A stretch of 64,000 bases of DNA from an uncultured Roseobacter sp. (GTDB lineage: Bacteria; Pseudomonadota; Alphaproteobacteria; Rhodobacterales; Rhodobacteraceae): assembly GCF_947499265.1 (NCBI RefSeq), contig NZ_CANMNK010000005.1, forward strand, positions 244,173-308,172. The letters run 5' to 3'. The notes under the pieces were generated by a model that saw only the letters and a list, made by a program, of their open reading frames with translations, searched no databases and had not been told where the DNA came from. Positions 1-64,000 of this stretch are shown piece after piece. The position numbers and the translations under genes are program-made. The stretch's first letter is position 1, and every line of letters starts with the position of its first letter.

Positions 1-308
1 CCACCAATCCCCGAGGAGACCGGCAGGTTCTTGATCAGATCGAACCCTGTGCCCTCCAGCCCGTCAAACAACCGCGCGACCTGCAGGATAAGGTTATCAC
101 CACCCCTGGGCACGGCATTGGCCTCAGATCCCCCGACGGTCATCGAAAATGCATCGCCTGGGGCAATGCGCAGCCTGTCGCCGACATCTGCAAAGACCAC
201 AAGACTGTCGATCAGATGGTAGCCATCCGCGCGCTGACCGGTAACATGAAGCGTCAGATTGATCTTGGCCGGCGCAAAGACCTCAACAGCCGGACGCTGA
301 TCAGCCAT
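1..308 (-). CDS. ispE: 4-diphosphocytidyl-2-C-methyl-D-erythritol kinase, N-terminal part (gene runs off the left edge)
   Basis: My own minus-strand translation from ATG (308-306) gives [44 protein letters not shown]... This is the APAKINL..V.G.R.DGYH N-terminal signature of IspE. It is truncated, so it is absent from the ORF track. Confidence 0.8.
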
Positions 309-317
309 GGCCTTGTG

Positions 318-2015
318 TCACTCCCTGGCGACTTCCAGAGGGGTGGCGCCCTCTTCCGCAAGCACCGCATCAAGGCCAACTTTCAGCTTGCGGCGGATGC
401 GGTCGGGCTTGGCTTCGCTCAGAGGATCATTCTCATCCACGAAAGACAGCGCGCGCGCCCATTGGAACTCCGCTTCGCGCTTACGCCCCACCGCCCAATA
501 CACATCGCCAAGATGGTCGTTCACCACCGGATCAACCGCCATCAGTTCGACGGCACGTTCCATATGCGGCACCGCCTCTTCGTAGCGCCCCAACCGGTAA
601 AGCGCCCACCCCAGAGAATCGATGATGTATCCGCTGTCCGGGCTTGCCGCGACCGCGCGCTCGATCATCTCCAGTGCTTCGGTTAACTGTTCTTGCCGCT
701 CGACAAGCGAATAGCCAAGGTAATTCAGCACCTGTGGCTGGCCCGGGTTAATCTCCAGCGCGGCGCGAAAATCGGCCTCCGCCTTCTCCCAGTTTCCCTG
801 CCGTTCGTGCGAAATTGCCCGGGCATAGAGCAGGAACCAGCTTGGCCCGCCACTGTCTTGCGCCAGTGCCGCAGCCTTGTCATAAGCGACAACGGCCTCT
901 GCAAACCGGTCCTCGCGCCGCAGCGCATCCCCCAGCGAGGAGTGCACGCTCGCCAGTGTGCCATGACTGCGGGCAAGTTGTTCCAGCACCTCAATCGCAG
1001 CCTCGGGTTTGCCGGATTCGCGCAGTGCAGCGGCGCGCCCCAGTTCAGCCGCATGATAGGAGGGATCGTTCGCTGGCACGCGCTTGTAGATGTTGATGGC
1101 CTGGTTGTATTGCTCAAGCGATTCAAAAATCTCGGCGGTCAGCAACAGCGCGTCAACATGATCGGGCCGCAGGTTGAGCGCGACCTGCACATAGAGGATG
1201 GTGTATTCCGGGCCCGCCTCGGACATCAACGCAGCGGCCACAGAAAAGAAAACCTCCGCAAACCCGTCTTGCACGGAGTTTACATGCTGAAACGGCAGCG
1301 GTTCCTCGCTGTTCAAAGCGGCGATGATCTCTTCAATTTCAGGATCGGTGGCACCGCTGAACATACGCTGCAACAGCTCCAGGGCTTCCTGTTCTTTTTC
1401 CAGTTGCGACAGGATTTCTACACGCGCCAGAACGCCGCGTCGGGTCTGAATGATCGTACCGGTTGTGTCCGCTGCGAAAATGGCCTCTGCGCCTTCAAAG
1501 TCGCCGACAGACGCCAGCGCCATCGCCTTGTGATAAAGCGCAAAGCCCTGCAGGCCGGGCTGCGCTGAGATGGCATCAAAAGCCGCCAGCGCTTCGGAAA
1601 CCTTGCCCGTGCCCATCAGGGCCCATGCCTTCACCAGACCGTCAACAAGCGGCCCGATGCCTTGTTCGTCGGTTGGCTCGAACTGCAGCAGGGCCTCATA
1701 GTCTTCCTGCAGGATCCGGTGCGCTGTCATCACCAGTTCCGCAACCTGGCTGGGGCGATCTGTCGTGAGCAGGGTTTCGGCAACCGGCATAGCGCGATCC
1801 ACGCGCCCCAATGCCAATTGCGAGACCACAACGCTCTCCATCAGCTCCAGATTAAGCGGATCGCGCGCCAGTGCCTGCGTGAAATAGGAGGCGGCCTGGT
1901 CGAAATCACTCTGCATCGCGGCAGATCGCGCCGCCAGATACGCACCTGCATTCGATTGGGCGGCGAGGGGTGCCGCAACGGCCACTGACAGGGCAATTGC
2001 GGCCACAGATGTCAT
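318..2015 (-). CDS. Secreted tetratricopeptide-repeat (TPR) protein
   Basis: ORF 318-2093, with the start trimmed to ATG at 2015. MTSVAAIALSVAVAAPLAAQ looks like a signal peptide. Helix-pair motifs recur (AASYFTQALARDP, AINIYKRVPANDP, AEADFRAALEINP, AEFQWARALSF). Confidence 0.8.
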   Translation of the reverse strand: MTSVAAIALSVAVAAPLAAQSNAGAYLAARSAAMQSDFDQAASYFTQALARDPLNLELMESVVVSQLALGRVDRAMPVAETLLTTDRPSQVAELVMTAHRILQEDYEALLQFEPTDEQGIGPLVDGLVKAWALMGTGKVSEALAAFDAISAQPGLQGFALYHKAMALASVGDFEGAEAIFAADTTGTIIQTRRGVLARVEILSQLEKEQEALELLQRMFSGATDPEIEEIIAALNSEEPLPFQHVNSVQDGFAEVFFSVAAALMSEAGPEYTILYVQVALNLRPDHVDALLLTAEIFESLEQYNQAINIYKRVPANDPSYHAAELGRAAALRESGKPEAAIEVLEQLARSHGTLASVHSSLGDALRREDRFAEAVVAYDKAAALAQDSGGPSWFLLYARAISHERQGNWEKAEADFRAALEINPGQPQVLNYLGYSLVERQEQLTEALEMIERAVAASPDSGYIIDSLGWALYRLGRYEEAVPHMERAVELMAVDPVVNDHLGDVYWAVGRKREAEFQWARALSFVDENDPLSEAKPDRIRRKLKVGLDAVLAEEGATPLEVARE

Positions 2016-2176
2016 CAATTTATGGAACACGGATGCACGACCTCTTTGAAGACGGTGTTTCCCATAGGCTAACAGGTTCAGCCTCAAGCGCAATGCTGCG
2101 CGGCCATATCTGGCTGACGCACCCCGCCTTTCGGCGGGATGACGGATTATTGATCAAAAGGTGGCCCCGCCCAACC

Positions 2177-3826
2177 CTACATGTTCGGGTAATTGGGTCC
2201 GTCCCCGCCCTGCGGCGTCGTCCAGACGATGTTTTGCGCCGGGTCCTTGATGTCGCAGGTTTTGCAATGCACGCAGTTCTGGAAGTTGATCACAAAACGC
2301 GTGTCCTTGCCGTCTTCTTCGACAAATTCATACACACCCGCCGGACAGTAGCGCGCCGAGGGGCCCGCATATTTGGGCAGGTTGCTCTGCACCGGGACTT
2401 CGGCGTCTTTGAGCGTGAGATGCGCAGGCTGGCTTTCTTCGTGATTGGTGAAGGAAAATGCCACGTTGGTGAGCCGGTCAAACGACAGTTTTCCATCCGG
2501 CTTCGGATATTCGATCGGCTGATGTTTGGCGGCTTCTTCGGTCGCTTCGGCATCGGATTTGCCATGCCCCAGCGTGCCGAGGATCGAGAACCCCAAGGTG
2601 TTCGTCCACATGTCGAAGCCACCCATCACCAGGCTGGCGGTCAGACCGTATTTGGACCAGAGCGGTTTGACATTGCGCACCTTGCGCAGGTCCTGACCGA
2701 TTTTGCCGCTGCGCACTTCGGTCTCATAAGCGGTCAGCTCATCGCCACCGCGCTCCGCCGCAATGGCCTCGATTGCCGCCTCTGCCGCGGCGATGCCAGA
2801 GAGCATCGCGTTGTGGTTGCCTTTGATGCGCGGCACGTTGACCATGCCCACCGAACAGCCCAGCAGCGCCACGCCGGGTGCCACCATCTTGGGCATCGAC
2901 TGGAATCCACCTTCCGAGATCGCACGGGCACCGTAAGCCACGCGTTTGCCGCCCTCTAGCAGGTTCGCCACCATGGGGTGATGCTTGAAGCGCTGGAATT
3001 CCATGTAGGGAAAGAGATGCGGGTTCCTGTAATTCAGGTGCACAACGAAACCCACATAAACCTGATTGTTCTCAAGGTGGTAGATGAAGGAGCCGCCACC
3101 GGCGTTTCCACCCAGCGGCCAGCCCATCGTGTGGGTCACCGACCCTTCCTTGTGCTTGGCGGGATCAATCTCCCAGATTTCCTTCATGCCGAGGCCGAAT
3201 TTTTGGGGCTCATGCTCGGCGGACAGGTCGTATTTGTCGATCACCTGTTTGGAGAGGCTGCCGCGTACGCCTTCAGACAGGAACACATATTTGCCGTGCA
3301 GCTCCATGCCGGGTTCATATCCATCGCCCTGGCTGCCGTCTGCATTCTTGCCAAACTCACCGGCCACCACGCCTTTCACTTCGCCGTTCTCGCCGTAGAC
3401 AAGCTCGGAGCAGGACATGCCGGGGAAGATTTCCACGCCCAGCTCTTCCGCCTGTTCCGCCATCCAGCGACAGACGTTGCCCATGGAGACGATGTAATTG
3501 CCGTGGTTGTTCATCAGGGGTGGCATCGGCGCATTGGGAATTCGCAAATGGCCCGCTTCACCGAGCATGTAGAAGTTGTCCTCGACCACCGGCACGTTCA
3601 GCGGCGCACCTTTCTCTTTCCAGTCCGGGATCAGGGCATCCAGCCCCACCGGATCGAGCACCGCGCCAGACAGGATATGCGCGCCAACTTCGGAGCCTTT
3701 CTCCAGCACCACAACGTTGCACTCCGCGTCCAGCTGCTTGAGCCGGATCGCCGCCGACAGGCCCGCAGGACCCGCACCAACGATGACGACATCGTATTCC
3801 ATCGCTTCGCGTTCAATCTCTGACAT
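2177..3826 (-). CDS. Electron-transfer flavoprotein:ubiquinone oxidoreductase (ETF-QO)
   Basis: N-terminal FAD fold YDVVIVGAGPAGLSAAIRL and C-terminal 4Fe-4S segment FQNCVHCKTCDIKDP, about 550 aa. Start trimmed to ATG 3826, which is preceded by GGGAG. Confidence 0.9.
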   Translation of the reverse strand: MSEIEREAMEYDVVIVGAGPAGLSAAIRLKQLDAECNVVVLEKGSEVGAHILSGAVLDPVGLDALIPDWKEKGAPLNVPVVEDNFYMLGEAGHLRIPNAPMPPLMNNHGNYIVSMGNVCRWMAEQAEELGVEIFPGMSCSELVYGENGEVKGVVAGEFGKNADGSQGDGYEPGMELHGKYVFLSEGVRGSLSKQVIDKYDLSAEHEPQKFGLGMKEIWEIDPAKHKEGSVTHTMGWPLGGNAGGGSFIYHLENNQVYVGFVVHLNYRNPHLFPYMEFQRFKHHPMVANLLEGGKRVAYGARAISEGGFQSMPKMVAPGVALLGCSVGMVNVPRIKGNHNAMLSGIAAAEAAIEAIAAERGGDELTAYETEVRSGKIGQDLRKVRNVKPLWSKYGLTASLVMGGFDMWTNTLGFSILGTLGHGKSDAEATEEAAKHQPIEYPKPDGKLSFDRLTNVAFSFTNHEESQPAHLTLKDAEVPVQSNLPKYAGPSARYCPAGVYEFVEEDGKDTRFVINFQNCVHCKTCDIKDPAQNIVWTTPQGGDGPNYPNM

Positions 3827-3974
3827 TCCCGGCTCCCTTATATTCTTCGGGGCGCGGCACCCGCCGCGCAACAATCGTTCGCGATTGGCTAAACCACGTC
3901 ACACCCCAATGCAATCGCAACTGGGCGTCATATAGGTGTGAAAACGATGAATTCATCGCGGAAAAGCGCGGTTT

Positions 3975-4433
3975 TTAGTCACGCTTTGGCGTGTCCCCCA
4001 TCAAGTAACGTGGCCCGGGCCCTTTTTCACCCGCGCGGTCGGTCGGATTATAGAGTGCGCAGTTGGGCAGGCTGAGGCATCCGCACCCGATGCAACCGTC
4101 CAGGCTGTCACGCAGGCGCGTCAGGGTTTCGATCTTTTGGTCCAACGTTTCCCGAAATCCACCGCTGATCTTTGCCCAATCCGCCTTGGTCGGGGTACGC
4201 CCGCCGGGCAGCCGGTCAAGCTCTGCTCTGATCTGCGGCAGGGTGAAGCCAAATTGCTGTGCAATCATGACAAAGCTCAGGCGCCGCAGGTCTGAGCGCT
4301 GAAACCGCCGCTGTCCCCCGGCATTGCGCCAAGGGTTAATCAACCCCTGCGCTTCGTAATATCTGATGGCAGAGACCGCCAGACCCGTACGCTCCGCCAG
4401 TGCACCAATAGAAAGGCCTTCGTTCACACGCAT
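3975..4433 (-). CDS. soxR: Redox-sensitive MerR-family transcriptional activator SoxR
   Basis: MerR HTH (LSIGALAERTGLAVSAIRYYE) plus the SoxR-specific [2Fe-2S] cysteine cluster CIGCGCLSLPNCALYNP near the C-terminus. Confidence 0.9.
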   Translation of the reverse strand: MRVNEGLSIGALAERTGLAVSAIRYYEAQGLINPWRNAGGQRRFQRSDLRRLSFVMIAQQFGFTLPQIRAELDRLPGGRTPTKADWAKISGGFRETLDQKIETLTRLRDSLDGCIGCGCLSLPNCALYNPTDRAGEKGPGPRYLMGDTPKRD

Positions 4434-4442
4434 AAAAATCCC

Positions 4443-4473
4443 TTGACCTAAAGTTAGGTTTAGAAATTACAGT
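4443..4473 (+). promoter_or_regulatory. MerR-type promoter with candidate SoxR operator for the downstream VOC gene
   Basis: TTGACC (4443-4448) and TACAGT (4468-4473) are separated by a 19-bp spacer, the over-long spacing typical of MerR-activated promoters. The perfect inverted repeat ACCTAA-ag-TTAGGT (4446-4459) lies inside the spacer, in the divergent soxR/VOC intergenic region. Confidence 0.6.
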
Positions 4474-4508
4474 ATCTGTGATCAAGGATTATTGAAAGGA
4501 GAAAGCCA

Positions 4509-4889
4509 ATGGCTGCAATGCTTGAGCACGCAAATTACACGGTCTCGGACGGTGATGCGACAGCCGCATGGATGTGCGACCTCTTTGGCTGGCACATCCG
4601 TTGGAAAGGGCCATCGATCGATGGCGGCCAATCCATTCATGTGGGCACAGATACACAGTACCTGGCGCTCTACACGCCCGGAAAGGGCACCGCTGAAAAG
4701 TCCAACAGTTATCTGACCAACGGTGGGTTGAACCACATTGCCGTTGTCGTTGACGACATTGATGCAATGGAACGGGCCGTTACCGACAAAGGATTCACCG
4801 CCGGAAACCATGGGGATTATGAACCGGGACGGCGGTTTTACTTCCACGATCACGACAATATCGAATATGAGGTGGTGCAATACGACTAA
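4509..4889 (+). CDS. VOC (glyoxalase/bleomycin-resistance/dioxygenase) family protein
   Basis: 126 aa. LEHANYTVSD...GLNHIAVVVDDIDAMERAV...FYFHDHDNIEYEVVQY matches the paired beta-alpha-beta-beta-beta VOC pattern. GGAGA RBS sits 6 nt upstream. Confidence 0.75.
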   Translation: MAAMLEHANYTVSDGDATAAWMCDLFGWHIRWKGPSIDGGQSIHVGTDTQYLALYTPGKGTAEKSNSYLTNGGLNHIAVVVDDIDAMERAVTDKGFTAGNHGDYEPGRRFYFHDHDNIEYEVVQYD

Positions 4890-5016
4890 CCCGGCGCGTG
4901 CCTATCCGGCACGGACCCCTTGCATTTTGCCTCACCTTTAGGTCAGGTAGTTGCCAACTCTCACCTGCGGCCCCCGGCGAACCCCGGCGGGCCGCATCAT
5001 TTCGTGGACGATACCG

Positions 5017-5487
5017 ATGGATAAAATCCCCATGACCCGCAAGGGCCACGCCGATCTGGAAGCGGAACTGAAGCAGCTGAAATCTGTGGAGCGTCCCGCC
5101 ATCATCAAGGCCATTGCGGAAGCCCGCGAGCACGGTGATCTGTCCGAAAACGCCGAATATCATTCCGCACGCGAAAAGCAGTCTTTCATCGAGGGCCGGA
5201 TCAAGGAGATCGAAGGCGTTCTGGGGCTGGCGGAGGTGATCGATCCCGCAAAGATGAGCGGCACCATCAAGTTCGGTGCGACGGTCACGCTGGTCGATGA
5301 GGACACCGACGAGGAAAAGACCTGGCAGATCGTCGGAGAGCACGAAGCCAGCATCGAAAAAGGCCTGCTGAACATAAAATCGCCTATTGCGCGCGCCCTG
5401 ATTGGCAAGGATGAAGGCGACAGCGTAGAAGTGCGCACTCCGGGCGGTGAGAAGTCCTATGAGGTGCTCAAAATCGTCTATGCCTGA
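5017..5487 (+). CDS. greA: Transcription elongation factor GreA
   Basis: [22 protein letters not shown]...[27 protein letters not shown]... has the coiled-coil plus C-terminal FKBP-like domain at 156 aa. Start trimmed from 4951 to ATG 5017. Confidence 0.92.
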
Positions 5488-5501
5488 CAGGACCTGCAGA
5501 C

Positions 5502-6542
5502 ATGGCTGACACGACTGAACAATCTGACATGCCGGAGGCGGCGGCCCGCCCGACCCCTCTGGGCATCTACGACCGCCCCCAATCCGAAGGCATCACCAGC
5601 ATCGAGGTTGTCGCTCTGGCGCTCTCAGCCATCTGGTTGCTGGCCTCCGTTATTTTCTTTTTGGTCGTGCCAAATGATGCGGATGAAAGCGGCGGCGGGC
5701 TTAAATTCCTGATGACGATGCTGGCCGTTTTCATGCCGGTTGCGATGATCTGGGTCGCGGCGACCGCAGCGCGGTCCAGCCGGGTGATGCGCGAGGAAAG
5801 CCAGCGTCTGCAGGCGGCCATCGACGCGATCCGCCAGACCTATATCGCGCAAAGTCAAAGCGGTGTCATGGGACCGGAACCGGCGACGGTCGCACGCAAA
5901 CTGGATGAAATTGCCGCCGCGACCCGCAAGACCGAAACCGTTCTGGCCACCTTCACATCACGTCGCGAACAAGATCGCGCAGCGGCCCCCGCACCTGCGC
6001 CCGTGAACGACGCCCCGCGTGACGACCAGCCCGCGCTCGCATTGGGCACGCAGGCGGCGGATATCGCACCGCCCCTAGCAACAGAAGATTTCATCCGCGC
6101 GTTGAATTTTCCCGAAACGGCGGAGGACGAAGCGGGGTTTGCGTCCCTGCGCCGCGCGCTGAAAGATCGCTCCGCCGCGCAGCTTATTCAGGCGGCGCAA
6201 GATGTGCTGACGCTGCTGAGCCAGGACGGCATCTACATGGATGATCTGCAACCGGATCGCGCCAGGCCGGAGATCTGGCGCCAGTTCGGTCAGGGTGCGC
6301 GCGGTCGACCCATCGCGGCCCTGGGCGGTGTCAGGGATCGGTCCTCATTGGCGCTAACCGCCGGGCGTATGAAGCAGGATCCGATCTTTCGCGATGCCGC
6401 GCATCACTTCCTGCGCCGCTTTGATAAGACATTCGCCGAATTCGAGCACAGTGCTACAGACGGCGAGATCTCGGCACTGGCAGAAACCCGCACGGCGCGG
6501 GCCTTCATGCTGTTGGGACGCGTCGCAGGAACATTCGACTAA
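5502..6542 (+). CDS. Hypothetical membrane-anchored protein
   Basis: 346-aa ORF with two adjacent hydrophobic helices (VVALALSAIWLLASVIFFLVV; FLMTMLAVFMPVAMIWVAATAA), an Ala/Pro-rich linker and a soluble C-terminal domain. Codon usage resembles the neighbours. No family recognised. Confidence 0.6.
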   Translation: MADTTEQSDMPEAAARPTPLGIYDRPQSEGITSIEVVALALSAIWLLASVIFFLVVPNDADESGGGLKFLMTMLAVFMPVAMIWVAATAARSSRVMREESQRLQAAIDAIRQTYIAQSQSGVMGPEPATVARKLDEIAAATRKTETVLATFTSRREQDRAAAPAPAPVNDAPRDDQPALALGTQAADIAPPLATEDFIRALNFPETAEDEAGFASLRRALKDRSAAQLIQAAQDVLTLLSQDGIYMDDLQPDRARPEIWRQFGQGARGRPIAALGGVRDRSSLALTAGRMKQDPIFRDAAHHFLRRFDKTFAEFEHSATDGEISALAETRTARAFMLLGRVAGTFD

Positions 6543-6547
6543 GCGCT

Positions 6548-7066
6548 TTAGGTGCAAACCTTCGCGCGGTTCTCCTGATCAAACGTCGCGTTGAGCACGG
6601 TGCCGTCGGCGAGATTGAAAACCACGCTTGCGCCTGAGATTTCCGCGCCGGTCACCCGGATCTGACCAAGATCGGATTGCGCGCGCTGGTCGTCCACATC
6701 GATGGTGAAACCAGCACGCTGCCCGGTGGACATCTCGTTCAGTTGAACCTCCAACTGCTCTGCGCCATCCGCCACATCGACATGCTGCATCTCGCCCTCC
6801 GGTACAAAGGGCTGGAAGACTTCGACGCCATTGCCGCCTGCGGCGGTATCAAAAACCAGGCCACCCGCCGAACTGCTCAAATCGATCCGCAGCCCGGTCA
6901 GAAAAACGCCCGTCGCGGTATGGATGATTTCAAACCGATCCCGGGGCGCGCTTTCTGTGAATTTCACCGTGAGCCCCTGCATGCATTCCGCCTGAGCGCC
7001 GGTTGCGAGGAGCGCTGCAAGCGCTGTTGTCAAAAAAGTCGTTCTATACATGCGGTCCACCATCAT
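6548..7066 (-). CDS. Secreted hypothetical protein
   Basis: Signal-peptide-like N-terminus MYRTTFLTTALAALLATGAQAEC; the true start may be ATG at 7051. The remainder is beta-rich and acidic. No family recognised. Confidence 0.55.
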   Translation of the reverse strand: MMVDRMYRTTFLTTALAALLATGAQAECMQGLTVKFTESAPRDRFEIIHTATGVFLTGLRIDLSSSAGGLVFDTAAGGNGVEVFQPFVPEGEMQHVDVADGAEQLEVQLNEMSTGQRAGFTIDVDDQRAQSDLGQIRVTGAEISGASVVFNLADGTVLNATFDQENRAKVCT

Positions 7067-7115
7067 TTGTCGTCAACGAGTAATCTTAGGGCGCAACAGA
7101 GGATTGGAAAGTGGC

Positions 7116-9188
7116 CTACAAACCGAAGCTGCCGAAAGGAATATACCTGACCAGCGTTCCGACCTCGATTTCCGCTGCCGCTTCGGGAAGTTCCACGAAG
7201 CCATCCGCCCAGGACAAACCGCTGATCCGGCCCGATCCTTCGGAAGCAAAGACCTCCGCCTGCCCGTTTCTGATCCGGGCGCGCAGGTATTCGGTACGGC
7301 CCGCTTTCTTGCGCTTGGAGAACGCGGCGGGCACATCGAACCCCTGCGGCTCTCGCCAGCTCTGCCCGGCCAGCCGTGCCATCGCGGGGGCTGCGAAGAC
7401 CAGCGCGCAGGTCATCGCGGCAACCGGATTGCCCGGGAGCCCGAAAACCGGGGTCTGCGCCCACATGCCCAGGGCCAGGGGTCGGCCGGGTTTCACCGCG
7501 ATGCGCCACAGCGTCATTGCACCAGCCTCTTTCAGCAGCGCTGAGACGTGGTCTTCATCCCCCGCCGAGGCGCCGCCGCTGGTGAGGATCAGATCGGCCT
7601 GAGCCGCAGCCTTGGAGAGGCTTCCAGCCAGCAGGTCCCGGTCATCTGTAACCCGTCCCATATCGACCGGCGCATGACCAAGCGCGCGGATCAGTTCCAG
7701 CAGCATGGGCCGGTTGGCATCAAATATCTGCCCCGGCGCCGCCACGTCTCCCGCCTCCACCAGCTCAGCCCCTGTTGACAGAACAGCGACCCGCAAGATG
7801 CCGTAAACCGACACGGCCACAGTTCCGATGGCCGCCAGCACTGCGGCCTCTGCCGGGCCAATGCGGGTGCCTTTTTTGAGCGCGATGGCGCCCTCGACGA
7901 CGTCTTCCCCCGCCCGTCGGGTGTTGGCGCCCGCGTTGATCGGTCCGCGAAAGGCAATAGTCGTGTCACTGACGGTCACGTCTTCCTGCAGCACCACTGT
8001 ATCCACGCCTACAGGCAGGGAGGCCCCGGTCAGAATGCGCACCGCGTGGCCGTCAGGGACCGCACCTGGCACATCGCCTGCGGCAGCGCGCCCCGCTGCC
8101 AGGGGCATCTGGTGCACTCCGGCCGGTTTGCCACCCGCAAATCCGTATCCATCCACGGCAGTATTGGGCAGTGGTGGGTTGGATCGCCGCGCGACCACAT
8201 CCTCGGCGAGCACACGGCCTGTCGCGTCCGAGACAGGAACAACCTCTACCGGGGTGACTGGAGCCAGGCGCGCTTCCAACATATCAAGGGTCTCACGCAC
8301 CGGCGTCCAATGCACGCCGGGTGGCAGGGCAAAACAGTCGTTGGTCAGTTTCGGTGGCTGCAACGCGGCGTGCTTTAGCTGCGCCTCATGACCCAACCCG
8401 AAAATCCAGCCTTCTTCCGGCGCGTCGACCTTCAGAATGCGGTGCAGCGTTTCTACATCGAGGTTGGAGACCATGCGCGCCACCTCGCGCACTTGCCAGG
8501 CATCCTTGATCTCACCTTCGGGGCCTGCGCCAAGCGTCAGGGACGGCCAGATTTCGACAAAGGCAATTTCCCGGTCCAGAGGTTCGAACGGCCAGATCGC
8601 CGCGTCAAAGCGTTTTCTCAGCCGTGACAGGACGGGCAACCCCATCAAGACCTGCGAACCGACCGCGCCCGTGCCGCCCAATTGCCAGCAGGAAAATGAC
8701 CCCTTTGCCGCTGTTTCGGCGACCCGCTTCTCCGGAAAGGGGTTTTCATACAGGTCCTTGCGCCGGGGCAGTCCGGCGATATCCCGTTTGAGACCGTTGA
8801 ACCAAAACGGCCCCTGTCCGCCAAATTGCAGGTTGATGGATGCCGCAAGATCAAACCGGTTATTGGCTTGCGGGCTGTCCTCAACGCGGGTCTCCAGCCA
8901 ATCCCAGACGGCGAAAGGGTCATCGCTTCCGGTCAGCGCCCTGGCGAAACCTGTGGGATAACCAAAGGGAAAATCGAACCCGGCGAGGACGCGGCGACCT
9001 GCCCGCCGTTCGGCCTCAAAAAGCACCGCAAGCCAGGTTTCTGCCTCGGTGCGGTTGCGCAGGTAAACCGGGTCTTCCGCCCGCCCCAACCGGGCGACAC
9101 AGGCCCAGATCGCATCCTGTCGCGGGGATTTGCCTGTGTCATTGCCGCCCGACCAATCGACCATGACGATTGTGTCAAAGCCGCTCAC
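7116..9188 (-). CDS. moeA: Molybdopterin molybdenumtransferase MoeA fused to an uncharacterised N-terminal domain of about 290 aa
   Basis: The C-terminal ~400 aa has MoeA hallmarks (PLPNTAVDGYGF, ILTGASLPVGVDTVV, LILTSGGASAGDEDHV, GLPGNPVAAM). The N-terminal part (MSGFDTIVMVDWSGGNDTGKSPRQDAIW...) is not MoeA-like. GTG start overlaps the mobB stop (GTGA). Confidence 0.85.
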   Translation of the reverse strand: MSGFDTIVMVDWSGGNDTGKSPRQDAIWACVARLGRAEDPVYLRNRTEAETWLAVLFEAERRAGRRVLAGFDFPFGYPTGFARALTGSDDPFAVWDWLETRVEDSPQANNRFDLAASINLQFGGQGPFWFNGLKRDIAGLPRRKDLYENPFPEKRVAETAAKGSFSCWQLGGTGAVGSQVLMGLPVLSRLRKRFDAAIWPFEPLDREIAFVEIWPSLTLGAGPEGEIKDAWQVREVARMVSNLDVETLHRILKVDAPEEGWIFGLGHEAQLKHAALQPPKLTNDCFALPPGVHWTPVRETLDMLEARLAPVTPVEVVPVSDATGRVLAEDVVARRSNPPLPNTAVDGYGFAGGKPAGVHQMPLAAGRAAAGDVPGAVPDGHAVRILTGASLPVGVDTVVLQEDVTVSDTTIAFRGPINAGANTRRAGEDVVEGAIALKKGTRIGPAEAAVLAAIGTVAVSVYGILRVAVLSTGAELVEAGDVAAPGQIFDANRPMLLELIRALGHAPVDMGRVTDDRDLLAGSLSKAAAQADLILTSGGASAGDEDHVSALLKEAGAMTLWRIAVKPGRPLALGMWAQTPVFGLPGNPVAAMTCALVFAAPAMARLAGQSWREPQGFDVPAAFSKRKKAGRTEYLRARIRNGQAEVFASEGSGRISGLSWADGFVELPEAAAEIEVGTLVRYIPFGSFGL

Positions 9189-9676
9189 AAACCGACCTCA
9201 GCAAGGATGAAATCTGCGATCCGCGCAGTATCATTCAAGTCAAACACGGGTCGGTCGAGTGTCAGATCCGTATCGCTGGCGACGGCACGGATGGTGCTGT
9301 CCTCGGTCGCGATCAACGGGTTTCCCGTCTCCGCACGGTGCGCCTCGATCTTGTGATGTGTGTCGCGTTTGTACCCCTCGATCAGCACCAGATCGACCGG
9401 TGACAGCCTGGAGAGCAAATCCTCCAACGTCGGCTCCGAGGCCTCGCGCAGCTCATGCATCAGGGCAAATCGCTTGGCCGACGCCAAAAGCACCTCCGTC
9501 GCACCCGCTTGCCGGTGCCGATAGCTGTCCTTGCCGGGCTGATCCACATCGAACACGTGATGCGCGTGCTTGACGGTTGAGACGGAATAGCCACGGCTGC
9601 AAATCTCACTCACCAACCGCTCCATCAGCCCGGTTTTGCCCGCGTTTTTCCACCCCACGATCCCATAGAGCTTCAT
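9185..9676 (-). CDS. mobB: Molybdopterin-guanine dinucleotide biosynthesis adaptor protein MobB
   Basis: MKLYGIVGWKNAGKTGLMERLV (P-loop) ...TVKHAHH..D.PGKDS..., 163 aa. ATGA overlap with mobA. Confidence 0.9.
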   Translation of the reverse strand: MKLYGIVGWKNAGKTGLMERLVSEICSRGYSVSTVKHAHHVFDVDQPGKDSYRHRQAGATEVLLASAKRFALMHELREASEPTLEDLLSRLSPVDLVLIEGYKRDTHHKIEAHRAETGNPLIATEDSTIRAVASDTDLTLDRPVFDLNDTARIADFILAEVGL

Positions 9677-10281
9677 ATCAGCGTCTCCGCTCTGGCCAGG
9701 TCCTCGGGTGTATTTACATTGAAAAACGGATCAAAGCCGGAGACGGGAAAGAGAGCCTCGCCCGCCTTGTGTTTGTCTGTCCAGATCACCACTTTGCGCA
9801 ACCCGTCCTGCAAGGCGGCCCGCAGGTCCTCCCGCAGGGCCACCGGCCAGAGGCCAAACGTCGGGTGTCGGACACGACCACGATCAGGGTCAGGCGTGGC
9901 CGCAAGCGCAAGGGGATGGCGCATCCCGTCAGCCGCCAGCAAAAGCTGCGGCACCAGATCGCCCGGGAAAAAAGGTGTGTCCGCCGCTGCCGTGACAATT
10001 GTATCCGCGCCGCGCGCTGCCGCCCAGTCGAGCCCAGCCAGCACACCGGCAAGCGGGCCGGCAAAACCCTCGATGCTATCGGCCATAACCGGCAGGCCAA
10101 AGCCTGCGAAGCGCGCGGGATCACCATTGGCGTTCAGGGCCAAACCCGCAACCTGCGGGGCAAGGCGATCGATCACGCGGGCGAGCAGCGTCTGCCCCTT
10201 GAGGTGCAAAAGCCCCTTGTCGCCACCGCCCATCCGCGTGGCCTGCCCACCCGCGAGGATCACACCCAATGGCTGTTTCAT
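9673..10281 (-). CDS. mobA: Molybdenum cofactor guanylyltransferase MobA
   Basis: GVILAGGQATRMGGGDKGLLHLKG N-terminal signature, 202 aa. ATGA overlap with fdhD. Confidence 0.9.
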   Translation of the reverse strand: MKQPLGVILAGGQATRMGGGDKGLLHLKGQTLLARVIDRLAPQVAGLALNANGDPARFAGFGLPVMADSIEGFAGPLAGVLAGLDWAAARGADTIVTAAADTPFFPGDLVPQLLLAADGMRHPLALAATPDPDRGRVRHPTFGLWPVALREDLRAALQDGLRKVVIWTDKHKAGEALFPVSGFDPFFNVNTPEDLARAETLI

Positions 10282-11165
10282 TCCGCGCCTTTCCGGCCTG
10301 CGTGCCGGGGTTCTTGCGGCACTGTCGAGGGGTCCGTGTCACGGAGCAGGCGGTCTTCTCCGGACAGGCACAAAAACCGTTGCCCCTTCATGCGACCAAT
10401 CAGGGTCAGCCCGACCTGTTGCGCGATCTCAACGCCCCAGGCGGTGAACCCGGAGCGTGATGCAAGCACCGGAATGCCCATCATCGCGGTCTTGATCACC
10501 ATCTCCGACGTCAGGCGGCCCGTCGTGTAGAGGAGCTTATCCGCTGCGGGAACGCCTTCGGCCAGCATCCACCCGGCGATCTTGTCCACCGCGTTATGGC
10601 GGCCGACATCTTCCATATAAACCAACGGCTTATCCTCATGACACAGAACCGTACCATGGATCGCCCCCGCTTCGAGATAGAGTGACGGTGTGCGGTTTAT
10701 CTTGGCACTCAGCGCATAGAGCCATGAGGTTTTCACCGGTGAGGGCGGCAGGCTGACCCCTTCCAGCCCGGCCATCATGTCTCCGAATACCGTACCCACA
10801 GCGCAGCCGCTGGTCCGGGTTTTCTTGCGCATTTTTTCCTCGTAGTCGGTCTTGCGCGCGGTGCGGACAACGACGGTTTCCAACTCCTCGTCATAGTCCA
10901 CGCCGGTGATCTCATCGGAGGCGCGCAACATCCCCTGATTGCGCAAAAATCCCAAGGCCAGGTAGTCGGGATAGTCGCCAATCGTCATGGCTGTCACAAT
11001 CTCCTGCCCGTTCAGGAAAATCGTCAACGGTCGCTCTTCCACCACATTCGTCTGAATGCGCGTGCCCTCATGGTCGAACCCCGCCACCGTCCGCGTCAGC
11101 CTAGGCGCGCGCGGATCGGGGGCGATCAGATACTCGCTGGTGGTATCCAGTTTGGCCAATTGCAT
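10278..11165 (-). CDS. fdhD: Formate dehydrogenase accessory sulfurtransferase FdhD
   Basis: EDVGRHNAVDKIAGWM hallmark, 295 aa. First gene of the overlapping fdhD-mobA-mobB-moeA operon. Confidence 0.88.
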   Translation of the reverse strand: MQLAKLDTTSEYLIAPDPRAPRLTRTVAGFDHEGTRIQTNVVEERPLTIFLNGQEIVTAMTIGDYPDYLALGFLRNQGMLRASDEITGVDYDEELETVVVRTARKTDYEEKMRKKTRTSGCAVGTVFGDMMAGLEGVSLPPSPVKTSWLYALSAKINRTPSLYLEAGAIHGTVLCHEDKPLVYMEDVGRHNAVDKIAGWMLAEGVPAADKLLYTTGRLTSEMVIKTAMMGIPVLASRSGFTAWGVEIAQQVGLTLIGRMKGQRFLCLSGEDRLLRDTDPSTVPQEPRHAGRKGAE

Positions 11166-11212
11166 CCTCTTTTCGGTTGGGGTACCGGTTGGGGCAACTG
11201 TAGAAGCATCTT

Positions 11213-11944
11213 ATGCCCTCCACCACACCGAAAAAACGCACCAGGGCCGGGGCCTTTTGGAAAGGCGCTGCAGATGGCGCACCCTTCCTGCTGGTCGTCG
11301 CGCCTTTTGCGATGTTGTTTGGCGTTCTGGCAACAGAAGCCGGATTGGATGTGTTGGAAACACTGATGTTTTCCGCCGTTGTCTTTGCCGGTGCGGCACA
11401 GTTCACCGCCTTGCAGCTGATGCAGGAAAACGCCCCAACCGCCATCGTTCTGGCATCCGCCCTGGCGGTGAACCTGCGGGTGGCGATGTATTCCGCCTCG
11501 CTGACCCCGTGGATCGGTGCTGCCCCGCTCTGGCAACGCGCGATTGCGGCCTATTTCACCGTGGATCAGTCCTACGCCTGTTCGGTCGTACAATTCGAGA
11601 AAGAGCCGCAAATGACCGTGCCGCAGCGCATGGCCTATTTTTCCGGCGTTCTCAGCCCCATCGTGCCCACATGGTACATCAGCACCCTGTTCGGCGCCTT
11701 GGTCGGCACACAGGTGCCGGACACCTGGGCCTTGGATTTTGCGCTGCCGATCACTTTTCTGGCGCTGGTTGCGCCGATGCTGCGGACACCGGCGCATGTG
11801 ATCGCGGCGGTGGTCGCCATCATCACCAGCCTGCTGACCGCCTGGGTACCCTATTCGCTGGGGCTCATCATCGCGGGCACATTGGGCATGATGGCCGGTG
11901 CGCAGACCGAACTCGTGCTTGAGCGCAGAAAGGCCAATGCATGA
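11213..11944 (+). CDS. azlC: AzlC-family branched-chain amino acid exporter subunit
   Basis: 243-aa polytopic protein. The N-terminus FWKGAADGAPFLLVVAPFAMLFGVLATEAGL is typical of AzlC. The small AzlD partner follows. Confidence 0.8.
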   Translation: MPSTTPKKRTRAGAFWKGAADGAPFLLVVAPFAMLFGVLATEAGLDVLETLMFSAVVFAGAAQFTALQLMQENAPTAIVLASALAVNLRVAMYSASLTPWIGAAPLWQRAIAAYFTVDQSYACSVVQFEKEPQMTVPQRMAYFSGVLSPIVPTWYISTLFGALVGTQVPDTWALDFALPITFLALVAPMLRTPAHVIAAVVAIITSLLTAWVPYSLGLIIAGTLGMMAGAQTELVLERRKANA

Positions 11945-12267
11945 TCGACAAACCCGAACTCTGGACCGTGATTATTGGCCTCGGGATCGGCAGCTATGCG
12001 CTGCGATTTGCCTTCCTCGGGATCGTGGGGGACCGCCCGATGCCGCCTTGGCTGCTGCGTCATTTACGTTACACGGCGGTGGCAATGCTGCCCGCGCTGG
12101 TTGCCCCGCAGGTCGTCTGGCCAGCCGCCACAGATGGCGCCGCTGACCTGCCGCGCATGTCCGCAGCAACAGTGACCCTGGTGGTCGGGTTGCTGACAAA
12201 AAGCGTGTTGACTGCGGTATTTTCGGGCGCTGCCACGCTCTTTGGCCTGCTGTACCTTTTAGGCTGA
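11941..12267 (+). CDS. azlD: AzlD-family small membrane protein
   Basis: 108 aa with about 4 hydrophobic helices. ATGA overlap with azlC, the canonical azlCD pair. Confidence 0.75.
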   Translation: MIDKPELWTVIIGLGIGSYALRFAFLGIVGDRPMPPWLLRHLRYTAVAMLPALVAPQVVWPAATDGAADLPRMSAATVTLVVGLLTKSVLTAVFSGAATLFGLLYLLG

Positions 12268-12276
12268 TGGCACAGC

Positions 12277-12876
12277 CTAGCCCTGTGCCGCGACAATCCC
12301 GTCACGCACTTCACCCTCGTCATTCTCGTAATACCTGTCCGTCACGACACCAGAGCGTTGTTCAAGCTGTTCCATCAACCGGATCGGAAAGAATGTGCTG
12401 TCGACGTCTTCAAAACCGGGCACCTGTTGCAGAATTGACGACGTCGCACTGGTACAGAACGCCCCCGGCACGCCGCCATTGCTGCGCACCAGTTGCAAAG
12501 CACGCTCCGCCTGTTCCGGGGTCACCACAAATTCCTGACTGACCACATGGTAGGTGCTGCGCGCGTGGGCGCTTTTATAGGCCTGCACCCAGCCCGGTGA
12601 GATGCCATAAAGCACATCACCACGCTCCGGCACATCCGCGTGATAGAAGGATCCCGCCGGATCAAAGATGACACGCTGTGATCCGGACACCATCAAGGCC
12701 GTGTGACCACCCGACCCGGACCGGTTGTTGACCATGGTAAAAACGGTCAACTTGGGCGGACCCTCATCGACATAGGCGCTTGCGGCAATCTTTTCCTGCG
12801 AGGCTTCAAAAGGCGATGTAATCGCGCAACCCGTCAAAGCCGCGAAAACCGCCAGCATCATTAATGCGCGCATCAT
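12277..12876 (-). CDS. Hypothetical lipoprotein
   Basis: Lipobox MMRALMMLAVFAALTGC. 199 aa. No family recognised. Confidence 0.65.
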   Translation of the reverse strand: MMRALMMLAVFAALTGCAITSPFEASQEKIAASAYVDEGPPKLTVFTMVNNRSGSGGHTALMVSGSQRVIFDPAGSFYHADVPERGDVLYGISPGWVQAYKSAHARSTYHVVSQEFVVTPEQAERALQLVRSNGGVPGAFCTSATSSILQQVPGFEDVDSTFFPIRLMEQLEQRSGVVTDRYYENDEGEVRDGIVAAQG

Positions 12877-12897
12877 GCGGCTCCCAAAAACACGGGT

Positions 12898-13032
12898 TCA
12901 GGTGATGAAAATCGCCATCCAAACAATAATCACAATGATCGCAATCACGATCCGGGTGGTCCAACGCATGAACCCGTCAAATGTCTTTTCTTGAGTGGTG
13001 ACGTTCATCTCACCGTGTTTGTGATCTGCCAT
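12898..13032 (-). CDS. Small membrane protein resembling aa3-type cytochrome c oxidase subunit IV (prokaryotic COX4 family)
   Basis: My own translation, since it is below the ORF-track cut-off: MADHKHGEMNVTTQEKTFDGFMRWTTRIVIAIIVIIVWMAIFIT (44 aa). The MADHKHGEM..TTQEKTF.GF head followed by one TM helix is the pattern of this family as I remember it. Confidence 0.6.
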   Translation of the reverse strand: MADHKHGEMNVTTQEKTFDGFMRWTTRIVIAIIVIIVWMAIFIT

Positions 13033-13212
13033 TGCCGCAGCCCTTTTTAGTGGTGTTGCCGTCAGCCCTACTGGATTCGTCCACCGATGTCACCCATCCC
13101 CGAACCTTCTGCGGTGAAATCACAGATCACAGCGCCAACATCCGCGCGTCTCTGCCAAAGGCAGAGCGCGTGGGCATGTCGTGCGGCGCAGCCGCTCCGC
13201 TCAACAGATGTT

Positions 13213-13674
13213 TCAGGCGCTGTCTTCGATGTCCTGCGCCAGCCGAAACCCAATCCGGCGCGCTTCGGCCTTCTCTTCCGGCTTGGGCAAGGCCCGCAGC
13301 ATCACGTTCAACTGGCTCACATGCTGGATCAGCTGCGTTTTGCCACCCGCCCCGTCCGAGCCGTAAAACGTTACGATATCGGGATCGAAATACCCCATAC
13401 CCTCGATCCGCAGAACGCCGACATCGCCGCCGGTGAACCCCATCGCAACCTCATGCGAATTGTCCAGCTGCTCTTCGAAATGCTTGAGATAGAGGATGAT
13501 GCGTTCATAGGCCCATTGCGCCGGTGATTTTTGTGCCGCGGGTTTCGATTTTATAGCATCCGGCAAATCTGTGGCTTTGGGGGCCGGCGTATCGGGGTCG
13601 CAATGCACCTCGTGGACCCGCGGCAAGGCGTCCGCTTCGATGGCTTCGGCTGCGGTTGCGATGTTTTCGCCCAT
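13213..13674 (-). CDS. Conserved hypothetical protein
   Basis: 153-aa ORF 3 nt downstream of the MBL gene on the same strand, with codon usage like its neighbours. It resembles a DUF-type family I recall in Rhodobacterales, but I cannot verify this. Confidence 0.6.
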   Translation of the reverse strand: MGENIATAAEAIEADALPRVHEVHCDPDTPAPKATDLPDAIKSKPAAQKSPAQWAYERIILYLKHFEEQLDNSHEVAMGFTGGDVGVLRIEGMGYFDPDIVTFYGSDGAGGKTQLIQHVSQLNVMLRALPKPEEKAEARRIGFRLAQDIEDSA

Positions 13675-13677
13675 GGT

Positions 13678-14724
13678 TCATCCTTTGCGTTGGTAGACCC
13701 AAGCACCATCTTCGCGTCTGGACCGCATGGCAAGCCCATCCTGATACAGATGGCTCAAATGAGCCACAGCCTCCACCAGCGCCAACCCGTATTCCCCCGG
13801 CCCAATCGTGCGCTTGAAAAGCGGTGCAAAGCATTCCGCGGCCGATTTCGGCGTGTCCAGATAGGCCAGCAACCGTTTCAGCGCTCCGTGATGGTTATCA
13901 ATCAACTGCCGCATCCGCATCGGCAGTCCGGTAAAGGGTAACTTGTGCCCCCCCAGCACCAGGTGATCGGGTCGCGCCAACGTCGACAGCCGCCCGCAGG
14001 CCTCCAGCCACTCCGCAATCGGGTCGGCCATCGGTTCGGTCGCATAGACGCCGATGTTGGGGCTGATCGATGGCAATATCTGATCCCCGGCCAGCACCAG
14101 ATTGTCGTCCCGGCTCCAGAAGGTTGCGTGTTCTGGTGCGTGGCCGTTGCCAATGTGAACATCCCACAGACGGCCACCCATCTTGAGAGTGTCCCCCTGC
14201 TTGATGCGGGTAAACCCAAGCGGCAGCTGCGTGACAACGTCCGAAAAGTTAAAAGGCCGCTCTTGTGCCCGTTGCGCGTAGATCTCGGCATCCATGCCCG
14301 CCGACCGATAGAAGGCCAGGTTTTCCGCAGAGGGCACGGCTTGTTCATCCAAGGTCAGCATCCGCGCCATCAGCCACGCCGTCCGCGTAGTGATCAGCTC
14401 CGCACCATGCTCCGACTGCAGCCACCCAGCCAGACCGATGTGATCGGGGTGGTGATGCGTCACGACAACCCGGCCAATGGGTTTGCCCTGCAACGGTCCG
14501 GCCATCAGCTGCTGCCAGATCGCCTTGCTGCGGTTGGACGCAAAGCCGCTGTCGATAACCGTCCAGCTATCGCCGTCATCCAGCGCATAGACATTCACAT
14601 GGTCGAGCTTCATCGGCAGCGGCAGACGCATCCACAAGACGCCCGTTGCGACCTCAATCGCCGCGCCTTCCGACGGGGGGTCTTCCCAAGGGTAGCGCAA
14701 TCCCTCTGGCGGTTGATCTTTCAT
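13678..14724 (-). CDS. MBL-fold metallo-hydrolase
   Basis: Metal-binding motif VVTHHHPDHIGLAGW. 348 aa. The start overlaps the stop of the upstream acyl-CoA dehydrogenase by 1 nt. Confidence 0.85.
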   Translation of the reverse strand: MKDQPPEGLRYPWEDPPSEGAAIEVATGVLWMRLPLPMKLDHVNVYALDDGDSWTVIDSGFASNRSKAIWQQLMAGPLQGKPIGRVVVTHHHPDHIGLAGWLQSEHGAELITTRTAWLMARMLTLDEQAVPSAENLAFYRSAGMDAEIYAQRAQERPFNFSDVVTQLPLGFTRIKQGDTLKMGGRLWDVHIGNGHAPEHATFWSRDDNLVLAGDQILPSISPNIGVYATEPMADPIAEWLEACGRLSTLARPDHLVLGGHKLPFTGLPMRMRQLIDNHHGALKRLLAYLDTPKSAAECFAPLFKRTIGPGEYGLALVEAVAHLSHLYQDGLAMRSRREDGAWVYQRKG

Positions 14725-16439
14725 CAGGCCGCCAAATCATCTGCGCTGAGCGCATAGAGGTCTTCCGCACCTGCCTGCGCCTGCGCCAGCAGCCCTGCGT
14801 GCTCAGGCAACAGTCGTTTAATGTAGAACCGCGCCAATGCTTCGCGTTTGCCCCCCTGATCCGCCAGCGCCGCCTTGAGGTGCAGATACCCGCCCATCAC
14901 CCGTGCAAAAGCCCGCAGGTAAGGCACCGCACCGGCAAAACGGGTGGTCATGTCCTGCTGCGCCGCCATCCATTCGGTTACTTCTCGCAGAGTTTCCGTG
15001 GCTTGCCAAACCGGTTCTGCCAGATCGGGCAGCGCCGCCCGGGCTTCTTCGGCGCAGGACTCGATCTCGTCCAGCAGTCGGGCGGCAGCATCGCCCCCAT
15101 CCATCATCTTGCGGGCAACAAGATCCATGGCCTGAACCCCGTTTGTCCCCTCGTAAATCGCGGTGACTCGCACGTCTCGGCTGAACTGAGCCGCCCCGGT
15201 CTCTTCGATGAACCCCATGCCGCCGTGCACTTGCACACCCATTTCGGCAACGGCAATGCCGGTATCGGTGCCAAAGGCCTTGGCAATCGGCGTCAGAAAC
15301 GCGGCACGGGCGCGCCAATCGGTATCGGAGGTTGCGTGTTCCATGTCGATCGCCATCGCACAGCTCAGCGCGATGGCCCGTGCGGCAAAAATATCGGCTT
15401 TCATGGTCATAAGCATGCGCCGCACATCTGCATGATCCATGATCGTGCCGGTGCCTGCCTCCAAAGTGCTGCGCCCCTGCTTGCGCTCCAGCGCATAGGC
15501 CAGCGCGTGCTGATAGGCCGCCTCGGCAACACCAATCCCCTGACCGCCGACACCCAGACGGGCGTTGTTCATCATCGTGAACATCGCTGCCATGCCGCCC
15601 TCTTCCGACCCGACCAGCCATCCAGTGGCCGCATCAAACTGCATAACTGCGGTTGGGGATCCGTGCAGGCCCAGCTTGTGCTCCAGGCTGACCACATTCA
15701 CACCATTGCGCGCGCCCAGGGTACCATCGGCGTTCGGGATGAATTTCGGCACGAGGAACAGGCTGATGCCCTTGGTCCCTGCAGGCGCGCCGGGGATGCG
15801 GGCCAGGACAAGATGACAGACGTTTTCGGCCACATCATGATCGCCCCAGCTGATGTAAATCTTCTGTCCGGTGACCGCAAACGTCCCATTGCCGTTGTTT
15901 TCAGCTTTGGTTGACAGCGCGCCGACATCGGAGCCCGCCTGTGGCTCCGTCAGGTTCATGGTGCCCGTCCAGTCGCCCGCTGTCAGCTTCGGCAGATAAA
16001 GCGCCTTGATGGCATCGCTCGCGTGATGCTCCAGCGCTTCAATCTGGCCCTGGCTCATCAAAGGGGCCAGTTGCAGCGACAAACACGCGCTGCTCATCAT
16101 TTCGTTCACCGCTGATGTTAGGGTCATCGGCAGGCCCATCCCGCCGTATTCCGGATCTGCGGCCATCCCGACCCAGCCGCCTTCGGCAATCGCGGCCCAA
16201 CCTTCTGCAAACCCGGGCGAGGTGCGCACAACGCCGTTTTCCAATCGCGCAGGGTGCAGATCACCGGCGCGTTGCAATGGCGCCAGCACCTCTTCGGTCA
16301 GCTTGCCCGCCTCCGTCAGGATCGCCCGCGTCACATCATCGGTCGCCTCAGCAAATCGATCTGTTGCGCGCAACCCGGCGTAGCCTACCACATGGTCAAA
16401 CAAGAAAGCATAGTCATCCACGGGCGCATGGTAAGGCAT
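14724..16439 (-). CDS. Long-form acyl-CoA dehydrogenase (N- and C-terminal extension type)
   Basis: About 571 aa from ATG 16439 (MPYHAPVDDYAFLFDHV...). Core ACAD segments are present (GTMNLTEPQAGSDV, VHGGMGFIEETGAAQFSRDVRVTAIYEGTNGVQ). Confidence 0.85.
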   Translation of the reverse strand: MPYHAPVDDYAFLFDHVVGYAGLRATDRFAEATDDVTRAILTEAGKLTEEVLAPLQRAGDLHPARLENGVVRTSPGFAEGWAAIAEGGWVGMAADPEYGGMGLPMTLTSAVNEMMSSACLSLQLAPLMSQGQIEALEHHASDAIKALYLPKLTAGDWTGTMNLTEPQAGSDVGALSTKAENNGNGTFAVTGQKIYISWGDHDVAENVCHLVLARIPGAPAGTKGISLFLVPKFIPNADGTLGARNGVNVVSLEHKLGLHGSPTAVMQFDAATGWLVGSEEGGMAAMFTMMNNARLGVGGQGIGVAEAAYQHALAYALERKQGRSTLEAGTGTIMDHADVRRMLMTMKADIFAARAIALSCAMAIDMEHATSDTDWRARAAFLTPIAKAFGTDTGIAVAEMGVQVHGGMGFIEETGAAQFSRDVRVTAIYEGTNGVQAMDLVARKMMDGGDAAARLLDEIESCAEEARAALPDLAEPVWQATETLREVTEWMAAQQDMTTRFAGAVPYLRAFARVMGGYLHLKAALADQGGKREALARFYIKRLLPEHAGLLAQAQAGAEDLYALSADDLAA

Positions 16440-16565
16440 CGGTCGGTCTCCGGTTGGCGGTGCGGCTGTCTTGGCAAGCAAGACACCACCCTATAAGGGT
16501 CTACGCCATTGAACATGTGCCGCATCGCCCCGCCCGGCAACCAAAACGCGGCGTCACGGAGCGTG

Positions 16566-17522
16566 ATGACTGAGACCTCACCTTTGATCCTGCAAGCCGA
16601 CGCAAGCGGCATTGCAACTGCGGCCGCACTTTTGACAAAAGGTGCACTTGTCGCCTTTCCAACCGAAACCGTCTATGGCCTTGGCGCAGATGCCCGTGAC
16701 GGGGGTGCCGTTGCCGCCATCTACGCCGCCAAGGAACGCCCCAGTTTCAACCCGCTCATCGTGCATGTTCCTGATGTGGCAACCGCGCGGCGCTATGTCG
16801 CGTGGCCGGAAACCGCAGATATTCTGGCGCAGGCATTTTGGCCCGGGCCGCTGACGCTGGTCCTGCCGCTGCTGCCGGATCATAGCCTGTCCTCACTGGT
16901 AACCGCTGGTCTGCCGACACTTGCCGTGCGCGTGCCTGCCCAAGCCTCGGCCAAGGCGTTGTTGGAAGCTTTCGGCGGGCCGGTTGCCGCGCCTTCTGCA
17001 AATCCATCAGGCAGGATCAGCCCGACCTCTGCAGACCACGTATTGCAGGGTCTGGGGGGGCGGGTCGCGGCCATCGTCGATGACGGGCCCTGCTCGGTTG
17101 GTGTAGAAAGCACGATCATCGGGTTGGATCCCGATCCGGTTCTGTTGCGAGCGGGTGGGCTGCCGTCTGAGGCCATCGAAGCCGCACTCGGCGGGCCGCT
17201 CCACACGATGGCTTCTCCAGCAGAGAACGAGCAGGTCACTGCACCCGGTCAATTGGTCTCGCATTACGCGCCTGCTGCGACTCTGAGGATGAACGCCCAG
17301 ACCGCCAGAGCGGGCGAGGTACTATTGGGGTTTGGGCCGATGACCTGCGATCTCAACCTTTCAGAGACTGGCGATTTGCATGAAGCAGCGGCAAACCTCT
17401 TTGACTGCCTGCATCAGTTGGACAGGTTGCAACGCCCCATCGCTGTTTCCCCGATCCCAACCCATGGTCTGGGTCGCGCGATCAATGACAGGTTGGCCCG
17501 CGCCGCCGCGCCGCGCCCATAG
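16566..17522 (+). CDS. L-threonylcarbamoyladenylate synthase (Sua5/YwlC/TsaC family, long form)
   Basis: GALVAFPTETVYGLGADA, KERPSFNPLIVHV, SANPSGRISPT. 318 aa from ATG 16566, including the Sua5 C-terminal domain. Confidence 0.88.
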   Translation: MTETSPLILQADASGIATAAALLTKGALVAFPTETVYGLGADARDGGAVAAIYAAKERPSFNPLIVHVPDVATARRYVAWPETADILAQAFWPGPLTLVLPLLPDHSLSSLVTAGLPTLAVRVPAQASAKALLEAFGGPVAAPSANPSGRISPTSADHVLQGLGGRVAAIVDDGPCSVGVESTIIGLDPDPVLLRAGGLPSEAIEAALGGPLHTMASPAENEQVTAPGQLVSHYAPAATLRMNAQTARAGEVLLGFGPMTCDLNLSETGDLHEAAANLFDCLHQLDRLQRPIAVSPIPTHGLGRAINDRLARAAAPRP

Positions 17523-17550
17523 CGGTCGCTGCATGGCTCTGGTTTTGAGC

Positions 17551-18135
17551 TCAAGCGTGCCCGGCAGTTGCGGAGAGGCCCAAGGGATCGATGCCCAGAC
17601 TTTTGATTGTATCTGACCACTTACGATCGGCAGGCGTGCCAAACACCAGCTTTTTCGTGGCATCCGCCGTCAGCCACCCATTACGCGCAATCTCGTTTTC
17701 CAACTGGCCCGGCCCCCAGCCAGCATAGCCCAGCATCATCAACGCCCGTTCCGGCCCGCTGTCACGCGCAATCTCTTCGAGAATATCCAGCGTCGCCGTC
17801 ATACCGTACCCGCCGGGCACAGACAGGGTATGCAGACTGGATTCGTAGTCGTCCGAATGCAGCACAAACCCACGCCCGGTCTCCACCGGTCCGCCAAAAT
17901 GCACCGGCATGGCCGCTGCCTTCTGGGTCGGTTGAATCTCCAACTGGTCAAGCACATCGCTCATCCGGACATCGGCGCTTTGCTTGTTCAGGATCAGCCC
18001 CATCGCGCCCTTGTCGGAATAGGCGCAGAGCAGGATCACCGCACGTTCAAAGTGGATATCGCCCATGGACGGCATCGCCACCAGAAGTGAACCGGTCAGA
18101 TCGAGCTTTTCAGACTGAGAAACAGCAGACGCCAT
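17551..18135 (-). CDS. YqgE/AlgH family protein (UPF0301)
   Basis: [39 protein letters not shown]... and [14 protein letters not shown] are characteristic. 194 aa. Confidence 0.85.
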
Positions 18136-18252
18136 GGGATCAGAATGGCCTGCTCACCCGGCTGGTGCAAGAGGGTTGCATGCCCGCTTGGCGAAACATG
18201 GCTAACCGGATCGTGACTTGGCATTTCAATGGCTCTGAACCATATCGGTGCT

Positions 18253-19059
18253 ATGAAAAGTTCATTTGCTGCCGCCGCCCTTGCCTGCCTCACTGCCCTG
18301 CCCGCCGCTGCGCAGGATCGCTTTGCGATTCCGGTGACGGCACAGGTGCTGCCTGGCTGGGTGCGGGACGACGGCGCGCGTGTGGCCGCGGTGCACATGT
18401 CGCTTGAGCCCGGCTGGAAAACCTATTGGCGCGCGCCCGGCGATGCCGGCATTCCGCCAAGCTTCGATTGGTCGGGGTCGCGCAACCTGCATTCCGTCGC
18501 CATAACCTGGCCAACCCCGCAAGTGTTTGATCAAAACGGGATGCGCTCTATCGGATACGAAGATGAATTGGTGATCCCCCTCGTTCTGGCGCCTACCGCC
18601 CCCGGTGAACCGATCCGCGTCAGATTGGATATGGAGATCGGCATCTGTTCGGACATCTGCATCCCGCACAGCCTGAATTTCGACGAAACGCTAGCAGGCG
18701 GCGGCAGCAAACCGACACCGGCCATTGCGGCGGCACTTGCGCAAAGCCCTTATTCGGCCCAAGAGGCCGGGGTCACGGCGGCGACCTGCCGGATTGAGCC
18801 AACCAAGGATGGCCTTCGGATCGAAGCGCGGGTAACAGCACCCTCTGCCGGCGCGCGCGAGGTGATGGTGATCGAACCCGGCCTCGGCGATGTCTGGGTC
18901 AGCGAGGCGCAAACCCACCGAACGGGCGGCGATGTCATTGCGGTTTCTGAAATGATCCACGTCGAAGGGGGCGCCATCGCCGTGGATCGCTCCGCCATTC
19001 GCCTGACGGTCCTGGGCAGCAGCCACGCGATTGACATTCGGGGGTGCAGCGCGGGCTAG
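18253..19059 (+). CDS. DsbD N-terminal-domain-like (thiol:disulfide interchange) periplasmic protein
   Basis: Signal peptide MKSSFAAAALACLTALPAAAQ, motif EPGWKTYWRAPGDAGIPPSFDW, and ICSDICIP cysteine pair. Confidence 0.7.
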   Translation: MKSSFAAAALACLTALPAAAQDRFAIPVTAQVLPGWVRDDGARVAAVHMSLEPGWKTYWRAPGDAGIPPSFDWSGSRNLHSVAITWPTPQVFDQNGMRSIGYEDELVIPLVLAPTAPGEPIRVRLDMEIGICSDICIPHSLNFDETLAGGGSKPTPAIAAALAQSPYSAQEAGVTAATCRIEPTKDGLRIEARVTAPSAGAREVMVIEPGLGDVWVSEAQTHRTGGDVIAVSEMIHVEGGAIAVDRSAIRLTVLGSSHAIDIRGCSAG

Positions 19060-22000
19060 GCCACCCTGCCGCGACGTACCAACATCACCGTTGCCGCGAC
19101 GCAATAGGCCGCGAAAACAACCAGCGCCGCTCCCGCAACAAACAGCGCAAAGGCAGCTGGCATATGCGGCCAGGCCTGCACAAGCGGGACGGCCTGTGTG
19201 ATCGCGGCGGGCAATGCGCCCTTCCAGATCGTCGCGCCCAATGTGACCACGCCCCAGCCCATCAGAACCGCCCAGATGAAGGCAAAGCCGATGCGCAGGC
19301 TGGTCACTGGCGCGCTTGCACTGCGTCGCATTGCCTGCACCTGCCGCGAGACATCATGCGAGACTGCGATCAATGCGGGCACCATCAGCAGAACCAGCAC
19401 AACACCGAAGCCCAGGCCATAGACCAGCGTGATCACGGTGGGTTTGAGGAACTGGGCCTGACGGCTGCTTTCATAAAGCAGTGGCGTCATTCCCAAAACC
19501 GTCGTCATTGTCGTCAGCATGACCGGGCGCAACCGGTCAGCGGCGCCATCGATGATGGAGGGGATCAGGCCCCGTTCCTCGGCGTATTCGTCGATTGTCG
19601 TGATCAAAACGATGGAATCGTTGATGATAATACCGGTCATGCCCAGCAGACCCACCACGGTGAACATGCTCAGCGGTATTTCCCAGACCACGTGCCCGTA
19701 GATCGTGCCCACCAGTCCGAAGGGGATGATCGACATGATCACAACTGGGCGCGACCAACTGCCAAAGATCCAGGCCAGCACCAAATAGATGCCCAGGAGG
19801 CACAGAATCAGCCCGCTGGCGGCATCGCTGAGAAAATTGCGCTCCTGCTCCGCCAGACCGGACAGGTACCACGACACCTGCCGTTCGCTGGCGATCTGCG
19901 GCAGGATTTCCTCGGACAGGGCCCGCTGGATTTCGCTGGCCTGCTCGGGATCATCCTCGGAGATATCCCCGGTGACCGAGATCACCCGCGTGCCGTTCCT
20001 GCGTTTGACCGATAGAAATCCTTCCAGGCTTTGCACGGTCACGATATCCGCCAAAGGCACGTAGACGCCTTCAGGCGTGCGCATCTGGGTCCGCTCCAGG
20101 AAATCCGACGTCAGCTCGCTTTCGGGCAACTCTACATAGATCGTGGCGCTGCGCAGCCCCTGAGGGTATTTAGCCGCCTCAATCCCGCCCAGCCGGTCGC
20201 TGAGCACACTTCCCAAGGCATCTGTCGTGAACCCCAGCGCCTGACCTTTGGCGGTCAGATCCAGGATCAGCTCCTCCTTGTCATAGGACAGATCGTCCTG
20301 AACAGCGAGCACCTCGGGGTACCGCATGAGCGCATCCTGCAGGTCCAGGCTGGCCTTTTTGAGCGTATGCGTATCACTGCCGGAAAACTGAACGCTCAAG
20401 GCATCGTCCCCTTGCCCGGACCGCCAGCCGCGAAAAGACAAGGTCTCAACCAGCGGATGGTTGACGATCCGGTCGCGCAGATCGGCGACAAAGGCAAAGC
20501 TGGAGTAGGGCCGGAGATCCGCATCAATCAATTCGATCGAAATCCCACCGAGCAGGTCGCGATCCTTCAGCCCGACGCCCTCCAGCCCGCGGCCCGCGTT
20601 GCCGCCCACCTCTGACAGCACGAATTTGATCGGGTTGGTGCCATATTCCTCGGCGTATTCCGCGCCGAGCTCTTCCGTTGCGCGCTGTAGCTCCCGCATC
20701 ATCGCGAGGGAATCCTCACGTGTCGCACCCTCGGTCATCGCAAAGTTACCGGTCACCGACCCGCGTTCTGGCGAATTGAAAAACCGCCATTGTACATCCC
20801 CGCGGATGAAAACCGCCGCCTGGCTGGCAAGCACTGCGATCAACCCGGCGATGACCACATAACGTGCGACGATCACCCCTGCCATGAAAGGGCGGAAGAT
20901 TTTCTCGCGAAACCAGTTTAAGCCGCGATTGACGAGCGTCGATGGCCAATCGATGCCCAGCGTGCCGACCCAACCCACAACGGCGGCCTTGCGGTCGCGC
21001 TTCAGCAGCAGAAAGACGGCCGCAATCACCGCAAGCGCAATGGCGCCGGTGACCACATCGCTCGCAAAAGGCACCTGCGCAAAAAATCTGTCCTCCGGCG
21101 CCAGCCACAATCTGCGCACAAATGCAGCGCCGCCCCCGACAAGCAGCACCAGAACGGCCAAAGCACCCGCCAGTTTGCCCCGCGAGAACTCGGGCGCTTT
21201 CGCACGCGACAGCGAATGCGCCATGTGGTTGGGCAGGATCAGGAAACACTCGACCAGAGAGGCGATCAAAACGGCGATCACTGTCAGTGGGATGTCGTGA
21301 ATGATGGTGCCAAACCGGCCCCCCACCGCCAGCAGGCCAAAGAAGGCAATCACCGTGGTCAGTGTGGCCGCAAACACCGGCATGGCCATCCTTCGGGCGG
21401 CGGTTTCGGCGGCAATGAAGGGTTCTTCCTTCAAATGCCGGGCGCGGTAATCTGCGTGTTCACCGACCACAATCGCGTCATCCACGACGATGCCAAGGGT
21501 GATGATCAGGCCGAAAAGCGAGACCATATTGATCGTGATCCCCCCCGCATACATCAGGGCAATCGCCGCCATCATCGCAGCAGGGATGCCTGCCGCGACC
21601 CAGAAGGCGGTGCGGGCGTTCAAGAACAAAAACAACAGCCCCAGGACCAACCCAAGGCCGACCAGACCGTTATCCATCAGGATATCAAGACGCCCGGAAA
21701 TCGCGGCGGCCCGGGTACGGATGAGCTCCACCGTCGAGCCTGCTGGCAGGGTCGCTTGCAGCTCCGCCGCGACTTTTTCAACGGTGGCCTGAATTTCGAT
21801 CGCATCGCCTTTGGCGGATCGATCGACACGGACCGAAATCGCCGGGTCCTCGCCAACAAAATAAGCGCGCGCGCGGTCGTTGCTCTCTTGCGTCACCGTT
21901 GCCACATCGCCGATTGTCAGCTTTGACCCGTCTGGGTTTGAGCGCAGCACGATCCCGGCAATCTGGTCCGGTTCCCGCTTTTCGGTACCGGTGCGCACCC

Positions 22001-22685
22001 GGGCATTTGCGCCGGTCACATCGCCCGCAGGCGTGGTATCGACCTCCGCCGCGATGGCCGATGCAATTTCGGCCATGGTGACATCGTGGGAAATCAACTG
22101 CGCGGTGGGCACTTCAACGGTCAAGCGCGGTGCCGCCACCCCCCGAATGGTTGCGCGGGTGATCCCCGCCGAAAAGAGCCGGTTGACGAATTCGTCGGCA
22201 AAAATCCCCAACTGCTGTGGTCCGACCGGCCCGCTGATCACAACGTCCGTCACGCGGTCACGCCAGGCGGCGCGCCGCACGGTGGAGATCTCCGCGCTAT
22301 CCGGCAGATCGGTGACCGAATCCACCGCATCCTGCACCTCACCCACTGCGCGTGACATGTCCCAATTCGGTTCAAAATTCAGCCTGATCTGGCTGCGCCC
22401 CTGCCGTGCGGTGGAATTTGTGCTCTCGACGCCTTCCACGGCGCGCAAGGTCGGTTCCAGCACCTGAACAATCGCCCGGTCCACGTCTTCGGCCCCGGCG
22501 TTTTTCCAGACCGTCGTGACCGTGACCCTGTCCAGAATGGTATCGGGAAAGAATTGCGTGCGCATGTTGGGCAGCGCGGCCAATCCTGCAACCACCATCG
22601 TCACAAGCACAAGGTTCGCGATGGTCCGGTGCCGGGTGAAATAGGAGAGGATACCGCTCGCAGTTCCGGGGAAATGCCGCGCCAT
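19056..22685 (-). CDS. RND efflux transporter permease (AcrB/AcrD/AcrF superfamily), unusually long (1209 aa)
   Basis: Typical RND N-terminus (FTRHRTIANLVLVTMVVAGLAAL) and two homologous halves with large periplasmic loops. Extra hydrophobic segments occur mid-protein and at the C-terminus. Confidence 0.88.
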   Translation of the reverse strand: MARHFPGTASGILSYFTRHRTIANLVLVTMVVAGLAALPNMRTQFFPDTILDRVTVTTVWKNAGAEDVDRAIVQVLEPTLRAVEGVESTNSTARQGRSQIRLNFEPNWDMSRAVGEVQDAVDSVTDLPDSAEISTVRRAAWRDRVTDVVISGPVGPQQLGIFADEFVNRLFSAGITRATIRGVAAPRLTVEVPTAQLISHDVTMAEIASAIAAEVDTTPAGDVTGANARVRTGTEKREPDQIAGIVLRSNPDGSKLTIGDVATVTQESNDRARAYFVGEDPAISVRVDRSAKGDAIEIQATVEKVAAELQATLPAGSTVELIRTRAAAISGRLDILMDNGLVGLGLVLGLLFLFLNARTAFWVAAGIPAAMMAAIALMYAGGITINMVSLFGLIITLGIVVDDAIVVGEHADYRARHLKEEPFIAAETAARRMAMPVFAATLTTVIAFFGLLAVGGRFGTIIHDIPLTVIAVLIASLVECFLILPNHMAHSLSRAKAPEFSRGKLAGALAVLVLLVGGGAAFVRRLWLAPEDRFFAQVPFASDVVTGAIALAVIAAVFLLLKRDRKAAVVGWVGTLGIDWPSTLVNRGLNWFREKIFRPFMAGVIVARYVVIAGLIAVLASQAAVFIRGDVQWRFFNSPERGSVTGNFAMTEGATREDSLAMMRELQRATEELGAEYAEEYGTNPIKFVLSEVGGNAGRGLEGVGLKDRDLLGGISIELIDADLRPYSSFAFVADLRDRIVNHPLVETLSFRGWRSGQGDDALSVQFSGSDTHTLKKASLDLQDALMRYPEVLAVQDDLSYDKEELILDLTAKGQALGFTTDALGSVLSDRLGGIEAAKYPQGLRSATIYVELPESELTSDFLERTQMRTPEGVYVPLADIVTVQSLEGFLSVKRRNGTRVISVTGDISEDDPEQASEIQRALSEEILPQIASERQVSWYLSGLAEQERNFLSDAASGLILCLLGIYLVLAWIFGSWSRPVVIMSIIPFGLVGTIYGHVVWEIPLSMFTVVGLLGMTGIIINDSIVLITTIDEYAEERGLIPSIIDGAADRLRPVMLTTMTTVLGMTPLLYESSRQAQFLKPTVITLVYGLGFGVVLVLLMVPALIAVSHDVSRQVQAMRRSASAPVTSLRIGFAFIWAVLMGWGVVTLGATIWKGALPAAITQAVPLVQAWPHMPAAFALFVAGAALVVFAAYCVAATVMLVRRGRVA

Positions 22686-22690
22686 ATCCC

Positions 22691-24148
22691 CTAGCCCCCG
22701 ATGCGGCTTTCGAGGCGCGCGACGACTTTTGCCGAAACCTCATGCTCCGCCAGTTTCGCCAGGACGCGTGCCTTGGCTTCCTTTGACATGGCATTGCTGC
22801 TTTCCACAAATGCCACCAGGCGCGCCCGGCGCTCCTCGCTCAATTCGAGCATATCCGGTGGCATGACTGGCGCCTCGCTGGCGCGGCGCGTGGCGCGCAC
22901 AGAAATTCCCGGCCCCAACAGCGGGGTTTGCGCGCTGACCACATCGCGCCCGATCAGATCCTCGCCGCGCACCAGCACGTCATCGCGTTGGCGTCTGACC
23001 AGCGTCACGATGATGGCTTCAAGCCTGTTGTCATCCCCCAGAACCAGAACCTCGCCCTGTGAATTTAGGGCGGAAGCCGGCAGGCGGACCACGTTTTCAA
23101 CCGGTGGCTCGACCACGCTCAACGACACGAAATCGCCCGGTCGAAACCCGGGCGCCTTGGTCAGCCGTGCAAAGATAAGACGCCCGGTCTGGATTTCATT
23201 GGTGGCGGCACTCACACGGCTCAGCGTGCCCGTCGCTTGCAAATCAACCCCTGTGACATCGAGTGTCGCGGTCACCGGCGCGGCGATCAGATCGCCCTGC
23301 GCATCCAGCAGCCGGGCATATTGCGCCGTGGAGACCCGAAACGAGACCTCCAGATCCTCGGCGTCAATCAAATCGGCCAGACGTTCGTTGGAAGCCACCA
23401 GCCGACCTTCGACCACCGAGGTGTCGCTGAGGGTGCCGTCAAAGGGCGCGCGGACGGTTGTGTCCTTCAGATTGCGCTGCGCCTCTTCCAGGGCAATGCG
23501 CGCGCGTGTCAGCCGAGTGGCGCCAAGATCGATGCGCGCCTCTGCCTGCGTGATCGCCTGACGCCGCGCCAGCACGGTCGCGCGGGCCGCCGCGGCGTCC
23601 AGTTCCGCCGTTTCGATCGCAGCTGCGGTGCCCACACCGCGCTCCTCCAGATCAACCTGCCGCCGGTAGGCTCTTTGCCGCAGGTCAGCCTGTTCCACTG
23701 CTGCTGCTTCTTCGTCACGGGCCAAATCGAGCGCGCGCGCGGCATCGCTGACCTCGGCCTGCGCATCAGCCAGATCCGCCTTTGCTCGGTCCAATACCGA
23801 TTGCATATCTGCAGGATTGATCCGCGCCAGGACATCACCCTTACGCACGGTCCCGCCCTCTTCGAAGGTTTCCGCCAGATAGATCACGCGACCGGAAACC
23901 GCCGCCCGCAATTCCAGCGTGCGACGCGACTTCACCTCGCCAAAGGTTTCGAGCAACGGGTTGAGCGTCTGGGCTTCGGCACGGATCAGATTGACGGCAA
24001 ACACGCGCTCCTTGGCCTCGGGCTTAAAACCCTGATCGGCCAGACGAAGCTGAATAGCCGTCCCAACCAGCTGCCCCGCATAGGCCAGTAGCCCAAGCGT
24101 CACAGCCGCTAAAAAAAGACCAATCATACTTTGGCGTAAAAACCGCAT
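22691..24148 (-). CDS. RND efflux periplasmic adaptor (membrane fusion protein, HlyD family)
   Basis: N-terminal anchor MIGLFLAAVTLGLLAYAG, a long coiled-coil (AQAEVSDAARALDLARDEEAAAVEQADLRQRAY...) and beta-barrel segments. It lies 5 nt upstream of the RND permease. Confidence 0.85.
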   Translation of the reverse strand: MRFLRQSMIGLFLAAVTLGLLAYAGQLVGTAIQLRLADQGFKPEAKERVFAVNLIRAEAQTLNPLLETFGEVKSRRTLELRAAVSGRVIYLAETFEEGGTVRKGDVLARINPADMQSVLDRAKADLADAQAEVSDAARALDLARDEEAAAVEQADLRQRAYRRQVDLEERGVGTAAAIETAELDAAAARATVLARRQAITQAEARIDLGATRLTRARIALEEAQRNLKDTTVRAPFDGTLSDTSVVEGRLVASNERLADLIDAEDLEVSFRVSTAQYARLLDAQGDLIAAPVTATLDVTGVDLQATGTLSRVSAATNEIQTGRLIFARLTKAPGFRPGDFVSLSVVEPPVENVVRLPASALNSQGEVLVLGDDNRLEAIIVTLVRRQRDDVLVRGEDLIGRDVVSAQTPLLGPGISVRATRRASEAPVMPPDMLELSEERRARLVAFVESSNAMSKEAKARVLAKLAEHEVSAKVVARLESRIGG

Positions 24149-24169
24149 TTCGCCGTTATCCTAATAACT

Positions 24170-24184
24170 TACTGCAGCGCAGTA
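24170..24184. promoter_or_regulatory. Inverted repeat TACTGC-agc-GCAGTA upstream of the RND adaptor gene
   Basis: Perfect 6-bp arms in the 92-bp gap between the moaB stop and the adaptor start. It could be an operator or a weak hairpin. Confidence 0.25.
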
Positions 24185-24240
24185 TAACCTAGTCAAACTG
24201 CGATGCATACCAACTCTAAAGGGTGATACGCACCAGATTG

Positions 24241-24783
24241 TTACTTCCGTCGGTGATGTTCATCCAGACGCGGGAAAATCTCCACGAAATTACAGGGCCG
24301 GTGGCGATAATCAAGCTGACGGACAAGAATCTCATCCCAGGCGTCCTTGCAGGCGCCCGGACTGCCGGGCAGAGCAAAGAGGTAGGTGCCATTTGCAACC
24401 CCGCCCGTTGCCCGGCTTTGCACCGCGCTGGTGCCTATTTTCTTCATCGAGACAATGGTGAAAACCGTGCCGAAGGCGTCGATTTCCTTTTCATAGACAT
24501 CGCGATGCGCCTCTACGGTGACATCGCGCCCGGTCAGCCCGGTGCCGCCGGTGGAAATGACCACATCGACGCCGCTGTCCTTGCACCAGGCACGCAATTG
24601 CGCCGCAATTTCATCGCGTTCATCGCGCAGGATACGCCGGTCCGCCAACTCGTGCCCCGCCGCCAGAAGCCGTTCGACCAGCACATCCCCGGACCGGTCC
24701 TCCGATAGCTCGCGGGTGTCAGACACGGTCAAGACTGCGATGCGCACCGGCACGAAGTCCTTGCTCTCGTCGATACGGCTCAT
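24241..24783 (-). CDS. moaB: Molybdenum cofactor biosynthesis protein B (MoaB/MogA family)
   Basis: IAVLTVSDTR...VVISTGGTGLTGRDVT...LPGSPGACKDAW. 180 aa from ATG 24783; the longer ORF-track N-terminus looks spurious. Confidence 0.85.
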   Translation of the reverse strand: MSRIDESKDFVPVRIAVLTVSDTRELSEDRSGDVLVERLLAAGHELADRRILRDERDEIAAQLRAWCKDSGVDVVISTGGTGLTGRDVTVEAHRDVYEKEIDAFGTVFTIVSMKKIGTSAVQSRATGGVANGTYLFALPGSPGACKDAWDEILVRQLDYRHRPCNFVEIFPRLDEHHRRK

Positions 24784-24784
24784 C

Positions 24785-25402
24785 TTATGCTTTCTCCAAA
24801 ACGGCAAGGCGCGCAGCCAATGCGGTAAAGATCCCCGCCGTGATCCAGTCCAACACGCGGCTGCCGCGGGCAAGCCGGTGGCCCAGTGACCCGGCGAACA
24901 CGCCGACCAGCCCATTAATCACAAAACCGCCAAGGCCAATGACCGCACCAAAAACGGCAAATTGCGCCAAAACCGGCCCGGCGCTGGGGTCAACGAACTG
25001 CGGCACGAATGCCAGGACAAACAGGATCACCTTGGGGTTTGTGAGGTTGACCAGCAACCCCGCGCGAAACGCGTGTCCCCTGGGTGGCACCATCGCGTCG
25101 TCAGTTTGGGGCGCCCCGCGCAACGCGCCAAAGGCCAGCCAGAGCAGATAGGCCACGCCGACCCAGCGGATGACGTCAAAGGCCAGCGGCATCGACGCCA
25201 CCACCGCGCTGAGCCCGGCGCCCGCCAGCAATACGTGGATCATGCCGCCCGTCGCGATGCCCGCGCTGGCCAGCCAGGCAGCACGCGGCCCGGACTTCAC
25301 CCCTTGCCCGAGACAGAACATCATATCCGCGCCCGGCGTGAGGTTCAGCGCCAAAGCCGCAGGCACGAAGGCCATAAGAGTGATCGGATCAACCATTGGC
25401 AA
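24785..25402 (-). CDS. LysE-family amino acid translocator
   Basis: 205 aa with 6 hydrophobic helices. N-terminal [14 protein letters not shown] motif. Confidence 0.8.
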
Positions 25403-26168
25403 TCCGCGTCTTGAGGCTCAACAAATCTGCCCAGGCGTCGCGTTTGGCTGCGGGTTGTCGCAGCAAATAGGCCGGATGGAACATCGGCAGCGCTGGCAAG
25501 CCGAAACACTCCGTCCAGGTGCCGCGCAGCCGCGTGATGCCACGTTTGCCCAGCAAGGCCTGCGCACTGATATTGCCCATGATGACAAGGGCCTGCGGTT
25601 TTGCCAGGGCGATATGACGTTCCAGAAACGGACGCATCATGGCAATCTCCTGCGGCAGCGGATCGCGGTTTTGCGGCGGCCGCCACGGCAAAACGTTGGT
25701 GATGTAGACCGGCGCCGACGCGTGGTCGCGGCCCATATCAATTGCCGCCAGCATCTTGTCCAGCAACTGGCCCGCGCGTCCGACGAAGGGGCGGCCTTCG
25801 CGGTCCTCATCCCGCTCCGGCGCCTCACCGATGATCATCACGGACGCCCCCGGCACACCGTCGGAGAACACCAGATTGCGCGCGCCACGCTTCAACTCGC
25901 AATGCTCAAAAGCGCCCAGCGCCGCCTTGAGGCTCTCCAGATCCTGCGCTGCGGTGGCACTGCGCTGCGCTTCGGCAACGGGATCAACCTGCGGCGGTGG
26001 GGGAGCCGTTCCTGCAGCTACCTGCGCGGCCTTCTGCGTCTTCGGTTTTGCCAGCGTTTCGGGCAATTCGTAGCAATTGACCGGCGCATCGCAGATCGCC
26101 TCGGTCGCGCCCAGTTCGACCTGCCAATCCAAAAGCGCCAAGGCGTTGTGAAACTCTGCTGATTCCAT
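25389..26168 (-). CDS. Uracil-DNA glycosylase, family 4
   Basis: Motif [24 protein letters not shown] (compare GEAPG..E...G.PFVG.AG.LL) and the C-terminal HPAYLLR motif. Confidence 0.85.
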
Positions 26169-26227
26169 GCAGGCATACTACGCTGGCCTGGCGCCGAACT
26201 GAACCACCCCTGCACATCGAAGCCCAG

Positions 26228-26256
26228 CTTGCCCGTGCCGCGCACCCTCCCTATAA
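26228..26256 (+). promoter_or_regulatory. Candidate sigma-70 promoter of pyrB
   Basis: CTTGCC (26228-26233), a 17-bp spacer, then CTATAA (26251-26256). This is close to the alphaproteobacterial CTTGAC-N17-CTATAT consensus and lies about 30 bp before the pyrB start. Confidence 0.4.
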
Positions 26257-26284
26257 GGTGGCAAATCACGATAGGTTGCCGCTC

Positions 26285-27232
26285 ATGACGTTTCCGCACC
26301 GCCACCTGCTTGGGATCGAGGCCCTGCGCCCCGAAGAAATCACCACATTGCTGGATCTGGCGGATCAATATGCAGCCCTGAACCGGCAATCCGACAAACA
26401 CGCCGACGTGCTGGCAGGGCTTACCCAGATCAACATGTTTTTTGAAAACTCGACCCGCACGCAGGCGAGTTTCGAGATTGCAGGCAAGCGCCTTGGCGCA
26501 GATGTGATGAACATGGCGATGCAGGCCAGTTCGGTCAAAAAGGGCGAAACGCTGATCGACACGGCGCTGACGCTCAATGCGATGCATCCGGATCTGCTGG
26601 TCGTCCGTCATCCGCATTCGGGCGCGGTGGACCTGCTGGCGCAAAAGGTCAATTGCGCGGTGCTGAACGCAGGCGACGGGCGGCATGAACACCCCACTCA
26701 GGCGCTGCTGGACGCCCTCACCATCCGTCGCGCCAAGGGGCGTTTGCAACGTCTGTCCATCGCGATTTGCGGCGATATCGCGCATTCCCGCGTCGCACGG
26801 TCCAACATCATGTTACTGGGCAAGATGGAAAATCGCCTGCGCCTGATTGGTCCACCCACTCTGATGCCCGCCGGCATTGCGGAATTTGGCGTCGAGGTCT
26901 TTGACGATATGCACGAAGGGCTGCGGGACGTGGATGTGGTGATGATGCTGCGCCTGCAAAAGGAGCGGATGGATGGCGGGTTCATCCCCTCCGAACGCGA
27001 ATATTACCACCGCTACGGGCTTGATGAAGACAAGCTCAAATCCGCCAAACCCGACGCCATCGTCATGCACCCGGGCCCGATGAACCGCGGCGTGGAAATC
27101 GATGGGACGCTCGCCGATGACATCAACCGCAGCGTCATTCAGGATCAGGTCGAAATGGGGGTGGCGGTGCGCATGGCCGCCATGGACCTGCTGGCGCAGA
27201 ACCTGCGGCTGACCCGCGCGGCCCCCGCATGA
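26285..27232 (+). CDS. pyrB: Aspartate carbamoyltransferase catalytic subunit
   Basis: [19 protein letters not shown]..., [32 protein letters not shown]. The start could also be GTG 26258. Confidence 0.92.
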
Positions 27233-27774
27233 CGACACAGATTGAGATCAAGGCGCAGGAGCGCGGCGCGATCCGGGTTTTCGCGGTCAACAAGGCCCCT
27301 GGCGAGGTGGCGGAGGCGTTAAAGACCCTGCCGAAACCCGATCTGGCGCGAAGATTGCTGGGCAACCCACATCTTGACACCTCCACCACCGAAATCTTCC
27401 CCATGTCGGATCTGGCGGGCATGGGGTTGAGCGCCTATCTGACCGAAGGCTACGCGGTCGAAGACACCCAGATAGCGCCGGATCGCAGCAAACTGGATGC
27501 CCTGGAGGGATATGTCCTTTTACTCTTTTTAGACAGTTTCGCCGGAACGGATGTGACCCTGAAACCCGGTGGCGATCTGACGCTGATCGGAACCTACACC
27601 GAATACACCCCTCCCGCAGCAGGCGGATCGATCGCGACTGAAAGCGCCAAACCCTACAGCGGCGCGACCGGAAAATCGCCCCAACCGGGTGGTGGCAAAG
27701 GGTCCGGAAGCGCCGTGATCGTATTGGGCATCATTGCGCTGCTTGCGCTTGGTCTTTGGTGGATTTTGGGATGA
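27229..27774 (+). CDS. Hypothetical tail-anchored protein translationally coupled to pyrB
   Basis: 181 aa. ATGA overlap with the pyrB stop. Soluble N-domain, Gly/Pro-rich linker ([14 protein letters not shown]) and a single C-terminal TM ([19 protein letters not shown]). Confidence 0.6.
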
Positions 27775-27792
27775 AGATGCGGGGATTCCATC

Positions 27793-27894
27793 ATGAATGA
27801 TCCAAAAGACCCGAAAATGTCGGGGCGCATTGCGATGATCGCCTTGCTGGTCGCCTTTGGCGTTGTCGGCCTGATGATCTGGGTCGGCTCATGA
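27793..27894 (+). CDS. Possible 33-aa single-TM micro-protein
   Basis: My own translation: MNDPKDPKMSGRIAMIALLVAFGVVGLMIWVGS. It sits between the tail-anchored ORF and the pyrC-like gene. The only support is frame and hydrophobicity. Confidence 0.3.
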   Translation: MNDPKDPKMSGRIAMIALLVAFGVVGLMIWVGS

Positions 27895-27955
27895 GCGTGA
27901 CCGTGTCGGATATGAGAGTGATGCCCCTACGAAAACCCACCCGGAGCGTGGTGAC

Positions 27956-29239
27956 ATGACAAAAACAACTTTTTTGAACGCCCGTCTGATCGATCCGGAA
28001 AAGGACGAGATCGCGATTGGCGGACTGGTGGTCGAGGACGGGCGTATCACCAAGCTCCTGCCCAAAGATGCCCCACGCCTGACATCAGGGCGCGTCATCG
28101 ACTGCCATCTGAAATACCTCGCACCAGGGCTTGTCGACCTCGGCGTGAAAGTTTGCGAACCCGGGGATCGCCACAAGGAAAGCTATCGTTCAGCAGGCCT
28201 TGCCGCGGCGGCGGGCGGCGTGACCACAATGATCACGCGCCCCGATACGGAACCGGCCATCGACAGCCCCGAAACCCTGGAATTCGTGACGCGCCGCGCC
28301 AATGAAGCCGCCCCGGTGAACGTCATGCCCATGGCCGCGCTGACCAAAGGCCGTGAGGGTCGCGAGATGACCGAGATCGGGTTCCTGATGGATGCGGGCG
28401 CTGTGGCCTTCACCGACTGCGATCGGGTCGTCACCGACACCAAGGTCTTCTCGCGGGCGCTGACCTACGCGCGCAGTCTGGGCGCGCTGGTGATTGCGCA
28501 TCCGCAGGACCCCGGGCTCAGCAAAGGGGCCGCCGCGACCTCCGGCAAATTCGCATCCCTGCGCGGGCTGCCCGCCGTGTCCCCCATGGCCGAGCGCATG
28601 GCACTGGACCGTGACCTGGCCCTGATCGAGATGACCGGCGCACGCTATCACGCGGACCAGATCACCTGCGCCCGCGCCTTGCCCGCGCTGGAACGCGCCA
28701 AGGCGAACGGGTTGGATGTGACCGCGGGCACCTCCATCCACCACCTGACGCTGAATGCGCTGGACGTCGCGGATTACCGGACGTTCTTCAAGCTCAAACC
28801 GCCCCTGCGCGATGAACAGGACCGGCTGGCCGTGGCTGAGGCGGTGAAAACCGGGCTGATCGATGTGATCTCTTCGATGCACACCCCGCAGGATGAGGAA
28901 AGCAAGCGCCTTCCCTTTGAGGAAGCGGCCTCCGGGGCCGTGGCGCTCGAAACGCTTTTGCCCGCGGCCATGCGTCTTTATCACGCCGGGCTGATTGATC
29001 TACCTGTGCTGTGGCGGGCGATGTCGCTGAACCCGGCAAAACGTCTGGGGTTGGAGAGCGGGAGGTTGAGTGTTGGCGCCCCGGCAGATCTGGTGCTGTT
29101 TGACCCTGACGCGCCGTTTCTGATGGACCGTGCGACGCTGCGCTCCAAATCGCGCAACACCCCGTTTGACGGGGCCCGGATGCAGGGTAAGGTCCTGTCA
29201 ACCTACGTCGCCGGCACTTGCGTTTTTGAGAGGACCTGA
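27956..29239 (+). CDS. Dihydroorotase-like protein with degenerate metal site (PyrC-prime type, probably non-catalytic)
   Basis: 427-aa class-I DHOase architecture (GLVDL..., AAGGVTTM, DAGAVAFTD). The HxH site reads VDLGVKV and the DHAPH site reads SSMHTPQ. Confidence 0.8.
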   Translation: MTKTTFLNARLIDPEKDEIAIGGLVVEDGRITKLLPKDAPRLTSGRVIDCHLKYLAPGLVDLGVKVCEPGDRHKESYRSAGLAAAAGGVTTMITRPDTEPAIDSPETLEFVTRRANEAAPVNVMPMAALTKGREGREMTEIGFLMDAGAVAFTDCDRVVTDTKVFSRALTYARSLGALVIAHPQDPGLSKGAAATSGKFASLRGLPAVSPMAERMALDRDLALIEMTGARYHADQITCARALPALERAKANGLDVTAGTSIHHLTLNALDVADYRTFFKLKPPLRDEQDRLAVAEAVKTGLIDVISSMHTPQDEESKRLPFEEAASGAVALETLLPAAMRLYHAGLIDLPVLWRAMSLNPAKRLGLESGRLSVGAPADLVLFDPDAPFLMDRATLRSKSRNTPFDGARMQGKVLSTYVAGTCVFERT

Positions 29240-29847
29240 TGCCCCTCATCGAACATGCCACCAGCATTCTGCTGCTCTGGGCCCTGATTGGCTACCTGCT
29301 GGGGTCGATCCCCTTTGGCATGGTTCTGGCCAACGTGATGGGTCTCGGTAACCTGCGCGACATCGGGTCAGGCAACATCGGTGCCACCAATGTGCTGCGC
29401 ACCGGCAACAAGACCGCCGCGGCGCTCACGCTCGTCCTGGATGGCGGCAAAGGGGCGGCTGCGGTCTTGCTGGCACGCGCCTTTGGCGGCGAGGACACCG
29501 CCCAGATCGCCGGGCTGATGGCCATGATCGGGCATTGCTACCCGGTCTGGCTGCGGTTCGCCGGCGGCAAGGGGGTTGCGACGTTTCTGGGCATCATGCT
29601 CGCGCTCAGCCTGCCTGTCGGGATCGGGTGCTGTATCGCCTGGCTGATCGGCGCGCTGCTCTGGCGCATCTCTTCCATGGGAGCGCTTGTCTCTGCCGCC
29701 GCCTCGACATTTCTATTGGTCTTCCTCGGAAAGGGCGAAGCGGTGGTTCTGGGGGGACTGCTGACGGTGATCGTTCTATGGCGGCACCGCGCCAACATCG
29801 CTCGCCTGCGCGCAGGCACCGAGCCAAAAATCGGCCAGAAATCGTGA
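29239..29847 (+). CDS. plsY: Glycerol-3-phosphate acyltransferase PlsY
   Basis: GYLLGSIPFGMVLA...GSGNIGATNVLRTG...GGKGVATFLG. 202 aa. Confidence 0.92.
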   Translation: MPLIEHATSILLLWALIGYLLGSIPFGMVLANVMGLGNLRDIGSGNIGATNVLRTGNKTAAALTLVLDGGKGAAAVLLARAFGGEDTAQIAGLMAMIGHCYPVWLRFAGGKGVATFLGIMLALSLPVGIGCCIAWLIGALLWRISSMGALVSAAASTFLLVFLGKGEAVVLGGLLTVIVLWRHRANIARLRAGTEPKIGQKS

Positions 29848-30131
29848 CACCCGCCCCGCACGCGGGGGTTGAAGCCGCCCTGCTGGCCCTTCCAACCGGT
29901 GTGTTCAGGGGTCAGACGGGAAACCGCAGATATGTTGTGTCCAAGACCCTGTTCAACAGCGGAAAGTCCCTCAAGCTGGTCGCCGAAGAACTGGGTGGAA
30001 ACGACTATATCAGCCTGAATTTCTACCGGCTGCACAAGGGTGCGCGGCTTTACCCTTGCGAAATGAGCGCGCAAAAAGTGAGCGATTTCATCCTGAACCT
30101 GCGGCCCCAAACGGATCAGGACGACGCGTAA
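29844..30131 (+). CDS. Hypothetical small protein
   Basis: In-frame tail of ORF 29535-30131. GTG at 29844 overlaps the plsY stop (GTGA) and gives 95 aa (VTPAPHAGVEAALLALPTGVF...). The N-terminal part of the tracked ORF overlaps plsY and is not credible. Confidence 0.4.
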   Translation: MTPAPHAGVEAALLALPTGVFRGQTGNRRYVVSKTLFNSGKSLKLVAEELGGNDYISLNFYRLHKGARLYPCEMSAQKVSDFILNLRPQTDQDDA

Positions 30132-30502
30132 CTGCCGTCGGGTCCGTGCACCTCATCGCCCTGCAGCGCGGGTGAGAACACGCAGATCAGGTGGAAGGGT
30201 TCCGTCCCATCGTTGCGCACCTCATGCCGGTCATGCGCGTCCGGGGCATAGAGGACGCCCGGCGTGATGTGGTGCACGGTGCCACTGTCAAGCTCGGTGA
30301 CCGTGCCCGCGCCGCCAATGCAATAGCAGGCCTCGACGTGGTTCTTGTATTCCAGCGTCAATACCGCCCCCGGAAGCACCCGCGTCTCGGTCATGGAAAA
30401 CCCCATACCGTCCGATTTGACCAGCAGACGCAGGCTGGTCCAGCCGGGCCCCGATGCGTCACGCGATGTGCCCTCCAAATCAGACTTATGTGCCGTAATC
30501 AT
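30116..30502 (-). CDS. ectC: Solitary ectoine synthase-like cupin (EctC-type)
   Basis: LEYKNHVEACYCIGGAGTV and HLICVFSPALQGDEVHGPDGSY match EctC segments (HYKNH.EAVYCI.G.G.V; ACVF.P.L.G.E.H..DGSY). 128 aa. No ectA or ectB in the window. Confidence 0.8.
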   Translation of the reverse strand: MITAHKSDLEGTSRDASGPGWTSLRLLVKSDGMGFSMTETRVLPGAVLTLEYKNHVEACYCIGGAGTVTELDSGTVHHITPGVLYAPDAHDRHEVRNDGTEPFHLICVFSPALQGDEVHGPDGSYASS

Positions 30503-30576
30503 GTCCGCATCCTTTCCGCGCTAATCACATGTTTTGATCATTGCATGGCGCGCCGGGTCATGCCACTTCTGAACCT

Positions 30577-31515
30577 ATGACACATGCGTTGACCAGCCTC
30601 GATGGCACCCCCGCAAGCCGCCTTGCCTTTGGCACCATGCAATTTGGCGGGCGGGCCGATGAAACCGCTGCGCGCGAGATGTTCGAAGCCTCCATCGCGG
30701 GCGGCATCACCCATTTCGACACCGCCTATGTTTATAACGACGGCGCGTCAGAGGAAATTCTGGGCGGGTTGCTGCGGGACCAGCGTGACCGCCTGATCAT
30801 CGCGACCAAAGCCGCCTACACCGGGGGCGGATCAAAACAGAACATCCAGGACTCCTTCGCGATTTCGCGCAAACGTCTGAACCTCGATGTGGTCGATATC
30901 CTCTACATGCACCGCTTCGACCCTGATACGGACCTGCATGAGAGCATGGAGGCGCTGGCCGAGCTGAAACAGCAGGGTCTGATCCGCTACGTGGGCGTGT
31001 CGAACTTCGCCGCCTGGCAGGTGGTCAAAGCCATCACCATCGCCGCGAAATTCGACATAACAGTCGATATCCTGCAACCGATGTACAACCTCGTGAAGCG
31101 GCAGGCGGAGGTGGAAATCCTGCCCATGTGCGCCGATCAGGGCGTGGCCTGTGCGCCTTATTCCCCGTTGGGGGGCGGGCTGCTGACCGGGAAGTACAAC
31201 GCCGGCAAAGGCGGACGTCTGACCGAAGATGATCGCTACGCTGCGCGCTACGGCCTTGACTGGATGCATGCGGCTGCGGTCGGGCTCAGTGACGTCGCTG
31301 CGGAAATCGGTGTCAACGCGGCAACCTTGGCCGTGGCCTGGGCCGCTGCACATCCGATGGGGCCAACGCCAATCATATCCGCACGCACAGCTCAGCAACT
31401 TGAACCATCATTGGCCGCGCTGGACTATCAGATGAGCGATGATCTTTATGATCGCTTGGCGGCTCTCAGCCCCACACCACCGCCCGCCACGGATCGGATC
31501 GAAGAACAGCAATGA
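30577..31515 (+). CDS. Aldo/keto reductase
   Basis: LAFGTMQFGGRADE, THFDTAYVYNDGASEEILG, YVGVSNFAAWQ. Start trimmed to ATG 30577. Confidence 0.85.
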   Translation: MTHALTSLDGTPASRLAFGTMQFGGRADETAAREMFEASIAGGITHFDTAYVYNDGASEEILGGLLRDQRDRLIIATKAAYTGGGSKQNIQDSFAISRKRLNLDVVDILYMHRFDPDTDLHESMEALAELKQQGLIRYVGVSNFAAWQVVKAITIAAKFDITVDILQPMYNLVKRQAEVEILPMCADQGVACAPYSPLGGGLLTGKYNAGKGGRLTEDDRYAARYGLDWMHAAAVGLSDVAAEIGVNAATLAVAWAAAHPMGPTPIISARTAQQLEPSLAALDYQMSDDLYDRLAALSPTPPPATDRIEEQQ

Positions 31516-32582
31516 CGGACATCCTCGTCATTGGCGGGGGGATTGCTGGCCTTTCTGCCGCGGCGCGTTTGTCCGAAGGCGCGCAGGTCACTGTCATTGA
31601 GGCGGAAACAGCGCTCGGCTATCACGCCTCTGGCCGGTCCGCGGCGCTGATCGAGCAGAATTACGGAGCCCCCAGCGTTCAGGCGTTGAACCGGGCCAGT
31701 GTCGATTTTCTGCAGGATGGTGGGTATCTCAGCCCGCGCGGCTTGATGATCATTGCGCAAGCCCATGAGCGCGCCGCCTACGAACAAGACATCGCAACAC
31801 TGGGCACGACACCGATTACCATAGAGGAGGCCTGCGCGTTTGTGCCTGTGCTGGACCGGGCAAAGCTGGCCTTTGCCGCCTACCACGACGATGCTCAGGA
31901 CATCGACACGGACCTCTTGCTGCAGGATTTTGCCCGTACCCTGCGCCAGAATGGCGGCACGGTGATCACCGGCAGCCGCGTGAACGCGATTGTTCGGGAA
32001 AATGGGTGCTGGCACGTGAGCGCGGGCGACAGAACAGAGGTTGCGCCGACCCTGGTCAATGCGGCGGGGGCCTGGGCGGATCAAGTCGCACAGATGGCGG
32101 GTGTTGCAGCGCTGAACATCGTGCCCCATCGCCGATCCATGGCCCGCATCCCCGCCCCCGGCGATCACGACGTCAGCACTTGGCCAATGTTTTTCGGCGT
32201 CAATGAAAGCTGGTACGCGAAACCCGATGCCGGGCATCTGCTGGTCTCCCCCGCGGATGAAGATCCGGTGGCACCCCATGACGCCTGGGCCGAAGACCTG
32301 ACGCTGGCGCAAGGGCTGGCGCTCTATGAGGAGATGGTCACGGAACCGGTTACGCGCCTGCAATCGAGCTGGGCGGGCCTGCGCAGTTTCGCACCCGACA
32401 GGTCGCTTGTTCTGGGGCGCGAGCCTGCAATGCCCGACTTTATCTGGTGTGCGGCGCAGGGAGGGTATGGCATGCAAACCGCCCCTGCCGCATCGCGTCT
32501 GCTTGCGGATATCGTGCTGGGAAGATCATCCGAATTGGACGCTGAAACACGTGCGGCGCTGACCCCGGACAGGCTGCGATGA
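31512..32582 (+). CDS. FAD-dependent oxidoreductase (DAO family)
   Basis: DILVIGGGIAGLSAAARL dinucleotide fold. 356 aa. ATGA overlap with the AKR gene. Confidence 0.8.
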   Translation: MTDILVIGGGIAGLSAAARLSEGAQVTVIEAETALGYHASGRSAALIEQNYGAPSVQALNRASVDFLQDGGYLSPRGLMIIAQAHERAAYEQDIATLGTTPITIEEACAFVPVLDRAKLAFAAYHDDAQDIDTDLLLQDFARTLRQNGGTVITGSRVNAIVRENGCWHVSAGDRTEVAPTLVNAAGAWADQVAQMAGVAALNIVPHRRSMARIPAPGDHDVSTWPMFFGVNESWYAKPDAGHLLVSPADEDPVAPHDAWAEDLTLAQGLALYEEMVTEPVTRLQSSWAGLRSFAPDRSLVLGREPAMPDFIWCAAQGGYGMQTAPAASRLLADIVLGRSSELDAETRAALTPDRLR

Positions 32583-33235
32583 CCTCCAAGCTACCCCCAA
32601 ACGCCAGCGTTGCGGCCCGTCTGGAGGGGGCGAAACTGCACGCGCCCGCTGCCGCCCGCAATGCGGAATTCCTCTGTGATCTGCTGCGTGCGCACGCGCC
32701 CAAATCCGGTCAGGCGCTCGAAATCGCCAGTGGGACCGGCCAGCATGTCACAGCCTTTGCCAGCGCCATGCCCGGTCTGAGATGGCACCCCACCGAGGTC
32801 GATGCCGCGCGCATCTCCAGCATCGATGCCTATGTGCAGGACGCGGGCCTCGGGAACGTCGCGCCCGCGCGGATGCTGGATGCCACGCAAGCCGATTGGC
32901 ATCGCCAGGCGGGTCAAAAAGACCTGATCGTGTTGATCAACCTGCTGCATCTCATCCCAGAGCAACCCGCCATCACACTTGTGACCGAGGCGATGCGCGC
33001 GCTTTCGCCCGGGGGCATATTCATCCTTTACGGGCCTTTCAAGCGAAACGGTGCTTTGACCAGTGATGGTGATGCACGTTTTGACGCCGACTTGCGCGCC
33101 GCGGATCCCGCCATAGGGTACAAGAACGATCAGGACCTTTGCGCCTGGCTGGAATTGGCAGGCGCGCACCCCCTCAAGCGTATCGAGATGCCAGCCAATA
33201 ACCTTGCCTTTGTCGCGACGAAGCCGGAGCCCTAG
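32579..33235 (+). CDS. Class I SAM-dependent methyltransferase-like protein (DUF938-like)
   Basis: ALEIASGTGQHV SAM-binding motif. 218 aa. ATGA overlap with the upstream gene. Confidence 0.7.
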   Translation: MTSKLPPNASVAARLEGAKLHAPAAARNAEFLCDLLRAHAPKSGQALEIASGTGQHVTAFASAMPGLRWHPTEVDAARISSIDAYVQDAGLGNVAPARMLDATQADWHRQAGQKDLIVLINLLHLIPEQPAITLVTEAMRALSPGGIFILYGPFKRNGALTSDGDARFDADLRAADPAIGYKNDQDLCAWLELAGAHPLKRIEMPANNLAFVATKPEP

Positions 33236-35724
33236 CCATCCACGCGGATGCGCTCATTGTTCGGATCATAGGGGCTGTCTTCGACCACCTCGGCATCCCA
33301 CAATTGATCGAACATCTTGACCTTGAGCTTGGTGCCCTGCACCGCCAGTTCCGGGGTCACATACCCCATGCCAATGCTTTTGCCGAAGGCCACGGAATAC
33401 CCGCCCGAGGTCAGGCGCCCAACCCGTGTATCGCCATGGTAGAGCGCTTCACGCCCCCAGGGGTCCGCGTCAGAGGGTCCGTCGATCAGCAGGGTCACGC
33501 ATTTTGACCGCACACCGGTGGCCTGCATCCGCTCCTTGCCGTGGAATTCCTTGGAGAGGTCAACAAACCGTGGCAGGTCTGCCTCCAGCGGTGTTGCATC
33601 CCGGCCCAGCTCGGTGCCAAAGGCGCGATATGATTTTTCCTGCCGCAGCCAGTTCTGCGCCCGCGCGCCCACCAGTTTCATACCATGCGTCGCCCCGGCC
33701 TTTTCCAGCAGGTCAAAGAGATAGTTCTGCATCTCGATCGGGTGGTGCAGCTCCCAGCCCAATTCGCCGGTATAGGCCACACGGATAGCCCGCACCGGGC
33801 ACATGCCCAGCTCGATCTGGCGCATGGACAGCCAGGGGAACCGCTTGTTCGACAGGGCCGTCGCCGGGTCTGCGTCCTTGATCACCGATTGCAGCACATC
33901 ACGCGCTTTCGGTCCGGCAATGGCAAAAACACCCCATTGCGTGGTCACATCCTGCTCGTTGATGCGGCCGAACTCTTCCTCTTTCTCCATGATGGTCTTG
34001 TAGAGGTAATCCTGATCATAGGCGTGCCAGGCCCCCGCAGACACCAGATAATAGTCATCTTCGGCCAGCCGCACGATGGTGTATTCGGTCCGCGTCGTGC
34101 CGTGGCTGGTCAGCGCATAGGTCAGATTGATGCGCCCGACTTTCGGCAGCTTGTTGGTTGTGAACCAATCGAGGAAACCGGTTGCCCCCGGCCCGCTGAT
34201 CCGGTGTTTGGTGAAGGCCGTGGCGTCAATCAGGCCAACCCCTTCGCGGATCGCTTTGGCCTCTTCGACCGCATATTGCCACCAACCGCCGCGCCGGAAC
34301 GAGCGGCTGTCGTGATCGCTGAAGCCTTCGGGCGCATAATAGTTCGGACGCTCCCATCCGTTGACCCAACCAAACTGTGCACCGCGTGCCGCCTGCCGGT
34401 CGTAAGCCGGTGAGGTGCGCAGGGGACGGCACGCCGGGCGCTCCTCGTCGGGGTGGTGCAGGATATAGACGTGGTTGTAGGCTTCCTCGTTCTTGCGCGC
34501 GGCAAACTCCGTGGTCATCCAGTCGCCGTAACGCTTGGGATCGAGCGAGGCCATGTCGATCTCGGCCTCGCCGTCGACCATCATCTGCGCGAGGTAATAC
34601 CCGGTGCCACCCGCCGCGGTGATCCCGAAGGAGAAGCCCTCAGCCAGCCACATATTTGTCAGCCCCGGTGCCGGGCCCACCAGCGGATTGCCGTCGGGCG
34701 TATAGCAGATCGGCCCGTTGAAATCGTCTTTCAACCCGCAATCCTCGCAGGATGGGATGCGGTGGTTCATCGCCATGTATTGATCTTCGATCCGCTCCAG
34801 ATCGAGCTGAAAGAGGTCGGCGCGGAAACTGTCCGGCACACCGTATTCAAACCGTGCAGGCGCGCCTTTTTCGTAGACGCCCAAAATCCAGCCGCCGCGT
34901 TCTTCGCGCACGTAGGATTGCGCATCGGCATCGCGGACAACGGGGTGTTCGACATTGCCCTCGGCGCGGAATTTCACCAGTTCCGGATCCTGATCCATCA
35001 CGATGAATTGGTGCTCGACCGGGATCGCAGGCATCTTGATCCCAAGCATCTTCGCCGTGCGTTGCGCGTGGTTGCCCGAGGCGGTCACCACATGTTCCGC
35101 AGTGATCACGATCTGCTCGTCGGTGGGCACAAGATTGCCGCCCTTTTCGGCCATCTTCGTCGCGGTCACCTCCCAATGGGTGCCGTTCCAGTGAAAGGCA
35201 TCCGCCTGCCATTTCCGCTCGATCATCACGCCGCGTTGCCGCGCACCCTTGGCCATCGCCATGGTCACATCCGCCGGGTTTATGTAGCCATCGGTGTGGT
35301 GGTAGAGCGCGCCCTTGAGGTCTTCCGTGCGAATGAGCGGCCATTTTTCCTTGATCTCATCCGGCGTCATCCACTGGTAGGGCACGCCGCAGGTTTCGGC
35401 TGTGGAGGCGTAGAGCATGTATTCATCCATGCGCTCCTGCGTTTGCGCCATGCGCAGGTTGCCCACCACAGCAAACCCCGCGTTGAGCCCGGTTTCCTCC
35501 TCCAGCGTCTTGTAGAAGCGGATCGAATAATCATGAATATGCGTGGTGGCATAGGACATGTTGAAATAGGGCAGCAGCCCCGCCGCGTGCCAGGTGGAGC
35601 CGGAGGTCAGCTCGTCCCGCTCCAGCAGCATCACATCGTCCCATCCCGCGCGCGCCAGATGATAGGCAATGGAGGTGCCGACAGCACCGCCGCCAACGAC
35701 AAGGGCTTTTACCTGGGTTTTCAT
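33232..35724 (-). CDS. Dimethylglycine/sarcosine dehydrogenase-family enzyme (FAD DAO domain fused to GcvT folate-binding domain)
   Basis: 830 aa. N-terminal ALVVGGGAVGTSIAYHLA...GSTWHAAGL and a C-terminal aminomethyltransferase-like region (YTGELGWELH). Confidence 0.85.
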   Translation of the reverse strand: MKTQVKALVVGGGAVGTSIAYHLARAGWDDVMLLERDELTSGSTWHAAGLLPYFNMSYATTHIHDYSIRFYKTLEEETGLNAGFAVVGNLRMAQTQERMDEYMLYASTAETCGVPYQWMTPDEIKEKWPLIRTEDLKGALYHHTDGYINPADVTMAMAKGARQRGVMIERKWQADAFHWNGTHWEVTATKMAEKGGNLVPTDEQIVITAEHVVTASGNHAQRTAKMLGIKMPAIPVEHQFIVMDQDPELVKFRAEGNVEHPVVRDADAQSYVREERGGWILGVYEKGAPARFEYGVPDSFRADLFQLDLERIEDQYMAMNHRIPSCEDCGLKDDFNGPICYTPDGNPLVGPAPGLTNMWLAEGFSFGITAAGGTGYYLAQMMVDGEAEIDMASLDPKRYGDWMTTEFAARKNEEAYNHVYILHHPDEERPACRPLRTSPAYDRQAARGAQFGWVNGWERPNYYAPEGFSDHDSRSFRRGGWWQYAVEEAKAIREGVGLIDATAFTKHRISGPGATGFLDWFTTNKLPKVGRINLTYALTSHGTTRTEYTIVRLAEDDYYLVSAGAWHAYDQDYLYKTIMEKEEEFGRINEQDVTTQWGVFAIAGPKARDVLQSVIKDADPATALSNKRFPWLSMRQIELGMCPVRAIRVAYTGELGWELHHPIEMQNYLFDLLEKAGATHGMKLVGARAQNWLRQEKSYRAFGTELGRDATPLEADLPRFVDLSKEFHGKERMQATGVRSKCVTLLIDGPSDADPWGREALYHGDTRVGRLTSGGYSVAFGKSIGMGYVTPELAVQGTKLKVKMFDQLWDAEVVEDSPYDPNNERIRVDG

Positions 35725-35855
35725 GCGCCGAATCCTCTGTCTTGCGAAGTTGCCCTATTTCTAGAAAACACCTGAGCGTCCTCGCTCTGCCCAGCCGACC
35801 GCAAAGCGCGCAAAAACGACTTTTCCCACGCCGCGCTTCGGCAAAATGCGACTGC

Positions 35856-36530
35856 CTAGGGCGACACCCTGGAAAAAACAGCGCGCCCGATCGGGCGCAA
35901 CCCGTCGGCTTGCAAAAACGCGGGGTGGGTCAGGAGCCTGATGGATTGGCGCGGCTGCGTGGGCAGGTTGGGCCCGCTGTAGGTCTGCCCACTGTCCGCC
36001 CCCGCATCCCAGACCCAAAGAGGCACCGTGAGATTTTCACGCCAGCCTTCCGGGATCTTCAGGGAGACATTGCTCACACCGCTGAACCAATCCGGGCTGG
36101 GCGCCAGCATGGTCGCGAATGAAACCTGATCGTGTTTCTCCGACAGTGCGAGGGTAAATTCAAATGTGCCGCGTCCCGCGTCGGTTCCCGGCAGGATGAC
36201 GGGCGCAGCGGCGCGGCCCCGGCGCGCGGCCTCCGCCACCTCAGCTTCCAAGACCGTCACACGCCCGTTTGTCGCGACCAGCGCCAGACCGCTGGAGGCG
36301 GTATCCCCATCCCGGAACAGGGTGTAGCGACCCGAATGTGCGAAAGCGATCAACCGGGACCAATGGGCATCGTCTGGCGGAGAAAGGGCTGTGTCTTCCG
36401 ACCAATTCAACGTGACCTTGACGTCGTACACCACCTCATCCGCCGAAGCAGCGGTTGTGCAACACCACAAGGCAGCAACAAGCATGCCCGTCATCGCAGA
36501 TCTGAAAGAGACCGGTTTGGGCTCAGTCAT
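35856..36530 (-). CDS. Spondin-N domain secreted protein
   Basis: AHWSRLIAFAHSG, LAPSPDWFSGV and VWDAGADSG reproduce the conserved blocks of the spondin N-terminal domain. N-terminal hydrophobic signal/anchor. Confidence 0.7.
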   Translation of the reverse strand: MTEPKPVSFRSAMTGMLVAALWCCTTAASADEVVYDVKVTLNWSEDTALSPPDDAHWSRLIAFAHSGRYTLFRDGDTASSGLALVATNGRVTVLEAEVAEAARRGRAAAPVILPGTDAGRGTFEFTLALSEKHDQVSFATMLAPSPDWFSGVSNVSLKIPEGWRENLTVPLWVWDAGADSGQTYSGPNLPTQPRQSIRLLTHPAFLQADGLRPIGRAVFSRVSP

Positions 36531-37932
36531 CAGGGGAGAGAATTTTGCCAGGGTTCATGATGCCCTTGGGGTCCAAGGCCTGTTTGACCGCGCTCATGAC
36601 GTCGGTCGCGCCACCCAGTTCCTGCACAAGATATTTCTTCTTGCCCTGCCCGATGCCATGCTCGCCTGTACAGGTCCCATCCATCTTGATGGCCACTTCA
36701 TTCAGCCAGCCCACGAACAGCGTGGCACTCTCCAACTCCTCGGCATTCTCCATATCCACCAGCAAGGTGACGTGGAAATTCCCATCACCGGCATGACCGA
36801 CAATCAGCGCAACCAGCCCCAACTCTTCTGCCTTGCCCTGTGCCGCACCAACGCAATCGGCCAGCCGGGAAATGGGGACACAAACATCCGTTGCAATGGC
36901 CTTCGCACCCGGGCGGACCTGCAGCATCGCCCAATAGGCATCGTGGCGGGCCTGCCAGAGCTGGTTGCGCTCCTCTGTGGTGGTTGTCGCCGCATAACCC
37001 TGGCCGCCGTGATCCTCCGCCAAAGCACCAAAGATTTCGGCCTGTTCCACCACCCCCGCCTCTGTGCCATGAAACTCCAGCAGCAACAGTGGTGTCTCGG
37101 GCAGGTCGAGCTTGGAATAGGCATTCACAGCACCGACGGTTGCCGCATCCAAAAGCTCGATCCGCGCGACCGGCAGCCCATATTGGATCACGGCCATGAC
37201 CGTCTGGCAGGCAGCATCCACCGTCGGAAAGGAACAGCTTGCGGAGCTGATGGCCTCCGGAATGCCCTGCAGTTTCAAGGTGATCTCGGTAATGATCCCC
37301 AGTGTGCCTTCTGACCCCACCAACAGCCGCGTCAGATCATACCCCGCAGAAGACTTGCGCGCGCGGGTGCCGGTGCGGATGATTTTGCCATCGGGCATCA
37401 CCGCTTCCACGGCCAGCACATTGTCTTTCATTGTACCATAGCGCACGGCGTTGGTGCCTGACGCGCGCGTTGCGGCCATCCCCCCCAAAGAGGCGTCCGC
37501 GCCCGGATCGATGGGAAAAAACAGCCCCTGATCCCGCAGATGCGTGTTCAACGCCATCCGCGTGACGCCCGGCTGCACGCGACAGTCAAGATCGCTCGAA
37601 TTCACCTCCAGCACTTTGTCCATCTGGCTGACGTCAATACAGATACCCCCGGCGGGTGCGTTCACATGACCCTCCAGCGAGGTGCCGGTCCCGTAAGCAA
37701 TCACCGGGACCCGATGCTGCGCACAGGCGGCAACGATATCGGACACCTCCTGCGTGCTGGCCGCAAAGACAACGGCGTCAGGGGGTTGGTTTTCGATCCA
37801 TGTTGTCGTGTGCCCATGCTGTTCCCGGATCGCCTGCCCGGTCTGGAACCGCTCGCCGAATTGCTGTTTCAGCACGCCAAGAACGGTTTCGATACCGGTC
37901 TCGTTGCGCGGCAACGTCGCGTGATACACCAT
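36523..37932 (-). CDS. FAD-linked oxidase (D-lactate dehydrogenase / GlcD-like)
   Basis: 469 aa. FAD-binding PCMH domain (VIAYGTGTSLEGH) and C-terminal GTCTGEHGIGQGKKKYL. Confidence 0.85.
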   Translation of the reverse strand: MVYHATLPRNETGIETVLGVLKQQFGERFQTGQAIREQHGHTTTWIENQPPDAVVFAASTQEVSDIVAACAQHRVPVIAYGTGTSLEGHVNAPAGGICIDVSQMDKVLEVNSSDLDCRVQPGVTRMALNTHLRDQGLFFPIDPGADASLGGMAATRASGTNAVRYGTMKDNVLAVEAVMPDGKIIRTGTRARKSSAGYDLTRLLVGSEGTLGIITEITLKLQGIPEAISSASCSFPTVDAACQTVMAVIQYGLPVARIELLDAATVGAVNAYSKLDLPETPLLLLEFHGTEAGVVEQAEIFGALAEDHGGQGYAATTTTEERNQLWQARHDAYWAMLQVRPGAKAIATDVCVPISRLADCVGAAQGKAEELGLVALIVGHAGDGNFHVTLLVDMENAEELESATLFVGWLNEVAIKMDGTCTGEHGIGQGKKKYLVQELGGATDVMSAVKQALDPKGIMNPGKILSPDD

Positions 37933-37958
37933 AGTTTGCCTCCCCAGCGCGACCGATC

Positions 37959-39737
37959 CTATTGACCCAGCGCAATACCCTCTCGGCGGGGATCTGCGCC
38001 ACCCTTGAGCCCCTCACCAATCGAAATCGCATGCAGACCGGAGGTCAAGGCGCGGCTGCCGACCTCGTACCCCAGGGCGGTCAACCCCTCGGTCAGAGCC
38101 TCGGCGGAGGTGCCTTCCTCCACATCATACGTGCCGAAGCGGTTGACCGCGTGCGGCACCGACACGGCCTGCTGTACGTCCAGCCCCCAATCGAGATGTG
38201 CGATGATGCTTTCCGCGACATAGCCGATGATCCGGCTGCCGCCCGGGCTGCCGATGGTCAGGACCGGCGCACCGTCTTTCATCACAATGGTCGGTGCCAT
38301 GGAGGACCGCGGGCGCTTGCCCGGCTCAACCCGGTTGGCAATCGGTACGCCATCCACATGCGAGCGGAAGGAGAAATCGGTCAGTTCGTTGTTGAGAAGG
38401 AAGCCCCGCACCATCAGGCGGCTGCCAAAGCCGTTTTCGATGGTCGTGGTCATGGAGGCCACATTGCCTTCTGCATCGACGATCACGAAATGGGAGGTCG
38501 AGGGCAGCTCAATCGACTGGTCATCCGCCCACATCAGCGCATGGTCGAATTCCGGCGCGCCGGGGGTCACTTCGGGCAGCGCGTCATCACCCGCCAGCAG
38601 GGCGGAACGCCCCGCAAGATACATCGTGTCCAAGAGCCCCTTGGTCGGCACCGGCACAAAATCGCTGTCGGCCATGTAGCGGCCCCGGTCCGCGAAGGCC
38701 AAGCGCGATGCGTCGCCAATCAGGCGGCGGACCTCGATGTCCATCGGACCAGCGCTCAGGTCGTAATTGTCCAGCATGCCGAGGATCTGCCCGACCGTCA
38801 GCGCCCCGGAAGACGGCGGGCCCATGCCGCAAACATCATGTGCGCGATAGGTCACGCAGACCGGCGCGCGTTCCTTGACCGCATAGATGCCCAGATCAAG
38901 CGTGGACAAGACGCCGGGGTTGCCTTCAGCCGTTTGCACGGTATTCACGATATCAGCGGCAATCTCACCGGTATAGAAGGCACGCGTACCACCCTCTGCC
39001 ATGGCTTGCAGGGTCGCGCCATAGTCCGGGTTTTTCAGCAAATCGCCTGCTGCAAGCGGCGTGCCCCCGGGCATGAAGTACTCAGACGTGGTCGCAAAAC
39101 GGCCCAGGCGTTCCGCATCGCCTTCGATCAAACCTGCAAGACGGGGCGAGACTTCGAACCCTTCTTGAGCTCGTGCAATGGCAGGCGCCAACAACTCCGC
39201 CCAGGGCAGTTTGCCCCAGCGCACGTGCGCGTCTTCCATCAAGGCGGGGGTGCCGGGCGTGCCGACCGACAAGCCCCCGACAACCGCATCATAAAAGCTC
39301 AGCGGTTCCCCGCTGCCGTCCTGAAAAAGACGCGGCGTGGCTGCCAAAGGCGCGGTTTCACGCCCGTCCAAGGTGGTCAGCGTGCCCGTTGCCGCGTCGA
39401 AATAGACCAGAAACGCCCCGCCGCCGAGGCCGGAGGATTGCGGCTCCACCAGACCGAGCATCGCCTGCACAGCGACCAGCGCATCTGCAGCAGAGCCACC
39501 GTTGGCTAGCACATCGGCCCCCGCCTTGACCGCCCAGGGGTTGGCTGCAGCCACCATCCACTCTTGCGCCTCAACCGGCGTGCCCGCAAATTTTGCCTCC
39601 AGCGCCGCGGCAACATCTTCAGAGATTGCCTGAAACGCACCCTGTGTTGCGGCTTCCGGCTGAACCGCGTCCGCGGCCTGTTGTGCACCTGCGGTTGTCG
39701 CGGCGCAAAGGGCCAGTCCTGTCAAGAAAAGTCGCAT
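37959..39737 (-). CDS. ggt: Gamma-glutamyltransferase
   Basis: Signal peptide MRLFLTGLALCAATTAGAQQ, SGLGGGAFLVY, the autoprocessing site region PSTSHFVIVD, and GSPGGSRII. Confidence 0.9.
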   Translation of the reverse strand: MRLFLTGLALCAATTAGAQQAADAVQPEAATQGAFQAISEDVAAALEAKFAGTPVEAQEWMVAAANPWAVKAGADVLANGGSAADALVAVQAMLGLVEPQSSGLGGGAFLVYFDAATGTLTTLDGRETAPLAATPRLFQDGSGEPLSFYDAVVGGLSVGTPGTPALMEDAHVRWGKLPWAELLAPAIARAQEGFEVSPRLAGLIEGDAERLGRFATTSEYFMPGGTPLAAGDLLKNPDYGATLQAMAEGGTRAFYTGEIAADIVNTVQTAEGNPGVLSTLDLGIYAVKERAPVCVTYRAHDVCGMGPPSSGALTVGQILGMLDNYDLSAGPMDIEVRRLIGDASRLAFADRGRYMADSDFVPVPTKGLLDTMYLAGRSALLAGDDALPEVTPGAPEFDHALMWADDQSIELPSTSHFVIVDAEGNVASMTTTIENGFGSRLMVRGFLLNNELTDFSFRSHVDGVPIANRVEPGKRPRSSMAPTIVMKDGAPVLTIGSPGGSRIIGYVAESIIAHLDWGLDVQQAVSVPHAVNRFGTYDVEEGTSAEALTEGLTALGYEVGSRALTSGLHAISIGEGLKGGADPRREGIALGQ

Positions 39738-39762
39738 GGTCTCTCCAATCTGAAAGCTGGGG

Positions 39763-40749
39763 TTATAGCATGGACGGCACAACCTGATCCGGTGGTCGGT
39801 GGCCGTCGTCGAAGGTCTTGATATTGATGATGACTTTTTCGCCCATCTCCATCCGTCCCTCGCGGGTGGCGGAGCCCATATGCGGCAGCAGCACCACGTT
39901 TTCGAGCTCTCGCAGACGCGGGTTCACATGGGTTCCGCGTTCATAGACATCGAGACCGGCGCCTGCGATCTCACCTGATCGCAACATGCGCGTCAGCGCG
40001 TTTTCATCGATCACTTCACCGCGCGAGGTGTTCACGATCACCGCCTCGGGCTTCATCAGCTTCAAGCGACGGGCGTTCATCAGGTGAAACGTTGAGGGCG
40101 TCGCCGGGCAGTTGATAGAGATCACATCCATGCGGGCAACCATCTGATCGAGGCTCTCCCAATAGGTGGCTTCCAGCGCCTCTTCCACTTCGGGACGCAA
40201 CCGGCGGCGATTGTGATAATGCACCTGCATGCCAAAGGCCGCCGCCCGGCGTGCAACCGCCTGCCCGATCCGGCCCATGCCCAGAATGCCCAGCCGGCGC
40301 CCGCCAACCCGACCGCCCAGAAACGCGGTGGGCGCCCAGCCATCCCAGCCATCGGATTGCATCACATTCAGCCCCTCGGGCATCCGGCGCAGCACCGCCA
40401 GCAACAGCGCCATGGTCATATCGGCGGTATCATCGGTCAGCACACCGGGCGTGTTCGACACCAGAATGCCGCGCTGACGGGCGGTGGAAACATCGATATG
40501 GTCGACCCCCGCCCCGTAATTCGCGATCAGCTTCAAACGGTCGCCCGCCTGCCCGATCAGGGCAGAATCGATCTCGTCCGTCACCGTCGGCACCAGCACG
40601 TCCGCGGATTTCATGGCCGAGACCAGATCGGTGCGGCTCATCGGCGTGTCGTCATCGCGCAGTTTTACATCGAAAAGCTCAGACAGGCGCGTCTCTACCG
40701 CTTCCGGCAACCGTCGCGTAACGACAACACTCAGCTTAGGCTTTGGCAT
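39763..40749 (-). CDS. D-isomer-specific 2-hydroxyacid dehydrogenase (glyoxylate/hydroxypyruvate reductase-like)
   Basis: LGILGMGRIGQAVARRA NAD fold, VNTSRGEVID, LLPHMGSAT. Start trimmed to ATG 40749. Confidence 0.85.
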   Translation of the reverse strand: MPKPKLSVVVTRRLPEAVETRLSELFDVKLRDDDTPMSRTDLVSAMKSADVLVPTVTDEIDSALIGQAGDRLKLIANYGAGVDHIDVSTARQRGILVSNTPGVLTDDTADMTMALLLAVLRRMPEGLNVMQSDGWDGWAPTAFLGGRVGGRRLGILGMGRIGQAVARRAAAFGMQVHYHNRRRLRPEVEEALEATYWESLDQMVARMDVISINCPATPSTFHLMNARRLKLMKPEAVIVNTSRGEVIDENALTRMLRSGEIAGAGLDVYERGTHVNPRLRELENVVLLPHMGSATREGRMEMGEKVIINIKTFDDGHRPPDQVVPSML

Positions 40750-40867
40750 TTTGGGCCTCCCCGGACTTGGCGCAACCACCCTTTTCATGGCATGGTGGCT
40801 GAGATGGCGACGAGGCACAAGAACCTCGCGCATTCAATCGGGCAAAATACGAATAACGGGCACTGTC

Positions 40868-41371
40868 ATGACCAAAACCTTTTTTGCAGCCCTCGTTGGG
40901 GGCCTCCTGCTTGCGGTGACACATTCGCCGGGTTTTGCGCGCGACACGGGCCCCGTTACGAATCTGCCACTGCCACGCTATGTCTCGATGAAAGCTACCG
41001 AGGGAAACGTGCGGCGCGGCCCTTCGCTGACGCACCGCATTGACTGGGTTTTCAAACACCGCGACATGCCCCTGCAGATCGTTGCGGAACACGGGCACTG
41101 GCGCCGCGTCGAGGATCGCGATGGCCAGGGCGGATGGGTGCATTATTCCCTGCTGTCCGGCGTGCGCACGGTGATCGTGGAAAAGGATATGCTGCCAATC
41201 CACGTGCGTCCCGATGCCGAAGCGCCGGTGGCCGCGGCCCTTGAGCTTGGGGTGATTGCCCGGCTTGGGAAGTGCGGTCCGGAATGGTGCCAGCTCCGTT
41301 CCGGCGGCTATCGGGGATGGGCCCCGAAGTCCCGCCTCTGGGGGGTGGCACCGGACGAGATCCGGGAATAA
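40868..41371 (+). CDS. Secreted SH3-like domain protein (DUF1058-like)
   Basis: Signal peptide MTKTFFAALVGGLLLAVTHSPGFA, then two SH3-like repeats (LPRYVSMKATEGNVRRGPS...; GWVHYSLLSG...WCQLRSGGYRGW). Confidence 0.7.
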   Translation: MTKTFFAALVGGLLLAVTHSPGFARDTGPVTNLPLPRYVSMKATEGNVRRGPSLTHRIDWVFKHRDMPLQIVAEHGHWRRVEDRDGQGGWVHYSLLSGVRTVIVEKDMLPIHVRPDAEAPVAAALELGVIARLGKCGPEWCQLRSGGYRGWAPKSRLWGVAPDEIRE

Positions 41372-41389
41372 CCCACCTGCATTGCCGCG

Positions 41390-42316
41390 CTAACCATGCC
41401 CGGTCGCGGCAATGCTCGACGCGATAAATGTGTTGATCAGACGCGCGAGTTCCGGTCCGACGTCCTCCTGCAGGAAGTGCCCGGCACCGCGAAGGACCTT
41501 ATGCGGCTGGCCCGCAGCGCCGACCATTTCAGTCTGAAACACCCGGTCCACGCCCGCCATGATTCTGTCCTCAGCGCCGAATAGCGTGAGCACCGGAAGC
41601 TCAAGAGTGCGCAAAACCTCCCAGGAGCGGCGGTTGGCCTCCGACGCCGGGTCATCCGGCCGATCTGGTACCAGCATGGGAAACTGGCGCGCACCGGCCT
41701 GATATGTCTCATCCGGAAACGGCGCATCGTATGCGGCGATTTCAGCCTCAGATAATTTGCTGACCGTGCCGCCATAGACAATGCGTCCGGCACGGAATTC
41801 GTCGACCTCCTGCGAATAGGTGCGCCAGGATGCAAAGGCCTCTCCAAGGGTTTGATCGCCGGTTGGCAGGGCCGTGTTTGCCACAACAAGGCGCGAGAAC
41901 CGGTGCGGCATTTGTGCGAGTAGCCGCAATCCGATCAGCCCACCCCAATCCTGACAGACCAGCGTGATACGGTGCAGATCAAGCTGATCCAGCACATCAG
42001 ACATCCAGTCGACATGCCGCTGGTAGGTGTAATCTTCGCGTTTGATCGGCTTGTCGGACCGACCAAACCCCACCAGATCCGGCGCCACAACCCGGTGACC
42101 CGCCGCCGTAAAGACCGGGATCATGTGACGGTAGAGATAGGACCAGGTCGGCTCTCCATGCATCAGCAGAACCGGCGCCACGGCAGAAGGCCCCTCATCC
42201 AGATAGTGCACCCGCAGCGCGCCGCCTTCGGTGTCATCAATGCCCAGGTAATGCGGCTCAAAGGGGAAATCGACCAACCCGTCAAAACGGTGGTCGGGCG
42301 TTCGCAGCACTTTCAT
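41390..42316 (-). CDS. Haloalkane dehalogenase-type alpha/beta hydrolase
   Basis: RVHYLDEGP, LLMHGEPTWSYLYR, nucleophile elbow VCQDWGG, C-terminal GHFLQED. Start trimmed to ATG 42316. Confidence 0.8.
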   Translation of the reverse strand: MKVLRTPDHRFDGLVDFPFEPHYLGIDDTEGGALRVHYLDEGPSAVAPVLLMHGEPTWSYLYRHMIPVFTAAGHRVVAPDLVGFGRSDKPIKREDYTYQRHVDWMSDVLDQLDLHRITLVCQDWGGLIGLRLLAQMPHRFSRLVVANTALPTGDQTLGEAFASWRTYSQEVDEFRAGRIVYGGTVSKLSEAEIAAYDAPFPDETYQAGARQFPMLVPDRPDDPASEANRRSWEVLRTLELPVLTLFGAEDRIMAGVDRVFQTEMVGAAGQPHKVLRGAGHFLQEDVGPELARLINTFIASSIAATGHG

Positions 42317-42408
42317 GACCCTATCCCATCCCGTGAATACCCGATGGTATTCCGTGTAATTCACCCTAGGGTAGCGCTGAATGACCCTGAATACAAAGAG
42401 GCTTCGCA

Positions 42409-43401
42409 ATGCGTGCAATTAGTTATGATCGGTTTGGCGCGGCGGCAGAGGTGTTGCAGCTATCGGATCTGCCCGAACAGGGGCCTGGCCCGGGTGAGGT
42501 CTGCGTTGAACTGGCGTTTTCCGGGGTCAACCCATCGGATGTCAAAGCCCGCGCAGGATCGCGCCCGGGGGGCACCAAGCCGCCCTTCCCAAAGGTTGTG
42601 CCGCACAGCGACGGTGCGGGCGTCATTGCTTCGGTTGGTCCTGGCGTAATTCCGGCGCGCATCGGGGAACGCGTCTGGGTCTGGAACGGCCAATGGCAAC
42701 GCGCATTTGGCACCGCAGCGACGCACATCACCTTACCAGCAGATCAAGCGGTCCCACTCCCCGACCAGATCAGCCTTGAAACAGGGGCGATCTTGGGCAT
42801 TCCAGGACTGACCGCGGTCCACACCGTTTTTGGCAGCGGCGAGGTCATTGGCCAAACCGTGCTCGTGCAGGGCGGCGCGGGCACCGTTGGCTACCTGGCT
42901 GTACAGCTCGCAAAATGGGGCGGTGCAAGAGTGATTGCGACGGCCAGAGGGGCGGGTATGGCGCGATGCGCAGAGGCTGGCGCCGACGCTGTGTTGGATT
43001 ACGCCACGCCAGACCTTTCAGATCAGATTCTAGCCGCGAATGGCGGACAACAGGTTGAGCGCATCGTCGAAGTGGAATTCGGGCGAAACATCGAAACGGA
43101 CACTGCAGTCATAGCGCCAAATGGTGTCATTGCGGCTTTCGGATCAGCGCAGGACATGACCCCAAGCCTCCCGTTTTACCAGCTCCTGTTCAAGGCCGTG
43201 ACAATCGATATTGCGCTGATCTACCTGCTGCCTTCGGCAGAGCGCCACAGCGCGATTGCACGTCTACACGCCGCGCTAGATGCCCATGCGCTGCACTGTC
43301 CAGTCGACAAAACCTATCCGCTCGCCGACACGGCAAAGGCCCATCAGGCCGTCGAAACAGGGGGCCGGCAAGGCGCGGTTCTGATCGACGTCACCCGCTA
43401 G
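42409..43401 (+). CDS. NADPH:quinone oxidoreductase / zinc-type alcohol dehydrogenase superfamily protein
   Basis: GEVCVELAFSGVNPSDV and VLVQGGAGTVGYLAVQLAK. 330 aa. Confidence 0.85.
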   Translation: MRAISYDRFGAAAEVLQLSDLPEQGPGPGEVCVELAFSGVNPSDVKARAGSRPGGTKPPFPKVVPHSDGAGVIASVGPGVIPARIGERVWVWNGQWQRAFGTAATHITLPADQAVPLPDQISLETGAILGIPGLTAVHTVFGSGEVIGQTVLVQGGAGTVGYLAVQLAKWGGARVIATARGAGMARCAEAGADAVLDYATPDLSDQILAANGGQQVERIVEVEFGRNIETDTAVIAPNGVIAAFGSAQDMTPSLPFYQLLFKAVTIDIALIYLLPSAERHSAIARLHAALDAHALHCPVDKTYPLADTAKAHQAVETGGRQGAVLIDVTR

Positions 43402-43460
43402 GAGCAGCGCATTGGCTGGTAGGATTAACGGAAAATGCACAATTTTTGTCAAAAACGGGT

Positions 43461-43488
43461 CTTGCGCGTCCGGTCAGAGGGGCTTAAT
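43461..43488 (+). promoter_or_regulatory. Candidate promoter of tRNA-Gln
   Basis: CTTGCG (43461-43466), a 16-bp spacer, then CTTAAT (43483-43488), about 14 bp before the mature tRNA 5' end. Confidence 0.3.
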
Positions 43489-43501
43489 TACCGCGACACG
43501 T

Positions 43502-43576
43502 TGGGATGTAGCCAAGTGGTAAGGCAACTGTTTTTGGTACAGTGTACCGTAGGTTCGAATCCTACCATCCCAGCCA
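43502..43576 (+). tRNA. tRNA-Gln (anticodon TTG)
   Basis: Cloverleaf read by hand. Acceptor TGGGATG/CATCCCA; D-arm GCC-AAGTGGTAA-GGC; anticodon arm ACTGT-TTTTGGT-ACAGT (TTG); T-arm GTAGG-TTCGAAT-CCTAC; discriminator G; encoded CCA. 75 nt. Confidence 0.93.
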
Positions 43577-43852
43577 AAAAATTCTGTATGCCGTCCGATG
43601 TGAATCGCAACTTGCCCCGCGAGACTTGGAACTTTTGTCGGGTATGAACGCAATTTCGTATCAATTTAATTGATTTTGGGCGTTTCTGCGCCCTTGCAGT
43701 TACGTTCAACCCGTTCTGAAGAAATGCCCCAGTTCATATGCGCTTGTCAGCAATTGGCATCTACACAGGTGGTGGTTTGAAGTGAGCAAGCTCCAGAGGC
43801 GCATCGCTCGCAACGAAAACTGCAGAGTTAAGCGACGCGACCAAGGGAGGAT

Positions 43853-44239
43853 TTAGGAAGGCCCGTTGTTGTCCATGTCGAGGATCATCTTCCACGCACC
43901 GGTCTCGTCGCGCTTGTAGACAAGCACCAGGCGGCCTTCAGGGCTGCGGACATCACCGGTATCGCGCATCTTCATGGTTCCGTAGAAGCGACCACAGACC
44001 ACGGCAGTGTTACCATAAAATTGCAGGTCTTCGATGTCATAACCGGAGGTGATTTCAGCGGCTGCAATGCGCGGATTGTATTTGTCGCGAATGGCTTGGG
44101 TGCCCACGGTTACAGGTTGGCGTTCATTGACCGTCATGACGTCCGGGTGGCACGTGTTGACCATCTGCTCAATGTCGCCATCGTCCAGGCCGCCATTTCA
44201 CTGGTTGATGATGGCTTCGATTTCTTCGCGTTCAGTCAT
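43853..44239 (-). pseudogene. SnoaL-like/DUF4440-like (NTF2 fold) gene interrupted by an in-frame TGA
   Basis: My translation from ATG 44239 gives MTEREEIEAIINQ*NGGLDDGDIEQMVNTCHPDV..., continuing in frame into ORF 43853-44164. The TGA (44200-44198) sits where this family normally has Trp (TGG). Confidence 0.65.
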
Positions 44240-44243
44240 GGTC

Positions 44244-44552
44244 TTACTCCGATGCTTTGGGTTGGTAGGATGTGAAAAACTGGCCCACGATCATTTCTTC
44301 GATCTTCCCTAGGAAGGCTTTTGTCGCGGGGCGTTGCGCAAATTGGGGTGTCACCCGCTTTGCCGTTTCGTAGTCAGGGAAGGTGAAAATATCCGCGTAA
44401 AGTGTCTGGCGAGACGGGTCTGTCGTCACCAAGGTTTCCCAGGATGTGACACCTTCAAGTGCGACAAAGTCAGCGCGGGCCGCCTCGCGGATGGCATCAA
44501 CTTCGGCGCCCTCTTTCATCTTCAGGACGAAAATCTCGGTGATATTAGGCAT
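44244..44552 (-). CDS. Hypothetical small protein (possibly dimeric alpha/beta-barrel, ABM-like)
   Basis: 102 aa from ATG 44552, preceded by GAGGAAGG. MPNITEIFVLKMKEGAEVD... It lies 4 nt upstream of the SnoaL-like gene and is divergent from the LysR gene. Confidence 0.6.
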   Translation of the reverse strand: MPNITEIFVLKMKEGAEVDAIREAARADFVALEGVTSWETLVTTDPSRQTLYADIFTFPDYETAKRVTPQFAQRPATKAFLGKIEEMIVGQFFTSYQPKASE

Positions 44553-44606
44553 TGTGCCTTCCTCATGATTGCGACTTGTCATGAAGCTAGGCCATCGCTA
44601 CCGTAA

Positions 44607-44625
44607 GGATAACCCGCACTTATCC
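44607..44625. promoter_or_regulatory. Candidate LysR-type binding site
   Basis: GGATAA-cccgcac-TTATCC is a perfect 6-bp inverted repeat containing a T-N11-A core. It lies in the divergent intergenic region between the LysR gene and the ABM-like/SnoaL-like genes. Confidence 0.45.
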
Positions 44626-44651
44626 TAACGCAGTGATTGATTTATCGAACA

Positions 44652-45554
44652 ATGAGCAGAAGTAATTTTGGAGATATCCGCGTCTTTGTCGAAGTTGCCC
44701 GCAGCGGTGGTTTCCGCGCTGCTGCCGAACACCTTCATCAGGCCCCGGCGTCGGTGAGTGAAGCTATTCAGCGGTTTGAAAACAGGCTTGGCGTGCGTCT
44801 CTTTGAGCGTTCCACGCGATCGGTTGCACTAACCCCAATCGGGGAGCAGTTCTATGCGCGCAGCTTACCGGCAATAGCAGAGCTGGAGGGCGCAATGCGC
44901 GATCTCGACGATCAGAAGGATGAAATCAACGGCACGCTGCGCCTGTCTGCCCCTTACAGCGCCGGACCGTTTTTTCTGGATGATCTAGTTGCCCGGTTTG
45001 CTGCCGCCTACCCGGCGGTCGATCTCGAGCTGATCTATGACGACAAAAAGGTTGATCTGCTGACATCGGGCATTGATGCAGCCATCCGATCAAACACGTT
45101 GCTTCACCCTGACACCCATGCGGTTGCCGTTGGTCCTGAGCTGTCAATGAGCATCGTGGCATCGCAGGCCTATCTTGCAACCAAGGGTGTTCCACAACAA
45201 CCGCGCGACGTTCTGGACCACGACGCGATTTGCTATGCCTTCGGGGCCGGAGGGCATCATGCCCCTTGGGGTTTCACTGGACCCGACGGACCATTCACCA
45301 TGCAGCCGAAGCCCAGACTGGTCGCGAACGACATGCGGTCCCTTTTGCACTACGCGCGCCACGGACTTGGCCTCGCATATGTCTACGCGGAGATCGCAGC
45401 GCCATATGTCACGAACGACGGCTTGGTTGAAGTGCTCGGCGAACATCTGTCGTCTTTGCCGCGTTACTCGCTCAACTACCGCAGCAAACGGCATATGACA
45501 CGTCGGCTTAGAGCCTTCGTGGACATGGCGAAAGAAGGCAAAACAATCTACTGA
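44652..45554 (+). CDS. LysR-family transcriptional regulator
   Basis: HTH FGDIRVFVEVARSGGFRAAAEHLHQAPASVSEAIQRFENRLGVRLFERSTR and a substrate-binding domain. Start trimmed to ATG 44652. Confidence 0.9.
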   Translation: MSRSNFGDIRVFVEVARSGGFRAAAEHLHQAPASVSEAIQRFENRLGVRLFERSTRSVALTPIGEQFYARSLPAIAELEGAMRDLDDQKDEINGTLRLSAPYSAGPFFLDDLVARFAAAYPAVDLELIYDDKKVDLLTSGIDAAIRSNTLLHPDTHAVAVGPELSMSIVASQAYLATKGVPQQPRDVLDHDAICYAFGAGGHHAPWGFTGPDGPFTMQPKPRLVANDMRSLLHYARHGLGLAYVYAEIAAPYVTNDGLVEVLGEHLSSLPRYSLNYRSKRHMTRRLRAFVDMAKEGKTIY

Positions 45555-45590
45555 AACGCCACACCCGAAGACAACGTATTTGGAGCACTC

Positions 45591-45992
45591 ATGGTCGGAG
45601 AGACAAACCTTAACGCGCTGATCAAATCGCTATCTGCTGTGCTGCACGACGGCGTGTTCGTCTTTGCCACGTGCCCGCCGCACCAGCCTATTCCTGACAT
45701 TGCACCCCGCATGATGTTTCAGGAGGCCGAAGGCACGACCCTTATTCTGCTCAAATCCGAAGCCGAAGCTCATTCGCTCCGGTTCGAGTTTCCATGTCGA
45801 ATGATCACGCTCAACATACATTCTTCCCTCGAAGCCGTCGGGTTTATGGCTGTTATCGCGTCTGAGTTGGCAAAGCATGATATGGGTGTAAATCCTGTTT
45901 CTGGATTTTTCCACGATCACTTGTTTGTCCCTGACGGGCGGGAAAAAGAGGCGGTTGACGCGTTGGAAAACCTCGCCCACTCCATGTCGTGA
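45591..45992 (+). CDS. ACT-domain protein (DUF2241-like)
   Basis: 133 aa. ...HDGVFVFAT...EAEGTTLIL...VGFMAVIASELAKHDMGVNPVSGFFHDHLFVP matches the small ACT-domain family. GGAG RBS. Confidence 0.7.
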   Translation: MVGETNLNALIKSLSAVLHDGVFVFATCPPHQPIPDIAPRMMFQEAEGTTLILLKSEAEAHSLRFEFPCRMITLNIHSSLEAVGFMAVIASELAKHDMGVNPVSGFFHDHLFVPDGREKEAVDALENLAHSMS

Positions 45993-46071
45993 CGCAAACA
46001 CCGTCGGATCAGCCCTCCACACGATGCCGTCGAACTTCTGGTGCGGAACAAATGCCGTTTATTGAGTTATC

Positions 46072-46095
46072 TTGACTGCAACGTCGAGCAGTCAA
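46072..46095. promoter_or_regulatory. Perfect 8-8-8 palindromic element TTGACTGC-aacgtcga-GCAGTCAA
   Basis: Read directly from the sequence. It lies in the non-coding leader, 80 bp after the ACT gene and about 215 bp before the five-gene operon. No T-tract follows, so an operator or RNA hairpin is more likely than a terminator. Confidence 0.4.
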
Positions 46096-46310
46096 AGCGC
46101 ATTTCGGCGTAAGGCATAAGCCGGACATACCTAAGGTATCAGTCGCCTGGCCTCTTGGAATGTTGCAGCGACGCCTTTTTCCTTTGGACAAACCTATCCG
46201 CAGCCATAAAACTGCAAAGACCTGCTTCCCACTCAAGCAGGGAAGACCGAGGTTTGCGTGAGCGCCTCGAAAGACCTTGAGCAGGCTGAATAAACTTTGA
46301 GGATTTGTGC

Positions 46311-47264
46311 ATGTCCGGACTTGTCCGTGCGTTGTTTCAATCAGAACTTGATTTGACCCTCGCGACGGGCAAGCAGTTTGAAACGCGGATTGTTGAGCGG
46401 CCTGGGCTGTGGATGTCAGAAGATGAGCTGGCGGCTCTGTCTCAGGACCTGATCACGGTTGCCTCAAAGACCCTGGCGCGCGGCGCGCTGACCTATGGCG
46501 TTTTCTCGGGTGATCCGGAGCGGCTGAAATCCACGATCATCACACTTGTGCGGCGCAAGGATACCGGACAGCCGGTTGCGTTCAACGCGCTGGCCTTGAT
46601 GGACATCACCACGATGGCCGAACCGATGGAGGTTCTGCATCTGGGACTGGTTATGGTCGATCCGGAGGAGCAATCCCGGGGATTGTCCTGGGTCCTCTAT
46701 GGTCTGACCTGCATCTTGTTGCTCTTCCGCAATCAGATGCGCCCGCTGTGGGTCTCCAATGTCACGCAGGTGCCGGCCATCGTCGGCATGGTCGCGGAAA
46801 CCTTCAGCGGTGTTTTCCCGACGCCCCGGCGGCAGAGGCAACGGTCGCTTCAGCATCTGCTGCTTGCCCGGACGATCATGGCAGACCACCGACACGTGTT
46901 CGGGGTCGGGGGCGATGCCGAGTTTGACGAGGATCGCTTTGTGATCACCAATGCCTATACAGGCGGCTCGGACGATCTGAAAAAGACGTTTGAAGAAGCC
47001 CCCCACCACCGCGATCAGGTTTACAACGACTTCTGTCAGCAGACGCTGGACTATGACCGGGGCGATGACGTGTTACAGCTCGGCCAGATCGATCTGGCAA
47101 CAGCAGTCGGGTATCTGAAGAATTCGGTGCCCAGAGCCTCGCTGGCCAGTGTGGGTTTGACCCTTGTGGCCGTGATGCTGCAGCGGTTGATCTTGCCCGC
47201 CATCTACTGGTTCGACAACAGCCGCCGCTTTGGCACCTTGCGCCCGCGAAAGGACCCAGCTTGA
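46311..47264 (+). CDS. Hypothetical protein, tentatively GNAT-fold acyltransferase (operon gene 1)
   Basis: ATG 46311 has a GAGGA RBS 8 nt upstream. The segment VLHLGLVMVDPEEQSRGLSWVLY resembles GNAT beta4-alpha3 (Q-x-x-G-x-S/A). 317 aa. Confidence 0.7.
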   Translation: MSGLVRALFQSELDLTLATGKQFETRIVERPGLWMSEDELAALSQDLITVASKTLARGALTYGVFSGDPERLKSTIITLVRRKDTGQPVAFNALALMDITTMAEPMEVLHLGLVMVDPEEQSRGLSWVLYGLTCILLLFRNQMRPLWVSNVTQVPAIVGMVAETFSGVFPTPRRQRQRSLQHLLLARTIMADHRHVFGVGGDAEFDEDRFVITNAYTGGSDDLKKTFEEAPHHRDQVYNDFCQQTLDYDRGDDVLQLGQIDLATAVGYLKNSVPRASLASVGLTLVAVMLQRLILPAIYWFDNSRRFGTLRPRKDPA

Positions 47265-48130
47265 CCTTCTCCTACGATACTTTCACGACGCGCAATATCG
47301 GCTTTGTCACCCCGGAGGAGCAAGCAACCCTGCGCGCCGCACAGGTGTTTGTGTGCGGGACAGGCGGCATGGGCGGCGCCTGTGTCTTTGCGCTGGCCCG
47401 GATGGGCGTGGGGCGGCTGATCCTCGCGGACATCGATGAATTCGAGACATCGAACCTGAACCGTCAGGCCTTTGCCTTTCGCGACACCATCGGGCAGCAC
47501 AAGGCCGAGGCGACGCGCGACCTATGCCTGCAAATAAACCCCGACATGGAGATCACGGTGTATCGCGACGATTGGCCCGCGCATGTGCAAGGCGCGACGG
47601 CTGCGAGTGCAATCGTCGTCAATGGCACTGATGATCTCGGTGCCTCGCTTTTGCTCTATCGCACAGCGCGGGCCGAACACCGGGCGGTGATCGACGCCTA
47701 TGCCTCGCCGCTGCCATCAGTCTACGTCACGCAGCCGGGAGATCCGATGCCGGAAGAGCGGTTGCGATACCCCACAGGTGATACCCCCTGGGATGCACTG
47801 ACCCAGGATCAGCGAGACGAAGCTTTTTTCCGCGAGGCAACACATGTGATCCTGCATTCTTCGTCGCGTCACTATATCGATCTCGATCTGGCAGGCGAGG
47901 TCGCGGCAGGCAAACGCAGCCGCATGTCCTTTGCCCCGATGGTAATCTCGACGGGCATGCTGATGGCCTATGAAGTGGCCAATGGCATTTTGGGCCGCCC
48001 GCCGGGGGCGGACTATCGGGGCTGGTTCTTCAACCCGCACGCGGCACGGGTCGAGCGCCCACGGAGCGCAATCACCGAAGCCCTCTTGCGACCGGTGGTG
48101 ACACGCTTTTTGCGCCGTATGATGGCATGA
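47261..48130 (+). CDS. ThiF/MoeB/HesA (E1-like) family adenylyltransferase (operon gene 2)
   Basis: AAQVFVCGTGGMGGACVFALARMGVGRLILADIDEFETSNLNRQ is the Rossmann/ATP-binding E1 signature. TTG start overlaps the upstream stop (TTGA). No CxxC pairs. Confidence 0.85.
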   Translation: MTFSYDTFTTRNIGFVTPEEQATLRAAQVFVCGTGGMGGACVFALARMGVGRLILADIDEFETSNLNRQAFAFRDTIGQHKAEATRDLCLQINPDMEITVYRDDWPAHVQGATAASAIVVNGTDDLGASLLLYRTARAEHRAVIDAYASPLPSVYVTQPGDPMPEERLRYPTGDTPWDALTQDQRDEAFFREATHVILHSSSRHYIDLDLAGEVAAGKRSRMSFAPMVISTGMLMAYEVANGILGRPPGADYRGWFFNPHAARVERPRSAITEALLRPVVTRFLRRMMA

Positions 48131-49335
48131 CAGGTCTTCCCCCCGAAATGATTGCCGACAGCGTCGTCACGCTGGCAAGCCTGATCGGTCTGGCCCTATT
48201 TGCGCAGGTTTTGCGCATGCAGCAGCCGCGCACCGCGATCACACAGCGGTTCTTGTTTGTGATTCAGGTGGTGGCCGCATTGCTCGCCATCCGCCTGTTG
48301 CAGTGGCTGACCGGTATGGAGTGGATCGGACGCCTGACCTTTGCCGTGGCTGGCCTTGTCCCGCTGGCCATGCTTCTGGTGACTGAAACACTACTGCGCC
48401 GCCATGCGCCGCTGGCCTTGAAAGCCTGGGCGGCTGGAGGTGCGCTTCTTTTTGCGTTGGTGGCCATGCTCGCCGGCCCAGATCAGGCCCTTGTGGCCAC
48501 CGTTTCGCTGGCCGTCTTTCAGGTGACGACCTTTGTCGCGCTCACCCTCCTTGTGCTGGGTCGGGACCGGCAAAGCCTGTCAGTCGCTGAAAACACCATG
48601 ATCGACCGATTGGCGCTGTCTCTGGTCTTGATCGTGCCGCTGGCGATGACGGATTTCCGAACCGAGTTTCTCGACCTCCCGGTACGGCTGTCGGGGATTG
48701 CCATTCTCGCAGTATGCTGGCTTGGCCTGACGCTCCGGCGCAGCGATGCAACGCAGTCGGAGGTCATCTCGGCGACGGCGGCTCTTGTTGTTGGCCTGGT
48801 CTTTGCGTCCCTTTGCATCATGGAACTCGCCGGGCTTGATGCGCGCACCACAGTGCAGGTGATGGCGGTTGTTGTGAGTGTGGGTTTACTGGCCCTGATT
48901 TTCAATCAAGCCCGTCTTATCAGACGCGCGGATAAGGTCGGGCGAGTTCTAGACGTTCTGGCTGACACGCGGCTGGACGAGCATGGCGCGTTCCTGCAAG
49001 CGCTGCAAACGCGGGCGCTGACCTCCGGCGCGCTGATTCTGGGCGCTGACGGTCTGGGGGATTTCGATGCGGCATTCCAAGATTATTTTTTGCGCCAAAC
49101 CCTCGTGTCCTCCGACGATCTCGACCAGCTTGACAACCCTCAGCTGACTGAGCAATTCGACTGGTTCTTTCGCAAGTTTGAGGCCAGCCATGCGATGCTG
49201 GTCTCAAAGGCTCCGTTTCGCATCATGGCGCTGAATGTGCCGACACTCGCGCAATCGAGGCAGCTGGAACAGGAATTGAGGATTGCACAGCGCATTGCGA
49301 CCCTGCTGGCCGAACGGGGCGTGTCACATGGTTGA
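48127..49335 (+). CDS. Polytopic membrane protein (about 8-9 TM) with soluble C-terminal domain of about 150 aa (operon gene 3)
   Basis: 402 aa. ATGA overlap with gene 2. Successive hydrophobic helices run to about residue 255, then a hydrophilic C-terminal region. No family recognised. Confidence 0.75.
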   Translation: MTGLPPEMIADSVVTLASLIGLALFAQVLRMQQPRTAITQRFLFVIQVVAALLAIRLLQWLTGMEWIGRLTFAVAGLVPLAMLLVTETLLRRHAPLALKAWAAGGALLFALVAMLAGPDQALVATVSLAVFQVTTFVALTLLVLGRDRQSLSVAENTMIDRLALSLVLIVPLAMTDFRTEFLDLPVRLSGIAILAVCWLGLTLRRSDATQSEVISATAALVVGLVFASLCIMELAGLDARTTVQVMAVVVSVGLLALIFNQARLIRRADKVGRVLDVLADTRLDEHGAFLQALQTRALTSGALILGADGLGDFDAAFQDYFLRQTLVSSDDLDQLDNPQLTEQFDWFFRKFEASHAMLVSKAPFRIMALNVPTLAQSRQLEQELRIAQRIATLLAERGVSHG

Positions 49336-50413
49336 GATCGTTGAACGCGATTTCCCGTCTTTCTTCGAGGTGCCGTTTCAGGCCTATGATGCAAGCACGC
49401 CCTATGTCTCGCCGCTGAAATCGGACCTGAAGCGTTTTTTGACGGCAGGCACCAATCCTTTGTTTCCAAGCGATGATGCCTTCACCTATTTTACCGCCCG
49501 TCGCGGCGATCGTCCGCTGGGCCGGATCGTGGTGCATACGCATGCCGCCTCGAACGAGCTGCACGGGACGAACCGCGCCTCTTTTGGGTTTTTCGACTGC
49601 GATGATGACGCGCAAATTGCCGCCGCTCTATTGCAAAGAGCCGAGGCCTGGGCGCGCGAAAGGAAGCACAACGAACTCGTTGGCAATTTTAACCTCACGG
49701 CCATGCAGCAGATGGGTGTGCAGACCGATCATTTCGACCGGGTCCCCTATACGGATATGGTGGTGAACCCGCCGCATATCCCCGATTTGCTTGGCCAGAA
49801 CGGATTTGCGCCCTTCTTTCCGATGACGACCTTTGAATTGGATCTGGCCCGGGCCACCATCCCGCCGTCGCAGCTGGGGCCGGATACAACCTTTGCCCCG
49901 GTCAAGCGCAAAACCTTTGCGGCCCGTATGGAAGAGGCGCGGCAGGTGCTCAACGACGGGTTTTCGCAAAATCCGATGTTCGTGCCACTGACGGCGGAGG
50001 AGTTCACCTTTCAGGCGGGCGAAATGACAACCATCATCGATCCCCGGCTATCCGCCGTTCTGACCCAGGGTGATACCCCTGTCGGTGTGGTCATCTGCAT
50101 TCCCGACCTGAATGGATTCCTCAAGGCGACACGCTCGCGGTTCTCGCTGATGACACCGTTTCATTTCCTGCGCTATCGGTTGCGGCGCAAACGCGCGGTG
50201 ATCATCTTCTATTCGGTTGTCAAAGCCAGCCATGGGCGCGGGCTGATGAGCGCCATTCTGTCCCGCACCCTGACCCAACTGCGCGAGGCGGGCTACGACC
50301 ATCTTGGGATCACCTGGATTGCCGATGAAAACCAGGCATCCCTGAGGATGATGTCCAAGATCGGGGCCACGCCCTTGCACCGCCTGCACCTGTTCAGGAA
50401 AGATCTTGCATGA
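49328..50413 (+). CDS. Large GNAT-family N-acyltransferase-like protein (operon gene 4)
   Basis: 361 aa from ATG 49328 (ATGGTTGA overlap). The layout ...NPLF...GRIVVH...FGFFDCDDD...AEAWARERK... plus C-terminal VVKASHGRGLMSAIL matches a widespread, uncharacterised ~370-aa GNAT family as I remember it. Confidence 0.75.
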   Translation: MVEIVERDFPSFFEVPFQAYDASTPYVSPLKSDLKRFLTAGTNPLFPSDDAFTYFTARRGDRPLGRIVVHTHAASNELHGTNRASFGFFDCDDDAQIAAALLQRAEAWARERKHNELVGNFNLTAMQQMGVQTDHFDRVPYTDMVVNPPHIPDLLGQNGFAPFFPMTTFELDLARATIPPSQLGPDTTFAPVKRKTFAARMEEARQVLNDGFSQNPMFVPLTAEEFTFQAGEMTTIIDPRLSAVLTQGDTPVGVVICIPDLNGFLKATRSRFSLMTPFHFLRYRLRRKRAVIIFYSVVKASHGRGLMSAILSRTLTQLREAGYDHLGITWIADENQASLRMMSKIGATPLHRLHLFRKDLA

Positions 50414-51387
50414 CACCTGATCTCTTTCGGCATCTGGTGGCGCAAGCCAGTCTTGCGCCCAGTGTTCACAACGTGCAACCCGCCCGCTGGCGGCTTGAGG
50501 GCGAGACGGTCTGGTTGTTTGAAGATCAGCGGGTGCGTCTGTCAGCGGCAGACCCCACGGGTCATGATGCGGCGATGAGCCTGGGTGCGGCCTTTGAGGG
50601 GATGGCGATGGCTGCGGCGCAAGAGGACTTGCGCATCTCTCTTGACCCAGTGGGTGAGGACAGCACAGGGGATGTGCGCCCCGTCGCCCGCCTGACCTTC
50701 ACCCCGGGTGCCACCGAGGATCCGCTGGTCCAGCATGTGGCCGCGCGACAAAGCTGGCGCGGCGATTTCGCAACGGCCACAGACGAGGACAGGCAAACCG
50801 CAGAGGCTCTGACAGACGCGGATTGCATCGCGGTCACTGGCCCCCATACGATCCGCGTCATTGCGAAACTGTTGGACATGGCCAGTTTCACGTTCACGGT
50901 ACGAGACGACTTTCGTGCGGAGCTTCTGTCGTGGATGCGGTTGCGGCGCGGTCACCCTGATTGGGGACGCGACGGGTTGAACGCGGATGCGATGCGCCTT
51001 GGGGTCTTCGACAGGATCGGTGCCAAGGTCGTGCTGGGGCGCGGCTTCAGGCCGCTGCTGAGGTGCGGGCTTGCGGAAAAGCTCCTGTCTGAGGAGGAAA
51101 AGACGGCAGGGGCGGCAGCCATTGTGGTGTTTCACCGCCCCGAGGGTGAAGACCCGTTTGACAGCGGTCGCGCCTTCTATCGGGCGTGGCTCAGGATTGA
51201 AGCGGCTGGCTTTGGGGCGGCTGTTCTGGCCGCACTGGCGGATGATCCAACGAGTGCCGAGACGTTGGCTGCGATGGCAGATTTGCCCGAGGGCCGTCGC
51301 ATCGTCTCCGCGTTCCGCATCGGTCGTCGTCAGCAGCATGCGCCGTTTCCACCTGCACGTCGGTCATTGGACGAGCTGGTCGTCTAA
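50410..51387 (+). CDS. Nitroreductase-fold protein, double-length (Acg-like tandem type) (operon gene 5)
   Basis: ASLAPSVHNVQPARWRL resembles the S.HN.QPW nitroreductase motif. At 325 aa it is about twice a canonical nitroreductase monomer. ATGA overlap with gene 4. Confidence 0.75.
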   Translation: MTPDLFRHLVAQASLAPSVHNVQPARWRLEGETVWLFEDQRVRLSAADPTGHDAAMSLGAAFEGMAMAAAQEDLRISLDPVGEDSTGDVRPVARLTFTPGATEDPLVQHVAARQSWRGDFATATDEDRQTAEALTDADCIAVTGPHTIRVIAKLLDMASFTFTVRDDFRAELLSWMRLRRGHPDWGRDGLNADAMRLGVFDRIGAKVVLGRGFRPLLRCGLAEKLLSEEEKTAGAAAIVVFHRPEGEDPFDSGRAFYRAWLRIEAAGFGAAVLAALADDPTSAETLAAMADLPEGRRIVSAFRIGRRQQHAPFPPARRSLDELVV

Positions 51388-53042
51388 AGCTGCTTGAGAA
51401 ATTCAATCAATGCGCTTTTATCCGCCTCGCTGAGTGTCGCGCCAAAGTCATGACCGCCGTTGCCAAGGCCGGGGTGCGTTGTGTCCAGAATGACCGGCTT
51501 GGAAAAGGGGGCGTAATCGAACGGATATCGCCCGTCTTGCAAACGCAGGCCCAAACGCGTGAAGTCGAGCATGTGGCCGCCCACTTCAAACGTCTCGGGC
51601 CGCTGATCCGGGGTCAGCAGATGCCATACCGTTGGGACCGATCCGTTGTGCAGATAAGGGGCCGACGCCCAGATGCCGTCCAGAGGCGGCGCGACATAGG
51701 CCTCGGTGCGCGCCACCGCAATCTGGTCGCGATAAGGCGTATCCCGAAATGTGTCGGCAAGGTCTTCGGTGAAGGCCGCGGCCCTGAGCGGATCGGTTCC
51801 AACATCGCCGAGCCAGTTCGGGAAGGAGATCAGCTTCGGTCGCCCATTTTCGACATCGTAGGCGCCGTGACAGGCGGCACATTCGGCGGCATAGATCGCG
51901 TGTCCTGCCAAGGCCAGATTATTATCAATCACCCCTGGAAAGGGCTGCGACCTGTAGGTGCTGTTCAGAAATGCATAGATGTCTTCGGCCAAAGGCACGG
52001 CCTCGATGGCTTTGCTAGGGTGCACACCCATACTGGGCACGGTGAAGAAGGTCGTAATCGCGGCCAAAGCGGCCCGCTTTTCAGCTGTGTTATCCGCGAC
52101 TGTAGTCTCCGCCTGCCGTTCGGTCTGTGGCACCGCATAGGCGCCATCAACCAGAAGACTGCTGCGCCAGTGCCGATGCCCCAGATCAGGGATGGACACG
52201 ATGCCTGCATCGGCAAGACCGTCCCCAAAGAGCGGCACATCAAAAACATGCTTGAGCGCCGCAACCCCGTTGGTACTGCCCGGGACACCATTGAAAAACG
52301 GCAAAGGACGGTCGCCCGGGATCTGATCCAGGCGCGCCCGCACCATGAGCAGGACGAGCCACCGCAGCGCCTGCCGCTCGCGCCAACCTGTTTCCGGATA
52401 GAGCGTTGCCACCATCTCCATCAATCTGGCCGGCGCGTCCTGATAAGCCTTGAGCGTCCGAAAGACCGCCTGTGTATAGGCTTCAAGGTTCAGTGACGTA
52501 TTGGGCATCCCGATCCATGCGGCGGTTGGATTGGGCTGACCATCGGTGCGATAGGTGACACCGGCATGACAGGCAGCGCATCCCATATTGGCGACTTGCA
52601 CGGGCAGTCCAGCCAGGGGTGACAGCACACCATGCGTGATACCCAAGGGCAGTGCGTCCGATCGATCCGACACGCCTTCTGGCATGTTCTGAACCCGCGT
52701 CTGCACCAGAAATCCAAATGAGGCCAGCAGATTGTTTAGCGTTTTACGATCCGCCGATTGCGTGGGATCTCCATCAACGGCCTCCAACACAAGAGCTGCT
52801 GTTACCAGCTTCCACGGCACCGCGTGGCTTTCCAAGGCGTGCAGGCTCAATCCACCAAAATCCGCCCCAACAAAAGCCGCAGCCCCGCGTTCCGCCGGAC
52901 CAGCGTCTGCTTCAACGGCGGGCATCGCGTCCGAGCCGACCTCATGACGCGCCCCGAACCAGAGCGCGGCTGCCGTCACGACCACGATGGCCCCAATTGC
53001 CAGAACTATCCGCTGCATGAGATGTCCGATTTCGAAAGCCAC
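51384..53042 (-). CDS. Membrane-anchored di-heme c-type cytochrome (CCP/MauG-like putative peroxidase/oxidoreductase)
   Basis: Two CxxCH motifs (GCAACHAGV; ECAACHGAY), PPLDGIWASAPYLHNGSVPTVWHLL, and N-terminal TM IVLAIGAIVVVTAAALWF. The start may be ATG 53018 instead of GTG 53042. Confidence 0.8.
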   Translation of the reverse strand: MAFEIGHLMQRIVLAIGAIVVVTAAALWFGARHEVGSDAMPAVEADAGPAERGAAAFVGADFGGLSLHALESHAVPWKLVTAALVLEAVDGDPTQSADRKTLNNLLASFGFLVQTRVQNMPEGVSDRSDALPLGITHGVLSPLAGLPVQVANMGCAACHAGVTYRTDGQPNPTAAWIGMPNTSLNLEAYTQAVFRTLKAYQDAPARLMEMVATLYPETGWRERQALRWLVLLMVRARLDQIPGDRPLPFFNGVPGSTNGVAALKHVFDVPLFGDGLADAGIVSIPDLGHRHWRSSLLVDGAYAVPQTERQAETTVADNTAEKRAALAAITTFFTVPSMGVHPSKAIEAVPLAEDIYAFLNSTYRSQPFPGVIDNNLALAGHAIYAAECAACHGAYDVENGRPKLISFPNWLGDVGTDPLRAAAFTEDLADTFRDTPYRDQIAVARTEAYVAPPLDGIWASAPYLHNGSVPTVWHLLTPDQRPETFEVGGHMLDFTRLGLRLQDGRYPFDYAPFSKPVILDTTHPGLGNGGHDFGATLSEADKSALIEFLKQL

Positions 53043-53311
53043 TGCAAAGAGCGTGTGCTGATATCCTGGCTGTTGGAGATCGGTCCGAATTCCAAGTCTG
53101 TTTCCCGCTGCCGTTCTTCTCGGGTGAATACCAGTTTCAAATCACCTTTGCGAATATAACCAATGAGCTGAAGAATACAGAATAGCTTCTGACGCACCAA
53201 CCAACTTCGACGGCTTTGCGGTTTATGTCAGAGGAAACGAAATCAGCTCCACTGCGTCAGTGAATTAGTAGGCGGCGCTCAGTCCGCGGCGGCAAACCAA
53301 GTCGAGAGACG

Positions 53312-54025
53312 TCACTTTGGATCGTAAACGTATCCGATGCCACGCACGGTTCGGATAATCTCCGGCTTCTCGGGATTGGTTTCAAGTTTTCGGCGCAAGC
53401 GAGATATTCGGATATCGATGCTGCGATCGAAGGGATCCCAAGACCGGTCATGTGCTTGTTCCAAAAGCTGATCTCTGTTCAAAACCCGCCCTTTGTTTTC
53501 CGCAAAAACCTTGAGCAAACTATATTCCATTGCGGTCAACGGGACTTCGGCCCCATCAGCCTGAAGAAGCTTTGCCGCGTTTTTGTCCAGGACATAGTCC
53601 CCGAAGGCGGCGCGGTTTTCGCCGGAATCTTCCGTCTTCGCGGTGCCAATGATCGCCTCTCGTCGAAGGATCGCCTTTATACGCGCTTCGAGTTCTCGGA
53701 GATCCACGGGTTTGCCAAGGTAATCATCAGCCCCCATCTCCAAACCGATGATACGATCAATCACATCGCCTGCTGCGGTCAACATGATGACAGGGGTCGT
53801 ATTCTCTGGGCGGAGCGACCTTAAGATCGAAAGGCCATCTTCCTTTGGCATGTTGATATCCATGATCATGACATCCACTGCGTTCTCAGAGAGTATGGCT
53901 CGAAGCTCTTCGCCACCAGCGGCGGCTGACACTTTATATCCACGCTTGCCAAGATACTCCTGGAGCATTTCGCGCACGTCGACCTCATCATCACACACCA
54001 GGATATGGGTTTTTGGGTTATCCAT
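53312..54025 (-). CDS. OmpR-family response regulator
   Basis: Receiver domain (ILVCDDEVDVREML...DVMIMDINMP) plus winged-helix (LTAMEYSLLKVFAENKGRVLNRDQL...IRTVRGIGYVY). The start at ATG 54025 overlaps the kinase stop by 8 nt. Confidence 0.92.
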   Translation of the reverse strand: MDNPKTHILVCDDEVDVREMLQEYLGKRGYKVSAAAGGEELRAILSENAVDVMIMDINMPKEDGLSILRSLRPENTTPVIMLTAAGDVIDRIIGLEMGADDYLGKPVDLRELEARIKAILRREAIIGTAKTEDSGENRAAFGDYVLDKNAAKLLQADGAEVPLTAMEYSLLKVFAENKGRVLNRDQLLEQAHDRSWDPFDRSIDIRISRLRRKLETNPEKPEIIRTVRGIGYVYDPK

Positions 54026-56261
54026 CTGCAGTTTCCTTGTGCTCGGCGAGCAGTTTTCCGACAAGGTGTCTAAGTTCCGAAGGGGAAACGGGTTTCTCGA
54101 GATACGGGAGGCCCGAGTCCCTCAACAATTCCAGAGATTTCTGCCCCATGGTGTCGCCCGTGACATAAGCCGTCTTGCTCAACATTTCTGGGAAATGGGC
54201 CACCAGCGCGTCGTAAATCTGGCGCCCATCGACACCTGGCATGTTCAGATCACTGAGGAATACATCGTACGTTGCTGTGCGAAGGCAGTTCATTGCCTCT
54301 TCGCCGGACGAAACGACATCAACCTCGAACCCTTCTCTTCTGAGGATCTCAGCGTTCAACTCACCCACTTCAACCTCATCATCCACGACCAGGGCTTTGA
54401 GATTTACCGAAGGTGAGATCGGCTCAGCTGGCTCATCCACTTCTGAACTCCGATTGCCGGCGGCGGGCAGTGTGATCCGAAAGCAGGTGCCCGAATTGTC
54501 GGTCTGGTCGAGCCTGATCTGCCCATTATGAGAAAGAACGATCCGGTGGCAGAATGCGAGGCCAATGCCAGTCCCCTCACCAACCTCTTTGGTTGTAAAG
54601 AACGGTTCGAAAATACGAGCGCGAATGGCTTTGGGAATGCCTGGGCCATTGTCTCTCACCGTCAGCTGCACCGTGCCTTTGTCAGGCTGTGCTTCGGCCG
54701 ACAGTTCAATAAGGTCACCACAACCGGATGACGTCATGGCCTGTTCGGCATTGATGATCAGGTTGATAATGACCTGCGTAATCTGATCAGCATCTGCGGC
54801 GATTGCTGGCAAATCTACGGGAAGCTTTTGCTTGATGCGGATGTCCCCGGACGTGCTGCCATAGCCTACCACATCGGCGGCCGTTTCAATGACGCTCGCA
54901 ACATCGACCTGCTCGATCTTGCTGGGTTGCTGGCGTGCCATCGCCAGGAATGTCTTGACGATCTTGGCACAACGCTCCGCCGCATTGCTGATCTTTTCAA
55001 TCCTGACGGTCAGGTCAGGATCGGTGATCTCCTCTTTCATCATGAGTGAGTGACCCACAACCACAGAGAGGGGGTTGTTGAGTTCATGCGAGACACCGGC
55101 GAGCAATTCACCAAGCGCGGACATCTTTTCATTTTGGAACAGCATCTCGCGTTGTTTCGAAAGCTCTTCCTCAATGGCCAGTTCGTCTGTCAGGTCGCGT
55201 GTATTGGAAACGATGACTTCTTTACCATTGAACTCTATCAGGCGCGAGGAATCCGCACCCCAGAACTTTCGTCCACGCGCATTGACGAATTCTATCCGCC
55301 GATCTTTCAGTGACCCGGCATGGCGCAGTTCCTTCAAATAGCGCTGCCGCTCGGCGGGATTGGCATAATAGGACCTGGAGCTTTGGGCCGGGCCGAACAG
55401 TTCTTCCATATCCGGCGTTGCAAAAAGGATTTCGCCCGTCTCGGCATCTGTCATGTTAATGGCGGCCGGATAGGCTTCCATAACTTGCCTGATCAGGGCG
55501 TCCGCTTCCTTTTGGACGGTCAAATCAATGATGCTGGTTACGATGACCTCTTCGCCCTTGTAGTCAACGAGCTGCGAAGAGATACTCGCGGGAAACATGT
55601 TGCCTTTGGCGTCCAGCAGATCAAGCTTGAAGTCATCAACCCGTCCATCTGCAAGCAGCAGAGTAACAAAATCCGCCCGTTCTTCTGGATGGGCGTAATG
55701 CTCCCTGGCCGTTTTGGTAGGCCCGAAAAGCTGAAGGGCGGCGGGCGTGCGGTATAGTAATTGCCCATCTCCAACCCGTGCCATCGTCACCACGGCGGAG
55801 CTCGCATCCAGCACTTTTCTGATCAGAAGATCTCCGTCGCGCTCTTCGATCTCCGCTTGTTTCCTGTCGGTGATTTCCTCACGCGTCACAACAAAGCCGC
55901 CCAAACGGGTGGGGTGAACCGAGACCAGATAAGTGCGCCCGTCTGTTTCGGTCAATTCATAGTCTTGGATGAACTGAATGCCATTGGCCAGCCGGTCAGA
56001 GACCCATTTTTCTTCCTTGCCGATCGCATCGGCATAGATGCCTCTGCGTGCCGTCTCGCGCATCAGGATCTCCCAATCCAGACCGGGCTTCAGTAAATCG
56101 GAGACCCCCTTGTTCATCTCAGCATATTGTTGGTTGAACATCACAAGGCGGCGATCCTCATCATAGAGGGCAAAACCCTCCTTGAGAGACTCGATTGCAT
56201 CGCGCAGGAGGTCTCGCGCTCTCTCGATTTCCTTAAAATCGTCCGCCATGCCCATCGTCAT
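54018..56261 (-). CDS. Cytoplasmic hybrid sensor histidine kinase (multiple PAS, HisKA, HATPase, C-terminal receiver)
   Basis: No TM segment. At least three PAS-like repeats. H-box [17 protein letters not shown] boxes [10 protein letters not shown] and DNGPGIP...GTGIGL, and receiver [11 protein letters not shown]...[14 protein letters not shown]. Confidence 0.9.
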
Positions 56262-56282
56262 CCTGATCGTCTAGGGTATCAT

Positions 56283-56461
56283 TGTTTCAGTGCCATTTCA
56301 AAATCGGCATCTTGTGTTTCAATTGTTTCACAACGATCTGCTTCGCACTAGGCCCCGCCGTAAATCCTCATATTTTGAGGGCGGATAGCGCTCTGTGTGA
56401 CCTGCTTCACAGAGCAACAACTGAAACACTTTGCGCCCCTTTCAGACATTCCATTGAAACA
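56283..56461. repeat. Cluster of five TGTTTCA/TGAAACA heptamers in the kinase/hydrolase divergent intergenic region
   Basis: TGTTTCA occurs at 56283-56289, 56315-56321 and 56324-56330. The reverse complement TGAAACA occurs at 56422-56428 and 56455-56461. The inverted repeat CTCTGTG-N10-CACAGAG (56391-56414) lies between them. Confidence 0.6.
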
Positions 56462-56508
56462 AAGAAGCATCAGTTCTTGCTCATCCAAAACGCAAGTGAG
56501 TAAGCGCC

Positions 56509-57354
56509 ATGACGATCCCTTTTAGACCTACCGAAACTGGTAATGCACCTATTGTCGCCCTGCATTCTTCTGCTTCAAGCAGCGGACAATGGCGGCAACT
56601 CGAAGCGGACCTCGAAGGCCGGTTTGAAGTGCTTGCATTTGACCTGCCCGGCTATGGTCGCGCGCCTTTGGCAAGTGACCCCTCTCGGACAGGTGCGGCA
56701 GGTTCTGCTGCCGCCGTCGTTCAGGAAATTGAGAAACTGGAGGGTGCTGTGCACCTCGTCGGTCACTCAAATGGCGGCGGCATTGCGATCAAGGTCGCGC
56801 TGATACGGCCCGACCTTGTCAAGAGCTTGACCGTCTACGAACCGGCTGCTTTTCACTTTCTGAAGCAGGGTAAGAATGCAAGCCAGCGCTTGTTTCAACA
56901 GATCCAAGGCATATCGGATCAGGTCGCGGCGGCTGCGGGGGAGGATGATGATGCAGCCGCCGCCGGGATGAAGCAATTTCTGGATTTCTGGAATGGCGAA
57001 GGGTTCTGGGACGGTCTCCCCGTTTCAGCCAGGCAAAGATTTGCGGGTCAGATCTCGTCGATCATGACCGATTTTTCCAACGGTTTCGCCGAAACCTGGG
57101 CGCTGAAGGATTTGTTCGGATTGGACATACCGACCTTGGTGATGACGGGGTTGGACTCTCCCGAAATCGCGCAACACGTCGCAATGGCTATTGCCAAAGC
57201 GCTTCCCAAAGCGCGTATCGCCCTCCTGCCGGAACTTGGGCATATGGCGCCGATCTTTCAGCCAGAATGGATCAATTCGAGAATTTTCGAACACGTGGCC
57301 ACCGTGGAACGGCCAATCGTGACCTGCAGTTGGCCAAGTCAGGAAGCTGCATAA
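56509..57354 (+). CDS. Alpha/beta hydrolase
   Basis: IVALHSSASSSGQW, nucleophile elbow VGHSNGG, C-terminal ELGHMAP. 281 aa. Confidence 0.85.
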   Translation: MTIPFRPTETGNAPIVALHSSASSSGQWRQLEADLEGRFEVLAFDLPGYGRAPLASDPSRTGAAGSAAAVVQEIEKLEGAVHLVGHSNGGGIAIKVALIRPDLVKSLTVYEPAAFHFLKQGKNASQRLFQQIQGISDQVAAAAGEDDDAAAAGMKQFLDFWNGEGFWDGLPVSARQRFAGQISSIMTDFSNGFAETWALKDLFGLDIPTLVMTGLDSPEIAQHVAMAIAKALPKARIALLPELGHMAPIFQPEWINSRIFEHVATVERPIVTCSWPSQEAA

Positions 57355-57433
57355 CCCGTTCGCATTCTTCGGATGCAACACTCCACGAAACTGCTGGCAT
57401 ATTTCCAGCATAACACCCAAAGGATTTGAAAAA

Positions 57434-58264
57434 ATGGGCATTCAAACATCTATCAATCATACGACCGATTACGCGGCCATCAAAGCGAAGCAAAATGTCG
57501 CCTGGGGGTCCGGGGACTACAGCAAAGTTGGCGTCACTCTTCAGATCACCGGTGAAGAGCTGGCCGAAGCCATGGATATGAAAGCGGACGCCAAGGTTCT
57601 GGATGTCGCCGCAGGGAATGGCAACGCGACCCTGGCCTTCGCCAGACGCTTTTGCAATGTCACCTCGACCGACTATGTCGAGGCCCTTTTGGAAGCCAGC
57701 AGCAGGCGCGCAGAAGCGGAAGGTCTGTTTGTCACCTATAAGGTCGCCGACGCGGAGAGCCTGCCATTTGAAGAACAGTCCTTTGACGCGGTCGTGTCCA
57801 CGTTCGGGGTGATGTTCACGCCCAACCAGCACCAATCAGCCGCAGAGCTGCAGCGCATTGTAAAAACAGGTGGCAAGATCGGCATGGCCAGTTGGACACC
57901 GGAAAGCTTCGTCGGTCAGCTGTTCAAGACCATTGGGAAACATGTTCCACCGCCGGCTGGTGTAAACTCACCGGCTGTGTGGGGGAACGGCGCGTGGCTC
58001 GAAGAGGCCTTCGGCGGCACCTGTGAAATCCTTTCGTTCCAGCGCAAGAACTTTATGCTCCGCTATCGCGATGCAGAGCACTTCCTGGACTACTTCCGCA
58101 CATTCTACGGCCCGATGCACAAGGCGTTCGAAGCACTTGATGCCAATGGGCAGGCGGCATTGCGCAGCGATGTTCTGGCGCTCGTCGAAAAGTTCGATGT
58201 CTCGACACATGAGTCCCTTTGCATCTCATCCGAATATGCCGAGGTCATTCTCGAACGTCTTTGA
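57434..58264 (+). CDS. Class I SAM-dependent methyltransferase
   Basis: VLDVAAGNGNATLAFARRF (motif I) and FDAVVSTFGVMF. 276 aa. Confidence 0.85.
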   Translation: MGIQTSINHTTDYAAIKAKQNVAWGSGDYSKVGVTLQITGEELAEAMDMKADAKVLDVAAGNGNATLAFARRFCNVTSTDYVEALLEASSRRAEAEGLFVTYKVADAESLPFEEQSFDAVVSTFGVMFTPNQHQSAAELQRIVKTGGKIGMASWTPESFVGQLFKTIGKHVPPPAGVNSPAVWGNGAWLEEAFGGTCEILSFQRKNFMLRYRDAEHFLDYFRTFYGPMHKAFEALDANGQAALRSDVLALVEKFDVSTHESLCISSEYAEVILERL

Positions 58265-58283
58265 GACACCGGAATGTGTCGTC

Positions 58284-58314
58284 GATGCCCTTCTGCCACC
58301 AGCTGAAGGGCATC
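58284..58314 (+). terminator. Strong hairpin immediately after the methyltransferase gene
   Basis: Perfect 10-bp arms GATGCCCTTC / GAAGGGCATC with an 11-nt loop, beginning 20 nt after the stop codon. No U-tract follows, so a terminator role is uncertain. Confidence 0.4.
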
Positions 58315-58420
58315 GGCCCACAACATGTAGTGGACAGGCTTGAATTGATCCAAAGAGAATTTGTAGTCTTCGGCAGAGGAGACCTCTCCTGATCTTGCTG
58401 TATTTGAAAAGGATTATTTG

Positions 58421-58780
58421 ATGGCCGAACGCACGCTCTATGAGAAGTACGGGGGATTTTCGAAAGTCAGCAAGATCGTGCTCTCTTTTTATGACACCCT
58501 TCTGGACAACGATGAGATCGGCCATTTTTTTGACGACGTGGATATGTCCCGCATCGTTGATCATCAGACCAAGTTCATCGCATCTCTCCTGGGTGGTCCG
58601 GCCGCTTACACAGACAAGCAGCTGCGCCAGTTGCATTCTCATCTTGACGTCAACGACGCCCATTTCGATGAGCTTGAAGCCGTGCTGCGCGGCACGCTGC
58701 TTGAGCACGGTATGGCACCCGAAGACGTTGAGATTGTCGTTACGGAATTTGGGAAACGCCGCCCCTTGATTGTTAGGTGA
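58421..58780 (+). CDS. Group I truncated haemoglobin (trHbN-like)
   Basis: TLYEKYGGFSKVSKIVLSFYDTLLDNDEIGHFF...DHQTKFIASLLGGPAAYT...LRQLHSHL matches the 2-on-2 globin pattern, with the proximal His in LHSHL. ATG 58421 is preferred over TTG 58418. Confidence 0.85.
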   Translation: MAERTLYEKYGGFSKVSKIVLSFYDTLLDNDEIGHFFDDVDMSRIVDHQTKFIASLLGGPAAYTDKQLRQLHSHLDVNDAHFDELEAVLRGTLLEHGMAPEDVEIVVTEFGKRRPLIVR

Positions 58781-58783
58781 TCT

Positions 58784-59806
58784 ATGAGCATTGAAGCCAT
58801 CAACGAGCAGCTGCTCCGCGCCATCGGTGTCGGTGTCGCGCTCTTGGACCGCCAGACGCTCCAGTTCGGTTTCCGCAATGACACGTTCAACGACTGGTTC
58901 AGCAACGAAGACCAGCCCGGCCAATTGCAGCTGCTCTTCCCCGAGTTGGACGTTGATGCGCTGCGAGAAAGCCTGACGAGTAATGGGCGATATACATCTG
59001 AAATCAGGTTCAAAAAGAAACGCAGAACGCTGGTCATCGCGCTCGACTTCACGGCCGCAGATGAGGATGTCCTTGTTCTTGTCTGCCAGAATATCACCCG
59101 CATTAAAGAGTTGGAATCCATGATTGATTCCTACTCAATGATGGTTGAAAGGAACACGCGTGAGATCAAACGGGAAAAAGAGCAGGTGGAAAAACTCTTG
59201 CTCAACATCATGCCCCGGTCCGTCTACGAAGAGTACAAGACCTTCGGTGTCGTCACCCCGCAATTGTATAATCCTGTATCTGTTCTGATGCTCGATTTTG
59301 TCGGGTTCACCGATATGGTGGCCTCGCAAGATCCCAGTGTGACCGTCACCGAACTGAACGATATCTACAGCGCGTTTGACCGTATTGGCGAGCAATTCGG
59401 CTGTGAACGCATCAAGACAATTGGGGATGCCTATATCACCGTCGCGGGCCTGCCTGATCCAACACCGGATCATGCAAAGGCGATTGCCAACACGGCCATC
59501 CGATTTGTGCGCTACCTGACGCGCCGCAACCTGAGCCATCCGCATCAGTGGCGGTGCCGTATCGGCCTGTCTTCCGGTTCTGTGGTTGGTTCGGTCGTGG
59601 GGATTCAGAAGTATGTCTACGACATTTTTGGACCTGCCGTTAATCTGGCATCCCGGCTGCAGGAGTTCTCTGAGCCAATGGAGATCAGTGTTCAGAACGA
59701 CGTAGCAGCTGTTCTCAAAGATCAGTTCGACCTTGAGAACCTGGGTCCAAGGGTGATCCGTGGGTTTAGTGAACAGGACGTCTGGCGGCTCACCGACAGC
59801 ACTTGA
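58784..59806 (+). CDS. PAS-like domain / class III adenylate-guanylate cyclase
   Basis: The C-terminal catalytic domain has VSVLMLDFVGFTDM...RIKTIGDAYITVAGLP...RIGLSSGSVVGSVVG...DIFGPAVNLASRL. The N-terminal ~110 aa are PAS-like, followed by a coiled-coil. AGGTGA RBS lies inside the end of the globin gene. Confidence 0.88.
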   Translation: MSIEAINEQLLRAIGVGVALLDRQTLQFGFRNDTFNDWFSNEDQPGQLQLLFPELDVDALRESLTSNGRYTSEIRFKKKRRTLVIALDFTAADEDVLVLVCQNITRIKELESMIDSYSMMVERNTREIKREKEQVEKLLLNIMPRSVYEEYKTFGVVTPQLYNPVSVLMLDFVGFTDMVASQDPSVTVTELNDIYSAFDRIGEQFGCERIKTIGDAYITVAGLPDPTPDHAKAIANTAIRFVRYLTRRNLSHPHQWRCRIGLSSGSVVGSVVGIQKYVYDIFGPAVNLASRLQEFSEPMEISVQNDVAAVLKDQFDLENLGPRVIRGFSEQDVWRLTDST

Positions 59807-59887
59807 GGTCGATGGATCCGACTTGGAGGCCAGACTGATCGGATTACCGCGCCAGGGCAAACGGCGGCTTCGCGGCGGTAGGTTGAT

Positions 59888-60328
59888 TTAAGTACCACGC
59901 ACCTCAGAGATGGACGTTTCGCCCAACCGTTGGACCAAGCTTTGTTCGATGTCCTCCAAAACGCTGGAGACGCGTTTGTGCAACGCATGCTCCACCGAGC
60001 ACGCTGGCGCATCGGTGTCCTCGCTGCTGGCAACAAGCCGTTCATCAAGGGCAAGGTAGACATCTGCCAGCGTGATCGCTTCTGGCACACGCGCCAAACG
60101 CCAGCCCCCCGCATGTCCCTTTTCGGACGTCAGCAGCCCCGCTTCCCGAAGTCGGCCCAAGACACGCCGCACAACAACCGGGTTTGTCCCCGCATGTTCG
60201 GCAATATCGGCAGAGGTCCGGATCTTTTCGGGATCGCCAGCCATATGGCTGAGAGTGTGTAGCGCCAAAGAAAGGCGACTGTTTCGCTTCAAGGTATTTC
60301 TCCGCTCATTCTTTGCTTCACGTAACAT
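59888..60328 (-). CDS. Rrf2-family transcriptional regulator
   Basis: SRLSLALHTLSHMAGDPEKIRTSADIAEHAGTNPVVVRRVLGRLREAGLL is the winged HTH. Only one Cys falls in the region where NsrR/IscR types carry three. The exact start is uncertain. Confidence 0.85.
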   Translation of the reverse strand: MLREAKNERRNTLKRNSRLSLALHTLSHMAGDPEKIRTSADIAEHAGTNPVVVRRVLGRLREAGLLTSEKGHAGGWRLARVPEAITLADVYLALDERLVASSEDTDAPACSVEHALHKRVSSVLEDIEQSLVQRLGETSISEVRGT

Positions 60329-60397
60329 TTTTTGTTGCGTGCATCTAGTAACTCCAGTAGTTGCGTGAAGATATTCACCCTACTTTTGGCAAATAGC

Positions 60398-60682
60398 ATG
60401 TCTCCACAATACAGCCGCAATCTGGGACAAACGAGCCTTCGCAACAAGCGCCGCACCGGAGACCCGATGCAAGCCTATGACGCCTTGCCAACACCACTGC
60501 GTCGCTGGCTTTGTCAAGCCGCATTGCCTTGGTCACCTGTATCGGCCCGGAAAATCTGGCGCCGCGCGCAGGCGAAGGGTCTGAGCACAGACGAAGCGCT
60601 TGCCTTGTTGCGACGGGCCGAAATCCATACACTCGCCCGCGATAAGCGCGCGATCCGCCAGCCAATTCATCCCACAGAATGA
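60398..60682 (+). CDS. Small conserved hypothetical protein (DUF6525-like)
   Basis: 94 aa from ATG 60398. ...MQAYDALPTPLRRWLCQAALPWSPVSARKIW... resembles a small family I recall from Rhodobacterales. This is unverified. Confidence 0.5.
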   Translation: MSPQYSRNLGQTSLRNKRRTGDPMQAYDALPTPLRRWLCQAALPWSPVSARKIWRRAQAKGLSTDEALALLRRAEIHTLARDKRAIRQPIHPTE

Positions 60683-60691
60683 GGAACTTCC

Positions 60692-62215
60692 ATGTCGTTC
60701 ATGACACGGCTCGCTGCTGCTGCCTTGCTTTCCCTATCAACAGCTCTGCCCCTTGCGGCACAGGAGGGGAGCCTGACAATCTCTGTTGGCTCCGGTCCGA
60801 CGGCGGAAGTGCCCGACCCGCGGGCAGGATACAACGGTTGGATGTCGAACCAGACCGGGGTGACAGAGACGCTGATGGGCATCGACTACGAGTTGAACCT
60901 CTATCCGCGTTTAGCTGAAGGGCTCGAGCAAACCGCGCCGAACACATGGCACGTGACATTGCGCGAAGGGCTTCAGTTCCACGACGGCGCGCCGGTGACG
61001 GCGCAGGCTGTCGTGGATGCGATTGCGCCGATATCGGATGACACCCACGCCGGGCACAATGCCCGCATTGAAAACCTGCTCGATCTGAAATCGATATCGG
61101 CAGAGGGCGACGTCACTGTTGTGTTTGAGACGAACACTCCCAACGCCGCGTTCCCCTGGACGCTTGCAGAGCCCGGCATTGCCATTCTCGGTGCGGCGTC
61201 CGAGGACTTCCCGATCAACGCCACCGGTCCTTTCATTTTTCGGGAAGCCATCCCCGAACAGCTTTACCGTGTTGAAGCAAACGCTGACTATCGCCTTGGC
61301 ACGCCGGGCCTGAGCGAGGTGCGCGTTATTGGCATCCCTGATCCTGGTGCAGCGGCGCTGGCCTTTGAGGCAGGTGAGGTCGATATGGTGATCAACTATC
61401 CTGAAACGGATTTTGCGCGCATTCAGGACACCGGCGCATTGGGGTTCTCTGCGCCGACGGCGCGGCTCTATTTTTTCACGGTGAATGCAGCCAGCGGCCC
61501 GATGGCAAACCCGTTGATCCGGCGCGCCATCTCGGCCGCGATTGACCGGCAGGGCATTGTGGACGCCGCCCTTTCGGGCGTTGGCGGCGTGCCCGCGGGC
61601 ACCGTCTATCCCGCTGGGATGGGATGGGCTGCAGACATCGATCCGGTCTATGATCCGGCTCTGGCCGAACAGTTACTGGCAGAGGCCGGCGCAACCAAGG
61701 CGGGCGGTATCTGGATGCTGGATGACGCACCGCTGGAAATCGACATCGTGACCTACTCTTCCCGTGCCGCATTGCCGCCGACGGCGGAATTGACGCAAGC
61801 CTTCCTGCAGGCCATTGGCGTCACGGCGACCGTGCGCGTGGGCGAATACGGCGCGAGCAACGACGCGATCGCGGATGGCACAGCCGATTTGTTCCTGCAG
61901 GCTTGGGTGACAACGCCCCAGGGTGATCCTGCCGCAGTTCTGGAGGCGCTGTTGAAATCCACAGGTGGATCAAACGCGGGTGGCTACAATAACCCCGAAC
62001 TGGATCAATTGCTCGCGGAGGGCCGCACGACCTTTGACAAGGCGGGCCGCGAAGCCATTTATGACCAGGTGCAGCAGATCATCGCGGCAGAGGCTGCCAT
62101 GATCCCGGTCTTTCACGTGAGCCAGACCAATGTCGCGCGGGCGGGCCTCACTGGCTATGCCGTGCACCCGACCGAGACCTATTGGATCACCCATGAGACT
62201 GCCTTGACCGAATGA
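60692..62215 (+). CDS. ABC transporter substrate-binding protein, family 5 (peptide/nickel type)
   Basis: Signal peptide MSFMTRLAAAALLSLSTALPLAAQ. 507 aa. Typical family-5 blocks (TWHVTLREGLQFHDGAPVTAQAV; GPFIF). Confidence 0.85.
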   Translation: MSFMTRLAAAALLSLSTALPLAAQEGSLTISVGSGPTAEVPDPRAGYNGWMSNQTGVTETLMGIDYELNLYPRLAEGLEQTAPNTWHVTLREGLQFHDGAPVTAQAVVDAIAPISDDTHAGHNARIENLLDLKSISAEGDVTVVFETNTPNAAFPWTLAEPGIAILGAASEDFPINATGPFIFREAIPEQLYRVEANADYRLGTPGLSEVRVIGIPDPGAAALAFEAGEVDMVINYPETDFARIQDTGALGFSAPTARLYFFTVNAASGPMANPLIRRAISAAIDRQGIVDAALSGVGGVPAGTVYPAGMGWAADIDPVYDPALAEQLLAEAGATKAGGIWMLDDAPLEIDIVTYSSRAALPPTAELTQAFLQAIGVTATVRVGEYGASNDAIADGTADLFLQAWVTTPQGDPAAVLEALLKSTGGSNAGGYNNPELDQLLAEGRTTFDKAGREAIYDQVQQIIAAEAAMIPVFHVSQTNVARAGLTGYAVHPTETYWITHETALTE

Positions 62216-62895
62216 CCATCTCCGTGACCGGCCTGAGCGCAACCCGCTCGGGCCGAACCATTCTGCATTCCACGAATATGGAGATCACGCCCGGCGAACG
62301 CGTCGGGCTTGTTGGCGCATCGGGGTCTGGCAAATCGACATTAGGCCACGCGCTGGTGGACACTCTGCGCGCGCAGGGTCAAAGCGTCGCGCATGTCCCG
62401 CAAAGCCCTGATGAGGCGCTCGATCCGATGCGATCCATGGCGTTTCATTGGCGCGAGGCGGAGGGCGCGCTGGACCTCCCAGCCGATAACTCCCGCCAAC
62501 AAGGGCTCTTTTCCGCGCTACAGATCGAAGGCGGTGACCTGCGTAAACGCCCCTGGGGATGGAGCCGGGGGATGCAGCAGCGTTTTGTCATCGCTATGGC
62601 CCTCATCGGAACGCCAGACCTGTTGGTCATGGACGAGCCCACATCGGCGCTGGACCCTGTGGTGGCCGCGGGCACGATGGATCTGCTTGACGCTTATCTA
62701 CCCAGTCGCAAGACGGCTTTGCTGCTGATTACGCATGATCTGGGCCTCGCCGCACTGCGTGTGAAGCGCCTGATGGTTATGGAGGCTGGTCGCATTGTGG
62801 AGGACGCGCCCACGGCGCAGGTCTTGTCTGCACCCAGGACCCAAGCGGCCAAGGCGCTTTGCGCCCATCGCAACTGGCTGGAACTGCCATGCTGA
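62212..62895 (+). CDS. ABC transporter ATP-binding protein
   Basis: Walker A GASGSGKST and Walker B LLVMDEPTSALD. The signature motif is degenerate (WSRGMQQR). Confidence 0.85.
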   Translation: MTISVTGLSATRSGRTILHSTNMEITPGERVGLVGASGSGKSTLGHALVDTLRAQGQSVAHVPQSPDEALDPMRSMAFHWREAEGALDLPADNSRQQGLFSALQIEGGDLRKRPWGWSRGMQQRFVIAMALIGTPDLLVMDEPTSALDPVVAAGTMDLLDAYLPSRKTALLLITHDLGLAALRVKRLMVMEAGRIVEDAPTAQVLSAPRTQAAKALCAHRNWLELPC

Positions 62896-63614
62896 GTGTT
62901 GATCGGGTCTCTGTCCGGCGCGGCGCGAACATGGTCCTAGAGGATGTGTCCCTGTCGCTTGCACCGTCGCGAACGCTTGCGGTCGTCGGCGAGAGCGGGG
63001 CGGGAAAATCCACGGTGATCAACGCGGTCCTCGGGTTGGTCCCATGCGCCTCTGGCCAGATCACGTGGAACAATGCGCCCGTAGGCCTCAGTCGGCCGGC
63101 TCTTGTCATGCAAGAACCACGTGGTGCGTTCAATCCGCGTATGTCACTTCGCCTTTCCGTGATGGAGCCTGTGACAGCACGGGGGCGGGCAATAGACCAA
63201 AGCAGGCTCGACAGGCTTTGCAACGGGTTGGAGATTGCGCCGGACGTGCTCGACCGTCGTCCGACCGAAGTCTCCATCGGTCAGGCGCAACGCGCTGGCA
63301 TTCTGCGCGCTCTGATCGCCGCCCCGCCTCTTGTTCTGTTTGACGAACCACTCTCGGCGCTGGACGCAGTCACGCAAAAGCATACCGCCCGCCTGATCGC
63401 CCAGATGCAGCTTGAGGAAGGGTTCGCAGCGCTGATCGTGACCCATGATCTGGGCTATGCCGCTGCCTTCGCGGACGACATCGCGGTGCTGCGGGCGGGG
63501 CGGATCGAAGAGGTGACCGCATCGAAAGCCTTTGTCGAGGCGCCTCAATCCAACTACGGCCAGATCTTGCGCGATGCGGCCTTCGCGCTTGGCGCCCTGG
63601 AACGTGTGGCGTGA
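62889..63614 (+). CDS. ABC transporter ATP-binding protein
   Basis: Walker A GESGAGKST and Walker B LVLFDEPLSALD. The signature reads VSIGQAQR. The start at ATG 62889 overlaps the upstream stop. Confidence 0.85.
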   Translation: MLSVDRVSVRRGANMVLEDVSLSLAPSRTLAVVGESGAGKSTVINAVLGLVPCASGQITWNNAPVGLSRPALVMQEPRGAFNPRMSLRLSVMEPVTARGRAIDQSRLDRLCNGLEIAPDVLDRRPTEVSIGQAQRAGILRALIAAPPLVLFDEPLSALDAVTQKHTARLIAQMQLEEGFAALIVTHDLGYAAAFADDIAVLRAGRIEEVTASKAFVEAPQSNYGQILRDAAFALGALERVA

Positions 63615-64000
63615 TCCGACTTATCGCGACCCTTTTCCTGCGTGCTGCTGTCGTGCTGGCAGGGGCGGCGCTGGCAACCTTTGCGCTGCTCTGGCACGCG
63701 CCCGGTGATCCGGCGCTGGCCATTGCGCTGGCCCGCTACGATGCGGTCGTCCCATCCGAGGTGGTCGATCTGGTCCGCACAAATGCTGGTTTGGACGCGG
63801 GGTTTTGGAAGGCGTTCCAAGCATGGATCGGTCCCTTGTTGGTTGGCGATTTTGGTAAATCGGCGGTGACCGGACGCGATGTCTGGCCAGAGCTTTTGAG
63901 CGCCATGTCTTATACCGTGCCGCTGGCCCTTGCGGGCTTGCTGATCGGCGTCAGTCTGTCCGTCCCGTTGGCCCTCCTGGCGACACGGCACCCCGGCGGT
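63611..64000 (+). CDS. ABC transporter permease (DppB/OppB-like), N-terminal part; runs off the right edge
   Basis: My translation from GTG 63611 (GTGA overlap): VIRLIATLFLRAAVVLAGAALATFALLWHAPGDPALAIA...GDFGKSAVTGRDVWPELL..., the typical N-terminus of binding-protein-dependent permeases. Confidence 0.75.
   Translation, partial: MIRLIATLFLRAAVVLAGAALATFALLWHAPGDPALAIALARYDAVVPSEVVDLVRTNAGLDAGFWKAFQAWIGPLLVGDFGKSAVTGRDVWPELLSAMSYTVPLALAGLLIGVSLSVPLALLATRHPGG

Follow-up and report, generated by a model that had tools for sequence, protein, structure and literature searches.

Closest described pathways

Three proteins define the N-acyl-amino-acid oxazolone pathways, namely, a ThiF-like enzyme, a nitroreductase-superfamily flavin oxidase, and an N-acyltransferase; this triad is found in OxzAB (bioRxiv 10.1101/2020.06.11.147165), TyzACB (PMC10404671), and TrzAS (PMC12856293). 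The oxazolone synthetases OxzAB (from Pseudoalteromonas rubra) and TrzAS (from mycobacteria) have fused ThiF-nitroreductase proteins (bioRxiv 10.1101/2020.06.11.147165, PMC12856293), whereas the N-acyl tyrazolone system of Mycobacterium tuberculosis, TyzACB, has a separate ThiF-like cyclase and a separate single-chain, Acg-like flavin-dependent oxidase (FDO) (PMC10404671). The triad, in the form of NasY, ThiF, and a nitroreductase, is also found in the N-acyl-dehydrotyrosine clusters (thalassotalic and kyonggic acids as well as stieleriacines), the isolated product of which is a ring-opened dehydro-amino acid (PMC12479983). For Acg (Rv2032), Rv3131, and MsAcg (PDB 2YMV), which are orphan FDOs belonging to the dormancy regulon of mycobacteria, neither a substrate nor a ThiF partner is known (PMC10404671).

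The window analyzed here, a 64,000-nucleotide stretch of DNA, contains a five-gene block (g1 to g5) in which two unannotated protein families, g1 and g3, are paired with enzymes resembling those of the known N-acyl-amino-acid oxazolone pathway. The original prediction held that the combination matched no named system and compared it with microcin C, pantocin, and McbBC; the former statement is out of date, as a ThiF enzyme, a nitroreductase-superfamily flavin oxidase, and an N-acyltransferase together make up the oxazolone triad, and the latter systems are more distant than the oxazolone pathways. No description of this five-gene block was found in the literature searched. As the triad is the hallmark of characterized pathways, we tentatively propose, with a little less than even confidence, that the block is a conserved alphaproteobacterial cluster whose product is an N-acylated molecule of amino-acid type, associated with the membrane and tailored by oxazolone-type chemistry. 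This proposal agrees with the earlier suggestion that a molecule derived from an amino acid undergoes carboxylate activation and acyl transfer, with a membrane protein as partner.

Gene organization and conservation

The block and its flanks comprise the following features.

45993 to 46310, plus strand: noncoding leader before g1, with the ribosome-binding site GAGGA at 46298 to 46302
46311 to 47264, plus strand: g1, 317 aa, GNAT-fold acyltransferase of an unannotated family, ATG start
47261 to 48130, plus strand: g2, 289 aa, ThiF/E1-like ATP-dependent adenylating enzyme, putative cyclase, TTG start
48127 to 49335, plus strand: g3, 402 aa, polytopic membrane protein with a C-terminal alpha/beta domain, unannotated family
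49328 to 50413, plus strand: g4, 361 aa, C-terminal GNAT acyltransferase domain, optional module
50410 to 51387, plus strand: g5, 325 aa, Acg-type single-chain FDO (nitroreductase superfamily)
51384 to 53042, minus strand: RoxA-like diheme cytochrome c, 552 aa, convergent with g5, stop codons overlapping

The five plus-strand open reading frames (46311 to 51387) have the ends predicted for them and overlap at all four junctions (TTGA, ATGA, ATGGTTGA, and ATGA in gene order), and GAGGA lies 8 nt upstream of the g1 ATG. NCBI gene calls for the contig of origin (GCA_947494605.1, uncultured Roseobacter sp.) show the same five genes. The operon is real and compact. Gene order and overlapping junctions recur in Ensifer, Bosea, and Brevundimonas and in 37 of the 81 loci examined, an arrangement far beyond chance; the block is a genuine unit of conserved, co-occurring genes, a point that the original prediction had proposed to test. 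In the N-acyl-dehydrotyrosine clusters of aquatic and soil Pseudomonadota, too, the acyltransferase, ThiF, and nitroreductase-family genes overlap in an operon-like layout. Translational coupling of all five genes on one strand distinguishes the block from TyzACB.

The adenylating enzyme and the flavin oxidase

g2 is a ThiF protein (PF00899, 2.6e-29) that carries the expected E1/ThiF motif VCGTGGMGG...DIDEFETSNLNRQ. Its only cysteines are at positions 32, 41, and 89, and it lacks CxxC; as predicted, both a catalytic Cys and a Zn site are missing. The TyzACB cyclase is similarly a separate protein (~290 to 320 aa in both systems) without sulfur-transfer features. The best NCBIfam match of g2 is PRK08223 (114.6 bits versus a cut-off of 266), a family whose cut-off is passed by ThiF-nitroreductase fusions and by 317-aa stand-alone ThiF proteins. 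Fusions of the OxzAB/TrzAS type (P0258, P0269, and P0309) are among its nearest nonorthologs (85 to 95 bits, 35 to 38% identity; 38% with P0269 over residues 1 to 166) and share with it the N-terminal motif Y..F..RN.G.V.P.EQ..L. Both the curated family and the fusion relatives argue for oxazolone-type chemistry. Against this reading, g2 stays under the PRK08223 cut-off, and its likeness to OxzB-like proteins is confined to the N-terminal ~170 residues, which are the Rossmann part common to all ThiF enzymes, and the C-terminal ~120 residues, specific to the g2 family, are probably the substrate-binding part.

It is extremely improbable that the block is a ubiquitin-like conjugation or antiphage system (Cap2, 6A-MBL, or Bil-like) or that g2 is a housekeeping ThiF, MoeB, or TcdA. 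Only the E1 domain is shared with conjugation systems (for g2, the best PADLOC E1-E2 match is 2.6e-15, and that to NF058523, cap2_3, is 6e-10), whereas g1, g3, g4, and g5 match no PADLOC model, and E2, JAB, Ubl, ThiS, and MoaD families are absent within ±10 kb of the block, as is YcaO; the original prediction had likewise seen no YcaO, Ubl, E2, or JAB. TcdA, ThiF, and MoeB reach only 50 to 53 bits with g2, which falls far under every housekeeping cut-off and is not an ortholog of these enzymes. Together with the cysteine content, these tests effectively refute both possibilities.

g5 begins with the predicted motif, read as SVHNVQPARW, and its double length reflects a single-chain "tandem" nitroreductase-fold protein. 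Its ortholog profile aligns end to end with Mycobacterium smegmatis Acg (PDB 2YMV; residues 4 to 323, E = 1e-17), and among curated families it fits best into NF047509, Acg family FMN-binding oxidoreductase (9.4e-41; 140 bits, the cut-off being 199). Further matches are to the nitroreductase portions of PRK07877 (Rv1355c/TrzS family, 3.9e-15) and PRK14851 (1.7e-12), although the Acg/Rv3131 profile gives a higher score than do TrzS- or OxzB-type profiles, and g5 is only ~22% identical to an OxzB-like nitroreductase domain. Its Acg-type character over the full length argues for the oxazolone-type reading. TyzACB also has a single-chain Acg-like FDO (~325 to 370 aa in both systems). The low identity to the OxzB-like domain and the preference for the Acg/Rv3131 profile count against this reading, as does the fact that no ThiF coupling has been reported for Acg/Rv3131-type FDOs (PMC10404671), from which g5 differs in its tight coupling to GNATs and a ThiF enzyme. 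The catalytic domains are paired as in OxzAB and TrzAS, but here they are separate proteins with g3 (plus g4 in the five-gene form) between them, and the block has no OxzA-type N-acyltransferase.

Modification of a ribosomal peptide or protein C terminus, as performed by MccB for microcin C or by PaaA for pantocin, would assign adenylation of the C terminus to g2, dehydrogenation to g5, immunity or tailoring to the GNATs, and export to g3. Systems of this kind are known to include immunity by a GNAT (MccE) and dehydrogenases with a nitroreductase fold (McbC), and g2 is detectably related to MccB (E = 4e-9) and PaaA (E = 7e-11). However, g2 opens directly with the Rossmann domain (residue 21 aligns with MccB residue 110 and PaaA residue 127) and therefore lacks the N-terminal peptide-binding domain of both proteins, and the overlapping junctions leave no space for a precursor gene. 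In addition, the leader is unconserved and has no shared small open reading frame, the C termini of g1, g3, and g5 are variable, g4 is missing from 15 loci with g2 and g5, and g5 is an Acg-type FDO rather than an McbC-type dehydrogenase. We consider this explanation quite unlikely.

The acyltransferases and the membrane protein

Both proteins predicted to be GNAT-like were found to be so, g4 by sequence and g1 by fold. The g4 C terminus matches PF00583 (6.6e-9, residues 238 to 346), as it does in 20/20 orthologs, 11 of which also match PF13480 (best, 2.6e-5); the N-terminal ~190 aa have a fold without assignment, and no significant similarity was detected between the two halves (hhalign probability, 5.5%). 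g1 has no Pfam or NCBIfam match, GNAT matches are below threshold in 5/18 orthologs, and every one of its 2,776 homologs is named "hypothetical." Nevertheless, its AlphaFold (AF2) model (pLDDT 80) has a GNAT fold, and its Foldseek PDB matches are GNATs (NatD 4ua3, E = 1.8e-5; PA3270; Rv0998). A CoA-loop-like motif, QSRGLS, is located at residues 121 to 126 (S126 invariant, G124 nearly so), and a C-terminal hydrophobic helix spans residues 276 to 301 (hydrophobic 19-mers). This combination of a GNAT with a hydrophobic helix and a second GNAT is in line with the oxazolone-type proposal. TyzA is comparable in being a 322-aa "hypothetical protein" that Pfam does not recognize and in having a membrane protein gene alongside (mmpL9, as g3 here), but it was reported to have FeeM or AHL-synthase-like matches, whereas g1 resembles ordinary GNATs and no FeeM or AHL-synthase structure is among its top 50 Foldseek matches.

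No known family of N-acyl amino acid synthases in Pfam or NCBIfam is matched by g1 or g4, whereas the N-acyl-dehydrotyrosine clusters have a recognizable synthase, use methyltransferases as tailoring enzymes, and lack the g1/g3 pair, g4, and the RoxA-like cytochrome. Since, in addition, g2 and g5 score under the curated cut-offs, including those of the TyzB/OxzB-type families, and g1 and g3 belong to no Pfam or NCBIfam family, the block is not a plain member of the oxazolone pathways. TyzACB has no counterpart to the second GNAT, the nine-helix protein between the enzymes, or the cytochrome.

The g3 model (pLDDT 82) consists of nine helices and an alpha/beta tail, in agreement with the predicted polytopic protein with a soluble tail. 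It has no Foldseek PDB match at E ≤ 1e-3 and no recognizable transporter fold, a point against the oxazolone-type reading. Conserved motifs are LLRRHAP, RDRxSLSxAEN, TDFR, PVRLSG, and H355, and the charged ones appear to lie in cytoplasmic loops. The only Foldseek similarities are weak ones to GPCR-like 7TM bundles (best E = 8e-3, TM score about 0.3 to 0.5), and 2 of 23 homologs have weak 7TMR-DISM_7TM matches (0.013). Given also the conserved cytoplasmic alpha/beta domain, g3 could be a seven-transmembrane-receptor-like sensor within a signaling or regulatory module, the GNATs and the ThiF/FDO pair making or modifying a signal, or modifying a protein, upon a membrane or periplasmic cue. All of these receptor-like matches fall below significance, though, none of the known output domains (kinase, GGDEF, or HD) is matched by the C-terminal part, and a gene translationally coupled to those of four enzymes is more what one expects in biosynthesis; a sensory role is therefore unlikely.

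Nested gene content, neighbors, and the RoxA-like cytochrome

Across the 81 loci, gene content is nested, from g1 and g3 (adjacent in 80 loci) through the addition of g2 and g5 (52 loci) and g4 (37 loci, solely where g2 and g5 are present) to the RoxA-like gene. The invariant core is hence g1 plus g3, which the original prediction missed in describing the operon as built around the ThiF enzyme. g2 and g5 are gained and lost jointly (both in 52 loci, neither in 24, and discordant in 2), and in Mesorhizobium one site by the same Aas-like gene carries five-, four-, or two-gene versions. These patterns fit tailoring steps added onto a g1/g3 product and favor the oxazolone-type reading.

The convergent cytochrome, which was overlooked initially, is a probable sixth, periplasmic component of the system. 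Like RoxA, the diheme c-type cytochrome dioxygenase known as rubber oxygenase, it has a PF21419 domain (2.6e-23), along with cytochrome c domains and two CxxCH motifs (Cys 155/158 and 388/391). In contrast to RoxA, it is membrane anchored (N-terminal transmembrane segment, residues 3 to 32) and belongs with a ThiF cluster, and its hosts are not known as rubber degraders. The gene lies 3 to 345 bp downstream of g5, convergently, in 20/34 five-gene loci, occurs at the Brevundimonas locus as well, and is never alongside the shorter forms. A metagenomic protein, P0187, is a ThiF-TM-RoxA-like fusion with a g2-like ThiF part; its RoxA-like part falls far under the RoxC equivalog model.

In Ensifer, Bosea, and many Rhizobiales loci, the block adjoins genes for an Aas-like acyl-ACP:phospholipid (lysophospholipid) acyltransferase, PspA, and YiaAB, and related ThiF domains are fused to PlsC (P0252) as well as to RoxA-like domains. 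Besides agreeing with a membrane-associated oxazolone-type product, these observations and the membrane nature of the core proteins are consistent with remodeling of an existing membrane aminolipid (such as ornithine or glutamine lipid), which would yield a modified envelope lipid instead of a diffusible metabolite. g2 and g5 would then act on the free alpha-carboxylate of an N-acyl amino acid lipid (activating it for amide or ester formation, or else for cyclization and desaturation), with g1 and g4 re-acylating it and g3 holding the lipid. The host taxa, Rhodobacterales and Hyphomicrobiales, are known to make ornithine lipids and glutamine lipids, both of them N-acyl amino acids whose carboxylate is free. 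However, ols or gls genes were not seen in the loci, the neighborhood links are within one order and could stem from shared gene-order ancestry, 24 loci have g1 and g3 alone without any ThiF, and the substrate assignment is putative, leaving this alternative rather doubtful.

Putative pathway

Under the oxazolone-type reading, membrane-anchored g1 would transfer an acyl group from an acyl-thioester to an amine that also bears a carboxylate, most simply an amino acid, at the cytoplasmic face alongside g3, which may be a scaffold, flippase, or exporter. g2 would adenylate the free carboxylate with ATP, without a Cys thioester, allowing the amide oxygen to close a 5(4H)-oxazolone ring, and g5 would then add a C-alpha=C-beta double bond in an FMN- and O2-dependent reaction. 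This would yield an unsaturated azlactone or, once the ring is opened, an N-acyl-dehydroamino acid, a possible end product by analogy with the N-acyl-dehydrotyrosine producers. Where present, g4 might transfer a further acyl group onto the g5 product, and the RoxA-like cytochrome might oxidize the exported product in the periplasm. The analysis establishes the folds and families of g1, g2, g4, g5, and the cytochrome, the structure of the operon, and the nested co-occurrence; all substrates, the sequence in which the steps follow one another, and what g3, g4, and the cytochrome do are inferred.

Leader and genomic surroundings

The leader is poorly kept (mean column identity of 45% in an alignment of relatives with 78 to 87% identical proteins); no conserved small open reading frame, for which a search had been recommended, was found in it by comparison among these relatives, nor did it yield an Rfam match or a convincing promoter consensus. 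The placement of the block in an accessory stretch next to tRNA-Gln is unsupported: the tRNA gene is 2.7 kb and four genes off, and no integrase or transposase families lie within ±10 kb. The G+C content of the block (0.57 to 0.62) is not island-like, and the operon is kept in marine roseobacters and in rhizobia and their relatives.

Operon structure and surroundings

The five genes of the block, g1 to g5, lie on the plus strand at 46311-51387, and a cytochrome gene converges on g5 such that the two stop codons overlap.

Genes of the block and the convergent cytochrome gene
46311-47264, plus strand: g1, predicted GNAT-fold protein; GAGGA 8 nt before the ATG
47261-48130, plus strand: g2, ThiF-like protein; TTG start
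48127-49335, plus strand: g3, polytopic membrane protein
49328-50413, plus strand: g4, protein with a predicted C-terminal GNAT domain
50410-51387, plus strand: g5, Acg-type nitroreductase-fold oxidase
51384-53042, minus strand: putative RoxA-like dihaem cytochrome c; PF21419, 81.7 bits versus a cut-off of 26.7

All four junctions between g1 and g5 overlap as read in the sequence (TTGA, ATGA, ATGGTTGA and ATGA), and the gene calls of the source assembly (uncultured Roseobacter sp.) match the five ORFs; the coordinates, overlaps and motifs quoted in the original prediction are all present. On an Ensifer plasmid, RefSeq labels the genes of the block hypothetical, ThiF family adenylyltransferase, hypothetical, GNAT family N-acetyltransferase and hypothetical. 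Conserved small ORFs, envisaged in the leader or within the operon, did not emerge: alignment of the leader upstream of g1 revealed neither conservation nor an ORF shared among relatives, and the operon has no intergenic gaps. The leader alignment and an Rfam search, which had no match in the leader, led us to reject a conserved leader peptide or riboswitch.

A tRNA-Gln(TTG) gene is located at 43502-43576, 2.7 kb upstream of the operon. The G+C content is 0.61-0.64 from 36 to 43 kb, 0.54-0.555 from 43 to 46 kb, 0.57-0.62 in the operon and cytochrome gene, and 0.52-0.555 beyond 53 kb (53000-60000). As no integrase or transposase families were found within ±10 kb of the operon and no low-G+C signature runs across the block, a genomic island at tRNA-Gln is not supported, and the accessory stretch that the original prediction linked to this tRNA gene is without support. 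Because flanking genes vary from genus to genus among the loci compared, the block moves or is rearranged, which does not by itself establish an island.

Directly on the upstream side of the operon, and on the same strand, are genes for a LysR-family regulator (44637-45554) and a small tandem-ACT-domain protein (45591-45992). A LysR homologue is beside the block in few other loci only (L007 and L063 in our numbering of loci from other genomes), and a regulatory link is therefore unproven. Long antisense ORFs on the minus strand within the operon (46464-47009, 47717-48040 and 50542-51339) recur at other loci. The best explanation is that they are not genes but shadow ORFs, a feature of high-G+C coding sequence, and that their conservation follows that of the sense genes.

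Distribution and modular gene content

A genome-collection scan with g1 confirmed at least 370 loci, and the best 80 of these plus the source contig were examined.

Gene content of the 81 loci (best 80 of at least 370, plus the source contig)
g1 beside g3: 80/81
All five genes, in the order of the window: 37/81
g1-g2-g3-g5, no g4: 15/81
g1-g3 alone: 24/81
Incomplete contigs or single exceptions (L032, L070): remaining 5/81

The block therefore does co-occur as a unit elsewhere, in the same order in 37 of the 81 loci (best 80 of at least 370 plus the source contig) and also in Bosea and Brevundimonas, where order and overlaps are kept even though g3 is only 28% and 25% identical, respectively. 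Within this best-80-plus-source set, g2 and g5 were both present in 52 loci, both missing from 24 and discordant in 2, and g4 was restricted to loci with g2 and g5. This occurrence pattern puts the unannotated pair g1 and g3, rather than the ThiF enzyme, at the invariant center of the system. Mesorhizobium genomes carry five-gene (L021 and L027), four-gene (L026) and two-gene (L039 and L051) versions with the same Aas-like gene next in each, indicating that the modules g2, g4 and g5 were gained or lost in place, and recently. Five-gene strains include Ensifer adhaerens and Roseibium sp. TrichSKD4, four-gene strains Octadecabacter ascidiaceicola and Mesorhizobium neociceri, and two-gene strains Yoonia maritima and Mesorhizobium caraganae.

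The Aas-like protein (MFS, PlsC acyltransferase and AMP-binding domains; family f18) is encoded beside the block in Ensifer, Rhizobium, Mesorhizobium and Bosea, and genes for PspA, YiaAB and a TetR regulator are found near it (for example, L082 14167-18650 and L083 621-5158). This neighborhood may reflect a link to membrane-lipid homeostasis or merely inherited gene order. The Aas-like, PspA and YiaAB neighbors in Ensifer and Bosea, together with a ThiF-PlsC fusion among the relatives of g2, would fit a block that remodels resident aminolipids, which we consider unlikely. Where the two-gene form has xylose genes and a glycerate-kinase-like gene beside it, the genome is one of Yoonia, Loktanella or their relatives in the Rhodobacteraceae; these neighbors were rejected as parts of the system and are treated as inherited gene order.

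The shared pair g1 and g3

No Pfam or NCBIfam family was found for g1, and none of its 2776 database homologues is named. Its AlphaFold model (pLDDT 80) retrieved NatD, PA3270, Rv0998 and PaiA by Foldseek at probability 1.00, with E values down to 1.8e-5, and the protein carries a QSRGLS acyl-CoA-loop motif. With a modeled GNAT fold and an acyl-CoA-binding beta4-alpha3 loop, g1 is a predicted member of the GNAT superfamily; FeeM (2G0B) and BjaI (5W8C) were absent from its top 50 Foldseek matches. A hydrophobic helix (residues 276-301) forms its C-terminal end.

Sequence profiles found no family for g3, and profile searches of g1 and g3 against the PDB returned nothing meaningful. The g3 model (pLDDT 82) has nine long helices followed by a C-terminal alpha/beta domain; it had no Foldseek match in the PDB at E<=1e-3, and its similarity to GPCRs was weak. 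The helix pattern places the conserved charged motifs LLRRHAP and RDRxSLSxAEN in loops on the cytoplasmic side. As this placement suggests, g3 may turn a site for binding or catalysis toward the enzymes and not be a passive channel. Transporter, enzyme and sensor are candidate roles for g3, of which the sensor seems to us quite improbable.

The ThiF-like enzyme g2

The protein g2 belongs to the ThiF/E1 family (PF00899, 2.6e-29). It has no CxxC, and its only cysteines are at positions 32, 41 and 89. Its best NCBIfam match, PRK08223, reached 114.6 bits versus a cut-off of 266 and covered residues 2-125, the Rossmann half, only; PRK14851 and PRK07877 gave 71.9 and 37.7 bits. The PRK08223 cut-off is passed by bona fide ThiF-nitroreductase fusions and by stand-alone ThiF proteins of 317 aa, and we take this model to be of the TyzB type; TyzA, TyzB, TyzC, OxzA, OxzB and TrzS were represented here by proxies, namely NCBIfam models and fusion proteins from a representative search. 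ThiF-nitroreductase fusions matched g2 at 85-95 bits, with 35-38% identity from residue 1, and P0269, one of the numbered relatives of g2, was 38% identical over residues 1-166; TcdA, ThiF and MoeB scored about 50 bits. The C-terminal part of about 120 residues is specific to the family of g2.

That g2 is not an orthologue of ThiF, MoeB or TcdA holds, as every curated score was below its cut-off: 87.9 for PRK08644 (159), 73.6 for TIGR02356 (275), 73.4 for PRK05690 (266) and 56.2 for PRK15116 (304). These scores, the absence of CxxC and the absence of ThiS/MoaD families within ±10 kb of the operon rule out a housekeeping enzyme of these types. PADLOC E1-E2 models matched g2 in the E1 domain only and did not match g1, g3, g4 or g5, and a Pfam search of the neighborhood found no E2, JAB peptidase, beta-grasp Ubl or CD-NTase families. 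With the E1 domain match alone and the partners missing, E1-Ubl conjugation, CBASS Cap2 and 6A-MBL defense were rejected, so that a Ubl, defense or housekeeping role is for practical purposes excluded.

Residue 21 of g2 aligns with residue 110-113 of MccB and residue 127 of PaaA; therefore, no extra N-terminal (peptide-clamp) domain precedes the Rossmann fold. Without this domain and without a precursor peptide gene, g2 does not qualify as an MccB/PaaA-type RiPP enzyme. The C termini of g1, g3 and g5 are variable, and g4 ends in a semiconserved ...F(R/S)K.L and is missing from 15 loci with g2 and g5 (among the best 80 of at least 370 plus the source contig), which led us to reject a protein C terminus as the substrate of g2. 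Given these variable C termini, the missing clamp and precursor gene, and the unconserved leader, a RiPP or peptide system is very improbable. Between a PepSY_TM gene and g1, Brevundimonas has an ORF of 63 aa that matches no family (L084 4794-4985 and L085 136-327); it was not seen in other lineages and is hence an unlikely precursor peptide.

The oxidase g5 and the second acyltransferase-fold protein g4

Residues 9-323 of g5 align with positions 2-318 of the 319-position model NF047509 (Acg family FMN-binding oxidoreductase; 9.4e-41), with 140.3 bits versus a cut-off of 199, and a profile of g5 orthologues (n = 24) matched Mycobacterium smegmatis Acg (2YMV) end to end (E 1e-17). On this sequence evidence, g5 is a clear Acg relative, yet falls under the NCBI membership threshold. 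It also matches the nitroreductase portions of PRK07877 (the Rv1355c model) and PRK14851, shares about 22% identity with the nitroreductase domain of an OxzB-like protein and scores higher on the Acg/Rv3131 model than on TrzS or OxzB-type models. A member of the nitroreductase superfamily, a flavin-dependent oxidase (FDO), thus shares an operon with the ThiF-like g2.

The C-terminal region of g4 matches PF00583 (36.5 versus a cut-off of 20.7), as is the case in 20 of 20 orthologues, and g4 is accordingly assigned by sequence to the GNAT superfamily; its N-terminal part of about 190 residues has no assigned family. A duplicated "double GNAT" was without support (hhalign of the N-terminal versus the C-terminal half, probability 5.5%). 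In a profile-profile comparison of g1 with g4, the GNAT CoA-loop region alone aligned, at a probability below 1%, ruling out that the two are paralogues. Neither protein matched known N-acyl amino acid synthase models in Pfam or NCBIfam.

A RoxA-like cytochrome as a probable sixth component

The convergent cytochrome has two CxxCH motifs (CxxC pairs 155/158 and 388/391) and an N-terminal transmembrane helix and is membrane anchored. Its sequence identifies it as a putative RoxA-like dihaem cytochrome c, an assignment that does not imply rubber-oxygenase activity. In the best-80-plus-source set (drawn from at least 370 loci), 34 five-gene loci had enough sequence, and 20 of them carried a convergent homologue 3 to 345 bp past g5, which never occurred beside the shorter versions; Brevundimonas also has one (L084 10118-11779). 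P0187, a metagenomic protein of 833 aa from the Logan assembly of ERR4592245, has a g2-like ThiF domain (44% identity) and a RoxA-like domain with a hydrophobic linker between them and is preceded by a g4-like gene, although it comes from one short contig and needs checking. The cytochrome is probably a sixth component.

A CCP/MauG-type dihaem peroxidase gene follows 6 of the 15 four-gene loci in the same set (best 80 of at least 370 plus the source contig), also convergently. The loci concerned are L025, L030, L044, L050, L055 and L058, in addition to the g1-g3-g5 locus L070. Similarity between the RoxA-like and CCP/MauG-type proteins is marginal (25% over 193 aa, E 2e-4).

Comparison with oxazolone pathways and proposed function

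Pathways combining a ThiF protein, an FDO and an N-acyltransferase have been described as OxzA/OxzB in Pseudoalteromonas rubra (bioRxiv 10.1101/2020.06.11.147165), TyzA/TyzB/TyzC in Mycobacterium tuberculosis (PMC10404671), TrzA/TrzS (Rv1356c/Rv1355c; PMC12856293) and the N-acyl-dehydrotyrosine clusters of Thalassotalea, Massilia and Stieleria (PMC12479983). In these pathways, an amino acid is N-acylated by the acyltransferase; the ThiF enzyme activates the carboxylate of this N-acyl amino acid by adenylation and closes the oxazolone; and the FDO uses O2 to introduce a double bond between C-alpha and C-beta (bioRxiv 10.1101/2020.06.11.147165, PMC10404671, PMC12856293, PMC12479983). Acid and the alcohols methanol and ethanol break oxazolones down (PMC12856293). 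According to a 2025 review, OxzB is the one ThiF-like enzyme with a known small-molecule substrate (PMC12596934).

Like OxzAB, TyzACB and TrzAS, the block combines ThiF, a nitroreductase-superfamily FDO and acyltransferase-fold proteins. It differs in that g2 is below the PRK08223 cut-off and has a family-specific C-terminal part, g5 is nearer to the Acg/Rv3131 model, both GNATs lack a match among known N-acyl amino acid synthases, and the described oxazolone clusters contain nothing equivalent to g3, g4 or the cytochrome. Our literature search found no published description of the five-gene block. The original prediction of an uncharacterized block for carboxylate activation and acyl transfer thus stands, whereas its placement outside any named system gives way to probable membership in a named kind of pathway, and the tRNA-linked island is dropped. 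We class the block as a split ThiF/Acg-type FDO pair added to a membrane GNAT system of a new kind, accompanied in many genomes by a RoxA-like cytochrome.

We hypothesize that g1 has its anchor in the membrane next to g3 and N-acylates a carboxylate-bearing amine, as its GNAT fold and CoA-loop motif suggest; that g2 would activate the carboxylate with ATP and, judging from its family and the lack of a catalytic cysteine, cyclize it without a thioester; and that g5, as a member of the FDO family, would desaturate the product. An additional acyl transfer by g4 and oxidation of the exported product in the periplasm by the cytochrome may complete the sequence, the basis for both being the nested occurrence pattern. 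Taken as a whole, this pathway is possible, its probability falling slightly short of even. More doubtful is the broader proposal that g1-g3 is an unrecognized membrane acyltransferase system that, with its optional modules, builds new dehydro-amino-acid or azlactone lipids of the envelope, from cytoplasm to periplasm, in roseobacters, rhizobia and caulobacters; if true, Acg-type flavin oxidases would for the first time be placed in the context of a substrate, as would RoxA-like cytochromes beyond rubber degradation.

ThiF/FDO oxazolone chemistry has so far been found in few systems, those of P. rubra and mycobacteria and, by comparative genomics, Thalassotalea, Massilia and Stieleria, and the block would carry it into marine roseobacters, a group of ecological importance, and into the plant-associated rhizobia. 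For the two unannotated families g1 and g3, the block would supply a context open to testing. It would also couple an Acg-type oxidase, of a kind with no known substrate in mycobacteria, to defined partners in tractable bacteria and tie a RoxA-like haem protein to a cytoplasmic pathway. A comparative experiment is already at hand in the naturally occurring versions with five, four and two genes, which in some cases share a genus, and the block is a well-defined experimental lead rather than a categorical surprise.

Architectures among the relatives of g2

The relatives of g2 include fusions to a PlsC-type acyltransferase and to a SAM methyltransferase, a tandem double ThiF and a nitroreductase-ThiF protein in reverse order (the proteins with these varied architectures are P0252, P0313, P0201, P0204 and P0283). 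The ThiF clade to which these proteins and g2 belong is thus diverse in architecture, and little of it has been explored.
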